Shown here one piece after another: positions 1 through 64,000 of a stretch of 64,000 nucleotides of DNA. Both the position numbers and the translations under genes were made by a program. Each line of letters begins with the position of its first letter. Positions within the stretch are counted from its first letter, which is position 1. Below the pieces are notes generated by a model. That model had not been told where the DNA came from. It saw only the letters and a list, made by a program, of their open reading frames with translations, and ran no database searches. The stretch is from Blasia pusilla (Eukaryota): assembly GCA_050084515.1 (NCBI GenBank), contig CM114271.1:40982001-41046000 (forward strand). The letters are read 5' to 3'.

Positions 1-129
1 AACTAAATGTATCCTCCTCTGGTGGGTTCCTAGAACCACTTCTAGAGGGATCTCCCCACTAACCCCCCCCTCCCTCTTTTTCCATGGAAAGAAAGAGAAA
101 AGAAGCAAGTCGTAAAATGACAAGGGCTT

Positions 130-460
130 TGCTACATCTCCAAGGAGTCTCTTTGGCAAAGATAAGGCAGAATCATAGGTTGAAAATTGCGGAATGAGTC
201 AAATAAAGGGGTTAGTGGCAATAAATCCTTTGTTTGGCGTTTGCCATTATCTTGTGGCTATGTTGTGATTGACATCGCCATTATTTGTGCGATTGTCATG
301 CGAGTATCAAGAGCCACAAGAAAATTGCATGGGGATTCAAACTTTGCAACTACCTAGCGACTATGGGCACTTGCATACAACGTGTGGCTATGAGAAGTCG
401 CAATCGAGACCGTAGTTGCAATCGCGGGAAAAGTGGATGTCATTAATCAACCACATAGTG
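130..460. repeat. Possible decayed CACTA-type subterminal repeat region ending in TAGTG
   Basis: Recurrent degenerate TTGCG/CGCAA/GTGGC/GCCAC words, ending at ...ccacaTAGTG (456-460, reverse complement of CACTA). No partner terminus found. Confidence 0.25.
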
Positions 461-1839
461 AGCACTCACAATTCATATTCACTAGACAGCCACAAAGCAC
501 CCATACGTAAAGGTAGAGACAAGGAGTGCTTGCCATAGAATCCATATGAACAAGCCTATCACCTTATGTTAGATAGTGATTTACGTATACATGTTACTTT
601 TTGACTTGTGAATCTAAATGTCATAGTATGAATCTACATGAGTTATATTGAACTTGGGCATATAAAAAGAATGAGACATACCATCAAGTAAAAAGGAGGG
701 AAATGAATTTCCCTAAGGCATAAAATGGTCAACACATCCTCTTTTGAAGATGTGAGATTCGTAAGATCCCATATTTCCACACAAAGTTGATGAAACACTC
801 GTGACATATGCACAATAGTCATCCCCACAACAACTTTCATGAAACTTCATAAGCAATATGCAAGCAAAAATTGCATACAAACATGAAAGACATGGGACTT
901 TAAACTTCCAAAATTTAATCTTGACATTTGCTTTTGTAAAGCACGTACATGCATAAGCACTTGGCACTTTGAGTGCACCCACTCTCACATTCAAAACTTG
1001 TATCCTATCAATATCAATAGTTATTACATAATCTACTTCAATTTCAACTTAACTTGGCTCTACTAGGATAAGATTAATGCCATAACTGAAGATAATTATC
1101 CCGAAAAAATTGGTGTTTATAATGATATCAAAATCATCTTTGGGTTGTGTAAGAAGGATTTTGTCAAATTTAGGCAAGATATGAATCAAATCCAAATTAT
1201 GTTGAATCAACAAGTCTTGAAAAATGCCCAATGTAGAAGTAGGCATTAGACCGAGAATATTAATTGGGATATTGGGGCACAAAATGAGAAAATTTGAGTC
1301 AGGTTCATGTCAAAATGTATGTTGCTTCTTTAGACACCACATTTTTTTTAAAGGATCTACAAGTCAAGGTTCACATCTTCTTTGCCTAATTTTATGGGCA
1401 ATATCAAACTCCATTTTTTTTGGGTTCGCTAGAATTACCTCACCTTAACACTTGATACTCAAGCTGGATTTGCACATGTCTCAATCGTCTTGTTGAATAA
1501 GTGTGCCATATAGCTTCTCCATGTATGGATGATCCCTATCTTTGTACCGTCTATGGCATTGTGTGAAGGTTTAGAGTAGTAAAAGTTCACTCGTAGTCTA
1601 CAAACAAAACATCCTTGCTAGTTATCCTTTTGTGCAATGACTCAAGAGGATCCCACATTCGGTATCATTAAAGACAGAACAATATCTAGTATCGAGTTAT
1701 ATATACAATACAAATCATTGAATTTCCCTTGCATTTTCCCTAAGTCTTTACTTGCGGCCTAATCCGCAAGATGGATATGTAGTAAGGAGATACGTGTAAA
1801 TAATGGTGGGTGGATGGAGGTGGAGGGGTATGTATTAGT

Positions 1840-2680
1840 AACATAGTTGGAGAGGGTTATGCCACCATCTTTTATGAAAGGGCAATGTCATTGGCTGCTT
1901 TATTTGGCAAGGGAGGAAAGTATTATAAGTCACATACACTGTAAATGGATGCATTTGTTTGAGCACTACATTGAAGATGGATTGAAGGCTTTGGTCTATA
2001 ATGAAGCTCAAGTGGAGGCCGGGTAGAGTGGAAAAGGGATAGAAAGGGATACTTGAGGCGATGTTCTATTCAACAAAGTTGCATGCACACAATTCACATT
2101 GTCTATTATCGGATAGTTGTAAGCATGCACATTTGTCCTCATGAACAATTTTTCCTTGATGACTTGGTTGAGGGAATACAATGAGGAGAATGATGTATGC
2201 AATAGTGAAATTTTATGTGCATAATTTCCTTAATTTAGGACCCATATGGTGGATTCGCTACGAGAAGCCTCCGTTGGATAGAGAGGATTTGAGCCTCAAG
2301 TAGATGTGGACGTGAGAGAGAGGATGTTGGATCACGAGGTAAATGGTCAATCTCATACCCACATATGGGGGGAGGGTGCATGGTCTTCATTTTTGGATGA
2401 GAGCATAGTACAAGCATTGTATACAGATAGAAGAAAACAAACTATATTGCACCTTTAAGCAAGAATCACAAGCATGCATCCTGTCAAGATATGAACTTGG
2501 TTAGTGGGAACCTACCATATTTTGGATTTTTGGAGGAGATTTTGGAGTTGGACATCCACATATTTCAAGTGATTCTCCTACAATGTCAATGGTATCAAAT
2601 ACTTCTACGAGGAAAGGCCCACCCCATTGGTCATGACAAGTGTGGAGTCTTTAAAGTCGTTATTCAAATTTACTAATGAG
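1840..2680 (+). pseudogene. CACTA/En-Spm (Tnp2-type) transposase relic, DUF4218- and DUF4216-like segments
   Basis: About 1848-2020 translates LERVMPPSFMKGQCHWLLYLAREESIISHIHCKWMHLFEHYIEDGLKALVYNEAQVEA (cf. LExxFPPSFF...HL...RWMYPFER...LK..V.N.A.PE). ORF 2491-2676 has PYFGFLEEILELDIHIFQVILLQCQW (cf. YYGxIEEIxELDY...LFxCxW). Stops and frameshifts lie between. Confidence 0.65.
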
Positions 2681-3879
2681 GTGATTATGAGAGTCATAAT
2701 ACTATTTTTATTTCCCTTCTACGTGGAACACTGCTTCTAAGTTGAACATAATATTTAGAGGGATAGAAGATTACATTATGCATACATTACCTTCCAAGAT
2801 TCGGGTAGAGTGCAATCCGACATGAACCAAGAGATAGTCGGGTAGTACTAATGATTCATCTAGATGAACTATGACATGCTTTAACAAAATAATTTAGTGT
2901 GAAAAATATGCATATAAATTATAAATAACTGATACCTCTAGATATATTGTCTCATCCTAAGCTTTATTTCTTTCTTCTTGACTCTCATCAATTTGTAGAA
3001 CTTCTTTCACTCGTAAACTCCCTCCAACGTGCATGGAATCTAATTAGAATTCTTCTAGTTTATCAATTTGGAATTGTTGATATTACTTGTGAAAGGTTTA
3101 GGGTTCTCCTATATCCACCGCATATAATCTTTGTTTAAGTCCCCCAAACTTTGTGCGCTCTCGTGTCGAGAGCCTTTCTTCGAGTTAGGGCGAGCCTTCT
3201 AGTTACGGCAAACGTGATCGATGCAAGATGAACTCTCTAAAAAGTTATCCTTTTTCAATACAAAATTATTATGTATATTCTCCATTCTCTCACGACAATA
3301 TCACAAATGGAAGTGCCAAGGCAATCACTTCTTCATAACATCAGACCCCAAAATTCATAATTATAAAATCCATATAAACTACTTTACGCTTGTACACGAG
3401 GAAGATAGCACAACTATGTTAAAACCTACTTGAGCAGGCCTATTAACGTCCATGGATCGCTATATAAGGACATACAAAATACAATCCCATGTCTTTCCAT
3501 ATGTGACGATAGGAAGGATCACCGGAGTTGGAGGTTGAATGACTTGGTTCCTAAACGTCTCCCCAAAGTGATAAACTAAATAGCGAGTGAACCAGTGCCT
3601 ATCTACAAAGAGTTCCTTGACATGGTATGGATTGAGGAAAGGAAAGTCGGGCACAACTCGTGCTCCATCCCTATCCACGCTTGACAAACATTCTCTACTC
3701 TCCTCAAGAATGAGTTTTGGCAGAATTATTCTCCCAAGAGGGGTAATCCACTCTCATTGGGAAAGTAAAAAGCCAAAACATTCACTATTTTAGTATGACT
3801 AAACTCCTCTAAGGTGACAAACCTCTCATCTCCACACACACACCACACTTTAGAAACCTCTCGAAGAATAGACCATGGT

Positions 3880-4899
3880 TGTCGTGCGCCTACTCTCCTT
3901 GAACGTTAATCTTGTTTGTTGCGGAAGCGTGCGTTCAATAGGTCACGCTCTCAACGCTGATCTGCATCCAAACACGCACTTCGGTTAGTCGGGTCTTGGA
4001 TCAATCAGCGGGATTACTTTCGAGTTCTCGTCTCGGACTCTCTCTTCAAGCTCAACCTTCCTAGTTTCGCGGTTTCCAACGCGGCAAGTCTCGAAAGACT
4101 TGGGACAGACTTTTACAGTCGGTTCGGGAACTGAAAGCGGCGTTTCGCGCCTAAGCGGTTCCAAGCTGTCCGATGAACATCCAATGAGTTCCTCACCAAG
4201 ACTCGCACTGAAGTGAATCTCGGGTTGGAATCCAAGTGTGGCGTACAAAGTCCACTCCCTTGGATCAGGTTTGGGTTTGGGTTTCGCGCCAAACTCCGTT
4301 TCATCCGTGCCTCAAAGCGCCGTTTGGCGCCCAAAGTGGGTTTCGTTTCCGAGACATCTCAGAGAAGGTACTCCCCTTACTAGTACTTCTGGGGATCTCC
4401 GGGGCCCCCTACATTTAGGGAAAGACACCGGGCCCCTCAATTGGCCCTCAACCCGATTGCTCTCTGAATCGTTTTCGGCCAATATCTCAGCCTGTACTTA
4501 TGCGTTTGCTGAGATCTTTGGTGCGTTGGAAGCGTCTCAAGATCAGCTTTCCAACGCGCCCTTAGTTGTCCCGAACGCATCTTGGAGCTCAACGTTATGG
4601 TCCTAAACACAGTCAGATTCTCCCAAGCGCTAGTCATGTTCCAAAGCGGTTCTCACCTCTTTGGCAACCAACCTCCAAGACTCAACTCATCTCAAGTCTC
4701 GGCTCGCGTTTGGTCTAGGTTTCCTGGTCGCGACCACTAACGCATGAAACGCACAACTCTGTTCGCGTTTCGTCTCTTAGACTTTTTCAGAGACTCTACC
4801 AAACGCCTCTCCAAAGCGCAAACCTCGCGGCGTGAGTTTCTTTGAGTTCGATGTTTAAGCGCGCGTATTTGGTGTTGTTTGGTTATGAGGGTCGCGACA
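3880..4899 (-). repeat. 3' LTR of chromovirus
   Basis: Near-identical to 10178-11197; adjacent to the PPT. Confidence 0.95.
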
Positions 4900-4912
4900 C
4901 TCACCCCTCCTT
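4900..4912 (-). promoter_or_regulatory. Polypurine tract
   Basis: Reverse complement AAGGAGGGGTGAG directly precedes the 3' LTR. Confidence 0.85.
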
Positions 4913-5609
4913 AGAAGGTTGATGTCTCATCAGCGCAAACCTTATTGATGTTAAGTTGGGAAGCCGACCCTTAAACGAATCGCGTTACGGTAGCTAACCC
5001 ATAATTCCTCTTTTTGGCTTAAGTCTTAGGTTTGTCGCTTGCGACACTTAGACTTATTAGCTTTACGCTTTCGATGAGCCTAGACTAGTTACGCCAAACT
5101 AATCTAACTATCAAAATAAGCTCACTAAGTCTGCAACCTAACACTTCACTCACTATTTGTAAACAAACTTTGTCTACCTAGCCAACTCGTACTACTTTTG
5201 GGTCACTGTATTCCACCTAGGCGCGTCACTAAGTTCAGTCATGAAACATGAATGAGATCACCACAAACCCCAAGACAGACTCATCTGCCCCGCCCGGCGT
5301 TAGGCGAGCCCAAATGCTAGTACTTCAACACTTGGTCTGATCTAGATGCCTTATCTGAATACAAGCTCTCACCTCAAATACTCATTGTTTGGTCTCCTTG
5401 ACTTACATCCTAAGCATATGAAGAACTACTCATTGCCTTGCACAAACCAAACTCAAAATTACAATACAAGCATCGAATCTCCAAATCCATGTCTTCTTTA
5501 TTGCAACAACTAAACCTTTCTAGTTACAACGGGTTATCGGCCCAAGCTTTCGGTCACAAGTTATGTCCATTGCTTCACCATGTACTAACGCACGTGCCTT
5601 TCTTGCATC

Positions 5610-5765
5610 CATCTGAAGTCACGCAATGCTTCTTGCGCATGTTCTAGATCCGCCTCCGCAATCCAAGTCGCCTCTTTCACATGATAGCCTTTCCACTTGA
5701 CCAAGTACTCGTACTTGGTGGCCCTCGTCTGGGCAGCAGAATAGTCTCAACCTCGAACTCTGGTT
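5610..5765 (-). other. Integrase C-terminal chromodomain
   Basis: Read across a frameshift: EPEFEVETIL...TKYEYLVKWKGYHVKEATWIAEADLEHAQEALRDF. Confidence 0.85.
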
Positions 5766-8700
5766 CCTCATTTACGATGACGGTTGTGGTCTCAACATCC
5801 TCCTTCGCTCCGGGCACATTGTCTTGAAGATACTTCTTCAATAATGACACATGGAAAGTCGGGTGAATCTTGAACTTCGTTTGGCGGCTCAAGCGTGTAC
5901 ACATCCTCAAGCGGCCTTGCCTTGATCACATACTGGTCCAGCATACTTGGTGACAATTTATGAACAATTCTTTCGGAAGAGTGAGATTCTTAACACTCAA
6001 CCACACTTGTTCCCCAACTTGGAAACTCACATGGCGCCGACTTTTGTTAGCATGCTTTACGTACCTTAGTTGAGCCTTGGCGAGACTTTCTCTCGCTTCG
6101 CTCTTGTCGTTCTGCATTTCCACTAACAAACATTCGCCGTTGCTTGGCGAGTGTGTGTCGATGTATTGCCCTTCGAAAGAGCTAAGTCAAGAGGCCCTTC
6201 GGTTCTCTTTGATACGCCCGGAAAAGCGGAGATTCTCGGTTGCGAGAATGCTTAGTCGAGTTGTAACAATACTCAGCCATACTTAACCACTTGGCCCAAT
6301 CTCTTTGGTCGCACTCACGTAATTCCGTAAGTATTGGTTTCGACCGAGTTTACTTTTCCGTTTGCCCATCCGTTTGAGGATGGAAGGCGTACTAAAGCTG
6401 AGTTTGGTCGGAACCTCTGAATAGATGTTTCCAAAGGCCTTTGGTAAACCGGATCGATCGGACACAATGCTCCTAGGCAATCCGTGCGCACGCCACCAAC
6501 CATCCAGGAATAGTCGGGAAGTCGCGTGAGGCGTCGTCGAGACTCTCTCGTCGGCACAAACCTCCCCAACTTGCTAAACCGATCAACTATCACAAGTATA
6601 GCGTTGTATCCCTCGGATTCTGGAAGACTCGTAATGAAATCCATGCTAATGCTTTGCAAGGGTCCCTCGGGATTGGCAAAGGATGAAGTAAACCTTGTTT
6701 CTTCGCATAAGACAGCTTGGTTACTTTGGCGAGTCACGCATGTTTTCACATATTGAGCAACATCTTCCTTCATGTTGGGCGGAAGAACCTCTTAGACAAA
6801 ACAACAAAGTGGATTTCTCCCCTTTGTGTCCCGCCAAAGGTCCATCATGACATTCCACAAACACCTTGGTCCGTAGCTTGCCTTGGCCTACATAGATCTG
6901 CTCTGCTTAAACCTTAGCAAGCCGTGTCTCAAACTCAGATTGGCCACCTTTCGCCCGCTTTAACTTCCCAAGGTACTCCTCGCTTGCTCATCCTTCATGT
7001 ATCCTTCACGAATCCTTCTTTCAGTGTGTTTGTTTCATTAGGGAACATTGCTCTCAACACTTGTGTAAATCGATGGCATGTGTTCATCCTGCGACTTCAT
7101 CTGGAATGACATTGTCTTTCCCGGCTTGTGGATTAGCTCCACATTCATCAACGCCAAGGTATCATGCCACGAAGTTGTTTTGGCGTCAGCGATCTGGGTC
7201 TCAAAATACTTGAGCGATATGTTATCGGTGAATACTCGAGTCTGTGAAGTCCCAAATAGTGCGCCACTTCCTCAAGCAATGAACCACCATAAACAACTCT
7301 TTCTCATGGTAGGCCATCTCCTTCGGTGTCGTCAGCTTCTTGCTTTCGTATGCTCTGAGTCTCCTTTTTGCACCAACATTCTGCAATCGCGAAATCACTA
7401 GCATCCGTGTGCACCTCGAGCGGTTGTTCAAACTCGGCGATTTGAAGCGGTTCTGCGAGAGGATCTCTTTGACTTCGATTGAGCGCTTTATCCACTTCCT
7501 CGGTCCATGTAGTATTGGCAAACTTTGCGGTCCAATCCGTGAGAGGTTTCACTATGCCGAAAAATTCTTCACGTATGTCGGTAAAGCTGGGCGACTCGAT
7601 GAACCTTCTCATCCCCTTCACCGTGGAAGGCGGTTCCCATTCGGCAATCGCGCTCACCTTTTCCATGTCTGGACTCACTCCATCCGCCTGACCACATGTC
7701 CCAAGAACTTGATCTTCGTCAAACCGAACTCACTCTTATCCGCATTCGCATCTGACTTGTTAGCCTAAGTTTCTCAAACACCGTCTTCAAATGTCGGCGT
7801 GCTCCTCTAGTGTTTTCGAATAGATGAGTATGTCATCTATATAGATGATCACAAACTCATCCGTCTCCTTGTGAAAGATGGAGTTCATCAAAGTGTAAGC
7901 GTCGGAGGCGCATTACAAAGACCGAAAGGCATTACTACAAACTCGAGCGAACCGTATCTCGTCCTACGAGGCGGTCTTCTCTACATCCGCCCGGCAATCC
8001 GAATCTGATAATATCTGATTTCAGGTCAATCCGGCTGAAATACTTGGCACCCGACAATCGATCAAAGAGGTCATCCATCCTCGGTAGAGATAGTTATTCT
8101 TACCGTCACTTTATTCAGCGCCCGATAATCAACACGAGTCTCAACTTCCCATCCTTCTTCTTGACAAAGAGGGCGGGCGCCCCATAAGGTGACTTGCTCG
8201 TTCGGATGTAACCCCTCTCTAGGAGTTCACCCAACTGTTTCTTCAACTCAGCAAGTTCCTCTTGATTCAACCTATATGGTGCCTTTGAAGGTGGTTGAGA
8301 TCTGGTATCACCTCAATCTTATGATCAACCGCCCTATGTGGTGGCAACTCGTCGGAAGCTCCTTAGTCAACACATCTTCAAATTCTTTCACAACTCTCTT
8401 GAGTGTTTGAGGGATCTCCTTGAAGCTGAGTTCTGATCTCTGCATCTTGCGCTTGCATCATCCTCTACTCGTCTCATCAAGCAAAGGAATCCTTCCTCTC
8501 TTCGGCCAAACTTCGTCCTCGTGATGGCGTTCACCAACTCCGTCTTTCTAGGCACCTCACGAACCAATCGGCGTCCGTCCGTTTGCCGTTAACCAAGGCG
8601 CTTAACCTCAAGGTCTCGCCTCGGTTCCACCTCATCGCATCCAGAACGTGTTCCCCAAGACTCCGTCGATACCGTCCATCTATAAGCTGTAAAATTCTCC

Positions 8701-10164
8701 TTCAACTCAAATACTCGCATCTCACAACTAGCCCTAAAACCAGATCGATGTGCGGTGGGATTTTCCTCGCGAATCCTACCTAATGGGTTCATCCGCTTTG
8801 GTGGTTGGCAATCCCAACGTTTTTACGATTCTCGGACTCAGAATGAGTCGAAGCACTGTATCAACGAGCAACATCACATCGCGATTAGCGATCTTGGATC
8901 CTAGGTAAACCAAATTGGGCGTTCTCTTGGTGACTTGTAGAGATGTATCTAGATCTCCCTCCGATAAATGCTTAGCGGCAAAGCGCAATCATACTCGGTT
9001 TACTAACCTTGGGCCTCACACATTCCTTAGCCATATGCCGGGTTCGCCACAATTATAACAAATCACTTTGGCATTCGTTGACCGTGGCGGCCCCTTCGGC
9101 CAGCGTTGAGTTCCACTCGTTTCGCATTTGAGGCGAGAGACCCTCGTGGTCGCGCTCACCCCCATTCAAACCCTCTTGGATGTCCCTTTATTCTTCGTAA
9201 CTTAGAAAAACTTTTTGTCTCAAAGGGTTTGGGTGTTGGACTTCATCGTCCCCAATCCGCTCGGCTAGTCTCAAGAGGTCGCGCGCGTCTGGGATGTGAG
9301 GCATACGAAAGAGAGCCTTCTCGGCACTCGGTTTGAGCCCACTTAGGAAGATCACCTTTTTAGTATGTTCATCCGTGGAAAGTGCACTCATAAGCGCACT
9401 AAACTCTCGCACATAAGCACCAAGTGATCCACTCTGGCGCAACCTCACCACCTCCATGCCATCGCGGTACTCCTGATATTCGGGTGAATCGGTTCCCAAT
9501 CAACTCCTTGAAATCTTCCCAACTCAACGTTTTCCCACGACCTAGATGTTCTTTCCGGTGAGCCGTCCACCAATGGAGAGCGTGATCCTTGTAAAGCGTG
9601 ACCGCTCTGATCACCTTGTCTTGTTCATCGCCTTTTGCGCCGAAATAGAGTTCGAGTTCCGTTAGAAACTTCGCTCACTTTCGAGAACGCCCCATTCTGT
9701 GAATGGCGTTGGCAAATTAGTCTTACAAAGCTTCTTGCCAGAACTAGAGGCTCCATTTGACTTGAATTCGAGATCACCTTGCTCTGTTCGACCATTTGGT
9801 CCGCCATCACCTTCATCAATCCCATCATTTGGGTATAAAAGGCCGGATCGTTTAAGTTTGGACCCGAAGGTCCAGCGGAAAGATTTTCGGTTGGAACATC
9901 CTCATATGGGACTCGGCACCGGGAGTCGCAAATTCCACCTCCGGCTCTCGGTCCGTCATTGATTAAATCTCTTGGCTTCTTTGCTTTGACTCGCGGTTTC
10001 CTCGGTTCTTCGCCCTTGGTCGCCATTTGCGAGTCGTCGCCTTTTCTCAGATCTCCTCCTCGCCTCTTGCGTTCCTCCTCGCGTCGCGGTCTTCCGGCTA
10101 CCTTGAGTTCTCCCCAAAGCGTCCAGATCTTCAACGACCCCAAGTTCACGCTCATCAAGGAATT

Positions 10165-10175
10165 GCTCGATACCA
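10165..10175 (-). promoter_or_regulatory. Primer binding site (tRNA-iMet type, one base missing)
   Basis: Reverse complement TGGTATCGAGC, 2 nt inside the 5' LTR boundary; canonical form is TGGTATCAGAGC. Confidence 0.8.
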
Positions 10176-10177
10176 CG

Positions 10178-11197
10178 TGTCGTGCGCCTACTCTCCTTGA
10201 GCGTTAATCTTGTTTGTTGCGGAAGCGTGCGTTGATGAGTCACGCTCTCACGCTGATCTGCATCCAAACACGCGCCGGTTAGTCGGGTCTTGGATCAATC
10301 AGCGGGATTACTTTCGAGTTCTCGTCTCGGACTCTCTCTTCAAGCTCAACCTTCCTAGTTTCGCGGTTTCCAACGCGGGCAAGTCTCGAAAGACTTGGGA
10401 CAGACTTTTCAGTCGGTTCGGGAACTGAAAGCGGCGTTTCGCGCCTAAGCGGTTCCAAGCTGTCGATGAACATCCAATGAGTTCCTCACCAAGACTCGAC
10501 GAAGTGAATCTCGGGTTGGAATCCAAGTGTGGCGTACAAAGTCCACTCCCTTGGATCGGGTTTGGGTTTCGGGTTTCGCGCCAAACTCCGTTTCATCCGT
10601 GCCTCAAACGCCGTTTGGCGCCCAAAGTGGGGTTTCGTTTCCCGAGACATCTCAGAGAAGGTACTCCCCTTACTAGTACTTCTGGGGATCTCCGGGGCCC
10701 CCTACATTTAGGAAAGACACCGGGCCCCTCAATTGGCCCTCAACCCGATTGCTCTCTGAATCGTTTTCGGCCAATATCTCAGCCTGTACTTATGCGTTTG
10801 CTGAGATCTTTGGTGCGTTGGAAGCGTATCAAGATCAGCTTTCCAACGCGCCCTTAGTTGATTCGAACGCATCTTGGAGCTCAACGTTATGGTCCTAAAC
10901 ACAGTCAGATTCTCCCAAACGCTAGTCATGTTCCAAACTGGTTCTCACCTCTTTGGCAACCAACCTCCAAGACTCAACTCATCTCAAGTCTCGGCTCGCG
11001 TTTGGTCTAGGTTTCCTGGTCGCGACCACTAACGCATGAAACGCACAACTCTGTTCCGCGTTTCGTCTCTTAGACTTTTTCCAAGAGACTCTACCAAACG
11101 CCTCTCCAAAGCGCAAACCTCGCGGCGTGAGTTTCTTTGAGTTCTGATGTTTTGCTTGGCGCGTATTTGGTGTTGTTTGGTTATGAGGGTCGCGACA
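10178..11197 (-). repeat. 5' LTR of chromovirus
   Basis: TGTCG...CGACA; direct repeat of 3880-4899. Confidence 0.95.
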
Positions 11198-13053
11198 ATG
11201 GTCAAGTTACTCTCCCAAGAGGGGTGATCCACTCTCATTGGAAGAGCAAGCAATCCCAAAGCCATACACTCAAGAGTGACACGAGAGACTCAAGATGTGG
11301 AATAGAAAGTGATGAACCCTTGAAGGTTCCTCCTCTTTATATACTCATAAGGGATCCACAAGAGTACAAAATAGAGCTAATCTTATCTTATGCCACATGG
11401 CTTCCTCTCAAGGCTTAGCCAATCACATTTTGACACAAGTAGATTTCCTCTTATCTCTTCTAAAATATTCTCTTTTATCCACTTGATATTTTTCAAATTA
11501 CCCCAACTAGCCTAGCCACCAACCAAGACTACTTTTGCTTTTCATTAAAGCACCAACCTCACTACTTTACTTTTATAAAGTCATCTTTTATTTATTACCT
11601 CTTTTCCTAAAGTTGGGCCTGCATAAAAGAGGCACCATAAAGAGGTTTAAACATGGGAATTTCCTTTTCCTAAGCTAATTTATTTAATACTGATAAAATT
11701 CTATCTAACACTTAATGAGGAAGGAGTTTACACACTAGCTGATTTTACTAGACGACAGCGCTCTCTATCGATGATAACTTCCTTATTAAAATTATCCAAA
11801 AATTGGGCGTCATACTCCTCAACTCTTTTCACCTTGAGCATCATTTGCTTCAACCTTACCATCATAGTAACTGATACCTAGATATCAAGGGAGAAAAGAA
11901 CTTTTAGCTTGGATATTCTTAGAACCTCAATCGACGTTATTCATACGAGCGTTAGACACCATTGCGTTCCACTTACTCTTTGGAGCATAATCCATGTGAA
12001 AAAGAAGGAGTGTTGAAATGACTTGAGCACAACAAAAGTCAAACGCCTTTAAAGAAAAAATGAACGTTCCAAGTCCTAGATTGAGTTCCTTGTGAGTCCT
12101 CATGAATATTGATTACGTGCCAAAATATTGCTTCTTTGTGAGCTCAAGATGTGTAATACTTGCAGAAGACTCGTAATTTTGTGCTAGTGCTTTGCGGATC
12201 CAAGCACTCGAACAAATGACACTCACAAATCTTTGTTCACTCGTTAATGACTTGCAAGATACTTAAATGACCGACACTCACAAAATAGTAGTGCGACCCA
12301 AAATGGGATTCTCCAAACAACACTCAGGACCTCTCGGTCCCTAATAATCTATAGTATTATTGGAGAGTGCCTTCTTGATTTGCAACACTTGTATTGAAGA
12401 AAATATTTCTCATACTATGAACATAAAAAAACGAAAAGAATTTGTGTGTAACATCATTAACCCCTTCGTGGGCTCTACATAGATTATGAATGGTTCCTCA
12501 TCCTTCACAAAGAATTCATGCAATGCATAATTCCCATGAGAAACTCAACATTGGTCCAACAAATGTTTGCGGTGCATCTTAGATTTTGTCTCCTTTGCTT
12601 AAGAGCTCTATGACTAAAATGCACGGGAAAAGCACTTACGACTTCATCGTTTATGATCAATTTTTTCACAAGCGGAATCTCAACGGTTAGTATGCGGTGA
12701 TAACCATGGGGAAAATCTATGCGGGCAAACAATGACACGCCCTAATAAATGACATCCCTTACTAGGGGGTGCCAATAGTGGGGAAACGAGATTCATGGAG
12801 AACCGGTTTATGAAGTCCCTCCTGCGCGGCCTAAAACGGGAAGAGTCGCCGGGCCAGTCCGTCAGGTAATCAGAAGAGGTAGACAGACACGGACGGCTGC
12901 AGCATCAGACCCAACTCCTTCAATTCTCCACCAGAGCCCCACACTTTCAGCGCAGGGGTCATCTCCGGGAGAAGTTGGAGGTCCGGAGCAGAGAGGCGGA
13001 CCCGCACTTCTTGAGGGGTTGAATCAAGTCGTGCGCGCTTTGATTTGGTGAAG

Positions 13054-15076
13054 ATGGTGCCATGGAAGATGTTGATTGGGCCGGGATTGTTATTGGGGAT
13101 GAAGCTCGTCAAAGTGGATTACCAGAGCCCTGAAAATCTGCTCATCATTCGAGTTTTGTATGGGTGTTCGCAAGCGCTGCTGTTAGTGCTCTGTTCGTAT
13201 ATTGCCTATGGCATTCGAGAATATGGCGACGAGAAGATGTTTGTCAACCCTAAGCCCAAGGCGTCTGGAGAGTGCGTAATTCCGCTCTTTTCTTCCCTAG
13301 CTTTCGGTCGATCCCGATCAGGACGCTGAATGATGGATTGATAGAAGAGTCCAAGATTAGAGCTTATAATTTGTGTGGGGCCACATCCTGGGATTTGGCT
13401 GTTTTCGAGGGATGGTTGTGAGAATATTGTGTAGTTCTTTACTCTGGTTTTATAGAACCACGGGTTGTACCACAATGATTTGCCGCTGGAGCAGGTGTTT
13501 TGTGGCAGTGTTAGGACTGTGATATTAGTCTCCTTCAATGCTGTCTTTCGTTTTTCGGATCTCTAGGGCATGATTGGACCACTGAGCTCCAATCATGGAT
13601 GGACGGGGTGGATTTTTTTGTTTGGTTGTGGGCTACTGAGAGGGGAAGTGGCTCTATTTCCTCATGTGTATTGGATCTATTTTCTACTTCGTCGGATACT
13701 TGCTGCTTGGTTGAAGATGTGAGTATTATTTGTGCAGGCAACCAACGGAATCACCAGTGACAGTCAAGGAGTATGACACAAAGGAGCTTGTGAAGCTTGC
13801 CAAAAACTTTGCACTGGTAAGAATCTTCAATTGATTTGCGTATTGCGTGGAGAGAACTCCTCAATACTATCAGATGCTTATTTCGGAACAGGTCAGGGTC
13901 TCGATCCGTTGGATGATTACTGAAATTGGGTTCTTTAGTGAATGGGCAACTTGAAAGCGGACAGAAAGGTTGCGCATGCTGGATGGTGACTTTGGGCTGG
14001 TTTGGGCAACCAGAACTTGTCCACAACGAACTAGTTTAAATTTTAAGCGCGTCCGTCGTTTTGATTGTGTGACGAGACTGGCTCTGGATTGCGCTGACGT
14101 AGTTCTAGTGGTATGCGTGTAAATTTTTCATGGTTGATCGTTCTTTTTCCCCCCCAGGGCGCTGCAGTGACTATCGGAATCCATGTATACCTGCAAGTTG
14201 TACCGGCCTTGCTCCTCCAAATAGGTGAGTTGGAAAAGGATGTACAAAGTCGAACCCTTGAGTAACATGCACTAGGAGCAGCAGATGCAGAAGAAATATC
14301 AGTCTTTCATGTTTCTTAGGATAGATCAAGCGTTGTTAAATACTTTCTCAATCGGACTGCAGGGTTTATTATCTGAATCCGTGTACTCACTGCTTTGGGA
14401 CGTAGTTTTTGTGATCATTTCGTAAATCTCAACTGTGACCTATTTGAGGTTGGATGAATGTGCCATTCGTCGATGGGCACTAGGTGTTTTGGTCTGTGAT
14501 TGTAGACCTTTATCCTGATTTTTCCTGACTCATTTAATATTTGTTGAACTTTCTGACTGGTGTTTGGATTAATGCGTTACAGTGACGCAACCGATTACAC
14601 TAGCTGAGCACCCTCTCTTCGCAATATATGTCTTGAAGAAGGATCCAAGCAAGGATAGCAATCTCACACGCCCGTTTCCAGACAATTCTCCTACTGCTAA
14701 GTGAGTGGTGCAAGTTGAAGAAGCACTGAGTAGGAAAGATGACTTACATGAACTTTCTTGTGTTGTTATGCAGTCCATAAAAGGCTTGAAGCATGTTTTG
14801 TATATGGGGATTGGGGATTGCGTTGGTTCTAATTTTGTTGTCATCGTGGTTTCAAACAGAATGGACGCTATGAAGCAGGAAGCTATTAGGAAGCGGCAAG
14901 AAAATTCTGAACAGGAACAAGCAGGAGGTGAGGCAAGGATGATAGGGTCGGAGACTGTTGTAGAAAAGAAAGATACAAGCAAAGACGTAGCTGTAGGTGG
15001 CGACGCCAATACATCTCTGTCAACAGCCGAGAGGAGGCAAACAAGACATGAATCGGAAGGATTAAGAGGAGACTGA
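13054..15076 (+). CDS. Pho88/SND3-family ER membrane protein; exons 13054-13271, 13738-13816, 14158-14224, 14583-14700, 14860-15076 (232 aa)
   Basis: All four introns are GT-AG and phase-consistent (2,0,1,2). Spliced protein has DYQSPENLLIIRVLY..., PVTVKEYDTKEL, GIHVYLQVVPALLLQ and PLFAIYVLKKDPSKDSNLTRPF, matching the Pho88 pattern (T-V-x-E-Y-D; H...P-L-x-x-Q; L-x-R-P-F). Charged C-terminal tail. Confidence 0.82.
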
Positions 15077-18000
15077 AACATTTGTTCAGGCAGAGGAGTA
15101 GACCTAAAACTAGGATACACGTGTTGTTAGTCATCATTCATGAGAGCTGATGAGGTGATCACCCTTGCTAATGGTCAGGGTACCGCATTGGGTCACTGTA
15201 TTCGTCATTTTTTAGGATGGAGGGCAGCACTGCAATTTTCCCCCGCATACACGAGTCCTGAGATCCCTTACGACCAAGAGGAAAACGCTCAGTGAGTACA
15301 TCGGACGGTGTTTAGAAGTCTTATTGAAATGGCTCATGATGGCTCTTACTGACTTTGCCGGTATTGGAATGCATGCGCTCAAGTTTGAAATGACTCGAAA
15401 GTTCCTCATGCGATTTGGATCACAGCACGAGAATTGGGAAAGTTGCTTAGAAATATCTTACAGCCATATCGAACATCACTGAGATGGAGTCCCCTTCCGT
15501 TCACAGACGGGTTGCGATCGTGTGGGGGATGCCGTGGTTGAGAATCAGCCAGGTCTATTCCATACGCATGACCTCCGCGTGTAATTCGGGAATAAAGTGG
15601 GGGTAAATCGAATATGTTCGACCCGATAATCCGGGTTGCCGTGACTCTCACGTCGAGTTACGGCACGGTGGGCAAAATTAAACGTGTTTAAATGAATGTG
15701 TGTAGAGCACCTTTATAGTTACGGGCATTTCCTTGCTGCCCTGATATGTATGCATTTTCTTGCGTACAAGAATGTTTTATTAAATCATGGAATGTTTTAC
15801 CATGTTAACTCTTTGAGATTGCATGTGGTAATCAGGCAGAAAGGAAAGGTCTCCTCTCTTAAGGCCACAAAAAAGACATGATTAGTCTTTTCACTCCTGC
15901 GGATGGCGGAGTGAAAGGATAATGGGTTCTTATCATGGGTCGAAAACAAATATAAGAGCCATTCTAAATTAACGACAACAACACAAAGTCCTCCTTTTCC
16001 AAATTCTTACTTTTCCATTAAAGCACTAAGGGAGAGAAAAACCGAAATTTAAATTTGATCACTTATCTATACTCGTGGCCCGAGACTCGGATCTCCTTTC
16101 ATCTCCTGACTCAAGGTCTCAACTTTTCAAGCCTTGAATCCTTTCATCCGCGGATGAATGAATTCTGACACGTACACAACACTAGGACTCCTTGGACAAT
16201 CGATTTGTATTCAGTATTTACGTCAGCCGTAGTTTGTCATCGCGCCGGCAATGGCATCATCATGTCGAACCTCCCGTGCAAGACTTCGGTAGCGCGCGGA
16301 ACACAAGTGTTGAATATCCACCCACTGTCGTGTCTGGTGTTGCGCTGCACAGAGGTTCATCCGCGGTCGCTCGCTCCACACCATTCCGAGACTGTTTTCC
16401 ACACCATCCACACTAGTATGTTACCCGGGTGACGAGTTTCTTTCAAGATAACCCCCTGTGTGTATAAATTCCCAATTTCACTCCTCCCACACTTAAATTC
16501 TATATTACTCCCACTCCTTGTTAATTACCCACTACCAAATAAAATTTCACTACTAACACCTATACTATCCCCTCCCAAAAAATATGCGACCATGGACGTA
16601 TTCCCTTCCAAATACATTTCCATCAAAATAATACAAGGTCTTATTCTGGCACTATTTTATCTTCTCATGCATGTTGTGTTGTAATCAGCGTATATATTAG
16701 ACTGCAGCGTATTTAACTCCATATTTCGTTTCATGGATTTGTGTCATTCCTAGTGCGGGGTGGCGGAGGCGGTGGAGGCACGTAGCAAATTAAAACATCC
16801 CGTAGTTTTGACGTAAAATAGTGTACCTCACGCCTCACGTCGCTCGCTGTAGGGATTTTCCACAAATCATGCGCGATTTGCTGAGCATGCTTGCCGGAGG
16901 AAGAGTTTAGAGGTTATTTAATACTCGAATACCCTAGCCACCGTTGGGTTCAAATTTGCCCCGTATCATGTGGCATTCCCCAGTATGGATACCAAAAATG
17001 TTTTCCACGACTTGTGCTGTATATTGTACCGGTTGCGTGCTTGCACCAAGAGACCGAGTTCTAAGTGGTAGGACGATCGTGGCACGCAGTGGAGTTGACG
17101 AGGACTCTTTGACGTCCAAGTCTTCCTTTACTAAGCGCACGTATATTTTCTAGGCTTTCACTTGCTTCCACGTGCCTTTCCAGCATGTATATGACGTGAC
17201 TATGTAGAGCTCGGTTAGGTTCAAAGTTATCATGAGGGAACGGCCTTGGGAATTACTTAGCAACGTTCTGTTAATCATATTGGGGCCGTTCTATGGGGAT
17301 GGCAGTAGTAATATTATCGGATTGTAGCAGGAAGCCCGTTTAAAAGTCAACATTTTCAAAAGAGATCGTTTCTTTTCCTTTCACTTCAGAGTTCATTAAA
17401 AAATCTCTTGATTGCTTCGCTCCCTTCTTTTAATCTCTTTATGCGCGAGTGCCATGCTCTTGCAACCGCCAGTAAACAACCTCCCCAGCTAAGTTGACCC
17501 ACGAAATTGATATTGAAGGAATGAAAGACGTGTAAGATCATGGGGCGGTGAATAGTAGAGTTGGACCTTGGCCTACATATCAAGGGTTCGAATCACATCT
17601 TCAAGGTCTTGGCTATCTTCACTAGTATATTCCATGATCTTTCTCATTACCACCTAGAAAAGGCATGGAAAGAAATCAACACTTCAAATCATACAAGTTG
17701 TATATTTCATACATGCGATTATGCAAGGTTATATATATATATATATATAAAATATTATTGAAAAAAGATAAAAAATGTGTGAATAGTTGATAAAAAAACC
17801 AAAAAAAAGTGTCATATCTCGTTAAAAATGTTTGTGAATTGCAAAGGAAACACAATTTTTACTCGGCTTCACTTGAAGAGTTAAGAGCAAATTTTCCTCT
17901 TGGAAGTTTTACCAGTAGAGGAAGAATGCTATGAACAATTAAACACCATTCGCATGTGGATCATACATGGAGCTAGACCATTTGATCTAGGGCAATGAAA

Positions 18001-18894
18001 GAGGAATATAGATCTTGTATGGGAGCCAAAGGATTGGAAGTAGAGAAGTTCAAATTTTTTTTTTGAGGCTGGTAGCCTATGAGAAGACATTATGTTTAGA
18101 ATCTTTAGCATATTGTATTAACTTTCTTTAATTTCCTCTCGGACTACAAGACTACTTTTTCTTACCTAGGAAGATATTATTGTTCGTGCGTCTATGGGGA
18201 TGGTAGCTAAATGATGGATTCCATTCTATTTTTGGGAATTATGCAAAATTTGTAAAGAAGAACAAGTTCTTTAACATCTATTGCTCCTAAACATTGTTTG
18301 CGGAAATCCATCCATATGCACCATAAGTATCATACGTTTCAGATATTGGTAAGACACTTGCAATATTGTTCAAGGAAGAAGCCTCGCAAACTTCAACCTC
18401 TAGAGTTGAGGTCTCTACAAGAAGAGGGAAGAAGACTAGAGGAGTTCTTCCTTGTAGCATGTAAAAAATATATGTTTATTAAATTTGGATAAGCAGAGTA
18501 CAAAAATAAAAAATAAAACTATGTAAGGATTATCTATATACTAGTGGAAGGAGTGATTTTTTGGGGGTGTTGCATCTCACTCTCGCATATGTTTGCTCAA
18601 TAAATATATTTTGACATTGGTGATTGATTTTAGTGTGGAATTGTTTTTGGAGTTATTAAAAGAGGGAATGTGCACTGCACGGAAAACTTACTAGCAAAAA
18701 GTTAAGCCATGGGATAATATTGGATGGCAAGGGAAAGCTTCAAAATCTACGAGGGTGAGTGTGCTCATATTAAGTAAAATTTTAAATTTTTTCATCCTTG
18801 TGAATCAAGGATACGCATGTAAGACAAATAAAAAATCAAGTTCACCCAAATTGAGAGTTGAGGCATAATCCTCTATATAGTTAGAGAGTTGGAA

Positions 18895-19313
18895 GTGAAA
18901 AACCCAACCTATTGTTTTTGTGGCCCTAATAATTTCTTCAAGATCTAGATGATCTTCTTAAAATCTTGCATATTCATCTTATGGGCCCACCAATCATATA
19001 ATTACATGCGAGCTCTTGTAGTTATCCAGTGCATATTTTGATCTAGCTTGTGCAAGAGTTTCTAGTTTATTGTGTCTTTCCTTTGAAGCTTCTCAGGAGG
19101 CATATGCTACTACTCAAGAATCTACTTCCTCAAGGATGGTGTAAACTGAACTAGAAAATTGTGATGTGAGAGCAAAACATGCATAAGAAATATTCAAAAG
19201 GTCTCCCATAGTTTATCACAAAGGGAGCCCATAAAATAAACATAGAGCTTTTGTTGAAGGCCTTCTAGGTCATGAAGAAAGTATCGGGATCGCACACCAA
19301 GTTGGGATTTTCC
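18895..19313. repeat. Degenerate foldback inverted repeat (old MITE-like)
   Basis: Arm ~18895-19070 is the reverse complement of ~19146-19313 at roughly two-thirds identity by eye (e.g. tttcttcaagatctaga / tctaggtcatgaagaaa; ttatgggc / gcccataa). Spacer ~75 bp. Confidence 0.55.
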
Positions 19314-20261
19314 TTTCAAGATTTCCAATTGTGCACATAAAAACTCATACTCAAAAAACATGGCCTCCATATGACCACTTTAAACTTGGAAAGCCAACTT
19401 CTTATCTCTCAAATTATCCTTCTACTTAGTACCGCACCCGTACTTGGACTAGACAAAGGTGTGTAATTAATTAGAATGGGTTATTGATGGGGGTATACTA
19501 GTATTTGGTAGTGCCAATGATTGTATGGAATGTAAATCAACATTTCATAACCACAAGTGCTTTCACTCAAGACACTTGCTATAAGAAATTTCCTCAATGT
19601 GGTCATATTTCCCACTATGTTCACAATAGATCTAATCTACAAAAATTTTACACCAATTTGCGATATGCCGTTGAGAACCATTGTGGTTGCATGAGGGATT
19701 GCAATGGTGACCGATTGAGCATGCTTATTGCAAGGTGTGCAGGCTTGAGGAGTGTGGAAATCAAACGTATGGCAAAGTTGCAAATGAGATCCTACATGGC
19801 GGGTGCATTATATTGGCCTCATATTGTGCATGGATACGTTCCAACCGCTCTACAATCTTTAAAACAAATCTTGTATTATGACCATGAAAAGTTACTAGGT
19901 CAAGTTATTATTCATGATCAATGAATAAAAATAAGTGATAAGCATTAGATTCATATAAACCAAGTCATTTATAGGAAATAACTAAGGTTATAGGCTTGGT
20001 ATATGATTGAATTCATTAATGACAAAGTCATTAATATATTTGTAATGTCATGTGAGAATGACACTTTAGATAGACGTTTCGGCTCGTTTGGAGCTATATA
20101 GAGAAACTTAATATTTCGGGTAAGTTTCCATTTAGAGCATAGTTGAATTTCCACTTTGGAAAAGTGGCCCTTGACCCGCTACAGAAGGTCAAGAGCCAAG
20201 GAGATGACCTGCAAGCATAGGTTAACGAGGAGAGAGCTTGGGAGAGGAAAGGGGATATACC

Positions 20262-20435
<174 letters not shown>

Positions 20436-23400
20436 CATTCTCTCTTTGTTGAACCTCTTGGCATGAGGCGGCGGAGCTATGGTCTTCCTTGCCTTGTGTG
20501 TGTAATCCAAGCTTCTCATTAGGAGAGTGGGTTTGGTTTGACATGAGAGAGAGTGCACACCATAGAGAGCTTGGTGTGAGAGGTGATGTAAGATTTACTT
20601 GATTTACAAAGAGAGAATAAGAGAGTGAGAGAGCTTGAATGGAGGACCTTGATGGTCACTCACTATTGGTGCAGGTTGGGGACCGTATTCCCCATTCAAC
20701 GGCTCATGGGAGTGCTCACGGGAGCAAAAGCCGATGCATTTGCTATTTTGTTGTTCAATTTTTCATGTGGGAGAGTGGCACGTGGAAGCGCTGCCAAAAT
20801 TTGGTTAGAAATTGAGTATGGGGGCGAGTTACTCTATGCCGGTGCTCTTGGGAGTACCTTGTAGCTTTCTGGTTGTTGTGTTTACAGGTTTGCAATTTTT
20901 GTTGGGAGAAATCAGAGCAAAAGCGCTGCCAAATTTTTGTGGGAGTGCAAATTGAAAAGCTGTACAAAAGTCCCTCTCAGTTTTTATAGGAAGGTCAAAT
21001 GAATTTTTTTTTGACATTGTTGTAGATTAGGAAGTTGTGCACATTGGGGAAGAAACAATGTGCAATTTGAACAAGTGATTAAGAAGTTATGATCATTTTT
21101 GTGAAGTTGCCATAGCCATAGCGTGAGCAAGGAGCAAATTTAGAAATTCTTGGTAACTTCTTAGTTGAGGTAGAAAAATTTAAAAAATATTTTATTATTG
21201 GGGAAAGGACAAGTGAAACTTAGGATCTTGAGGTTAAATTGAGTGGAAAATTTATTTAGTGGGTGTTGACCCAATATTTATGAGGCTTAGTGGATTATAA
21301 TCCAAATGTGAGTAATTTTAGTGAGTTGACCCTTAGTTTAAGGAGTTTGTGAAGTGGGAAAAAAACAAAAAACTTTGATTTTTTGAATAAGGTCAAAATA
21401 TAACGATTTTTACCCACAGGAAAGATATCATAATTACTATTAACTTTCATCATCCATGCGGGCCGTCCTTGCTCCGATCGTTGGCGCCGTCAACGACCGT
21501 CAACGACGTTCTTCACCGTTGTTGATTGGACGGTGACCTTTTTAGAGTCATGGGGTCGCCATTTATTTTCCACTTTGCTATGTTGTGATTGGTAGCCTCT
21601 TGATGATGATTGAGAACCGTGCCGTGATGCCCGTAGCCACAATGCGCCGCCAATTTCCGCGCCGTACTGGTCGTGGCCGCACTACACCGTCTCGATCGCG
21701 GAGCCGCACCATCACTGTGGAGTAGATTGTGTTTTTTTTTTATTGAGGAGGGTATGTTGCTGAGTGCCGCACCCTTTTCTTGAGTGCAGTGTTGTGCCGT
21801 TTGTAGCCGTTCCGTGCTGCTAGTGCCGCACCGTACTGCTGGACCCGCACCGCACATCGAGGAGATTTGAGCATCGTCAGTACCAGGGAAGTAAGATGTG
21901 CTATTAGGTGGAGTTTGTCTTTATGATCGAGTTGGGGTTAAGGCTTCCAGTTGCTGAGGGGCGATCAAAATTATTGTTAGGTTACCCATTTTGCTCTTTT
22001 GCCCTGCACGTGTTAGGGATTTCCGGGTATTGGGTAATTATTTAGGGATATTGGGTTTCGTGCAGATGCTGAGAGCATAGTTAATGTATGGGTGTAGGGG
22101 ACATAGACCTGTGTGGGATGTCCACAATTGAGGGTTTGTGCTATTCATGAGTCAATTGATCAGCCACTTTGCTGCATCACGCCGCTTGTTGCCGCACAAC
22201 ACTCGTCTCAATGAGAGAGTGTAGCTTGAGTGCCGTATGTTAGATGTAATGATTGAGTGATTACTCACGAGGTTGAGAGTGATCGTGTGAGAGGGGCACG
22301 AGGGTCATCATAACATCCTTTTGAGACTTTGAGAGGCGAGGTGGTGGACCTGAGAGTAGCTCTAGAGGGTTTACCTGGAGTGGTGTGAGGTTTCGAGGGT
22401 CTCCACATGAGAGACCACCTCGATCTCCTTCGGTGTCATCTTCAGACGAGGGGGAGAGTGTAAAGGAGTGTGTTAGTGCATCGCCGCACACAGTTAGTGG
22501 TCCTACCGCTTGGGAGTACGAGATGGACGGTTGGGATAGAGGACCAGGTAGGTTTTTGGGTGCTATAGGCACTATAGAGTTACACGACTTCATTGTGGAG
22601 TTAAGGAGTTGGTGTGACTCACAACGGGCTAGGAACTCTAGAGAGTTCAACCCATTTACAACATGGAACGGTATGTTCCAGCACCTAGAGGGAGCACCCA
22701 TGGACGATTACCATGAGTTCTCGCACATATATGCCTAGGAGATTGAGGCATGGTGACTCTATTATGATCCACACTATGTGTCATGGACAGAGCCGTTACT
22801 CACGCGGTGACAGAGGCTGAGGCTATCCAGTCATGGTAAGCGATGCTGGATCAAACCCTGCGGACACGGGTGCGGGAGGGGGTGCTTCTAATGAACACCT
22901 CCCCTACGTTAAGAGGTGTTTTGAGGACCGCCAAGAATATTGAGCGCAACATGGCAGAGGAGAGCATAGCCACCATGGGGTTTGGGAAAGAGCAGGCACG
23001 ATTGCCTACACTACTAGTGCAACAATGTGGATTTTGAGATAGGTCAAACGAGGCACCATGAGCTAAGGGAGGATACCAAGAGGCCGTGCCACAGAGACTT
23101 GCACCTTAATATGTGGCTCAACAATAGCTGCCGGGGATTATTTGTTGGGCATATGATGGAGCCCATCACTAGTGCGATGGCACTCGTAAAGGTCATGGAC
23201 GCGTACCTCAGCATGGAGGAGGAGATGGTGCTGCACTAGGAGGATATCAGTGTGACTATTGTCAGAGGTACGGTCATACACGCGCCATGTGTTTTAGCCT
23301 ACACCCTGAGTTATGTTTGGACCGAGGGCCAGAGAGGGCAGCTGAGGGAGTTTCCGATCCGAGTGGGCCTAGAGGTCGTGTACCAAGTGGTCCCGTTGGG

Positions 23401-24946
23401 GAATGAGGAGTCGGAGTTGCCCGAGGGGATGGTGGAGTTGCCGATGGAGGAGTTAGAGTTCCACCACCTAGACGCGGATCGAGGGAGACGTTGGGCGTGA
23501 GGCTGGGATGGCTACTCAGATACAACATCTACAACAACAGATTACCGCCATGGCATTGATGTTACCCGATGCCAAATCCGTGGCATCAATGTCTTATGGA
23601 GCAGCCAAAGATATGGAGGATCTGGTTGGATGTGCGGGGTTGCCCAAATGGAGGCCGCCGCAATTGTTATGCAAGGAGCAGCCGCAGAGTTGGATCAACA
23701 GCGAGGGGAAGCCATGAAACAAACTAGGCTTCCTCAATCTTTCACATTGTCCAAGGCAATGAGGATCCTATCCATGGGTCCTGATCAGAGTTCCCGGAGA
23801 GTTAGTGATGTTGTTAGTGTACAGGCACGGAGGGCGATGGGAGAAGCAAGTGCGATGACTCCTATTGGTGATGCTCAAGAGGAGCATGTGTCAAGCACGT
23901 TATTGGGGGCGGCCACTCTTGTGTACCGCACTCCTTTATTTTCTACTTTCGATGTTATGATGTTGGGAGTTTTTTTGGCTGGCCGCTACGCTATGTGAGT
24001 GTGGAGTTGGTATTCCTGTGTCACACTCAAGGGTGATTGCAGAGGAGGTGATGGACATGCCCTTGGAGTTTATGCTGGGGCTGTCCACGTCAAATTCATG
24101 GTAGGGTGCGGCTACTAGGATGGTGGAGATGTCCGCTAGACCCATGATAGAGCGTGCCATGGCTTCTCTTGGTGTTGTGTTGCTAGATAACCAGAGACAT
24201 GTCTTCTAGTTGGTGAGTCCAAGAGGTAGAGTTTTTAGTCCATAGCATGTCTTATTGGATTCGGGAACGCAACCCCTAATGTTGGGGAAAGCGTCATTCA
24301 TAGGATTGCGCTTGACAAGAGCCGATGTGGAGCATTGTTCTTTACGAATATGGACATCCTTGGGTAGAGCAATTACCACACATTATATCACCCGGCAAGA
24401 AGTCGTGGTGAGGATTTGGGCGAGACATCCTACAGATGAGTCCGTGGTGCGAGCCAAGGCGATAGTGACCGATGCAGAGTCCTACAACATCTTGGTTGGT
24501 GGAGCAGTGTTGTATCCAATGGGGTTTTCCCTGGATAACTTGGAGGAGTCAGCATCCTACAGACCGAGATGGCAGTCCGATGATGGACGACTTTGTTCAT
24601 TACCCATTTAATTCACAGGTGGAGTGATCGAGCGACGGCCTGGAGAGATGGCGACTTAAGCAGCATTTAGCAACGCCATCACGTGGCCTTCTGATTTGAT
24701 TGAGGGGCATGTCCATGCAGAGAATACACCGTGCCTGACACTTCTAGGAGAGAAGTGTTATGGTAGCTACATCATGTCTTGGAGGAGAGGTGCCACAGTG
24801 GGGCTCGAGTGAGGAGCCCCAATGTTTATCTGATGAGCATGTGCAGTCGGCGTGGAGTGAGGCGTTTGCACCAGTGCGTGACGGGTCAGAGGAACCCGAG
24901 GTAGCCAAGAGTGCTACTATGACCCCTTTGGACACCACCCCGAGAA

Positions 24947-25890
24947 GAGGGTATTCGCGTGTTGGATCTCTTTGGGGGGATCAGCATTGGCTTAGCTGTT
25001 GTTTTGCACGAAGGAGTGCGCGTGCAACAGAACCTGTACATTGAGATTGATGATGTTGCAAGGCGCACTTCACTGCACTATATGGCGCAGCTACGCCTCT
25101 GATTTCCTGCCTTGTTGTTTACGTCCGCCGTCCAAGGATACCATAGTTCTCTACTGAGGGAAATTTCATTGTTGGAGTCGCAAGACTTGGAGCGGGTAGG
25201 GACCATAGATTTGGTCATTGCACGTTGGCTGTGTTAGGGCCAATCGAGTGTTGGACGAGGTAGCGGGTTAGATGACTCTCGGTCTAGGTTGTTTTGGGAG
25301 ATAATGCAGATCTTGCGACACTTAGAGGAACATCAGTCTCGTTCTCCCGCATATATTATGGAGAATATGCCAATTTTGGGCGATTCAAGTTCCCGCGTGG
25401 TGACGAGTGCATATCATGTTTGTGCATGGATTGGCTCCGCAGTGTTGTTGGATGTGGAAAGTATAGGTTCATGAGCATATTGCCCGCATCTTTGGTGGAC
25501 CAACTTGGTGTCACATGAGATGAGGACGTATGCCAGAGTGGAGTGCCTCTTCCATTTATTTGTGGATTCTATTCTAGATCTATGTCGTCGATCACAGGCA
25601 ATGAGGCACGATGATCAACCACTGTTGACTATGGTCAACACGATTGGCATGCCACGAGCAGCCTTTCCCACTTTTGTGAGTTTTCTCGCTTCCTATGCAT
25701 TCAAGGAGGCCGGGCCTGGCTTGGTTTGGGATGACCAAACACAGCGGTTGATGGAGCTCAACGCTGCTGAACGAGAGCAAGCAATGGGATTTCCCATATA
25801 AGTGATGGCAGTACCGTCACTATTAGAGGCATCACAACATCACGTCTTGGGTCAGGCGATGGACCTAAATTGCTTCACATGGATTTTCAA
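24947..25890 (+). pseudogene. DNMT3-like C5 cytosine methyltransferase domain, copy A (disrupted)
   Basis: Motif I GIRVLDLFGGISIG; IV IDLVIARWLC*G...SRLFWEI; VI AYIMENMP; VIII AYCPHLWWTNL; IX/X ELNAAEREQAMGFP...VLGQAMDLN. Confidence 0.88.
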
Positions 25891-28800
25891 CTTAGGAGTA
25901 GTTGAGCCGCGTCATTTGAGGATGACAGATCATAACTGTTACATTGGTGAATCCCATCCCTACCGAGATGGTTGAGGCAGTGGCTGGGGGCAAGACCTGA
26001 GGAGATCGACACACCATGGATGATCGAGAGAGACGCCCTTGAACTTCTTGGGATGTTTTTCTGGTAAGCCGGGAGATGATAGCCACAACATTGAGCGTGG
26101 TTCTAGGTATTGCACGTGGAGGAGATCTGATTTTATAGTTGGTTGTAGGAGAGTAGTCCAATTCTGTTGTTCGAGATGGGGTTGCACCATAACAACCACC
26201 GACATCCGTGCTAGAGAGTCTTACCATAGTCATGATGGAGACTTGGGAGCCAAATATGGGCCCTAAGTTGACAAGAGGAGAGTTGTGCCGCATACATCAG
26301 TTCCTTAGGAGTAATAGGAGTTGTTTTGTATTTAGCATGCATGATTTGGGTACTCTAAAGGGTCCACGGATCCGCACTGAGTTGTCGAGCGACACGACGA
26401 TCTTCCGACGACCCTACAGGTACAGTGATATGGAGAGGGCTCTGTTCAGAGTAGCAGCGAGGACTTGGTTGGAGTAGGACTAGTGGAGATGTCGCATGAA
26501 GAGTATGCATCTGCCACTATCATGCTCGCCAAGAAGGATGTGCATGGCAACTCGACGGATAGGCGGATGTGTGGAGATTACCGACCTATCAATCGGCAGA
26601 CAAAGTTTGATAAGTATGCCATGCCCACCCTTGAGGAGATCTTTGATGCTATTAGGCATGCAAAGGTTTTCAATTTGTTAGATCTTCAAGCCTATACCAT
26701 GAGTTTCCTATCAGATTGGAGGATACGCAAAGACGGTATTTTGGGGCCTTGATCCTCATGGGAAGGATTGCTTGTACTAGTGGCGGTTCTTACCATTTGG
26801 GTTAAAGAACGTCCCAGGTGAGTTTCAGAGGTTCATGGATAGGATCTTGACCAGTCTGGATTTTGCTAGGTATTATATTGATGACATCGTAGTCTTTAGC
26901 GCCATGGTTGAGGAGCATGAGCGACATCTAGAGGAGGTGTTTCGACGATTTTAGTTATATAGGCTGAAGCTACATCCAAGAAAGTGCAAATTCTTCTACG
27001 ACCAGATATATCTTGTCATACGATATATCTAGGGGGCCTTGGTGTGCAGCGGACGAAGGTAGAGAGTATTTCACACATTCCATGCCCTATAGATGCGAGT
27101 CAAGTTCGTGCATTCATGGGATTGGCGGACTTCTATTGACGGTACGTCAAGGGTTTCAGTTTGATTGCAAAGCCGTTGACCTTGCTGACCAAGATGGATC
27201 AGGAGTGGCATTGGGGAGATGAGCAAGAGAGAGCATTTAAGTTGCTCAAGGATCGATTGACGTTTGCGCCCATATTGAGGAGATCGATCAAGGGGCGTCC
27301 TTTCAAGTTGCATACTGATTGGAGCATGTTGGAGCTTGGACTTGTGCTCACCCAATATGACGATGATGGTAAAGAGTTCGTGGTGGCTTGCGCTTGTCGC
27401 TCGAACAATATTGCAGAGGCAAAGTATAGCTCGTGTGAGGGTGAGTGCTTGGCTGTAGTTTGGGTTGTTGCACATTTCAAGTGGTATTTATTCCGCAACC
27501 CCTTTACCATCATTACTAATCATCAATCACTTAAGTGGTTGATGGGGTCCGACAAGCTTACACGGAAGCTTGCGAGGTGGGCTCTTTTGTTGTAAGAGTA
27601 TGACTTCTAGGTGGTGCATAGACTTGGGAACCTCAACCAGGATGCAGATGGTTTGAGCCATAACCCATGCCCGAGTCAGCAAGATGCGACTGGAGTTTGT
27701 TGGCATGGAGAGAGTGATGAGGAGTTGGTGCCAGGATGGCACGCGTCAATCTATTTGGGCTTGTTGGCTATGGAGAGCAAGATTGCTGAGACTTTGATGG
27801 TAAGGTTTGATGGAGAGTCCTTAGATCTAGAGGCCGATGAGGAGACGACAAATGGCCGAGATATTCATGACGATGGAGTGATCTTAGAGAACATGCGTAC
27901 TGATAGTGTCACGACCACAATGGGTGCTAGAGAGTGGAATTGGATCCTACAGCGAGCCTAACATCTCCAATCGGGGGGGGGACACATGTGTTGCGAGTGT
28001 GGGAGGATGGTAGAGTATGTGCAGTGCCTCATCCTTCATAGAGAGGACGTTTGGTGCGTTATGCCCATGAGGAGTTGGGTCATTTTGGAGTGAAGCGGAC
28101 ATATAGCTTGCTTGTCAGAGTGACATTCAACATTAGTTTGTGATCGAATCCAAACATCGTGCAATGCTCCGACTCCATAGTTGCATCCACTTTCGATCAT
28201 GGGTTTAGGTTATAGATGGAGTTTGGATTTTGCACGACCGTTATCTTTGACGGAGCGTCCTAGTCGTTATGTGTTGGTGATAGTCGAGCACTTCTCAAAT
28301 TGGTTAGAGTTGGTTGCATTGCTTGACAAAGCAAGTGAGGGAGTAGCGTATGTCTTCCTAGATCGAGAGTTGAGTCATTAGCGTGCACTAGTTAAGGTGT
28401 GTACAGAGTTTCGCGGGGAGTTTCATGCCTTGCATACGTGATCAGGCGTTTATTGACCATTGGTGGAGAGGGTTGTGCAAACAATGAAAGGAGGATTACG
28501 CAAGTATGGCTTGCAAAGAGGTCACCTAGGAGATTGGGACCTCCAATTGCCGTGGTCGGCGATGGGATACAGATTTGGCAGGTAGCCATCCTTAGCGTCT
28601 TTCTCATCGTACTTGCTACTTTATGGCTGAGAGCCAGATTTACCTGCAACCATTCGTCGAGATGTTGGTGAGGTGTTGAACCTTGATAACCCTGATGTAT
28701 GGATGGGAGCATATTCTGAGAGGGCTGAGTTGTTTGGGAGAGTGATGCCCATGACGTTTGAGAACTTGGCGATTGCGCAACATCATGATACGTAGAGGTA

Positions 28801-29839
28801 TGCGACTATTTGGGGAGGTGGTTATCAATCTATTATCCGGAGGTTTCATCAGGGAGACTATGTCTACTTGCAACGGACAACATCCAAGACGTTGGATGTC
28901 AATGCAAGACGCACCATCTTGAGAGTGCGTGAGATTTTTCCATCTGATATTGTCTTATTAGAGGGACGCGATGGTATGGTTAGGAAGGACCATGTGTGTA
29001 ACTGTACGCCATGTCACCTTCATAACATTGACGATATAGTTGATCCGAGCTTAGAAATAGTTCTTGCAGGCTTACGATATATGTTGTGTGGTTTTGCCGT
29101 AATCAGCCACTATGCTAGTTTGTGATGGATATTCGAGAGGATGGCATATGGCATGTTTGACGCCATCTCTCACTAGGGTTCCTCAGGGACAATGGATGTG
29201 TTCCACATGTACATAGAGTAGGTAGTTCTAGATTATGACTTATGTCTATGACATGGATGACAAGAAGGCGACTAACGATGGGGCCACATAAGCAGTCGGC
29301 CTTTTTTGCTCTTAGCATCCGAGAGATGTAGTCATGGTAGGTAGGGATAGATGGCTATGTGGAGTTAGAGGGACCTACCCACCAGCTAGGGGGACGATTG
29401 GAGAAATTTTTGTACTTCTTGTCTCGTTGTTTGGATACCATGAGTTAGCATGGGATCGTGCGTGTTTGCGTGTATGTTTGTTGAAAGCGATGTATGTTTT
29501 GTAGCGATGTATATACGCACGATAACTATGACGACTTTGAGAATAGATTGGCGAGATCTAGAAGAACACCTTTAGAGATAATGAAGGATAGCCTTATGAG
29601 GTCGAGGATGATCTTCTGAGGCCACAAATAACCTGAGAGAGCATATTTCCCCTTTGCTTCGGCTCATTTGGAGCCATGTAGTGAACATACTATTTTGATT
29701 AAGTTTCTATTTGGAGTATAGTTGACTTTCCACTTTGGGAACTAGCCCTTGACCCGCTACAGCAGGTCAAGAGCCAAGGAGGCGACCTGCGAGCATAGGT
29801 TATCGAGGAGAGAGCTTGGGAGAGGGAAGGGGATATACC

Positions 29840-29957
<118 letters not shown>

Positions 29958-32439
29958 AGAGCTCATTCTCTCTTTGTTGAACCTCTTGGCATGAGGCGGC
30001 GGAGCTATGGTCCTCCTTGCCTTGTGCGTGTAACCCAAGCCTCTCATTAGGAGAGTGGGTTTGGTTTGACATGAGAGAGAGTGCACACCATAGAGAGTTT
30101 GGTGTGAGAAATGATGTGAGATCTACTTGATTTATTGGAGATACTTTGGTACTTCTTGTCTCATTGTTTGGATGCCATGAGTTAGCATGGGATCATGCGT
30201 GTTTGTTAGTATATTTTTTGACAGCGATGTATGTTGTGGAGCGATGTGCATGCGCACAAAAAATTTCCATGTCATTGAATGATGTGACATGGTGACTAGA
30301 ATTATCAACATTAAATCGAATACAACCATGTATCAACTTCACGTAGGAATGAATGACGAGGTCATAGATTCAATCACTATAGATGATGACAAGAATTATT
30401 ATTAGGCTGTCATATAATGCCATATGTAAGTATATCTTTGAATCAATTTGTGACACATAATTGAAATGACTTAGTCATATCAAGAAAAGTCAATAATTTT
30501 ATTAGCCATTAAATATTACAAAATTAGTCATTTTATATGACTTGTCTTTATAACTCTATTAGTCATGTACATGAGTATATCACTCATTGCCCAATGACTA
30601 TCAATAATATTTTATCACTATATTGGATATTTTGATGAGCGTTTGAGTCATTATCTTGATTATATTACTCATTGTTGTGATTATATGAGTCATTATCCAA
30701 TCTGAGTAGTTGTGTCAATCATATGTGAGTGCAAGAGTCATATGTATTATGTTACCATTAATTTAATGTCCTTGTATTAATACAATTAGAAATTCTCTCT
30801 ATCATTTCATTCAGTAACATAAATATAAATCTTATTAGCATATTCATTAGTGAGGATAGATATAATTTGATATCTATTGATTTCTTCACATTTAACTCTA
30901 GCCAAATGATCAAACTTTCAAATGCATCTCCAAGTGTAAGTACAGGAGGATCATTCATTGTGTAATTTGTGTTCAGTTCCTGTCGTTTGTAATTAGATTG
31001 CATTGTATCCTTAGGGTCCACTCTAACCAAACCAAGACCATAATCCTTTCCTCCAAACTTATATTTCCCACTTAAATATGAAACTACGCATGATCCAATA
31101 TTCCAAAATAGCCAATTCAAAATAGAAAGAAAATCGTAAAGGTAGCACCATAAGAAAATTGATAAACTAAAATACCCTCATTCATAACATTGGTGAAGGT
31201 CCATCCACCTATTGGTAAATTCTTTGGTAAATGGTTAAGCCTCACTTGGTTGGGTACCAAAAATAAGAAAAAGAAAATTCACAAAAAAACTCATCCATTA
31301 AAGCTAAATATCCATAAAAGGAACAACCCTTTTCCTTTTAAAAAGTGGGAAGCCTTTTTATTTACCTCGAGATTCTTTTTGTTGAGCACTTTTAGGTCAT
31401 ACTGTCAACCATCTTGGTGGTTGCCTCCACCTTCTTGTTGGTCTTTAGTGAAGTGTGTGTGTGCACTATTGCTTCGTCTATATAACAAAGAAATTGGAAG
31501 TTTGCAATACATAGATAAGCGAAGAAAATTCTCACATTCAACAATCATAAATAAACAAATTTATCTTATCTAAAAATCAATGCAACTGGAATAAATAATA
31601 CAAGGAATAAGAATACGAAGTGGCTGAGAGATGCACCTTGGAAAGTTGTAGTAGTCACTCATTTTGCTTAGTCAGTAATGGTAAGATTTGGATAATCAAT
31701 CTTCTCTTTACCTACGCGAAAGAAAGAGTCCAAATGCCAATAAATATTTTCATGTCTTACTCGACATAATATTTAAATCCTCACAAGAAAAAAATCAGTT
31801 TTCTATGTTCAAATAGAAAATGTAGTTATAAAAATGTATCGAGGATTTAGAGGAGTAACTTTGAATTGCACACTTGATTAGCTCTTACTTCTACTATGGA
31901 CATCCTTATTGTCTATGAAATTTCAAATTCCCTTTCTTAGGCGACTTGTTGGCCTCAATGCCAAGTTGTAAGTTTGTCACAACCTCCTATTCTTCTTGAT
32001 AGAACCATGTACAAGCCACATAAGTACTTAAAAAATAAGCATTTGATGATACCACAAAACCAGAATTTAGAGGTTATATAAGCAATATAACTTACTTTTC
32101 AAAGTTTTTGCATCATCCATGAATACACCATCAATTGATATACTAAAAGTAGTTCTTTCCCACTTAGATCCAATTTGGAGACCCAATTCATAAGTACTTA
32201 TAACTTCTTGGGGATATTTTGAGGAGTGGCCTTAAGACTGCTCCATTTATTTGACTCTCCCATAGGCTACTCTCAATTTGGGACCTAATATCTTGTATAC
32301 CTTCATCCAATTTTCTCTCAACATCATTTAGGTAGGAAGTGAGATCATATTCAACTCCCTATCAAGCCTACAAAAAAACTAACACATTTGAACATGAATG
32401 TTTCTTCCAAGTCTCGTTCTAGCATCTAACTCTCGTTCT

Positions 32440-32718
32440 AACATGGGCATCTATCACCTCTGAATGACACTAATCAATCGACACAAGCGAGTAAATTTCT
32501 CACAGAAACTCTCTCTCATACACTTATGGAATTCATGGATGCTCTGCAACTTCTCAGTTCGTAACCCCTAATAGTGCCTCTGCAACTCTGCAAAGAACTC
32601 AACCACAAGATTGAACCTAGCACAAACCCTACTAGACAATACAACTGCCCCAATCTGACGCATCCCTCCTAGACACTCATTGGTGGTAGAGGAAGTAGCT
32701 CCTCCTCCTCATCTAGAA
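32440..32718 (-). pseudogene. gag fragment of the DNMT-Gypsy family
   Basis: Reverse complement gives RFNLVVEFFAELQRHY*GLRTEKLQSIHEFHKCMRESFCEKFTRLCRLISVIQ, homologous to copy B gag FSPVAEFFKRLKKNYQVVKTEKLRSLHEFERKTGESLREAYTRMQSLISVTQ. Confidence 0.75.
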
Positions 32719-35700
32719 TTCCCAACCCTATTTAAGGAAGGAAGATGGCTTTCCCAAGCCATCTTTCTCATGTTGGGCCATTGGAGCACCTCTCTTGTTA
32801 TGTGTGAGATAAGACCAAGGTGCTAGCGTCTCGATTTCTTGAGAGTACAAGATGGATGAGGCTCGATAGGCCAATGTAAATTGAGGAGAGGAGTTTTAGG
32901 CCCGGTGTGCCATTTTTACTACTCTTTATTTTTACATGAGAAAGATGTTAGGGGGCTTATGAGAATTCGTTGTTTGCAGATAGGCAAGCAAGTTCCCTTG
33001 ATGGGGAGCCCCACATACGCTGGTTGGCATTTTGTTGTCGTTTTCTTGTCCAGAAAGTTGTGCACGGAAGAGCTGCCCGTTTTTCTTCTCAGATCTTGCA
33101 GGGACGGGTGACGAGGGACATCGACAGAGTGGGGATCGGGCAAGAGCGCTTGGGTGCAACGCATAGTATTGTTAGAGGGTCGAGAGAACGACACATAGGA
33201 GGAGTGTCGAGAGAGAAGCATATTCACGGCTTGTAGTTGCCGGGGGGCCATCAAAAGGTGGATAGGGGCTAGGGCATAGCCGCCCAAGGCTAGGGTTAGG
33301 TCGGACAAGGGAGAGGGCAGGGCCGAAGTACGTCGGGAGCCGGACCCGAGAGCCACGAGCCGGGATTCGGGGCCGGACATTAGGGCGTCAAGCCGCGGCC
33401 CTTGGCCGCAATCCTCCTCTCCTCCCCCACCTTTCATTTACTTCCCCCCCCCCCCCCTTCCCCTACATTTAAGGACGTGCATAGGGCACCGTGACGGACG
33501 TGGTAAGGGCATAGTGGATGTGGTGGAGTAAGGGGCATGGGCAACCTGGTAGAGATGGGATAGACGTGGTTGAAAGGGAAGACGTGGTAGGCAAGCCGAA
33601 TGTCGTCCAGGTCATGGTTGACTTAGTCGGGCAATGCAGACGTGGTCAATCGGAAGGACGTTATCATGACCATACGGATTATGTCGTAGAGTATAGTGGG
33701 CTAGTAGAAGCCATACCTTATGTAGGGCCGTAGTGTCTAGATAGAGATGCGGTTTCATACATAGGATTGGGGGTTACTCAGTTGAGGGTGACTTTTCTAG
33801 TAGGGCCCGCTCTTAGGTTGGAGGGTATAGTGTGGAGTGCACTCAAAGAAAAGTAAGTTCTTTGAGTTGAGCCTGTTGCGTTGGGAGTTAGCCTTGGTAG
33901 TGAGTAGAGCTCTTGGCTATGGTGGTTTCCGCAAGCTTCGATCGGGATTCTCCCATCGTGAAGTGGGTTTGACTCCATTGTATGTGATTCTATACGTGTT
34001 TTATGATAGAAGGTCTTTCGCGGATTTCACTCAAAGAACTCGAGTAGATCGATGGTAGCTTCGATCGTAGATCAGTAGGATCTGCTTAAGGCTGATTGTG
34101 TACTCATCCGTGGATGTTCATGGTTTGTGGCCTATGTTGGAGGTATGAATCCGGTGTGTAGTTGGTTGGGAAAGAAGTGCCTTGCTCAGAGCTTTCCAAC
34201 GCGCATTAGATCGCCGGATTTTGTCAAGGGAGCTAGAAGTTATCAGGGATTGAAGATTCTCGTTCGTGTTCGATGGTATTCTAATGTGGAGAGCTTGGAG
34301 TGCGGAAGCTCTGTTGAAGTTCATCCAGATCGGTTGAGAGGTTCCTGTTGCTACCTGTATTTTGATCTCATGTGAAGCTATCTTCTTGAGTCTATGGAGC
34401 GTTGCGGATTTTTGTGTGCATGAATCTGGGCGGAAGCGCTGTCAGATTTCTGATTCTGGAGGTGTATGGAGAGCAAGTTTGTCTGATTTCTAGCTAGAAG
34501 TACAGAGCTTGGTTGTAGCTGATGTTTTGTGGAGAGATAGCTATGGTGGCTAATTGAATTCAGGTCGAAACAGATTTAATTTTGGTTGAGGATTTGTGGA
34601 GTAATTGTTGATCAAAATTTTTCGGACTAGCTCAAGGTCTGGCTATGGTAGACAACAGATCGGAGGGGTTGGTTGGTTGGTGACTCATCCATTGTTGGAG
34701 ACGCCTATCCCATTGGGGGCGCCCTGGTTGGGTATCTCTCCATAGTGAAGCATGGTGAAGCGTGGCGAAGCGTGGCGAACGGGGCAATAGGGGCATATCG
34801 GCGAGTGGGCGAGTGGGCGTGAGAGGCGGAGTAAGGAGCAAGGAGCAAGCAATCAAGCTTGCTTGCTTGGGCGTGAGGCAGTTTTTGCAAGATTTGTGAG
34901 TTGAGTGTTTAACTGCTGAGTTCTTAACTATGCCAGTATACACACTCGTGTAGCTCATTTGGTGTTGTTTGAAGATGTGTTGGGCGCTTTATGCATCTTG
35001 GGTTTTCGGTTGATGGACCTCTAGCGCATAGTACGGTGTAACCTCTCCATGCACATGATATTTTCAGGTGCTACGAGTGCGACTAGCACGTCATCGACCA
35101 GCGGCGGAGTAGCTATTGCATTAGAATTGTGTGGTGAGGTGTGTGGATTCAAGGGGCGCCAGGTTTGGTGGATTGTGTTACCTTGATTTCCATTTGCGAT
35201 TGGAGGGTTGTTGTTGGACTTCCGGTGTTTGGATCCCCTTCATTGTTGCTTCTTGCTTGCGCGCCCATTGTTAGGGTTGACGCTGATTTCCAGAGTAGTT
35301 TTACTCCTGTGTGCTACCGGTAGTGAGGCTGGAGTGATGACCAGAAGACCGTGGGAGGCTTCTTGTGGTGATGACAGGTTAGGTTGCCTACACCCATAGC
35401 TAGTAGAGCTAGAATAGTACAACGATATCGACGTCACTTGGTTACTTAGTGGTGGTGATTTTGTGGTGGTGCGGCATCAGCGTTGGTCATCACGGAGGTG
35501 TCTGGTGGTCTGGTTGGGGACTGTGGTGCGGACAATGGTGGTTTTACACAGAGTGGATTGAGGTATCGGCTACCTTTTCCACTTTCGACGGTTGATGAAG
35601 AGAAGGACGAGGGTGTTCCAAACACCGAGTCTTCTACGTTGTTATCGTATGTTGCAGCTCCATTGATTTGGGACATGGACGGGATATATGGGCCATAAAG

Positions 35701-37753
35701 GGCCCACGACAATACTCGAGCGCAGTGGGTTCCATTGAGTTGGAGGACTTCATTCAGGAGTTTGATACGTGGTGTGATATGCAGATGTTGCGGAACGCCA
35801 CATTGTTTACAGCCTTCTTGGCTTGGAAGGGGTTGTTTTAGCACTTGGAGGGACCATCCATGGACAATTACCATGAGTTTAGGAAGGACCATGTTGCTGA
35901 GATTGAGGTGTGGAGACAATATTGGTCTCGAGGCTATGTGTCTATCACCCATGGTCGTATTGGTAGTAGTGCTCCTACTATGCTAGCCAGCCCGACGTTG
36001 AGTGGTACGAGTACGAGCCGGATTGGGGGTACAAGTGGAGGTACCCATGGAGGTACCAGTGGAGGTACTAGTGCCCCACCATCATTCAGCCCGGTTGCAG
36101 AGTTCTTCAAAAGGTTGAAGAAGAACTATCAGGTAGTGAAGACAGAGAAGTTGAGGAGTCTTCACGAATTCGAGCGAAAGACTGGTGAGAGTCTTCGTGA
36201 GGCATACACTCGTATGCAAAGCTTGATTTCAGTTACCCAGGGTGTGATGGAGGCTCAAGCAGTCCAGTTTTGGTATGGGATCCTGGACAGAGAGTTGCGC
36301 CGTAGGGTACGTGATGCTACTCTTATGAGTGATGATTCACCCACATTGACCCATGTGTTTGCTCAATCTAAGAAGATTGAGCTTAACATGGTGGAGATGA
36401 GAGTGGTGACATCTGCATTCAGTAGGGATACAACTACTACTTCTCGTGTTCAGCAGTCCACCTCACAGTCTCATAGTAGTGGTGATGGTAGTAGTAGTGG
36501 GAGTCGTGGGGGTTACACACGACCTCAATTAGGTCCTAGAGGGACACTTGCGCAGAGACCATTGCCTTCATTTGCTGCCCCGCAACAAGGATAGTCATGT
36601 TGGACATGTCGAGGTGATCATGTTAGGAGGTTTTGTCCAAAGTCCGTCTCCTATCCTCTTGGAGACGGACTTTGGACGATGGGCCTCAGTTGGCCCCAAC
36701 TCAGTGTGATCATTGTAGGAGACCACGTCATCCTCGAGAGCGTTGCTTTGATCTTCATCCAGAGTTAAGATCAGGACGTGGCCGTGGTGGAGTAGCTCCA
36801 AGAGGCCGATGTGGTAGAGGTGGTAGAGGGCAACCCTCTATGTGAGGTGTAGCATTGAGTACTAGTGCTACTTGGCAGGCAGCAGCGGCGAAGATGGATG
36901 CATTACCAGCCCGACCAGCCATTGATTGTGAGAGGCTTACACCTAGTGTATGTATGTTGGACAATCGGAGTGGGATATTTCGATTGGTGAGTCCTACAGG
37001 ACAGGTGTATAGACCAGATAGAGTCTTGTTAGACTCTGGTGCCCAACCTTTGATGTTGGGAAAGGCGGCATGTATTGGTTTGGGTATTCAGAGGTCAGAG
37101 CTTGAGCCTTGCCCATTCCAGATTCAAACATCACTTGGAGGAGCCAATGATAGGTCTCAATTCATGACACAAGAGAAGTTGGCTGTACAGTTGAGACTAG
37201 ATCATGCGACTGATAGCTCCCGGTTGGGAGTACCTGCAGTGGTCACATTAGCCGAGTCGTATGATGTACTAGTTGGACGAGCAGTATTGTACCCTATGGT
37301 TTTTCAGATGGACTATTGGACTCAGACAACGTCTTATAGACCTGGTTGGCAGTCCGGGGATGGACGTATGAGCCAGGTTCTGTCGGATTTATTTATGGGG
37401 CTTGACCAGGAGGGTCTTCCCCAACGGTGTAAGCATATGTGGCTGGTTTTAGTGGAGAAGTCACTTGGCCAAGAGACTTTTTAGAGGGTAATCTTTCTGC
37501 TATGGATTCTCCTGTGCATGAGGAGGTAGAGGAGGTCCCTAGTTTTGCATCAGTGGCATCCTCATCGTTGGATGTGCCACTTTGGAGTTCACGCGGTGCA
37601 CTACGGTAGGAGGCTGATTGCCTAGTGTAGGAGGCTTGGTGTGAGGTTGTTATACCTCACGAGGAAGAGGAGGCCCCACGGCGGACTCCTACTTCTGGTC
37701 TTGTTGGGTTATCCCCTTTGGATACTACACCCATTGTATGGCAGTATCCGCCG

Positions 37754-38675
37754 AAGGGCATTTGTATGTTAGATCTCTTTGGTGGGATTAGCACTGATTT
37801 GGCTGCACTGTTGCAGGCCGGTATTCCTGTGCGGAGATACGTGTATGTGGAGCAAGATGAGACGGCCCATAGAGTCTCATCCCGACATATTGGTCAGTTG
37901 ATGCGGAGATATCCTGAGTTTTTCCGTCATCAGCTATTCGTGGGTACCAACGCGCTTTGTCGTCACACATTGCATTGTTGGGGGCGCAGGACTTTGAGAG
38001 GGATGGCTTGTGGATTTGGCGATTTCAGGATGCCCATGTCAGGGTCATACATGTGTTGGTCGTGGTGAGGGATTACAGGACCCTAGGTCTCGATTGTTTT
38101 GGGAGATGTTATGAGTGTTACGACATCTTCAGGTTCATGTGGCACGTGCTCTAGCTTACATTCTGTAGAATGTTCCATTGTTGGGTGACACTAGGACCCG
38201 GATGATGGCGAGTGTTCATGAGGTGCGGTCTTGGATTGGACCAGCGTGTTGTTGGATACAGCGCGAGTTGGCTTGCGTGCACATTGTCCATGCTTGTGGT
38301 GGAAAAACTTGTTGCCTAGGGAGGTTCTACGTCGAGCATATGATGCAGTGCAGCAGGATAGTATCTTGGATACTGGGCGACTTTCTCAGGTGGTGAGGGT
38401 TATTGATCAGTCACCCATGGTAGTGGTGAACCGTGTGGGCCAGCCTAGGATGGCACTACCCACAGTTATGAGTTTTCCCTCGTCACATGCCTACAGGGAA
38501 GGTGGTCCCGGGCTTGTATGGGATTCTCATGTGCGATAGTTGGTGGAGCCTAACGCTGATGAGAGAGAGCGTGCGATGGGATTTGCTACTGGTGTGACAG
38601 CGATCGCTTCCATTTATGAGGCTTCACGACGTCATGTGTTGGGTCAGGCCATGGACCTGAATTGTTGACCTGGCT
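37754..38675 (+). pseudogene. DNMT3-like C5 cytosine methyltransferase domain, copy B (catalytic PC intact; frameshifts and stops elsewhere)
   Basis: I GICMLDLFGGISTD; II YVYVEQD; IV VDLAISGCPCQG (PC at 38034-38039)...DPRSRLFWEM; VI AYIL*NVP; VIII AHCPCLWWKNLLP; IX/X EPNADERERAMGFATG...SRRHVLGQAMDLN. Confidence 0.92.
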
Positions 38676-40895
38676 TTTGAGTCTTGGTATGGCCGAGCAG
38701 CGTCGACTTCGGACTATGTCTATGGGTCTTCCACCCCTTGTGATGAGCTCGATGGCTACGAGGACTATAGAGACATCGGCTGAGGGCAAGGAGAATAGTA
38801 TTTTGCATCCTTGGAGTAAATGGGATGTAATGGCTGGGCATGTGGAGTTGGTTGCTCATGCTGGTGGAGGAGTTATTTGCTTAGATGATGGTGTAGCTAA
38901 GGGTGTACCATCTTCTGAGGGGGTTGCATAGTAGCCAATGGCGTCATCCTCTCCCTTTAGTGTGCCAGTGGAGGAGACTTGGGAGCCATTACTTGGGCCT
39001 AAGCTTAGGGGAGGTGAGAAACGACGCTTGACACAGTTCCTACGTGCTTATAGGAGTTGTTTTGCCTTTAGCATGAAGGAGTTGGGTGCTTTGGTTGGAC
39101 CCGGTATACGGATTGATTTGGCTAGTGATTCGCCAATCTTCCGTCGTCCCTACCGATATAGTGATATGGAGAGGGACCTGATTCAAAGTAGGACGTTGGA
39201 CCTTTTGGAGGCTGGATAAGTGGAGTTTTCGCATGGAGAGTATGCATCAGCCACTGTCATGCCTGCTAAAAAGGATGTGCATGGCAACTACACGGATAGG
39301 CGGGTGTGTGGAGATTACCGTCCTATCAATCGGCATACCAAGGCCGATAGGTATGCCATGCCTACACTTGAGGAGATCTTTGATCTGGGACAGGCAAAGG
39401 TTTTCAGAACTTTGGATCTTCAGACAAGATACCATCAGTTGCCCATTCGAGAGAGTGACAAGGCCAAGACAGCATTTTGGGATGTCAACTCTCATGGCAA
39501 GGATTGTTTGTACTAGTGGAAATTCTTACCCTTTGGGTTGAAAAATGCACCTGCCGAGTTTCAAAGAGTGATGGACAGGATCCTAGCAGGGTTGGATTTT
39601 GTTCGGTGTTACATTGATGATATCTTGGTGTTCAGTGATATGGTGGAGGAGCATCAGATACATTTGCAGATTATGTTTGAGCGGCTGAAAGCTCATGGTC
39701 TACGTTTGCACCCAGGAAAGTGTAAGTTCTTCCATGAGGATGTTGAGTACTTGAGTCATGTGATCTATCAAGGTGGTTTGGGAGTTCAGCAAGCAAAGGT
39801 GGAGGCTACTGCACTTATTCCTCGTCCGGTAGATGTGAGTAGAGTTTGAGCATTCATGGGATTGGCGAACTACTATCGGAGGTATATGAAGGGATTTAGT
39901 CCTATGGCAAAGCCTTTGAACCTATTGCTGAAATTAGATCAGGATTGGCACAAGGGAGATGATTAGGAGAGAGCTTTTGTGGAGCTCAAGGCCCAGTTGG
40001 TGGCGGCGCCTATCTTGAGGAGACCTATCAGAGGGCGCCCATTTCAGTTACACATTGATTGGAGTAGGTTGGGACTTGGAGCGGTGTTGACACAACATGA
40101 TGATGAGCACATGGTTTTTGTGGTGGCCTATGCAAGTTGTTTGAATAATGCAGCGGAGTTGCGCTATAGTTCATATGAGGGAGAGTGCTTGGCAGTAGTG
40201 TGGGTTGTGGCACACTTTAGGTGTTACTTGTTTGGCACAGTTTACCCTTATTCTCGATCACCAGCCGCTCAAGTGGTTGATGGAGTCTAACAAGCTTACA
40301 GGGAAGCTTGCACGGTGGGCTCTTATCTTACAGGAGTATGACTTCCAGGTGGTACATAGACCGTGAGTTGCCAACCTTGATGCTGATGGATTGAGTAGGA
40401 ACCCATGTACTAGCCAAGAGGATGCAACTGGGGCTAGATGGCATGGCGAGGTTGATGAGGAGATAGTGCCAAGTTGGCATGCATCTGCCTTTTTATGTTG
40501 GTTAGGGGTGGACTCTAGTATGGAGGACCACATGACATCTTACTCTAGTCATACGGTAGATGGCCAGCCTTCAGATCCTAAGGTTGGAGATGGTGGTATA
40601 GATCAGCATGATATTCATGATAATGCGTTGGTGTTGGAGTTTCTACAGACCAGTAGGGTGCCAGACATAGTGAGTGCCAAGGAGCGAGACCGTGTTCTTC
40701 AACGTGCTAAGAGGTATCAATTGGAGGGAACACATATTCCCCATGTATGGGAGGATGGTAGAGTACGAGTAGTGCCGCATTTGGCTCAAAGAAAGCGCAT
40801 TGTGCGACATACCCATGAGGAGTTGGGACATTTTGGGGTAAAGCGTACGTATAGCTTACTTCTTGGTCATTTAGTGCGTTTATTGGTGGCGTGGC

Positions 40896-42044
40896 ATGCA
40901 TACTCACGTGCAACAGTTGGTTTGTGACCGGGTGAGTGGCCCTACACCACAGTTACACCCCTTGCCTATTATGGGGTTGGGTTACCGTTGGAGTGTGGAC
41001 TTTGCGGTACCGTTACCGTTGACTGTACGACATCATCGATATGTGTTGGTGATAGTGGAGCACTTAACCAAGTGGATTGAGTTGGTGGCATTATCTGACA
41101 AGGTAAGTGAGGGAACGGCGTATGCGTTTCTTGATAGAGTGCTTAGTCATTTTGGTGCACCAGCTGAAGCGCTAACCGACCAGGGTACAAAGTTTCAGGG
41201 TGAGTTTCAGGTCTTGTGTGACAAGGCCTTGATTGATCATCGGACCACGTCTCGAGATCATGCAGAGGCGGAGGGTTTGGCTGAGCGTGTGGTTCAGACG
41301 GTGAAGAGGGCATTGCGCAAGTATGGCCTACAGAATGGGTATCTTGGAGACTGGGATATTCAGTTGCCATGGTTAGCCATGGTTAGCCATGGGTATAGGT
41401 TCAATCGCCAAGCATCCTTGGTTTCCTTCTCACCTTATTTTCTATTATACGGCCGAGATCTAGACTTGCCAACACCAATTCATCGGGAGTCTATTGAGTT
41501 GGTGAACCTTGATGACCTAGAGATGTGGATGATAGTGTGTTCTCACCGGGCAGAGCTCTTACGGAGAGTTATGCCAACAACCTTTGAGAATCTTGCCATT
41601 GCTCAACAAAGGGATACGTTGCGGTATGCAACCATTCAGGGTGGAGGTTATCGACCATCGATTTGTAGGTTCCATGTGGGGGACTATGCCTATTTGCAAC
41701 AGATTGCACCGACAACGTTGGATGTGACGGCAGGCCGCACTATTTTACGAGTGCGCGAGGTGTTAGCTTCTGGAGTTCTCATGTTGGAGGGTCATGATGG
41801 AGTTGTTTGGAAGGACCATGTGCGTAATTGTGCGGCATGTCATCTTCCAAATGTGGATGGTAGTATTGACCCAAGCTTAGCCATGATACGTGCTAGCTTG
41901 AGGTGCATGTTGTGTAGGTCTGCTGGTAACGCGGCCCGTATGTTGGTGTGTGATCGTTGTTCTAGGGGTTGGCACATGATGTGTTTGACTCCACGTATGG
42001 ATGTTGTTCCTACAGGAAGGTGGGTTTGTCCTCGATGTACTTAG
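40896..42044 (+). CDS. Gypsy DDE integrase core with C-terminal PHD finger (open segment of copy B pol)
   Basis: WSVDFA...LTDQG...GLAERVVQTVK (D,D,E). Ends in CMLC...MLVCDRCSRGWHMMCLTP..VPTGRWVCPRC, a C4HC3 pattern. Confidence 0.88.
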   Translation: MHTHVQQLVCDRVSGPTPQLHPLPIMGLGYRWSVDFAVPLPLTVRHHRYVLVIVEHLTKWIELVALSDKVSEGTAYAFLDRVLSHFGAPAEALTDQGTKFQGEFQVLCDKALIDHRTTSRDHAEAEGLAERVVQTVKRALRKYGLQNGYLGDWDIQLPWLAMVSHGYRFNRQASLVSFSPYFLLYGRDLDLPTPIHRESIELVNLDDLEMWMIVCSHRAELLRRVMPTTFENLAIAQQRDTLRYATIQGGGYRPSICRFHVGDYAYLQQIAPTTLDVTAGRTILRVREVLASGVLMLEGHDGVVWKDHVRNCAACHLPNVDGSIDPSLAMIRASLRCMLCRSAGNAARMLVCDRCSRGWHMMCLTPRMDVVPTGRWVCPRCT

Positions 42045-42734
42045 GAGAGGTAGATGACTTGATCTTTGCATGATATGGATTACAGATGTGCGACTAACAA
42101 TAGAGCAACCTAGCACCCGGCCTTTTGATTCGTGCACCCACGAAGGTGTGTAGCATGTAGTAGATGTATAGGGCTACCTGGGAGTTAGAGGGACCTAACC
42201 GCCAATTAGGGGGGCGAGTTGTGGTACACTTTTGTTTGTGGATGCTCTCGTCTATGTTATGTATGTATGTGAGTATGGTATGTCATCGATGTGTGTTGTA
42301 TGACGATGTGGATTCGCACGACAACGTAGTCGGGTAAGACCAACGTGGTAGAGGCAAGAGCGGACGTGGTGGGAGCAAGAAGTCGGACGCGGTTCGTTCA
42401 GATTACCAGTTTGAGGGGGCGGCTATGACTGTGTTGAGTTAAGTAGTAGGAGAGCATTTTGAGACTTGGTGTTTCGCGAGCATGGTGGGATTCACAACGG
42501 GAGTTTGGAAGTTATTACGAGTCGGTTGGGGGTTTACTCATAAGTCCTTCACCGACTGGGATTTGCGAGGGTTGTGATGGGGACACACATGTCGATGCCG
42601 ACGGGTAGTTTGCATTCATTGATGGGAGGTTTGACGTGTGTCGAGGAAAGTGTCGTGTTGTGGAGGTTTCCGTACCACTTGGACGAGTGAGGGTTGACGG
42701 TGCCGTAGGTTGGAGGGCGTGATCATGTCACACG

Positions 42735-45700
42735 TGATGAGGCCAAGCCTGAAGATGACTCAACAAACTTGAATGTTCGCGCCCGAAATAAACACGTAAG
42801 ACAAGTAATCCACTACATTTCAATAACGTTCAGTTCGCCAATGGTAGGTCACATTCAAGATGTTGATACTCCAAAGGAGACCTCGGATGCATTGGAGAAG
42901 TTCTTCCAAATATCTACAAAGACCAGAAAGATTCAATTGAAACAGCAATTGAACGAAGTGAGGAAAGGATCGCACATCATCAATGATTATATTTTGAGTA
43001 TCAGACATATTGTTGATCAGTTGAATAGCATTGGAGTGACAGTAGAAGATGATGATCTGATTTTGTTCACTCTTCAAGGCCTTCCAAAGGATTACAAGTC
43101 CTTTGAGACCTCTATCTTTGTAAGAGAGAAGTATCCAACCTTTCAAGAGCTAGTCCCATAGTTAATCAATGGAGAGATGCGCCTAGTAGGTAGCGGTAGC
43201 TCGTCTAGTCTGCAAGAGAGTGCGCTATTCGCTGCTTATGGATGAAACAGAGGTAGGGGTCGTGGCGAAAAATTTTGTGGTTGTGATGGATATTAAGCAT
43301 ATGGAGGAAGAGACACTCAATCAACTACGAACCAGTTCCAGACACAATCACAAGGTGGTGATGGTGGAAACCGTTGGGATCGAGGTCAACAACAAAAGGT
43401 CCCTGGATCTTGCAATTATTGTGTGATAAAGGGTCACTATGCAAAGTTTTGCTTCAAGAAGAAGAAAAATATGAGAATATGAGCAACAACACCAAGAGCA
43501 GTACCAAGAACAACAACATTCACAAATAGAGCATCTCTTGGTCATGACTCATCATATAGGAGTAATGGTCAAGAAAGACTCGACAGCAGATTGGTATATT
43601 GACTCTGGTGCATCAAATGATATGACTTGACAAGCTAAATGGTTTAGTAATTTAGAGCCGGTGAAAGATCCTATAATTGTGCTCACAGGAGGTTACACTC
43701 ACCATCATATCACGCATACCGATAAAGTTCCAATAGCATCAGATGATCTTTGTGCTCCTGGAAATGTTCTCTATGTTCCTACCATTGCAAGAAACCTGAT
43801 CTTTGTAGGACACATAGTAGAAGAGGGTTATCAAGTGAAGTTTAAAGCAGATGGTTATTTCATTGAAACAAAGGATGACAAGACTATGATAGCCAAAGGA
43901 ACTAGATCTGGCAGAATGTTCAGTGTTCCAAACATTCAGAGTTCTAGTAGAGAAGAAGACAAGAGACCACATTCTGAAATTGCGTTGTGAAGGAGGAGGA
44001 GAGTATCTTTCAATAGAGTTTGATGACTATTTACGTCAGAATGGCATCCAACATCAAGTACTCCATAACAAAATAGAGTGGTTGAGAGAAAGAATCGACA
44101 TATTGCTGAAGCGACACGAGCTATGGTGAATGAGAAGAACATGCCTAAGGTGTATTGGGCTGAGGCTCTAGCATATACATTCTTCTTAATCAATCAAACT
44201 CCAACAACAGCAGTTCATGATGAAACTCCATTCGAAGTCTTCACATTTCTCCTTCTTGAAAGTATTTGGTTGTATTTGTTATGCTCATGTTCCTTCTGAG
44301 AGACGTCAGAAAGTAGAGCCCAAGTCTGAAAGATGTATCTTCATTGGCTATGTTGATGGAACTAAGGGATATAAATGCTACATTCCATCCTCTAGGCACC
44401 TTATTATTAGTCGCAATGTTATCTTTGATGAGCTAAAGTGATGGTATGCTCCATCTGAGCCTATTCCACCTCTAAACTCGTCTGTTGAGGGGAGAATATG
44501 AGTGTAAACCAACAGACATTATCTTCAACTACTAGTGCAGGACTAGGAGAGGTCCTAGATTCATCAATTAAATCTGTGAGTCCACGGACATGAAGAGTAC
44601 GTATTTAGTCTGTTGACACTAATCAAAGCTCAAGTCAGGTGTCAGAGGCATCTACCTCTGAATAAAACTTCGTAGATCAAGTAGAGGTACACATCCAGTT
44701 CATAGATTCATAAATGAAGGTTTCCTTGCGTCACATCATGCATATATGATGACTACCCTTCAAGAACAAGAGCCGAGTGGTTTTGAAGAAGCTGCAAGCA
44801 AAGTGGATTGAAGCTATGGAGGAAGAGCTTGCTGCATTATGACATCAACAAACATAGAAGCTCATTGATATACCTTTTGGTAAGAAAGCTATTGGTTGCC
44901 AATGGGTTTACAAAATCAAGCGCAATCAAGATGGTACAATTAACATATACAAAGCAAGATTGATGGCTAAGGGCTATGCACAACAATATGGTGTCGATTA
45001 TGAGGAAAAATTTAGCCCTGTTGCAAAGATGGCGAATGCGAGAACAGTGGTTGTAGTTGCAGTAAGTAAGAAATGGAGATTACATCACATGGACGTAAAA
45101 AATGCCTTCTTGAATGGAGATCTATACGAGGAGGTATATATGACTCAACCACCTTGATACGAGCATCCCAAGTTTCCATTTCGCGTATGTAGGTTGAAGA
45201 AAGCTCTATACAGGCTCAAACAAGCTCCAAGAGCTTGGTATGGCAAGATTACATACGTCCTACAAGAGTTGGGTTTTAGGGTATATGATTTTGACTCCTC
45301 GTTATATGTCTTGAGAGGATAAGATCATACGATTTTCATTGTGTTGTATTGATGATCTCCTGATTACTGGGAGTAGTGAAGAAATTGTATAACAAGTCAA
45401 ACTTAAGTTACAAGCAGAATTTGATATGAAGGACTTGGGAGAACTTAAGTACTTCCTTGGTATTGAGTTTATCAAGGTTGGAGAGAGTGTGAAGCTAAGA
45501 GTGGATGAAAGAGAGTTGCTTGCAGATTCTAATATGTATTGGCGCATGGTTGGAAGTTTGATCTATCTAACTATAACCAGACCATATTTGAGTTATGTTG
45601 TTGGCCTAGTAAGCCAGTTTATGCAAGCACCTCGAAAACCTCACCTTGATGCTGTGAGCAGGATTATGCAGTATGTGAAATTCTCTATTCAATTCAGACT

Positions 45701-46496
45701 TTAATTTGAACCTTCTCCGAGTTTTCAATTACAGGGATTCACAGATGCTAATTGGGCAGGAAGCGTGTCTGATCGACACTCCAAATGTGGTTATTCATTT
45801 ACTTTGGGAAGCGTAGCTATAAGTTGGGCTTCAAGGAAGCAACCTACAATTATTTTATATTCAACAGAGGTTGAGTACAGAGGAGCAACCAATGCAGCAT
45901 GTGAGGCAGTCTGACTTCATTGATTACTTGTTGAGATTGGTGATAGTAACTTAGGACCTAGTGTAATATATGCAGATAATATTAGTAGCATCAAACTAAT
46001 AACCCTGCGTTTCATGCTCGTACAAAGCATCTTGAGATGCACTATCATTTTATTAGAGAGAAAATGCTTGCAGGAGAAATTGATCTTGTGTATGTAGATA
46101 CAGATCAGAAAATTGCTGACATCTTTACAAAGGCATTGTCCAAAGATAAGTTTGAGATGTTTAGAAATGATTTAGCCATTAGAGATATCGATATGAGCTT
46201 GAGGGGGAGTATTGAAGATTGAGTTATAGACAAGCTCATGAGACACTTAAACTGCTATATTTGGTACTCACACGAAGTCAATTAAGCGCGATTATCTTAA
46301 ATAGGGTTAGTTAATCACAATTAGTCTAACTCGAGACTATGGTTAAGGTTAGATTTAGGGTTTCTTATAGATACCCTATATAACTGAGAAGGGGACTAGC
46401 CTCCACTCATTCTCTCATTGCAAATCTCGCTCTCCATGGTGGTGTGTGAGTGTGAGAGCCGTTTCCCACCAGTTATGCTTCTTTAGCACTTTTCCA
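42735..46496 (+). mobile_element. Ty1/Copia retrotransposon, 5'-truncated and decayed
   Basis: UBN2-type gag 42769-43161; CNYCVIKGHYAKFC knuckle; protease WYIDSGASN ~43592; partly deleted integrase (ERKNRHI, KVFGCICYAH); RT (HMDVKNAFLNG, MKDLGELKYFLG); RNase H (ADIFTKAL); PPT GAGGGGGAG 46201-46209; probable 3' LTR ~46210-46496. No 5' LTR or PBS. Confidence 0.88.
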
Positions 46497-46780
46497 TAAT
46501 GGTGAGTCCGAGTGTTGAGTGTGCGTGAGCCCGGGTGTGTCGTCACGGGATTAGCATTAGCGTAGGTGAGCTAGTGAGGAGTGTGGGAAATTCTTGATGA
46601 GTCTGAGTGCTTGAGGAGGTGAGACACAATTGTCATCATGGCGTTCTTCCTCGGTTCAGAAGAACAGGGTAGGACGAAGAGTAGTGGTGGTGTGACACAA
46701 AGTGGAGTGAGATACCTAGGGATTACGAGTGAGGAGCTACTTGGACTTTCATCCGTAGCTGGATCGTCATCATTGGACAC

Positions 46781-48078
46781 TGTAATGTACAAGTGGTTTT
46801 AAAATTGATCTTTTTACAGTAATTTAATGAGTTCGGTCCCCAAGAGGATCACGATTATGTGAAAAGAGAGGTCACGATGTCGTTTATCTTGTGATAGTTG
46901 TGATTAAGTGTGTATAATTCAAATTCAATGACTTATCAATGTCTTTAGATCTCTCTTAGTACCAATATTTCTTTCCTCAATTCTCTCTAGTAGAGTTGAC
47001 ATAACGCTCAGGTAGATCTTCACTCAACTTCAAAGAACCTCACAGAGACCTCAACAAGAAGCTAGCTTCTCCTACTTTCGAAACTCAATCCGTCTAGGCA
47101 GGCTACTCTCTGTCGAACAGATTCTTACAACTCCGTGTTGATTATTTTATTGATGAAAAGGTTCTCTTGATTCACTCTTCACTCTGCAGACCCAATAAGA
47201 ATACTCAGACATATGCATCGCACATCACAATGAAGAAATGAGTGTTTTACTACTCCAGCAAGAATGAGAAAGTTTCAAAAGTGTATACAAACACAAGAGG
47301 GTACTACTCTCTTGTTTGGACCATTCTTACAGCATAAGGACTTCGTGAGAGAATGATGATGATAGCTACTTTCATGCTTCTTAAATATTCTCCGAAGTAG
47401 AAGTGGTTCTAAGGATTTGAAGTGTTCTTGAGGAATCTAGTGTCTCTTCAACATTTGTAACTACCTAGATCTATGGTGCTCTTTTCTTTTCCTATGATTC
47501 GTGTGAATCCGCTCAGCATAACTGTATTAACTTCCTATCTAATACAAAAAGTTGTGCCTCTTCCTAGTCTAACTGTTCTATCAGTATGCCGCTTGAAATC
47601 ACTTCAAGTCTTAGCTTCGCTTCGCTGCGAAGTCTGGACCTCTTTTGCTTCCCTCGAGGACGAAGCTCTTTCTCCTAATCTGAAGACGAAGCACTCCATT
47701 CTTCGCTCTAGTTTTAAGTGCTTCGTGCTTCGTTGAGGAGCGAAGTACTTCTTCCTCTTCTTTTTCATCATGCTTCGTTCAAGAGTGAAGCACTTCATGA
47801 ACAAGTTCTGAAGAGGGCTTCGTTGATTTTTCCAAGCTTTGTTGATTTTTCCAAGCTTCGCTTGGAGTCTTTAGACTTTGTTACTGCATTTCCCTCTTCT
47901 CTAAGGCAAATCCTTGATCTTCCACCTCTCTGCCTTGTCCTAGGAGCTTTGTGATCTCTTTCAATATTACTCATTCTTCTACTACACAACCATAATATCC
48001 AAAATCATTATGTATACACAAGTTTTCTTCTAATAAAAAGCTCTAAATCTTCAAAAGTACAAAATTACGGGTATCACA
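46781..48078. mobile_element. Probable solo LTR (~1.3 kb) inserted in gag of copy C
   Basis: Termini TGTAAT...ATCACA; copy C gag homology stops at 46780 and resumes at 48079; no credible coding. TSD only degenerate (GACAC/AACAA). Confidence 0.6.
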
Positions 48079-50148
48079 AACAACGGGTCTGGTGACGAGA
48101 TTGCAGACGGAGAGTGTCACTTGGGAGGAGATAGACGACATGGGCCTCGAGGCATGCGTCGTTTCTCAGGTGTAACAGGCACCATCGACTTAGATGACTT
48201 CATCCAAGAGTTTGACACCTGGTGCGATTTCCAAGAGATACGGACCCCGACACGGTTCAACCCTTTTATGACATGGAAGGGGTTTTTCTAGCACTTGGAG
48301 GGTCCTCCGATGGATGATTACATGGATTTTTTATCACTGTATTCAGTAGAGATTGATGCTTGGAGGATGTATTGGGCTCCAAGGTATGTGTCCACTAGTG
48401 ATCGTGAGGCATATGATGGGATCGTGACAGGAGAGAGACCCACACCATTAGCCCGGAGACTAGATGGAGAGGAGGGCAGAAAGACAGACGATGTGGCAGA
48501 GACCTCAGTCCCATAGTGGAGTTCTTCTGATAGTTGGGGAAGAGCTACCAAGGCATACGCATCGACAAGTTGAAGAGTCTACAGGATTTTCAACAACGAT
48601 TGGGTGAAAGTCTCAAGGAGGCATTCACACGCATGAAGAGGCTGGTCATTGCTACTTATGGAGTGACTAAGGCGTAGTCAGTCTAGTATTGGTGCGGGGT
48701 TTTGGACCGAGAACTACGGAGGAGAGTCCAAGATGCGGTGTTGATTCACACAGCAAAGCCCACATTGAACGTGGTCTTCGAGTTGTCTGAGCGTATTGAG
48801 CTCAACATGAGTGAGGAGCAGGTAGTGACCACTGGCTTTTCTTGAGAGTCCACGAGCAACGGTAACCCCACAGGTGCCAGAGTGAGCACCAGTACCACGG
48901 GAGCAGGCTAGTGGGCCCAGAGAGCAGGGCAAGTACAGTGAGCCTATGAGGCAATGACTTGTACCTACATATGTTGCCCAGTAGGGACCAATGTTATCTT
49001 GTTCGACATGTGAAGGGGCCCATAGGCAAAGAGATTTCCCACAGCATGGGAGAGGACCACGAGCGCCTCCGATTGCTCAAGAGGCACAAAGGATAGATAG
49101 CCCTAATGTGACCATATTTGTGCCATAAATTTGGTCACACTACGGATAGATGTTTTGACCTTCGTCGAGAAGAATGTCTAGAGGTAGGCGGAGGGTTTAG
49201 GGGCGGTCGTCTTGGAGGAGGTCGAGGAGTTGTTGTTGGATGTGGTGGTAGAGGACCACCACCTTCTAGAGGAGATGAAGTGGGAGCACTAGTGACGGCG
49301 CTTGTCTCGCGCAACGATCAGTTGGAGTAGAGGATTTCTGCCATGACGATGATGCAGGTCAGGGAAGGCATAGAGTCGAGAGTAGCTAGTGTGACTCCAG
49401 CTTCCACCTCTTACCTTGACCCGATGAGGATCTCCCTAGTATGGGGTTTACGTGTAGTGCGGCTTAGGTTGAGGCTGCTGCGGTGGTGACTCGAGGTGCT
49501 GCAAGAGGCACTAAGCCATCGAGAGGTGGAGTTGAGATTGACTCATCGGAGGGGACCGATGGACGGCAGACCACGGTTCCATAGTCGTTCACGTTGTCAA
49601 AGGCACTACACACACCATTCATGGTGCATCAACGACCAGTGGTGCCTTCAAGTCAGGCAGGTGCATCGACATAGCGAGGAGTTGGAGTGGCGGCTCCTAT
49701 GCCGACTCGAGTGGAGTCTGTGTCGACCATAGTGTTGGAAGTGGCCACGAGGGTGAGTCAGGCTCCGTTATTCTCCGCCATAGAGTTGGCGACATTGGGA
49801 GTTGGACCAGTTGAGGTGTTCTAGCTAACCGCCACGTTGTGTGAACGTGGAGAGGTGAGTTCACACAACTCTCATTCAAAGGTAGTTGAGGAGGTGGTGG
49901 ACTTGCTTGGAATAGGTGCTCGGGACGTCCCCCACAAAGTCATGGCATGCGGCAGCGACAAAGTTGGTAGATATACCAGCTCGATCCAATCACCTGACCT
50001 GCTACAGAGGAGTGCCGATGACCTCGTGAGGTAGGCGTGGAGTCATGCCTTTATCTCGAAGCAACGAGAGTCAGGTGGCGATCGAGCTCGTGGGGTGGAG
50101 ACGTTGACACCATTGGATACCATAACTGTTGTGTGGTAGTATCCAGAG

Positions 50149-51070
50149 GAGGGTGTTAGGGGGTTACATCTCTTCAGAGGGATTAGCACCGGATTAGTTG
50201 CGGTGTTGCAAGTGAGCATATGGGTGAGATGAGACCGCACGGTGAGTATCATTACGTCATGTGGCGAGATTGGTCCAGAGGTATCCTGAGTTGTTGCCGG
50301 TATCTGCAATACGGGGGTATGAGCATACACTACCCGCCGACATCCCTTTGGTGGGGGCACAGGATCAAGATAGGGTTGGCACCATTCATTTGGTGATTTC
50401 TGGAAGGCCATATTAGGGTCATTCATCAGCTGGCGGAGTGTTTGGATTGCAGGATCCGAGGTCAGGGATGTTTTGGGAGATGCTACAAGTAGTGCAACAC
50501 TTACACAAGCATCAGACATGTTCTGTTGCGTACATTTTGGAGAACGTGCCGTTGTTGGGAGACACTCGTGCACGTGTGATAACGAGTATGCATCAGGTGA
50601 GGTCCTGGTTAGGACCTGTTGTGTTGTTAGATGCAGCAAGAGTTTGATCACGCGCCCATTATCCACGGCTATGGTGGACGAACTTGATACCATCAGAGGT
50701 ACTAAGTCGAGCATACGATGGAGTTTAGAGAGTACCACATCTCATAGTGGATGCTATTTTGGGCTCATGGCGTCGATCTCAAGTGGTAACGCATGATGAT
50801 AGACCACCGTTGGTGATAGCCAATAGGATGGAGGAGTTGAGGGGAGCCTTATCTACGTTCGTGAGCTTCCCAACATCCCATGCCTTTTTTCAAGGAGGGC
50901 CCAGCATGATTTGGGATGAGGTGACCCGAGCATTGGAGGAGCCTATGGAAAATGAGCGCAAGCACGCCATGGGGTTTGCTAAGGGTACTACGGTTGTGCC
51001 AAGTATGACTGCGGCATCACGGAGAGAGGTGTTGGGGCATGCGATGGATCTCAACTATCTCATATGGATA
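50149..51070 (+). pseudogene. DNMT3-like domain, copy C (disrupted)
   Basis: I GVRGLHLFRGISTG; IV LVISGRPY*G...DPRSGMFWEM; VI AYILENVP; VIII AHYPRLWWTNL; IX/X EPMENERKHAMGF...RREVLGHAMDLN. Confidence 0.88.
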
Positions 51071-54000
51071 GTCAGCCTAGGTATGGCTGAGCAGAGATGG
51101 ATGCGCGTGTCCTCCATGCCGTCACGTCCACGAGTTGGAGCATTTCCTACAGGGTCTGTATAGGCATTGGCTGGGGGCGAGATAAGGAGAGATATGCCCC
51201 CATGGACTTCCTGGGATGTCGTTCAAGTGGATAGTGCGAAGGCGGCCAGAGCAACACATGTTCATTTTTTGGATGCGGAGCATGGTGTAGGAGGTCAGAG
51301 TGGAGTGGTTGTTGCGGAGGTGGCTAGGGTTGTTACATAGCAACCAAAGCCGGAGGTTGCGTCCTCTCCGAATGAGGTCACGATGAAAACTTGGGAGCCT
51401 GTGATAAGTCTCAAGTTGATAGGAGGAGAGCGATGGCGAGTACATAGGTTTTTTAGAGGGCATGTCAATTGTTTTGCCTTCAATATTCATATGAGAGACT
51501 TGGGTGCGTTGAAGGGTCTCGGGATACAGATTGATTTGGCTAGTGATACTCCGATCTTTCGTCGATCCTACAAGTATTTTGATATGGAGCGAGCCTTGAT
51601 TCGAAGCAGGAGTCACAACTTGTTGGAGGCAGGACTTATGAGGAGTATGCATTTGCCACAGTCATGCCCGCGAAGAAGGATATGTATGACAATTGGACAT
51701 ATAGGCGGATGTGTCAAGATTATCGACCTATCAATCGACACATGAAGTCGGATCGATATGCCATGCCTACTCCTGAGGAGATCTTTGATGCGGTAGGGCA
51801 TGCAAAGATCTTCAGTACTTTAGATCTCTGTGTTGGCTATCATCAACTTCCTATCAGGTTGGAGGACAGGGAGTAGACAACATTTTGGGGTATAGATCGG
51901 TTCGGGAGAGATTGCTTGTATCAGTGGAGGTTCTTATCATTTGGGTATAAGAACGCGCCTGCGGAGTTTCAGAGAGTGATGGATAGGATTCAGGATAGCT
52001 TGGATTTTGTACGGTGTTACATAGATGATATTCTTATCTTCACTTCCACGGTTGAGGAGCATGAGCGACACCTAAAGGAGGTGTTTCGGAGATTGCAGTT
52101 ACATGGACTAAAGTTACATCTAGGCAAGTGCAGATTCTTTCAGGAGCAAATTGAGTACTTGGGACACACCATATACCCAAGTGGGTTAGGTGTTCGGCAG
52201 ACGAAGGTGGAGGCTATTGCACAGATTCCACGCCCTACAGATGTGAGTTGATTCCGAGCGTTTATGGGATTGGCGAACTTCTATCAACGGTATGTCAAGG
52301 ATTTTAGTGCGATCGCGAAGTCTTTGACCTTGCTGACAAGACTTGATCAGATTTGGTTGTGGGGAGATGATCAAGAGCTAGCATTTCAAGAGCTCAAGGA
52401 TACATTGACGTCCTCACCCATTTTACACAGTCCAATTAGGGGTCGCCCATTCCAGTTACATATGGATTGGAGAGTTCGTTGTGGCTTACGTGAGGCAAAG
52501 TATAGCTCCTATGAGGGAGAGTGCTTGGCTGCAATGTGGCATGTGGCACATTTCTCGTGCTATCCATTTGGCAACCCTTTCACACTTATCACTGATCATC
52601 ACCCGTTGAGGTGGTTGATGGAGTCCAACAAGCTTATGCGAAAGGTTGCCATATGTGGTCTATTACTACATGAGTATAAGTTTGAGGTGGTTCATAGGCT
52701 AGGTCGGTTGAACGAGGATGCGGATGGATTGAGTCATAACCCATGTCCGAGTCAAAGACATGACATAGGAGCTTGATGGCACGGAGAGAGTGATGAGGAG
52801 ATGGTGTCCGGTTGGCATGCATCTGCCTATCTTTGTTGGTTGAAAATGGCAGGTCATCCGCCAGTGGTGGGGTCGGATGATGAGTCTTTGGATCCAGAGG
52901 TCACTGAGGAGATGACAGATGGTCGTGATATCCATGACGACGTGGAGGTTATGGAGTTCTTGTGTATTGGCTTCATAGCGAGCACAATGAGTGCTAAGGA
53001 GCAGGATCGGATCCTATAAAGAGTCAAGAGATTCAGGTGGGAGGGGACTCTCATTTTGCGGGTATGGGGAGATGGTAGGATACGAGTGGCACCTCATCCT
53101 TCCCAGCAAGCAGGTGTAGTACGACATGCCTATGAGGATTTGGGGCATTTTGGAGTAAAGCGTACTAACAGCTTACTCCATGTTCAGTATTGGTGGCGCG
53201 GCATGCATACTGGGGTACAACACTTTGTGGTTTAGCGGTGGAGTTTAGACTTCGCCAGACCTTTTCCATTGATGGGGTGTCATCATTGGTACGTGTTGGT
53301 CATGGTGGAGCATTTCTCCAAGTGGATAGAGTTGGTGGCACTATCGGACAAGGCGAGCAAGGGAATAGCTTATGCATTTCTAGATTGTGTGCTTAGTCAC
53401 TTTGGTGCGCCGACGGAGGTGTTGACTGACCAGGGTACCGAGTTGAGGGGAGAGTTTCAATTCAGGCTTTGTGTGATCAGGAGTTGATAGATCACCGCAC
53501 CACGTCCAGATATCATCTTGAGGCGGATGGGTTGGCAGAGAGAGTAGTACAAACGATGAAGAGAGGATTGCACAAGTATGGCTTGCAGCGGGGACAGCTG
53601 AGGGAGTGGGACCTATATTAGCCATGGTTGGCTATGGGTTATTGCTTTAGTCGACAGGCATCCTTGGCGTCATTTTCATCGTGCTTTTTGCTCTTTGGGA
53701 GAGAGCCACATTTGCTTGCAGCTATTTGATGAGACATGGCAAAGGTGTTAGATCTTGATGATCTAGATGTGTGGGTACAAGCGTGTTCTCAGAGGGCAGA
53801 AATTTTTTGTAGAGTTATGCCCATGGCCTCTAAGAACTTAGCTATTGCTCAGCATAGGGATACATTGAGGTACGTGACCATTCGTGGAGGAGGTTATTGT
53901 CCAGGGATTAGGAGGTTTCATCCTAGAGATTATGTGTATTTACAGCAGGCAACACCCACGACGCTAGATATCACTATAGGGCCCACAATCCTACTTGTGC

Positions 54001-54273
54001 GTGAGGTATTACCAACTGTAGTCCTCATGTTGGAGGGACGAGATGGTGTGGTTTGGAAGGATCATGTGCGCAAGTGTGCGCCATGTCACCTTCTAAACAT
54101 GGACGAGATAGTGGATCCGAGCTTGGCAATGATACCTGCATGCTTGAGATATATGTTGTACGGATCTAGGTGGGTGCAGCCACCATGTTGGTACATGATG
54201 GTTGTTCTCAAGAGTGGCATATGTCATGTTTGACCCCCCCCCCCCCCTCCCCCCTCTTGATATAGTTCCCACG

Positions 54274-54545
54274 CATGATTGCACCAAAACGGACATGGAC
54301 ATGGATTCCAAAAAGGTGGGACCCATACTTTTAGGCCATGATGGAAGGCAGAGCAAGGATGAGAGGAGCAATCAGGAAGGAGGAAGTGGGGATGGAGGGA
54401 GGAGGGAGGAAGAAATGGAGGAGTATGGAACACTGAGGCAAGTAAGGGAAATGAGAAAGAAGGGAAAGGTGGGGCCCATACGGACAAGTCCTTCCATAGA
54501 ATAAACATAAATCCACGAATATGGACATGTCCACATGCAACCTTG
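54274..54545. mobile_element. hAT-type MITE (272 bp) inserted in the PHD finger of copy C
   Basis: Perfect 8-bp TSD TTCCCACG (54266-54273 and 54546-54553); imperfect TIR CATGATTGCA / TGCAACCTTG. Removing it rejoins ...LDIVPT to E*WICLRC. Confidence 0.8.
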
Positions 54546-55425
54546 TTCCCACGGAATGATGGATATGTCTGAGATGTGTATAGGGTAGTAGGTCATGTCC
54601 GGGAGATGAGATATTTTCTATCTGGAGTTAGGGGGATCCAACTACCAGCCAAGGGGGCGATTGTGTGATCTCCATATATATATATATATATGAGTTGATT
54701 TTTGTACATGTGTGGATCTACCCTTGTGTGGGGAAGATCGGTATTGTGTGGTATGGATGTGACCAGCGATGTATATTGTGTAGCGATGTGTATGCACACA
54801 AAGCTGTCACATCTGAATAGCTGATAGGCCGAGATTTATCGTGTATAGGCCATAGGAGCCAACGGACTGTCTTGAGTGTAACTTTATTCCGATGTGTTAA
54901 ATGAGGTTGAGAATAGGTTTTTTGTGTCAGGAACGTTATTTTTGACAACTTTCTTGTTGAGATCTTTCACAATCGGGTGACTTTTGTTCACCAAGTCATC
55001 CGCCCTTGGTAACCTGTACGCGTAGGTTACCAGGAGGATAGCTATTTTTAGGGGAAGAACCAAAATGGCTCTTCCCAACCCTACATAAAGGAGGAAGATG
55101 GCTTTCTCAAGCCATCTTTCTCATGTTGGGCTGTTGGAGCACCTCTGTTGTTGTGTGTGGGATCAGATGAGGGTGCTAGCGTCTAGATTTCTTGAGAGCA
55201 CACGATGGACAAGGCTGGGTATGCCGATGTAGATTGAGGAGTGTAGTTTTAGGCCGGGTATGTCATTTTTACTACTCTTTATTTTTGTTGTATGATCTCC
55301 ATGTATATGTATGAGTTGATTTCTGTACATGTGTGTATCTACCTGTGTGTGGAGAAGATCGGTGTTGTGTGGTGTGAATGTGACCAACGATGTATGTTGT
55401 GTAGCGATGTATATACGCACGAAAA

Positions 55426-57079
55426 CATCTCTATTTGACTTTGTCTGCCAATTGATAGGTTGATTGTCTCCACACATCGGCCTATCCGTCCAGTTTTCAT
55501 GCACATCCTTCTTGCATTGGCAAGCATGATAGTGGTAGATACATACTCTCCATGCAATACCTCCACTAGTCCTACTCCAACCAAGTCCTGACAACTACTC
55601 TAAATCAGAGCCCTCTCCATATCATTTTACTTGTAGTGTTATTAGAAGATCGGCATGTTGCTAAACAAGTCAATTGTGATCCCTAGATCCTTCAACGTAC
55701 CCAAGTCATGCATGTTGAATGCAAAACAACTCCAATGACTCTTAAGGAATTGATATATCCGGCGCCAATTTCCTTTTCTCAACTTAGGACCCATATCTAC
55801 CTCCCAAGTCTCCATCTTGACTACTATAGGACTCTCTAGCATGGGTGTTTGTAGTTGCTATGGTACAATCCCATCTCGAACCACAAAATTCAACTACTCT
55901 TCTATAACCGACTCAAAACTCTTATCTCCTCAATCTGCAAGCCCATGTACCACGCTCGGTGTTGTGGTTATCATCTTCCGATGTACGTGAAAAACATCCC
56001 AATGAGTCCAAGGGTGTCTCTCCCAATCATTCATGATGTATCAATCTCCTCAAGTATTGCCCCTAACCACTGCCTCAACGGTCTCGGTAGACCTATTGCA
56101 ACCTCATCTAACGCTACTCAGCTACTCCTAAGTTGATAATCCATGTCAAGAAATTCATGTCCATTGTGTGATCCATGACATAATGTCGAGATACCTCTGA
56201 TAATGATGATATTTTTGTCACTCCTATGGGAAATCCCATCGCTTGCTCTCGCTCATCGGCATTGGGCTCTACCAACCATTCTACTTGATCATCCTAAACC
56301 AAGCCATGATTGGCCTCCTCATAGGCATAGGAGACGGAAAACTAAAAAATGCAAGAAAGGTTGCCCATAGCATGCAATCCTATTGACCATTTTGAACACG
56401 GGAGCAATCATCATGCCACACTCTTTGTGATCGCCACACTAGATCCAAAATAGAATCCACCAACAAATGGGAGGGACGATCTATCCTCGCATACGCCCTC
56501 CTCAAGACCTCATGCAATACCAAGTTGGTCCACCATAGATGCAGGCAATGTGCTCGTGACCCTATACATGCCGTATCCAATAATACTTCACGATCCCTCT
56601 ATGCACGTACCTCATGTGCAAGCATCATCCTCGTGACGTCTGATTTTGGTACATTCTCCAAAATGTAAGCTAGAGAGTGGGATTGGTGTTTAGTCAAGTG
56701 TCTTAATATCCTCGTCATCTTCCAAAATAACCTTGATTGTGTATCACCTAAACCACTACCACGTCCAACACTCGATTGGCCCTAACATAGCCAACCTACA
56801 ATGACCAATTAATGGTCCCTGCCTCATCCAAGTCCTGCGACCCTAACAAAGAAATATCCCTCTACGGACAAGGAAGGAACTCTAGTACCTCTCTACGACC
56901 AACGCAGAGAAAAATTCAGAAAAACAAAGGCGTAACTATGCCACATGTCAAAGTGGGAGGCGATTTGCAACTTCATCACAATCCACGTATAAGTATATGT
57001 GCTCGTGCAGTCCTGCCTGCAAAATAGCATCCAACCCAGTGTTGATCGCTCCAAAGAGATCCGACACTCGAATACCCTC
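55426..57079 (-). pseudogene. Copy D: fragment of the same family (DNMT domain ~56140-57079 plus RT N-terminus)
   Basis: Reverse complement: GIRVSDLFGAINTG; LVIVGWLC*G...SRLFWKM; AYILENVP; AHCLHLWWTNL; EPNADEREQAMGFP; then ETWEVDMGPKL...CFAFNMHDLG and RT ...CGDNQPINWQTKS, cut at 55426 by the terminus of copy C. Confidence 0.85.
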
Positions 57080-58495
57080 GCCTTTCACTTGATGCTTGGC
57101 TCCAAGGACTCAAACCTTGTTTGCCTTTCCTTTGTCCCCACGAGTTGCTACATCCCTTTCTCACCTAAGGCTACTAGGATAGCCTCAAGACACGTACTTT
57201 CCTCGCCTAGTGTTAGTCTGGAGTCTAGTTCCATTGCCAGTTTTGCTACCCTTGCTAGTCTTATAACTAGCTTGTCTAGGTTCCAACTTTGATAGGTCAT
57301 ACCAAGGTCTTTCCTCCTTCGCAATCATGACTAGCTTTGTAGATCCCCGTTTGCGTGGGCGCCACAGACTTAGCTATTCGCAACGCTCTCCCACTTAGCT
57401 AAGTTGAGGTCGTCATCGATTTGAGTTGATCCCCTAGAGACACCATAGATAATCCTTGGTTGATTCCACCAATGCCTTGGGTTTTGGCGTGATCCTTCAT
57501 TGGGCATCCAAGCCTACACCAATCTAATTTATTTTATCTCGGTGTGTCGGATCATACTAAGTACATGACACTTGGACCCCGATTGCGGTAGCAAACTGTG
57601 TCGAGCTCCACCACGATCTCCACCACCTAATCTCGTGATGCCATAACACATACAAGTCTTGCTCCTTTTATAAGTGTATATATATATGTATCCCAATGAA
57701 AATATTCAAAACACATTCATCATTCAAGATATATTTCCCACGCTTTCTTGGAATCATGAAATTTCCAATTTCTTCATACCATGAATGTCATCCTCCAAAG
57801 AAAAATATTGCCAAGAGAAATTGTATAAACCAAGCCATTACACTAAACTTATGCCCCAATTCTAGTGCTACCATCTACCTTCCCTACAATTTTCTACTTC
57901 TAAATTCCTCTAGAAGTTCCCTAATATGAATCTGATTATGTTGTGGTTCTTATGTTCTTTTGCGTAAACTATAACCTTTCCATCCCACTAAGCTCGCCAC
58001 TAAGTAGTTGTTTACTAATTTCCTTCCTCTTTTTACTCTACGTTTGGATTCACATTTCGTATATCTCATGGCTAGCACCCGACTTGACTTCCCGGTTGGC
58101 ATTATGTGGTTATCTTGCTGCCCATCGTGTTTTGTGACTAGTTTTGTGGTATCCTGCCCATCTTAACTACTTATGTGTTCCTTGATTCTCGCCTTAGACT
58201 TTTCACTTGGCTCCAAATTCTCAAACCTTGCTTGCCTTTCCTTTCTTCCCACGAGTAGCTATGCCAATTTCTCGCCTTAGGATAATAGTCTCAATACACA
58301 TCCCCATCTTGCCTAGCATTAGTCTCGTGAAAAATTCCACTACCCTTCTTAGTCTTGCGGATAGTTAGTCTAGGTTCCAACTTTGGTGGGCCATACCAAG
58401 GTCTTTTCTACTTAGACTTGCAATCATGACTCGCTTCCCATGTCCTCGCTAACGTTTAGGGTAGACTAACCATAGACTTAGCTATTTGCGACGCA
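57080..58495. repeat. Pair of ~300-bp diverged direct repeats (57080-57390 and 58200-58495)
   Basis: Shared blocks in the same order, e.g. ctcaaaccttg(t/c)ttgcctttccttt, gtctaggttccaactttg, cataccaaggtcttt, gcaatcatgact, agacttagctatt. Confidence 0.75.
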
Positions 58496-58620
58496 CACAT
58501 TAAGATTAACCCATGGATGGCATACTTTTTCTATTTAACATTCTCATCCCCTTCAAGCATCAACCCAAGAATTTATATCTTGTCTATTCCTTTCTATTGT
58601 TAATAATACCCACATTCTAG

Positions 58621-59114
58621 TTTTCGTACGCATACACTTTGCGATACAATATACATCGTTGTCAATCAATACACACACAAACACACAAAATACCATACCA
58701 ACTCATGGCATCTAAACATCAAGAAGACCAAATATTAAAATACCTCCAATAACTTCGACACCTCAAGATTCAACAATGAGAGAATAGGTTCCAAAGTTCT
58801 CTCTCCTTGGATATACCCCCTTCCCTCTCCCAAACTCTCTCCATGGTAACTTATGCTCGTAAGTCACCTCCTTAGTTCTTGATGTGTTGTAGGGGGTTAA
58901 GGGCCACTTCCCAAAAAGTCAACTCTACGTCTAACTATAACTTACCCAAACTAGTGAGTTTCTTTATATAGCTCCAAATAAGCTAAAACAAAGGGGAAAC
59001 CTATACTCTCAGTTTACTCAAAGCCTCAACAAGTCACCCTTAACCTCCTAAAGTTGTTCTCCAATAACCTCAAAGATGCTCTACCAAAACGTGTTAATCT
59101 ATCATAAAAGACGT
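58621..59114 (-). repeat. Isolated terminal repeat of the copy A subfamily in permuted order mid-B-A'
   Basis: Reverse complement aligns to ~29531-29990 (mid and partial B, only a short GA run), then ttattggagg...gatgccatgagtt...cgatgtatattgt...gcgtacgAAAA (A'). Confidence 0.72.
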
Positions 59115-59137
59115 GAGAAGGTACTCTTTCTAAAGGG

Positions 59138-59440
59138 GTCCCTGATTATACCTATTCTGTGGATAAACTCTCTGCCATAAATCTTCAATTCCAATCTAGT
59201 AAATAACGATTGTGGTGCGCTTTATGCTCCCCTCAACATTGATCGCATCTACTTCTCATTTTACCAACTCTTTCAAAGAAGTTAAAGTTTTTGGTGTCCC
59301 AATTGGCTTCATAGGCTATATATCCAAGTTCTTAGAGGAGATCCTTTTGAAAGACATAGAACATCTTCATCTATAAACCTCCTCTAGGATATCCCTAACT
59401 TTCTAATGGGATTCTCTTCTAATACTTTCTCTAAACCCTA
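59138..59440 (+). pseudogene. Non-LTR retrotransposon (CRE-like) RT C-terminal relic
   Basis: LSAINLQFQSSK*RLW...VKVFGVPIGFIGYISKFLEEILLKDIEHL...LGYP*LSNGIL resembles the GLxLQxxKC..W / GIxVLGxPIG / LGDPQ pattern. Confidence 0.5.
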
Positions 59441-60567
59441 AACCCTTACATTCCTCCAACTTCTTTATACTTTTCCTCCCATCTTAAAGTTCTTACATCA
59501 ATTGGCCTCTCTCGTCATTTCATAACACCTGGTCAACTTTTTCATTTTAACACTTTTGATGGAGACGATGGTGTTTTGACTTCACAACAAACTTTCTTAC
59601 TTAGTACCTTCTCATCGGTTCACTTTTGACCAATAATTAGGACCTGTACTGGTTTATGATCATTTTCTTCTCACATTTCTTTCTCCATTTCTTGGCTTTC
59701 TTTTTCCTCTCTTGAAGTTCATGTTTATAATAAAGTAAAAAACATTATGAAAATTTATTTCACATCCTATGACAATTGTACTACGCGACCATTTATACTA
59801 ATAATATATTATATTACCTTAAATTATTAATAATTATATTTCCGATAAATCTGACATTTTATTATGCGGAAATGTTTTTCAACTTATTATGTCTTTCCCT
59901 AAATCAATGAATGATAAACGTTTAGGGTAATCTTGTCCAAACATATTAATGGCAACCAGTATGGAAAATTACAGCTATTTCTTAGATATGCACTAAGTTT
60001 GCTGATCAGAATCCGGCGGTTGCACATCATTTGATCTGGGCTCAGGTTATGGGATGAAAATTCTCTAGTTCCACTCACGGGACGTTTTCAGGTTCCATTT
60101 GCCTACCTCCAGATACGTGGGATGGGATATCTGCATTTATCAGCAACACAATTGCCAGGGTTCCACTATTACTACAGTGGAACCCCACCCGCCTAGACCT
60201 TGAATTGCATTTTTGTCTGAAGTGGGATTTATGCTGTTATCTATCAACATTCCAGCATGGATACCTAGCTCGTGTTCGGCGGTGCTTCCTTTTGATTACT
60301 TGGCATTACTTTGCATTAGTCTGTATGAGAGGCTGAAAACAAGAAATAACTGCAGTTCCATCAATAAGCAGAAACTGACGAGAGAGAGACCAGAAGGATG
60401 ATATGATGATTGAATCAGGTTGTTCCAAGCACTCTTACCAGAATTCATCATCTTGACTGCCAGCCGAGTGATCAAATTGCTCTGAATGAATACAAGGTAC
60501 AGAGGAGATAAATGACCAAAACTGAGAGGACGAAGGCCCATATAAGTCATAATCTCTATTTCTATGT

Positions 60568-63500
60568 CTAAAATGCTCTTTTCGATCTAACCGGGGCCTT
60601 CCGCACCTCCCTCTTAGGACTTGGGGCCGAAGCACTGGAACCAGCAATCAATTGGTAACCATCCTTCAACCTGAAAAAATGACCCAAGCTCAGGAAAATA
60701 GAATAAAAAAAGAGAAGCCAAGCTAACTGTTTATCACAGCTGCAGAGTGTGCGACCAAGATAGATGAGCGCATGAGGAAACAAACTTACTTTGGCATACT
60801 TGCGAAGATTGCAATAACTGCAACACCCACCACGATGGGAAGCACTGGCGCAGGTGTCAAATCCTAGTCACCACACCAGTACTTATCAGCAGTTTTCGAA
60901 TTCCAAACTCTCCCCATACAGGCTAGGCTAAAATGAATCTTATTCTATCAAACACATAAGCTTCAGACAGATTCCAGAAGGCTGTGTTTGCACTCTAGAA
61001 ATAAAAGATCTTCTTGACCTCATAATTCAATATCTAGTCCTCTAAACAGAACCAATAATTTGCTGAACTGGTTTTTGAAGATCACCTGACTGTGCAGTTT
61101 CTCCTTGGCAGTAAATGAGAGTGGTCCCAAGTGGACATGACTTCTTGATTCCAAATCTAATTCCAACACGTCTGATGTAAATTTGTGGGTCCGCTCAGAC
61201 AGGCCAAGTACTAGCCGGACAGTGTAAGTTCCTCTGTGTAGGCCCTTCACTTCGAAGAAATAAGACAGTGGTAAGGAAACACTGTCTTCTACTTTCACTG
61301 GTTCAGTTGTTGATACAAACTCCACCCTGAGGTGTGGTTGCCACATCGCTAGGTTGTCACCTTCAACAGTTCCCGTCACAATGGTGGTTGGAGCTTCATC
61401 AAACACCACAAAGTTTACCCCAAAGGTATCATTGTCAATGACCTGCAAGATGATGAATTAGTTTTCCATTGCTGTTTATTAAGTTCCTTTTCTCTAATTC
61501 CAAAACGGATTATTAGTAACTTCATGATATACTATACATCAATTTACACCTGTATCACATGGACTACTTCAAAGAAATAGTAATTGCCCTCGATATACAA
61601 CCCTGAAACCTAGTTTTCATTGGAAATAGCTCTAACTGCTCAACTGCACTTTCTTCTGTCAGCTCAAACTAATGAATCTAGTTCTCCATATGGCAGATCT
61701 TCAACAATTATATCTATGAAAGGTTTACAGACTAGTGAAAGTAATACAACTTTGTATAACATCTCGGTAATCTACACAGTTAGCTTGCCTCAAATGGAGA
61801 TCCAACTTGCTCTATCGACAACTCCCTCCTTACCTTGATTACAACTGAAGGTGGAGAAGCTCTCTCAATTTTCACAGTGCTGTCTTCTTTCAAAACAGTC
61901 TTGATGCTGTAGCTAGTATTAGGTAAGAGTCCCCTTAACCGATACTTCCCATCAGCATCAGTGATGGTTTCCTCATAGTAGCCTCTTTCTGAGCGTGCTT
62001 CCAACGATATTCCCTCCTCAGGTCTCCCGGATAGAGATGTAACAATTCCAATAGCACTGCACTTTGAAGGACGAAATAGCATGCTTAAAGACCGAGGGAA
62101 AACTGAAACATTAAGGTCTGAAACAGTCCCTGTTAAGTGCAACCCACATACCAAAGTGGATTCAAAATCATACCTCACAAAGAAAACTGCTTGAACTGGT
62201 AACTTCCATAGTATATGCCAGTGAAACAAGAATGCAGCCTCCTTTTACCTGTAAGCCATTCGTTGTGCAGTAAACATAACCTCCTTGAGTTCTCCTGAGC
62301 CCACTTCAATTGCTTGAGCTGCTGGTGAGAATGAATATTCCTGCATGTGAAGATATTTTATGAAGCAAAATAATTGCCTTGCAGACTTATCATTCCTGAT
62401 ACCGCACCCTGAGACTAAATTGACAGTGATGCTATCCTCTACTCTATTACTTGTCTAAGATCCCTTCACTGCAGTGATGTTTAGCACCCGAGGGGAGAAA
62501 ACGTGAGGTGCACAATTGTGTATGCCCACCTTCAGCAGAGGGCGGAGATAGAAGCTCCCAGGAAATAGATTTTCAAAAGTAAAGACTCCCCCAGGTCCTG
62601 TTCCAGCATTCTTTCGATAATTATCATCACCACTGAGAGAAAGCAAAACAGCTGGCAGAGACTCCTCTGCACCCTCTCCTGGAAGAATTTTCACAACGAT
62701 CTGACCCAGTTTCTGGCAAGAGAATGTGTTTTCTCCTATTGACTTCAAGTAAAATCCTGCCTGTTCAAAACAAACCTCACCAGGTCAAGAAGTGCTTTCC
62801 AAATCTTAGCTGGAGTACACAGCATCACATGCTGACAACTTCAAAGCGACAATCCTTAAACTGATGAAGTTTGAATACTACACTAAGCATCCCACACGCA
62901 CACAAAGTATAAAAGGATAAGATCAATCTTAACCACTCTGTTTGGAATGGCAAGAGGCAGAACAGATCAGAGAAAAGGAAGCAGGAAAGGATGTGTAAGT
63001 GCTCCCACCTTCTCAGCCAGTACCACATATGCTGTATCATCATAGAGAGGTCCAGCTGAGAATGTTCCATCATCTCCAGTTACAGTCCACAGGGCTATTT
63101 CTCCCGACTTCAGACGACCCACAGCACTATCCTTCTCAGGAAGTACAGTGATATTCACTCCCGCAAGAGCAGGAACCACAGATCCTGTGATATACACTCC
63201 TGGACGACCATTGAACGCTGGAATCTCTGCTTGGCATCCATCTGTCTCCACATGAAACTGTACAAGCATCCCCAATTAGGAAATTTAAAACACCGCCAAA
63301 ATAATAAATCCGTGGCTGCAGCAAAACACTTCTCTCTTGGGAGCACCCAGTCAAGTTAAATAGAAGTAACAATACCTTCTGATCTCTGGGATAGAAGAGC
63401 ACTTTTTCTGCTACATTTCCTCCCACTTGCTCCAAACCAGAATCTTGAGACAGCTCTCTGCCCAAAAGTACAAGCACTTCAGGATCTCAGGTTTTCCTGT

Positions 63501-63861
63501 AGTGCATTTGAGGAGTTTCCAACAAAGAGAAGGAAAAAATAACTCCAATATTCTAATTTTGACAAATTTTAGATGAGGTGAGGTGAACATACCCAACATG
63601 CCTTGGCACAAAAAGCAATTTGTCTCCAAGCTGCGCCCAATGAGCATATTTGTATACTGCTACTGGATGAGTTTCATTGGCTTCCGATACAAGATGTGCA
63701 TGGAGTTTGTGAGCAACCAAAACATCCTCCCCTTGCCATATGTCCACAAATATACACTCTGCGATGTTGTTTGCTTTAGGATATAGCTTCGAATCGATGT
63801 TTAGATACCCTGTCAACACATACTTTTGCCCGACAAGTTGCAGTGGCTGCCATACCAAAGT
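60568..63861 (-). CDS. NOMO: Nodal modulator (NOMO)-like ER type I membrane protein, last 8 exons: 63861-63593, 63457-63376, 63257-63009, 62760-62530, 62340-62249, 62056-61834, 61442-61086, 60863-60790, plus terminal exon 60670-60568; 5' part lies beyond the window
   Basis: All junctions GT-AG and phase-consistent. Motifs KVLFYP, AGPLYDD, VLLSLSGDDNYR, LFPGSFYLRPLLKEYSFSP, EETITDADGKYRLRGLLP; TM segment APVLPIVVGVAVIAIFASMP followed by a basic tail. Confidence 0.92.
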
Positions 63862-64000
63862 CTATAAATGTAAGAAAGCATGCCAAGGTAAACTGTCTGG
63901 TCCTTCTAGTATAGTATGTGCACAATATATAGACATGTAATTCACAGAAATAGCTTCAACGCTACTTTAATCTGAGATATTCCCTCTGATAAACAGACTG

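What the first reader, a model, noticed from the sequence alone, without database searches (positions are those of the whole stretch)
37754..38675. Gypsy family encoding a DNMT3-like cytosine methyltransferase between protease and RT
Seen: the same ~310-codon domain sits directly upstream of RT in four copies (24947, 37754, 50149 on +; 57079 on -), and downstream of protease where protease survives (A, B). C5-MTase motifs are in canonical order: I (VLDLFGGI), II (acidic), IV (G-x-PCQ, intact in copy B), VI (ENV), VIII (AH-x-x-x-LWWTNL), IX/X (ERExAMGF...R..LG.AM). Knowledge: this resembles the DNMT3 catalytic domain (IRVLSLFDGIATG, DLVIGGSPC, RLFFEF, ENV, AHRARYFWGNL, MERVFGFP, RQRLLGRSW). DNMT-carrying retrotransposons have precedent in dinoflagellates and charophyte algae; I am not aware of a characterised land-plant family. 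Inference: the enzyme is a stable part of pol, probably packaged and released by the protease, and could pre-methylate the cDNA or the insertion site. All copies here are dead.
Basis: partly seen in the sequence, partly recalled or inferred. Interest (0 to 1): 0.93.

Follow-up and report, generated by a model that had tools for sequence, protein, structure and literature searches.

The report
Liverwort retrotransposon carrying a DNMT3 methyltransferase
Four dead copies of a jumping gene that carries its own DNA-methylating enzyme, the kind of enzyme hosts use to silence such elements, sit in this window, and they belong to a land-plant branch of a family known so far only from an alga.

Summary
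A ~330-codon domain lies upstream of RT in four decayed copies (A 24923-25921, B 37697-38742, C 50092-51106, D 57079-56102 minus).

- **Identity.** It is a real DNMT3-type C5 cytosine methyltransferase. Relatives pass Pfam PF00145. A family profile hits DNMT3A at E 1.6e-21. A confident fold model matches only DNMT3A/B/C at the top.
- **Selection.** Mismatches between copies concentrate at third codon positions, as in RNase H and integrase.
- **Relatives.** The closest named ones are liverwort gene models (Marchantia polymorpha, Calypogeia fissa). More distant ones come from Sphagnum, Closterium and Haematococcus.
- **Expression.** Close relatives, not these copies, give sense-strand RNA reads in the source organism.

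- A conserved in-frame stop, mostly UAG-CAA-CYN, separates gag-protease-DNMT from RT-RNaseH-integrase. The enzyme therefore ends the upstream ORF and probably depends on readthrough to be fused to pol.
- Integrase ends in a PHD finger.
- The terminal repeats are split (A-coding-B-A-B), the layout reported for KnitGypsy-Dnmt3 of Klebsormidium.

This is a new land-plant member of a known kind. I found no description of it in print. Function is untested.

The parts
20078..20606 (+). Copy A, 5' terminal repeat A1. It contains a (GA)n microsatellite.
   Evidence: It matches 29658-30134 by BLAST (83.6% with gaps). Ungapped stretches are 95-96% identical, with about 7% mismatches.
22523..23328 (+). 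Copy A, gag-like region
   Evidence: tblastn of Marchantia P0167 residues 4-360, 37-57% identity
23973..24752 (+). Copy A, protease-like region (VLLDSGTQPLMLG)
   Evidence: tblastn of P0167 residues 546-805, 42.6% identity; ORF 24246-24611. Pfam does not detect a protease here.
24923..25921 (+). Copy A, DNMT3-like domain. It is in a single frame with 4 in-frame stops. The catalytic PCQ and the AHRxR motif are decayed.
26190..26192 (+). Copy A, conserved in-frame stop (TAA, followed by CAA CCA) between the DNMT tail and RT
26244..27988 (+). Copy A, RT and RNase H
   Evidence: tblastn of P0169; Pfam RT_RNaseH E 1.6e-28 on ORF 27140-27595
29030..29213 (+). Copy A, decayed PHD finger at the end of integrase
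   Evidence: tblastn with copy B's PHD segment, E 1e-12
29397..29520 (+). Copy A, repeat B1, just upstream of the 3' copy of repeat A
   Evidence: 86.3% identical to 30134-30257
29658..30134 (+). Copy A, 3' terminal repeat A2
30134..30257 (+). Copy A, repeat B2, abutting A2. No B copy lies next to A1.
35692..36920 (+). Copy B, gag with a CCHC region
   Evidence: tblastn of P0167 residues 7-410, 47-62% identity; weak Retrotrans_gag match, E 0.0038
36858..37379 (+). Copy B, protease-like region (VLLDSGAQPLMLG) in an open 212-codon ORF
   Evidence: 74% identical to P0167 residues 580-753. No Pfam hit. The fold model was unusable. Aspartyl protease is detected at this position in more distant relatives.
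37697..38742 (+). Copy B, DNMT3-like domain (the finding's 37754-38675 lies inside). It has 4 frame changes and 3 stops. PCQ is intact.
38932..38934 (+). Copy B, conserved in-frame stop (TAG, preceded by a second TAG) before RT
38980..40738 (+). Copy B, RT and RNase H
   Evidence: 71% identical to P0169 residues 696-1066; RVT_1 E 5.9e-22
40875..42044 (+). Copy B, integrase core plus a C-terminal PHD finger (41856-42041) in an open 389-codon ORF
   Evidence: Pfam rve E 6.1e-11 and PHD E 3.9e-10
48148..48896 (+). Copy C, gag
   Evidence: tblastn of P0167 residues 9-260
50092..51106 (+). Copy C, DNMT3-like domain, with 1 frame change and 5 stops. ENV is intact.
51338..51340 (+). Copy C, conserved in-frame stop (TAG CAA CCA)
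51371..54237 (+). Copy C, RT, RNase H and integrase, with PHD remnants at 54102-54229
54661..55423 (+). Copy C, 3' repeat zone: B1' at 54661-54802, an A-type repeat ending at 55286, and B2' at 55288-55423
   Evidence: B1' and B2' are 83.8% identical. 55072-55286 is 86.5% identical to 32719-32933.
55411..57079 (-). Copy D, a truncated copy. DNMT is at 57079-56102, the conserved stop TAG CAA CTA at 55860-55858, and an RT fragment runs to 55411.
58621..59114 (-). Repeats of types A and B upstream of copy D
   Evidence: They match copy A's 29531-29854 and 30132-30262 at 73-74% identity.

Best explanation
**What is shown**

The window holds four decayed copies of one old Ty3/Gypsy-type retrotransposon family of a liverwort-like host. 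The coding layout is gag (CCHC) - aspartyl-protease-like region - DNMT3-type C5 cytosine methyltransferase - about 90-codon tail - conserved in-frame stop - RT - RNase H - integrase - PHD finger. The element is bounded by split direct repeats: A1, coding region, B1, A2, B2.

The methyltransferase is a real DNMT3-family domain with unrearranged motifs. Its catalytic residues are kept in intact relatives, and it evolved under purifying selection like RNase H and integrase. Close relatives in the same organism give sense-strand RNA reads, and they do not share copy B's frame breaks.

**What is inferred**

- The main translation product is Gag-protease-DNMT. A minority of ribosomes read through the leaky UAG-CAA-CYN stop and add RT-RNaseH-integrase-PHD. 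The enzyme would then be made at Gag level, not at pol level (about 0.6).
- The protease frees the enzyme inside the particle, where it methylates the new cDNA or the fresh insertion. The copy would then enter the genome already marked like host DNA or self-limited, as proposed for the algal and dinoflagellate elements (about 0.35).
- The PHD finger steers integration by reading histone H3 tails (about 0.3).

**Lineage**

The family is most likely the land-plant branch of the streptophyte Gypsy-DNMT3 lineage first seen as KnitGypsy-Dnmt3 in Klebsormidium (about 0.7).

The overall confidence given here is for the shown part, that is identity and anatomy.
For: **C5 methyltransferase.** Relatives pass Pfam PF00145 (cut-off 22 bits): P0009 63.7 bits, P0025 46.1, P0252 42.7, P0164 40.8, Marchantia P0167 35.6.

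**DNMT3 type**
- A profile of 12 family members searched against PDB sequences puts DNMT3A first (E 1.6e-21, 79.8 bits). DNMT3B/3C follow at about 1e-19 to 1e-20, tobacco DRM at 5.9e-15, DRM2 at 5e-11, M.HhaI at 5e-10 and DNMT2 at 3e-7. No DNMT1 is listed.
- The AlphaFold model of the relative P0252 (pLDDT 88.5) gives only DNMT3A/B/C among the rows listed through rank 49 by Foldseek, with best E 2.9e-19 and TM 0.84.

**Catalytic residues.** The Q of PCQ, the E of ENV and one of the two motif VIII arginines are invariant in 23 relatives. The catalytic Cys and the other arginine are kept in at least 90%.

**Selection**
- In nucleotide alignments between copies, DNMT mismatches by codon position 1/2/3 are .285/.150/.454 (A-B), .299/.169/.494 (A-C) and .275/.146/.462 (C-B).
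- RNase H (A-B) gives .190/.184/.456 and integrase gives .241/.160/.482.
- The non-coding terminal repeats show no third-position excess.093/.057/.070.
- Ka/Ks for the DNMT domain is 0.15-0.54.

**Layout.** Copy B is collinear with Marchantia P0167 (gag-protease-DNMT) and P0169 (DNMT-RT-RNaseH).

**Conserved stop**
- A stop sits at the same codon in 4 of 4 copies; 3 of 4 are followed by CAA CCA or CAA CTA.
- Seven relatives' predicted proteins end at that place.
- 38 of 51 evaluable metagenome loci (of 80 fetched) have the stop there: 28 TAG and 10 TAA. In 36 it is followed by CAA-CYN, and in 37 RT is in the same frame.
- UAG-CAR-YYA is the type I leaky-stop signal of plant viruses (passages read in PMC3542737).

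**PHD finger.** Pfam E 3.9e-10 in copy B. It is found in 3 window copies and in 25 of 80 loci.

**Split repeats.** They are seen in copy A and in the 3' zone of copy C, and in 4 of 5 evaluable metagenome loci. No B copy lies beside A1 in the two loci tested. The Klebsormidium element is described with that same repeat layout (figure legends read in PMC5890265).

**Placement.** Copy A falls in a 10-row liverwort clade with SH-aLRT 99.

**Expression.** In three RNA runs of the same organism, 1956, 1684 and 2068 reads were laid. Nearly all are 90-99% alike, only 3-5 per run reach 99% or more, and nearly all have the first mate on the minus strand. Depth is about 20-190.
Against: - The window's own copies score just under Pfam's cut-off (21.8 against 22 bits). 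The identification leans on relatives.
- No tree with host DNMT3, DRM, CMT or MET1 reference sequences could be built, and no Klebsormidium sequence was retrieved (none is named). Both the DNMT3 clade placement and the link to KnitGypsy-Dnmt3 are therefore indirect.
- The protease is not detected by Pfam in the liverwort clade. The PDB profile search gave only chance-level hits, and the fold model was unusable (pLDDT 32).
- Readthrough is not shown. The metagenome relatives have CAA-CCC, which departs from CAR-YYA at the last base. Copy B has CCA after its stop. One distant relative (P0025) has a single 2188-residue ORF with no stop there.
- I did not see whether the expressed relatives keep the stop; that part of the read table was not shown.
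- No target-site duplication or primer-binding site was recognised at copy A's ends.
- Copy D has A and B repeats upstream of its coding part, which the simple split-repeat scheme does not predict.
- Enzyme activity is untested. In the 2018 paper one retrotransposon DNMT (SymbioLINE) failed to methylate DNA in yeast (passage read).
- CpG depletion in the copies (o/e 0.56-0.67) is no different from the surroundings (0.37-0.70).
Confidence: 0.85

Rival explanations
1. The domain is a catalytically silent DNMT3L-like adaptor. It binds or diverts the host's own de novo methyltransferases and writes no methylation itself.
For: DNMT3-type domains form oligomers with inactive partners; several top fold matches are DNMT3A-DNMT3L complexes. 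No activity has been measured.
Against: The catalytic Cys-Gln, ENV and the motif VIII arginines are invariant or nearly so across 23 relatives, and they are present in Marchantia P0167. A silent adaptor would be free to lose them.
Confidence: 0.1
2. The enzyme acts on host chromatin around the insertion site, not on the element's cDNA. It would work together with the PHD-tipped integrase to build or join heterochromatin where insertions are tolerated.
For: A PHD finger is conserved at the integrase C-terminus in 3 window copies and in 25 of 80 related loci. It is also present in most algal relatives. All copies in this window lie in a nest of other repeats.
Against: If the conserved stop works as inferred, most DNMT molecules are made without integrase or PHD. 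This argues against a fixed DNMT-integrase machine. There are no methylation data.
Confidence: 0.2
3. The enzyme methylates RNA, either the element's genomic RNA or a tRNA primer, as DNMT2 does and as was suggested for the LINE-borne DNMT of Symbiodinium.
For: It is made with Gag, which binds the RNA genome (layout). The 2018 paper raises RNA methylation for an element whose DNMT did not methylate DNA in yeast (passage read).
Against: The profile match to DNMT2 (E 3e-7) is 14 orders of magnitude weaker than to DNMT3A. The fold matches DNA-bound DNMT3 structures. According to the same paper, the DNMT3-type enzyme of the DIRS elements did methylate CG in DNA.
Confidence: 0.08
4. The methyltransferase-like stretch is a host gene fragment or an unrelated insertion that lies by chance beside retrotransposon genes. 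It is not part of the element.
For: Single fragments gave no Pfam hit. The region is a mosaic of nested repeats.
Against: The domain has the same position and orientation in four copies that are only 67-74% identical. It is collinear with single predicted proteins in Marchantia and with a 2188-residue uninterrupted ORF in a metagenome relative. The codon-position pattern matches the rest of the coding region. 80 related loci have the same order.
Confidence: 0.01

Closest known systems
KnitGypsy-Dnmt3 of Klebsormidium nitens (de Mendoza et al. 2018, PMC5890265; passages and figure legends read, figures and supplements not seen)
   Same: - An unrearranged DNMT3-type domain sits inside the coding region of a Gypsy-type element that has an integrase.
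- The DNMT is under purifying selection. The paper reports Ka/Ks below 0.2; here it is 0.15-0.54, with a third-position excess.
- The repeat layout is 'the same as that of a DIRS retrotransposon', that is A-coding-B-A-B. That is what copy A, copy C's 3' zone and 4 of 5 related loci show.
- The host is a streptophyte.
   Different: - The hosts here are land plants (liverwort clade; also Sphagnum).
- The paper's text says the DNMT is in the Pol polyprotein ORF. Here a conserved stop puts it at the end of the gag-protease ORF.
- The paper's text does not mention a PHD finger (0 occurrences).
- The domain order of the algal element could not be compared, because the figure is not held.
- No Klebsormidium sequence was retrieved, so kinship is inferred rather than measured.
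Animal DNMT3A/3B/3C catalytic domains
   Same: They are the best sequence-profile match (E 1.6e-21) and the best fold match (E 2.9e-19, TM 0.84). Motif order is the same, including the DNMT3-style AHRxRxxWxN motif VIII.
   Different: There is no PWWP or ADD domain. Sequence identity is about 20-23%. The domain is embedded in a retrotransposon polyprotein. The only chromatin reader in the element is a PHD finger, at the far end of integrase.
Plant DRM2 / tobacco DRM
   Same: They come from the same DNMT3 superfamily and are the host's de novo methyltransferases in plants. The profile match is E 5.9e-15 to 5e-11.
   Different: DRM has circularly rearranged motifs. In one search the match maps profile positions 9-141 to DRM residues about 229-351. 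The element's domain has the straight order I to X.
SymbioDIRS-Dnmt3 of Symbiodinium
   Same: A DNMT3-type domain is carried by a retrotransposon with split direct repeats.
   Different: Those elements use a tyrosine recombinase and belong to DIRS. This family has a DDE integrase (Pfam rve) and the Gypsy domain order.
Algal relatives with the order RT-RNaseH-DNMT-integrase-PHD (for example Haematococcus lacustris gene models P0125 and P0207, and many metagenome proteins)
   Same: They carry the same DNMT3-like domain family (27-33% identity), the same PHD finger after integrase and a Gypsy-type pol.
   Different: Their DNMT lies between RNase H and integrase, not between protease and RT. On the DNMT tree the two layouts separate cleanly (SH-aLRT 99).
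Type I leaky stop of tobamoviruses (UAG-CAR-YYA; Firth and Brierley 2012, PMC3542737, passages read)
   Same: A UAG or UAA stop is followed by CAA CCA or CAA CTA in 3 of 4 window copies, and the downstream enzyme ORF is in frame.
   Different: This is a retrotransposon, not an RNA virus. The metagenome relatives have CAA-CCC. Readthrough was not measured.

Membership tests
C5 cytosine DNA methyltransferase (Pfam PF00145) | Significant match to the family profile | tested here: met
   The window copies alone are borderline: A 21.8 bits and C 16 bits against a cut-off of 22. Relatives at 33-55% identity pass: 63.7, 46.1, 42.7, 40.8 and 35.6 bits.
C5 cytosine DNA methyltransferase (Pfam PF00145) | Conserved motifs I, IV (PCQ), VI (ENV), VIII, IX and X, in that order, with the catalytic Cys | tested here: met
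   The order is visible in the alignments and in the DNMT3A alignment. The Q of PCQ, the E of ENV and one motif VIII Arg are invariant in relatives; the catalytic Cys and the other Arg are kept in at least 90%. In the window only copy B keeps PCQ, and only C and D keep ENV.
DNMT3 family | Closer to DNMT3 than to any other methyltransferase family by sequence profile | tested here: met
   DNMT3A E 1.6e-21, against DRM 5.9e-15, M.HhaI 4.9e-10 and DNMT2 2.9e-7. DNMT1 is not listed.
DNMT3 family | Fold closest to DNMT3 catalytic domains | tested here: met
   The model has pLDDT 88.5. All rows listed through rank 49 are DNMT3A/B/C.
DNMT3 family | Placement inside the DNMT3 clade on a tree with reference DNMT1, 2, 3, 4, 5, 6, DRM, CMT and bacterial sequences | not tested
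   No reference sequences could be obtained. The tree holds retrotransposon domains only and is unrooted.
Ty3/Gypsy LTR retrotransposon | pol order protease - RT - RNase H - integrase | tested here: met
   RVT_1 E 5.9e-22, RT_RNaseH 1.6e-28 and rve 6.1e-11, in that order. The layout is collinear with P0169.
Ty3/Gypsy LTR retrotransposon | Retropepsin-type aspartyl protease | tested here: inconclusive
   A DSG motif and a conserved 180-residue block are present. There is no Pfam hit in the liverwort clade, no PDB hit and the fold model was unusable. Among seven more distant relatives with the same layout, 1 passes the cut-off (P0066, 34 bits) and 5 of 7 hit at E<=0.01.
Ty3/Gypsy LTR retrotransposon | Two plain long terminal repeats with a target-site duplication, primer-binding site and polypurine tract | tested here: not met
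   Direct terminal repeats exist (A1/A2). However, an extra repeat B flanks only the 3' copy. No target duplication, TG..CA ends or primer site was recognised. The decay of the copies limits this test.
KnitGypsy-Dnmt3-like elements (streptophyte Gypsy-DNMT3) | DNMT3-type domain inside a Gypsy-type coding region | tested here: met
KnitGypsy-Dnmt3-like elements (streptophyte Gypsy-DNMT3) | DIRS-like split direct repeats (A-coding-B-A-B) | tested here: met
   Seen in copy A, in copy C's 3' zone and in loci L013, L051, L058 and L065, that is 4 of 5 evaluable. The paper's legends were read.
KnitGypsy-Dnmt3-like elements (streptophyte Gypsy-DNMT3) | Sequence kinship with the Klebsormidium copies (one clade for DNMT and for RT/integrase) | not testable with these tools
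   No Klebsormidium protein appeared by name. Supplements are closed.
Programmed stop-codon readthrough, type I | Conserved in-frame stop with the downstream ORF in the same frame | tested here: met
   4 of 4 window copies. 38 of 51 loci have the stop at that place, and in 37 RT is in the same frame. Seven protein C-termini fall there.
Programmed stop-codon readthrough, type I | CAR-YYA directly after the stop | tested here: inconclusive
   It is exact in copies A, C and D. Copy B has CCA ATG. 34 loci have CAA-CCC and one each has CAA-CTC and CAA-CCT, so the last base is not A.
Programmed stop-codon readthrough, type I | Measured readthrough product | not testable with these tools
   This needs a reporter assay or ribosome profiling.

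The most novel reading that the evidence does not exclude
Land plants harbour a living retrotransposon lineage, young and transcribed in a liverwort, that makes an active DNMT3 enzyme in Gag-like amounts by placing it upstream of a leaky stop. The enzyme is packed into the particle, where it methylates the element's own cDNA before a PHD-guided integrase inserts it. New copies would then arrive already carrying the host's silencing mark. Such elements could also have been a source or a sink of DNMT3 genes during bryophyte evolution.
Probability: 0.2. Interest if true: 0.85.

Novelty: new member of a known kind. Interest (0 to 1): 0.6.

Why it matters
Cytosine methylation is the host's main weapon against transposons, so a transposon that carries the weapon itself is a paradox. 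That paradox has been described only in a charophyte alga and in dinoflagellates, neither of which is easy to manipulate.

This family puts the same paradox in liverworts. The closest named relatives are near-identical Marchantia polymorpha gene models with an open gag-protease-DNMT frame. Relatives give sense-strand RNA reads in the window's own organism.

That makes the open question testable in a plant with good genetics and methylome tools: what does a retrotransposon gain from its own de novo methyltransferase?

The conserved stop, the PHD finger and the split repeats give concrete handles: enzyme dosage, targeting and replication mode. The wide spread of the domain family suggests the phenomenon is much commoner in green plants than the literature states. 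There were 987 hits in a library of one representative per 50%-identity cluster, with two different positions inside the element.

Tried and rejected
**Searches on the window copies alone**
- Pfam on 16 stop-free ORF fragments gave no methyltransferase hit; 9 of them overlap the domain. The domain is too broken, so I moved to read-throughs with X at stops.
- phmmer of copy C against PDB sequences gave only M.HaeIII at E 0.24. The family profile was needed.

**Resources that were closed or absent**
- No whole genome is held for this window.
- The sequencing-run index listed no RNA holder. The raw-read RNA runs of the same species label were laid instead.

**Protease**
- The profile of 9 sequences against PDB gave only chance-level GAPDH hits.
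- The fold model from the same shallow alignment had pLDDT 32 and was not searched.

**Signatures and element ends**
- CpG and CWG depletion as a footprint of methylation: the copies (CpG o/e 0.56-0.67) do not differ from the background (0.37-0.70). This is uninformative.
- Terminal repeats of copy B: none found between 30258-35900 and 42000-49000.
- Target-site duplication and primer-binding site of copy A: not recognised.

**Host organism.** A protein-atlas look-up of a flanking exon gave only the domain type, carboxypeptidase-regulatory-like, with no taxon. Run labels are coded. The host is inferred as liverwort-like from the relatives only.

**Klebsormidium.** No protein named from it appeared. 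Those searches score only the 8000 candidates sharing most words, so this is not evidence of absence.

**Literature**
- No paper holds any of six Marchantia gene identifiers.
- Only the 2018 paper holds phrases such as 'DNMT-encoding retrotransposon'.
- One 2026 preprint holds 'LTR retrotransposon', 'methyltransferase domain' and 'liverwort' together, but it concerns adenine methyltransferases.

**Slips and unused tools**
- One search was a script syntax error, rerun.
- exceeded a size limit, rerun smaller.
Full report
**1. What is in the sequence**

Three-frame reading and a tblastn of the methyltransferase domain of the Marchantia protein P0167 show the same ~330-codon domain four times.

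| Copy | Coordinates | Strand | State |
|---|---|---|---|
| A | 24923-25921 | + | one frame, 4 stops |
| B | 37697-38742 | + | 4 frame changes, 3 stops |
| C | 50092-51106 | + | 1 frame change, 5 stops |
| D | 57079-56102 | - | 4 pieces |

The finding's coordinates lie inside copy B. The copies are 67-74% identical in DNA, so they are old and all dead. PCQ survives only in B, and ENV survives in C and D.

**2. Is it a methyltransferase, and which kind?**

The decayed copies by themselves are borderline.
- Stop-free fragments gave nothing in Pfam.
- Read-throughs with X at the stops gave PF00145 at 21.8 bits for A (cut-off 22) and 16 bits for C.

Relatives settle the question.
- phmmer of copy A against 1.84 billion representative proteins gave 987 hits at E<=1e-3 and 463 at <=1e-10. 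The best was 1.1e-60.
- Relatives pass Pfam clearly, at up to 63.7 bits.
- A profile of 12 members against all PDB sequences ranks DNMT3A first (E 1.6e-21). DNMT3B/3C follow, then the rearranged plant DRMs (5.9e-15 to 5e-11), M.HhaI (5e-10) and DNMT2 (3e-7). DNMT1 does not appear.
- An AlphaFold model of a 55%-identical relative (pLDDT 88.5) finds only DNMT3A/B/C among the rows listed through rank 49 by Foldseek (E 2.9e-19, TM 0.84).
- The Q of PCQ, the E of ENV and one motif VIII arginine are invariant among 23 relatives. The catalytic cysteine and the other arginine are kept in at least 90%.

The 'DNMT3-like' reading is therefore supported by sequence and by fold. I could not build a rooted tree with reference families.

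**3. Was it a working part of the element?**

Nucleotide alignments between copies are free of any amino-acid bias. In the DNMT domain they show mismatches of about .28/.15/.46 at codon positions 1/2/3. RNase H gives .19/.18/.46 and integrase gives .24/.16/.48. The terminal repeats show no third-position excess, at .06-.09.

Nei-Gojobori Ka/Ks on protein-guided codon pairs is 0.15-0.54 for the DNMT domain and 0.15-0.63 for RT-RNaseH and integrase. Ks is saturated and the guide favours low Ka, so the codon-position result is the safer one.

The domain evolved as coding sequence under constraint while the lineages of these copies were alive.

**4. Anatomy of the element**

Copy B is collinear with two Marchantia gene models. 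P0167 covers gag with CCHC knuckles, a DSG-containing protease-like block and the DNMT. P0169 covers DNMT, RT and RNase H.

Pfam finds RVT_1, RT_RNaseH, rve and a C-terminal PHD finger (E 3.9e-10) in the window. The PHD finger recurs in copies A and C and in 25 of 80 related loci.

The protease is only probable. It has a conserved block with DSG, but no Pfam, PDB or usable fold support in this clade. More distant relatives with the same layout do hit aspartyl-protease families at that position. One of seven passes the cut-off and five of seven hit at E<=0.01 (also P0025).

**5. A conserved stop between the enzyme and RT**

All four copies have an in-frame stop at the same codon, about 13 codons before the conserved ETWEP start of the RT region.

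| Copy | Stop and following codons |
|---|---|
| A | TAA CAA CCA |
| B | TAG TAG CCA |
| C | TAG CAA CCA |
| D | TAG CAA CTA |

Seven relatives' predicted proteins end exactly there: Marchantia P0167, P0168 and P0172, Calypogeia P0165, and unnamed P0164, P0166 and P0264. Marchantia gene models that reach RT skip this stretch, as if the gene predictor needed an intron to get past it.

Of 80 related metagenome loci, 51 held both sides of the junction.
- 38 have the stop at that place (28 TAG, 10 TAA).
- 36 of those are followed by CAA-CYN.
- In 37 the RT match is in the same frame.
- The other 13 hit earlier stops in decayed frames.

UAG-CAR-YYA is the classical leaky-stop signal of tobamoviruses and other plant viruses (passages read in PMC3542737).

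I infer that ORF1 is gag-protease-DNMT and that RT-RNaseH-integrase-PHD is made by readthrough. The enzyme would be made with every Gag molecule, in excess over RT and integrase. Readthrough itself was not measured. One distant relative (P0025) has a single 2188-residue ORF.

**6. Split terminal repeats**

Copy A is laid out as follows.

| Segment | Coordinates |
|---|---|
| A1 | 20078-20606 |
| coding region | between A1 and B1 |
| B1 | 29397-29520 |
| spacer | 137 nt |
| A2 | 29658-30134 |
| B2 | 30134-30257 |

B1 and B2 are 86% identical, and no B copy lies beside A1. Copy C's 3' zone repeats the pattern (B1' 54661-54802, A-type repeat ending at 55286, B2' 55288-55423).

Among 23 metagenome loci of 9 kb or more, 6 showed an A1/A2 pair around the coding region. 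Of the 5 with sequence beyond A2, 4 have B1 and B2 flanking A2. The two loci tested had no B next to A1.

The 2018 paper describes exactly this arrangement for its DIRS elements. [quoted passage not shown]

This shared oddity is my main reason, besides the DNMT3 domain, to place the family in the same lineage. Copy D does not fit the scheme neatly, because A and B repeats lie upstream of its coding remnant.

**7. Relatives and spread**

Named relatives fall into three groups.
- **Closest (43-56% identity to the decayed copy A):** 16 Marchantia polymorpha gene models (14, two more) and Calypogeia fissa.
- **More distant:** Sphagnum fallax and several Closterium strains.
- **Different layout:** Haematococcus lacustris and most metagenome proteins have the order RT-RNaseH-DNMT-integrase-PHD.

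I built a quick maximum-likelihood tree of 64 DNMT domains.
- Copy A was the only window row.
- Partial domains were dropped.
- Unnamed rows of unclear layout were dropped.
- The second layout was thinned at random from 125 rows to 42.

The tree separates the two layouts with SH-aLRT 99 and puts copy A in a 10-row liverwort clade with support 99. In that tree the six Marchantia domains are nearly identical (branches 0.004-0.07), which points to recent activity there.

**8. Expression**

Three stranded RNA runs carrying the same coded organism label as the best DNA holder were laid on 36800-39900 at 80% likeness or more.
- 1956, 1684 and 2068 reads were laid.
- Only 3-5 reads per run were 99% or more alike. 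Most were 90-99% alike.
- Depth was about 20-190, from 6-12% of each run.
- Nearly all reads had the first mate on the minus strand, which in most stranded libraries means sense RNA.

The reads therefore come from closer-to-intact relatives, not from copy B, and those relatives do not share copy B's frame breaks. I only observe this and give no repaired reading. A DNA run of the same organism laid 63,878 contig pieces on the stretch. This shows a repeated family but is not a copy number.

**9. Literature**

- The precedent is de Mendoza et al. 2018 (PMC5890265; abstract, passages and legends read).
- A 2025 paper (PMC12344493, passages read) and a 2026 preprint (10.64898/2026.05.21.726589, passages read) still cite only 'streptophytes (Gypsy-DNMT3)' from that work.
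- Searches for six Marchantia gene identifiers found nothing.
- Searches for phrases naming DNMT-bearing retrotransposons found only the 2018 paper.
- Searches combining Marchantia, DNMT3, Gypsy and retrotransposon found nothing relevant.
- Supplements were closed and may hold bryophyte sequences.

I conclude that the land-plant family is undescribed in the text I could search. Its proteins are nevertheless public as 'hypothetical'.

**10. Verdict**

- This is a new land-plant member of the known streptophyte Gypsy-DNMT3 kind. It has three added features worth following up: the leaky-stop placement of the enzyme, the PHD-tipped integrase and the split repeats.
- What the enzyme does remains inference.

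Noticed in passing
window 32719-32933 against 55072-55286: A 215-nt stretch upstream of copy B is 86.5% identical to the A-type repeat at copy C's 3' end. The B and C coding regions are only 67-70% alike. It may be the missing 5' repeat of element C, with copy B and another element nested inside it. It may also reflect recombination. This is unresolved.
   Followed up: partly
window 32466-32756 (-): An isolated gag fragment of the same family lies on the opposite strand (37.5% identical to P0167 residues 84-184). It overlaps the stretch above.
   Followed up: no
window 3880-11197: A different LTR element has 1031-bp terminal repeats that are 96.5% identical. Its CpG o/e is 1.05, unlike everything else in the window. 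Its genes were not analysed.
   Followed up: no
window about 42700-47400 (+): Another retroelement-like stretch begins just after the end of copy B's homology (42217). It includes an ORF with a CCHC knuckle at 43297-43482. It probably removed or displaced copy B's 3' repeats. It was not tested against any library.
   Followed up: no
window 61020-63861 (-): These look like exons of a host gene with carboxypeptidase-regulatory-like (NOMO-type) repeats (ORFs, atlas look-up). This is the only clear non-repeat gene seen.
   Followed up: partly
window 20230-20440 and 29840-29955: A long (GA)n microsatellite sits inside both copies of repeat A of element A, with different lengths. This lowers the gapped BLAST identity of the repeats to 83.6%.
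   Followed up: no
stored proteins, e.g. P0010, P0016, P0183, P0125, P0207: A much larger set of relatives places the same DNMT3-like domain between RNase H and integrase and also ends in a PHD finger. 78 of 250 stored proteins show the full order RT-DNMT-INT-PHD, and more show parts of it. One Haematococcus gene-model pair is named. The rest come from metagenomes.
   Followed up: partly
window 57077-57337 against 58188-58436: A 71%-identical direct repeat lies within the region upstream of copy D's DNMT. It is unexplained.
   Followed up: no
window 20001-58000 (+ strand): There is a strong positive GC skew (0.18-0.30) over the plus-strand copies and a negative skew over copy D. The coding strand of this family is therefore G-rich over C. 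The cause was not examined.
   Followed up: no

Follow-up and report, generated by a model that had tools for sequence, protein, structure and literature searches.

The window, a 64-kb stretch of DNA, contains four decayed copies of a Ty3/gypsy-type family (E1 to E4), recognized by self-BLAST and Pfam searches, together with a solo unit of the family's repeat segments A and B. Across these copies the encoded domains comprise a gag-like region, a weak C5-methylase match, RVT_1, RNase H, Integrase_H2C2, rve and a C-terminal PHD finger. The elements have the layout A1-internal-polypurine tract-B1-2 nt-A2-B2 (Table 1). Internal sequence, and never B, lies directly 3′ of A1, and the motif studied here is therefore the 3′ end of B. 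The split-repeat layout accounts for the six motif copies of the window, which are B1 and B2 of E1, B1 and B2 of E3, B1 of E2 and the B of the solo unit.

Table 1. Coordinates of the family's features in the window, with the evidence for each.
Feature	Position	Strand	Evidence and details
E1 A1	20066..20605	+	self-BLAST, 20078-20606 vs 29658-30134
E1 predicted self-priming primer-binding site, ACAAAGAGAGAAT	20606..20618	+	13-nt exact reverse complement of 20437-20449; adjoins A1
E1 internal: decayed gag-like, weak DNMT, RT, RNase H, integrase	20619..29387	+	Pfam; E2/E3 homology
E1 polypurine-tract-like, AGGGGGACG	29388..29396	+	sequence; directly 5′ of B1
E1 B1	29397..29524	+	motif 29488-29524; spacer AC 29525-29526; 29397-29520 vs 30134-30257, 86%
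E1 A2	29527..30133	+	self-BLAST; starts TATGAC, a decayed TGTCAC-type start
E1 B2, element 3′ end	30134..30263	+	motif 30225-30261, then AA
E2 A1, 3′ 215 bp only	32719..32933	+	87% identical to 55072-55286
E2 predicted self-priming primer-binding site, ACATGAGAAAGATG	32934..32947	+	14-nt exact reverse complement of 32760-32773
E2 coding: gag-like, RT, RNase H, integrase (H2C2, rve), PHD finger	35671..42207	+	Pfam; homologues
E2 polypurine tract (42208-42218) and B1	42208..42323	+	motif 42287-42323, then AC
E3 internal, 5′ end missing	48120..54650	+	self-BLAST, Pfam
E3 polypurine tract (54651-54660) and B1 (54661-54802)	54651..54802	+	motif 54767-54802; spacer GC 54803-54804
E3 A2	54805..55287	+	starts TGTCACATC; predicted RNA-start stretch 55113-55126
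E3 B2, reported site	55288..55426	+	motif 55388-55424, then AC 55425-55426
E4 fragment, DNMT-RT part of a related element	55438..57079	-	74% identical to 24947-26606 reversed; abuts E3 end
Solo A-B unit	58620..59128	-	A 59128-58753, B 58752-58622, motif 58658-58622, then AC

In E1, the 5′ ~130 bp of A1 are absent or diverged relative to A2; the remainder contains a (GA)n array and, at 20437-20449, the stretch ATTCTCTCTTTGT that is complementary to the primer site. The only trace of a Dnmt3-type domain in the window is a weak PF00145 match in this element (25238-25471, E 0.0023, below the cut-off), which also carries RT_RNaseH at 27140-27592. Unrelated AT-rich DNA begins at 30264. The partial A1 of E2 retains a TATA-like CTATTTAAGG and a predicted RNA start, CATCTTTCTCATGT, at 32760. 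E2 lacks A2-B2 after its B1 and is followed by copia-type genes, around which (42.3-48 kb) no copia LTR pair was found. E3 bears a copy-specific 304-bp insertion (54241-54544) that family reads skip, passing from 54240 to 54545. A G-run precedes B1 in E2 and E3 as it does in E1, and in 24 related loci. Foreign RT sequence had been reported to start at 55426; minus-strand RT homology does adjoin the element, but from 55438, and 55427-55437 could not be assigned. Nesting of E3 in a minus-strand fragment, with the A1 of E2 as the 5′ end of E3, was considered and rejected; no second half of E4 was found.

The motif had been described as occurring six times, and this count holds. Exact matches to CGATGT-N11-CGATGT in the 64-kb window begin at 29488, 30225, 42287, 54767 and 55388, and a sixth, degenerate copy on the minus strand (58658-58636) differs from the pattern at 2 positions. 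When up to 2 mismatches were allowed the window contained 11 matches against 3.64 expected, and none of 100 shuffles reached 11, the largest number being 8. The remaining 5 matches lie outside the repeats and are taken as chance occurrences. In an alignment of the six copies the shared block is ~40 bp long and the invariant columns are concentrated in the motif, with subterminal repeats CGATGT, CGATGT and CGACA at 17 and 15 bp.

Neither the T/G-rich sequence upstream of the motif nor the sequence downstream of it could be aligned between subfamilies, and the motif is far better kept than these flanks, as the sequence-only reading had proposed. Its three-way identity between subfamilies is 0.74-0.82, versus a mean of 0.50 over 7.5 kb of aligned E1, E2 and E3; the motif value comes from a separate alignment, because the 3′ end of E3 was misplaced in the long one. 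The 15 highest-scoring coding windows (40 columns each, non-overlapping) reach 0.78-0.90. One cross-subfamily pair of motifs (29486-29526 and 55386-55426) is identical at 38 of 41 positions, above the 33 of 41 found in each within-element pair. CpGs are likewise preferentially kept: over ordered pairs of copies, 82 of 105 motif CpGs (78%) are shared, versus 198 of 591 (34%) in RT-integrase coding sequence. The heavy decay of the surrounding reading frames is borne out by family reads, from which the window copy differs mostly by G>A (263 places) and C>T (228 places).

Relatives were sought with the integrase-PHD ORF of E2, for which a search of longer proteins gave 149 homologues at E<=1e-10; PF00145 occurs in the same protein in 10 of the 120 homologues listed. 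Named sources include Tetrabaena socialis and Klebsormidium nitens, and a "putative retrotransposon protein" of K. nitens shares 41% identity with the window ORF over the integrase-PHD region. An exact IUPAC pattern of the motif gave 0 matches in metagenome contigs; it missed the relatives because their second CGATGT reads CGATATGT. A scan of the contigs with the integrase protein recovered 80 loci, all on short-read metagenome contigs; one group is close, at 60-82% identity, and the other distant, at 42-49%. Proteins encoded by these relatives include DNMT, RT, RNase H, integrase and PHD domains. PF00145 exceeds the Pfam cut-off in loci L031, L068 and L072 and in P0011; 29 of 32 PDB matches of the L072 ORF are DNMT3A/B/C, and the best solved match of a relative's Pol is the Ty3 Gag-Pol chain 7q5b. 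The Pol order RT-RNase H-integrase (H2C2 and rve) was found by Pfam in E1 to E3, in the relatives and in P0011.

The split-repeat layout recurs in these loci. Among 54 with at least 600 bp of downstream sequence, 24 have a direct repeat pair of 115-185 bp just after the integrase gene, and all 24 read G-run/B1...CACGACA-2 nt-TGTCATG (A2)...A2/B2...CACGACA/unrelated flank. In 18 of 19 sequences, B1 and A2 are separated by 2 nt, the single exception being a pattern artefact. Full-length A1 copies without a following B are present in L031, L054, L068 and L072, in which the layout A-coding-B-A-B is complete; in the window it is seen as A1...B1-A2-B2 in E1 and as B1-A2-B2 in E3. Where the primer site follows A, the sequence upstream of A is flanking DNA in 10 of 10 distinct copies, and B in none. 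On the metagenome contigs, 41 of 57 distinct B ends run into sequence other than A, but elements with a single B were not accepted as established, since short-read assemblers may collapse B1 and B2. The close group carries the motif in the form CGATGTATGTTGTATGACGATATGTATTCGCACGACA, with four CpGs in 39 bp in the window's clade. A different but equally well kept block, TTACGACACCGTACGTCACGACACTACACGTCACGACA, occupies the position in the distant group, where ACGACA occurs three times at 15-bp spacing and seven CpGs lie in 38 bp. Common to all groups are only the terminal CRYGACA and the A start TGTCAYG.

These two sequences form the ends of the inserted DNA, TG...CA with a 7-bp imperfect inverted repeat (TGTCAYG / CRYGACA). 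Target-site duplications were scored in the relatives rather than in the window, since the A1 copies of E1 and E2 are 5′-truncated. Of 8 complete relatives, 4 have perfect 4-bp duplications (CATA, ACTA, ATGT and CCAA), 2 match at 3 of 4 positions and 2 show none. The motif extends as far as this CA, at the right-hand terminus of the insertion, and its internal duplicate adjoins the start of A. The proposal that it is a cis-acting 3′-terminal signal is upheld for the DNA end joined to the host, with its CA end, inverted repeat and 4-bp duplications, and fails for an RNA 3′ end.

The A4-A6 run noted after three terminal copies bears on the same point. The three copies (E1 B2, E3 B2 and the solo A-B unit) are indeed terminal, and each has AA at the expected CA (CGAAAAC twice, CAAAAAA once) followed by A(C/A). 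Internal motif copies in the window end GATAAC, GACAAC and AAAGC, the B ends of relatives read ...CGCACGACA, and joints in family reads are ...CGACA-GC-TGTCAC (77 reads) and ...CGAAA-AC-TGTCAC (19 reads). From these three sets of ends, the terminal A-run is a decayed form or subfamily variant of ...CGACA plus spacer and not a poly(A) tail.

Raw reads under the same species label, comprising one DNA run and three RNA runs, were compared with 52000-59400 at a likeness of at least 85%. The family is very abundant: roughly 1% of the DNA run already gives a summed depth of ~1000-1500. Of the DNA reads, 1337 break off at 55422 and 777 at 54799. The DNA consensus after the cut is the start of A (..TGTCACATCTTTTAGGATAGATCGG), which is also the A start of E3, with an agreement of only 0.43-0.5; this low agreement indicates that many B ends run into heterogeneous flanks. 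Such heterogeneity after many genomic B ends is as expected if B is a true terminus too. Termini cluster at the motif in the larger sample of family reads and related loci, as had been anticipated. At the B end, 51, 97 and 76 RNA reads from the three runs agree with the A start at 0.84, 0.73 and 0.76, respectively, which indicates that transcripts cross B1 into A2. RNA reads with the B of another subfamily upstream still match the motif (loose ends before 55385). If the libraries are of the usual stranded kind, plus- and minus-strand copies alike give sense RNA.

We next consider how such an element would be copied. In 6 of 12 A1 copies, the 12-15 nt adjoining A1 are an exact reverse complement of a stretch within A, located 118-173 nt before its end (13 nt in E1, 14 nt in E2, and 12, 15, 15 and 13 nt in L004, L054, L072 and L075). 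Two decayed copies among the other six keep 9-10 nt in place, three have 8-11 nt elsewhere, and one partial copy has none. A TATA-like box lies ~30 nt upstream of the stretch in 5 of the 6, while in E1 the (GA)n array precedes it. Primer-site sequences vary between clades and their complementarity is kept, and we interpret the segment after A1 as a Tf1-type self-priming site directed at a predicted RNA start. No TGG-start site of the tRNA-primed type was seen by eye after A1 or B1.

A primer site after A1 and a polypurine tract before B1 mean that reverse transcription should yield an LTR of the form B-nn-A, in which U3 should consist of B and the 5′ part of A, and R-U5 of the 3′ part of A. 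It follows that the inserted ends, the TG of the A start and the CA of the B end, sit inside this LTR and meet there as CA-nn-TG. Two identical LTRs bounding an element were not encountered; the 5′ repeat is A only, and B flanks A2 on both sides. The A2/B2 joint varies, by small deletions or by 0-3 nt that match the beginning of the primer site (A, AT or AAT), and looks like a new end joining each time. Several other accounts of the repeats were rejected. Reading B-A as a canonical TG...CA LTR, suggested by TTTACA at the A1 ends of E1 and E2, conflicts with the distant clade, in which B starts ATACATG and A ends ...TTCAAT. The A2/B2 joint is not a splice joint, as no GT...AG lies at its boundaries, and LINE-type retroposition (5′ truncation, A-tail, long duplication) does not accord with the full-length A1 copies and 4-bp duplications of the relatives.

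Taken together, these data suggest that the motif, the last ~37-40 bp of B in Gypsy-DNMT3 elements, is most likely the right-end (att) sequence of a DDE integrase, an assignment made from sequence and held with moderate confidence. The integrase would bind the motif at the right end of the inserted DNA, and additional integrase protomers may sit on the subterminal CGAYR / ACGACA repeats, of which there are two or three, spaced by 15-17 bp. The internal B1-A2 joint would carry both end sequences through RNA to the next generation, in the manner of the DIRS-1 internal complementary region. B2 would reach the 3′ end by way of joined (circular or concatemeric) cDNA, which, opened at CA-nn-TG, would give A-int-B-A-B and also A-int-B; the mirror form A-B-A-int-B is predicted as well. 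The full scheme is tentative, and we rate it as possible rather than probable: self-priming would make an ordinary B-nn-A LTR, integrase would cut the internal CA-nn-TG on joined cDNA to give the permuted A...B-A-B, the motif would be the right att arm, the likeness to DIRS would be convergent, and the 0-3 nt at A2/B2 would be an end-joining scar.

Several observations count against the integrase reading. The three terminal copies of the window have AA in place of the expected CA and retain an A(C/A) after it. Standard reverse transcription puts no B end at a DNA end, so that an extra, unobserved step is needed; 2 of the 8 complete relatives lack a target-site duplication; and the mirror product of a symmetric circle was seen in none of the 8, a number too small to exclude it. 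In addition, retroviral-type integrases usually need only about 10-20 terminal bp, and the conservation of 40 bp suggests a further role.

That further role could lie in replication. The motif may be mainly a replication signal, with the B1-nn-A2 joint serving as a template or primer site that rebuilds or defines the ends, like the DIRS-1 internal complementary region; in a variant, RNA of the B end could prime the plus strand at a second place and thereby fix where A begins with TG. The conservation of both the B end and the A start, their abutment with exactly 2 nt between them, the RNA reads that cross the joint and a conserved length beyond the usual integrase end all speak for such a signal, and the DIRS-1 region is experimentally essential in the account given in PMC7192593. 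Yet the motif is not purine-rich, and none of the reverse-transcription schemes that we wrote out from the mapped primer site and polypurine tract makes B2. As the main function of the motif we consider replication rather unlikely; the replication and integrase roles may both hold.

The density of CpGs in both clades and their retention in the motif speak for the proposal that it is a CpG-dependent regulatory or epigenetic element, either a target of the element's own DNMT3 or a site for a methylation-sensitive protein. The family does encode a DNMT3-type domain. Dead copies of both clades, however, lose motif CpGs as CG>CA or CG>TG, so the CpGs are unprotected and selection on active copies suffices to explain their retention, which fits purifying selection on the motif equally well. 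Moreover A1, the promoter copy for the genomic RNA, has no B upstream, which also makes a promoter-element role unlikely. A CpG-dependent function is accordingly improbable in our estimation.

An RNA 3′-end signal for polyadenylation or termination, with the A-run as a poly(A) remnant, had also been suggested, and would find some support in the U/G-rich character of B, which has several UGUA motifs upstream of its end, and in the A-runs of the three terminal copies. Internal copies nevertheless share the A-rich ending, relatives end in CGACA and pass at once into target-site duplications, and most RNA reads that extend beyond the B end go on into A. The positions of the primer site and TATA-like box place R-U5 in the 3′ part of A, where the poly(A) site should then be, and no poly(A) loose end was present among the rows listed. 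The suggestion is not sustained, and we judge such a signal very improbable. A tyrosine-recombinase crossover site, as in true DIRS, Ngaro and PAT elements, whose A-internal-B-A-B layout (PMC5890265; PMC7192593) is the one found here, can be dismissed almost entirely, given the DDE integrase, the TG...CA ends with 4-bp duplications and the absence of tyrosine recombinase PF00589 from 124 window ORFs, 37 proteins of relatives and the precomputed domains of the 120 listed homologues; the earlier idea of a recombination signal survives only as recognition of the end by a DDE integrase.

Integrase recognition of the B end can be set against several known systems. The layout of the family is already in print, barely described: KnitGypsy-Dnmt3 of Klebsormidium nitens is characterized by "DIRS-like repeats, Gypsy domains" (de Mendoza et al. 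2018, PMC5890265), and a streptophyte "Gypsy-DNMT3" is mentioned in a 2026 preprint, these being the only two full texts in which either name was found. As far as the accessible portions of PMC5890265 go, KnitGypsy-Dnmt3 resembles the present family in its A-coding-B-A-B repeats and in a Ty3/gypsy Pol whose polyprotein includes a Dnmt3-type methyltransferase; those portions describe neither a terminal motif nor target-site duplications, a primer site or the anatomy of the junctions. The window's host differs in having a very abundant family with plant-type copia neighbours, and the two elements are likened by description. As far as literature searches show, neither the anatomy of the ends nor the discrepancy between the insertion ends and the LTR expected from reverse transcription has been published.

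Elements of the DIRS order (PAT-like, Ngaro) have terminal repeats arranged as A1...B1-A2-B2, and split direct repeats of this kind are found here. A further likeness is the internal joint of adjacent end copies, which is required for retrotransposition in DIRS-1, as reported in PMC7192593. DIRS-order elements, however, code for a tyrosine recombinase and probably insert from circular DNA, leaving no DDE-type duplications, whereas the window family combines a DDE integrase with TG...CA ends, 4-bp duplications and a polypurine tract. Self-priming is known from Tf1/sushi elements, and PMC6317226 gives it as a prediction for two plant lineages, Tcn1 and TAR. The present family is similar in that its primer site lies beside a repeat and is complementary to the element's own predicted RNA 5′ end, not to a tRNA; Tf1-type elements differ in having ordinary identical LTRs whose ends are the integrated ends, which here lie inside the LTR. 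The 3′ CA, 5′ TG, short inverted repeats and CA-nn-TG joint recall retroviral and Ty3 att ends and the palindromic LTR-LTR circle junction, and retroviral integrases can cleave circle junctions in vitro. Here, by contrast, CA-nn-TG is permanently internal, and ~40 bp with subterminal direct repeats are conserved.

A gypsy element with DIRS-like split repeats has thus appeared in print as a one-line structural remark only. The B-nn-A LTR, the TG and CA ends inside it, the fixed 2-nt B1-A2 spacer and the variable A2/B2 joint yield testable predictions on how an element with a DDE integrase keeps a split-repeat layout. At least one large genome contains the family widely and in great abundance, together with a terminal motif that is better kept than most coding sequence. 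Standard LTR finders will mis-call such split-repeat elements, which matters for annotation. If the permuted-cDNA reading is true, the family would represent convergence of a DDE-integrase lineage on a permuted life cycle like that of DIRS elements.

In place of the terminal CA found in related elements, repeat B ended in AA in all three terminal copies in the window, namely the downstream B repeats (B2) of the plus-strand Gypsy-DNMT3 copies E1 (30257-30263) and E3 (55420-55426) and the B of the minus-strand solo A-B unit (58626-58620), with A(C/A) following directly in each. The CGAAA-AC variant was also present at internal joints between the first B and the second A (B1-A2), where 19 raw reads mapped to window 52000-59400 carried it vs. 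77 with CGACA.

The 304-bp insertion in E3 was copy-specific, and more than 250 family DNA reads skipped it, carrying 10 other letters there instead. In two metagenome loci (L024, 1541-1817; L026, 3321-3487) the integrase gene was followed directly by the 3′ half of an A repeat and then B, without a polypurine tract, B1 or the 5′ half of A2. Across window 20000-55000, the Gypsy-DNMT3 copies had a strongly positive GC skew (0.18-0.30) on their sense strand, and the skew was reversed on the minus-strand copy.

Several other features share the window (see table). The 1031-bp direct repeats lie 6.3 kb apart, no Pfam domains were detected in the ORFs between them, and the pair with its interior looks like a non-autonomous LTR element. 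A second, more divergent pair, flanked by the minus-strand RT fragment on one side and the solo A-B unit on the other, is possibly a small terminal-repeat element. The copia-type genes begin ~385 bp past the end of the B1 of E2, a further plus-strand copy, and no LTR pair for them was found around 42.3-48 kb. The ORF matching Pho88 is possibly a host gene exon.

Features in the window
Feature	Position	Strand	Details
1031-bp direct repeats	3880-4899, 10178-11197		96.5% identity
Short ORF	13015-13326		Pho88-family match, E 6.9e-6, 25.9 bits
(GA)n array, E1 repeat A	20266-20434, 29840-29954
Primer site, E1	20606-20618	+	reverse complement of stretch in A
Primer site, E2	32934-32947	+	reverse complement of stretch in A
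Copia-type genes	42709-45701		Retrotran_gag_2, Pol_BBD, SH3_retrovirus, RVT_2
E3 insertion	54241-54544
Direct repeat pair	57077-57337, 58188-58436		71%
NOMO-like host gene, exons	61023-63861	-	DUF7152, NOMO 8th and 9th domains, CarboxypepD_reg

The 12-15 nt 3′ of the first A repeat (A1) were perfectly reverse-complementary to a stretch within A in E1, E2 and four metagenome loci (L004, L054, L072 and L075). A TATA-like box lay ~30 nt upstream of the complementary stretch in 5/6 copies; in E1, the remaining copy, (GA)n preceded the stretch. This long array, immediately upstream of the predicted RNA start, was not present in the related minus-strand A at 58.8 kb. Although the sequences of the primer site and A stretch differ between clades, their complementarity is preserved, and the site following A1 is predicted from sequence to be of the self-priming type.
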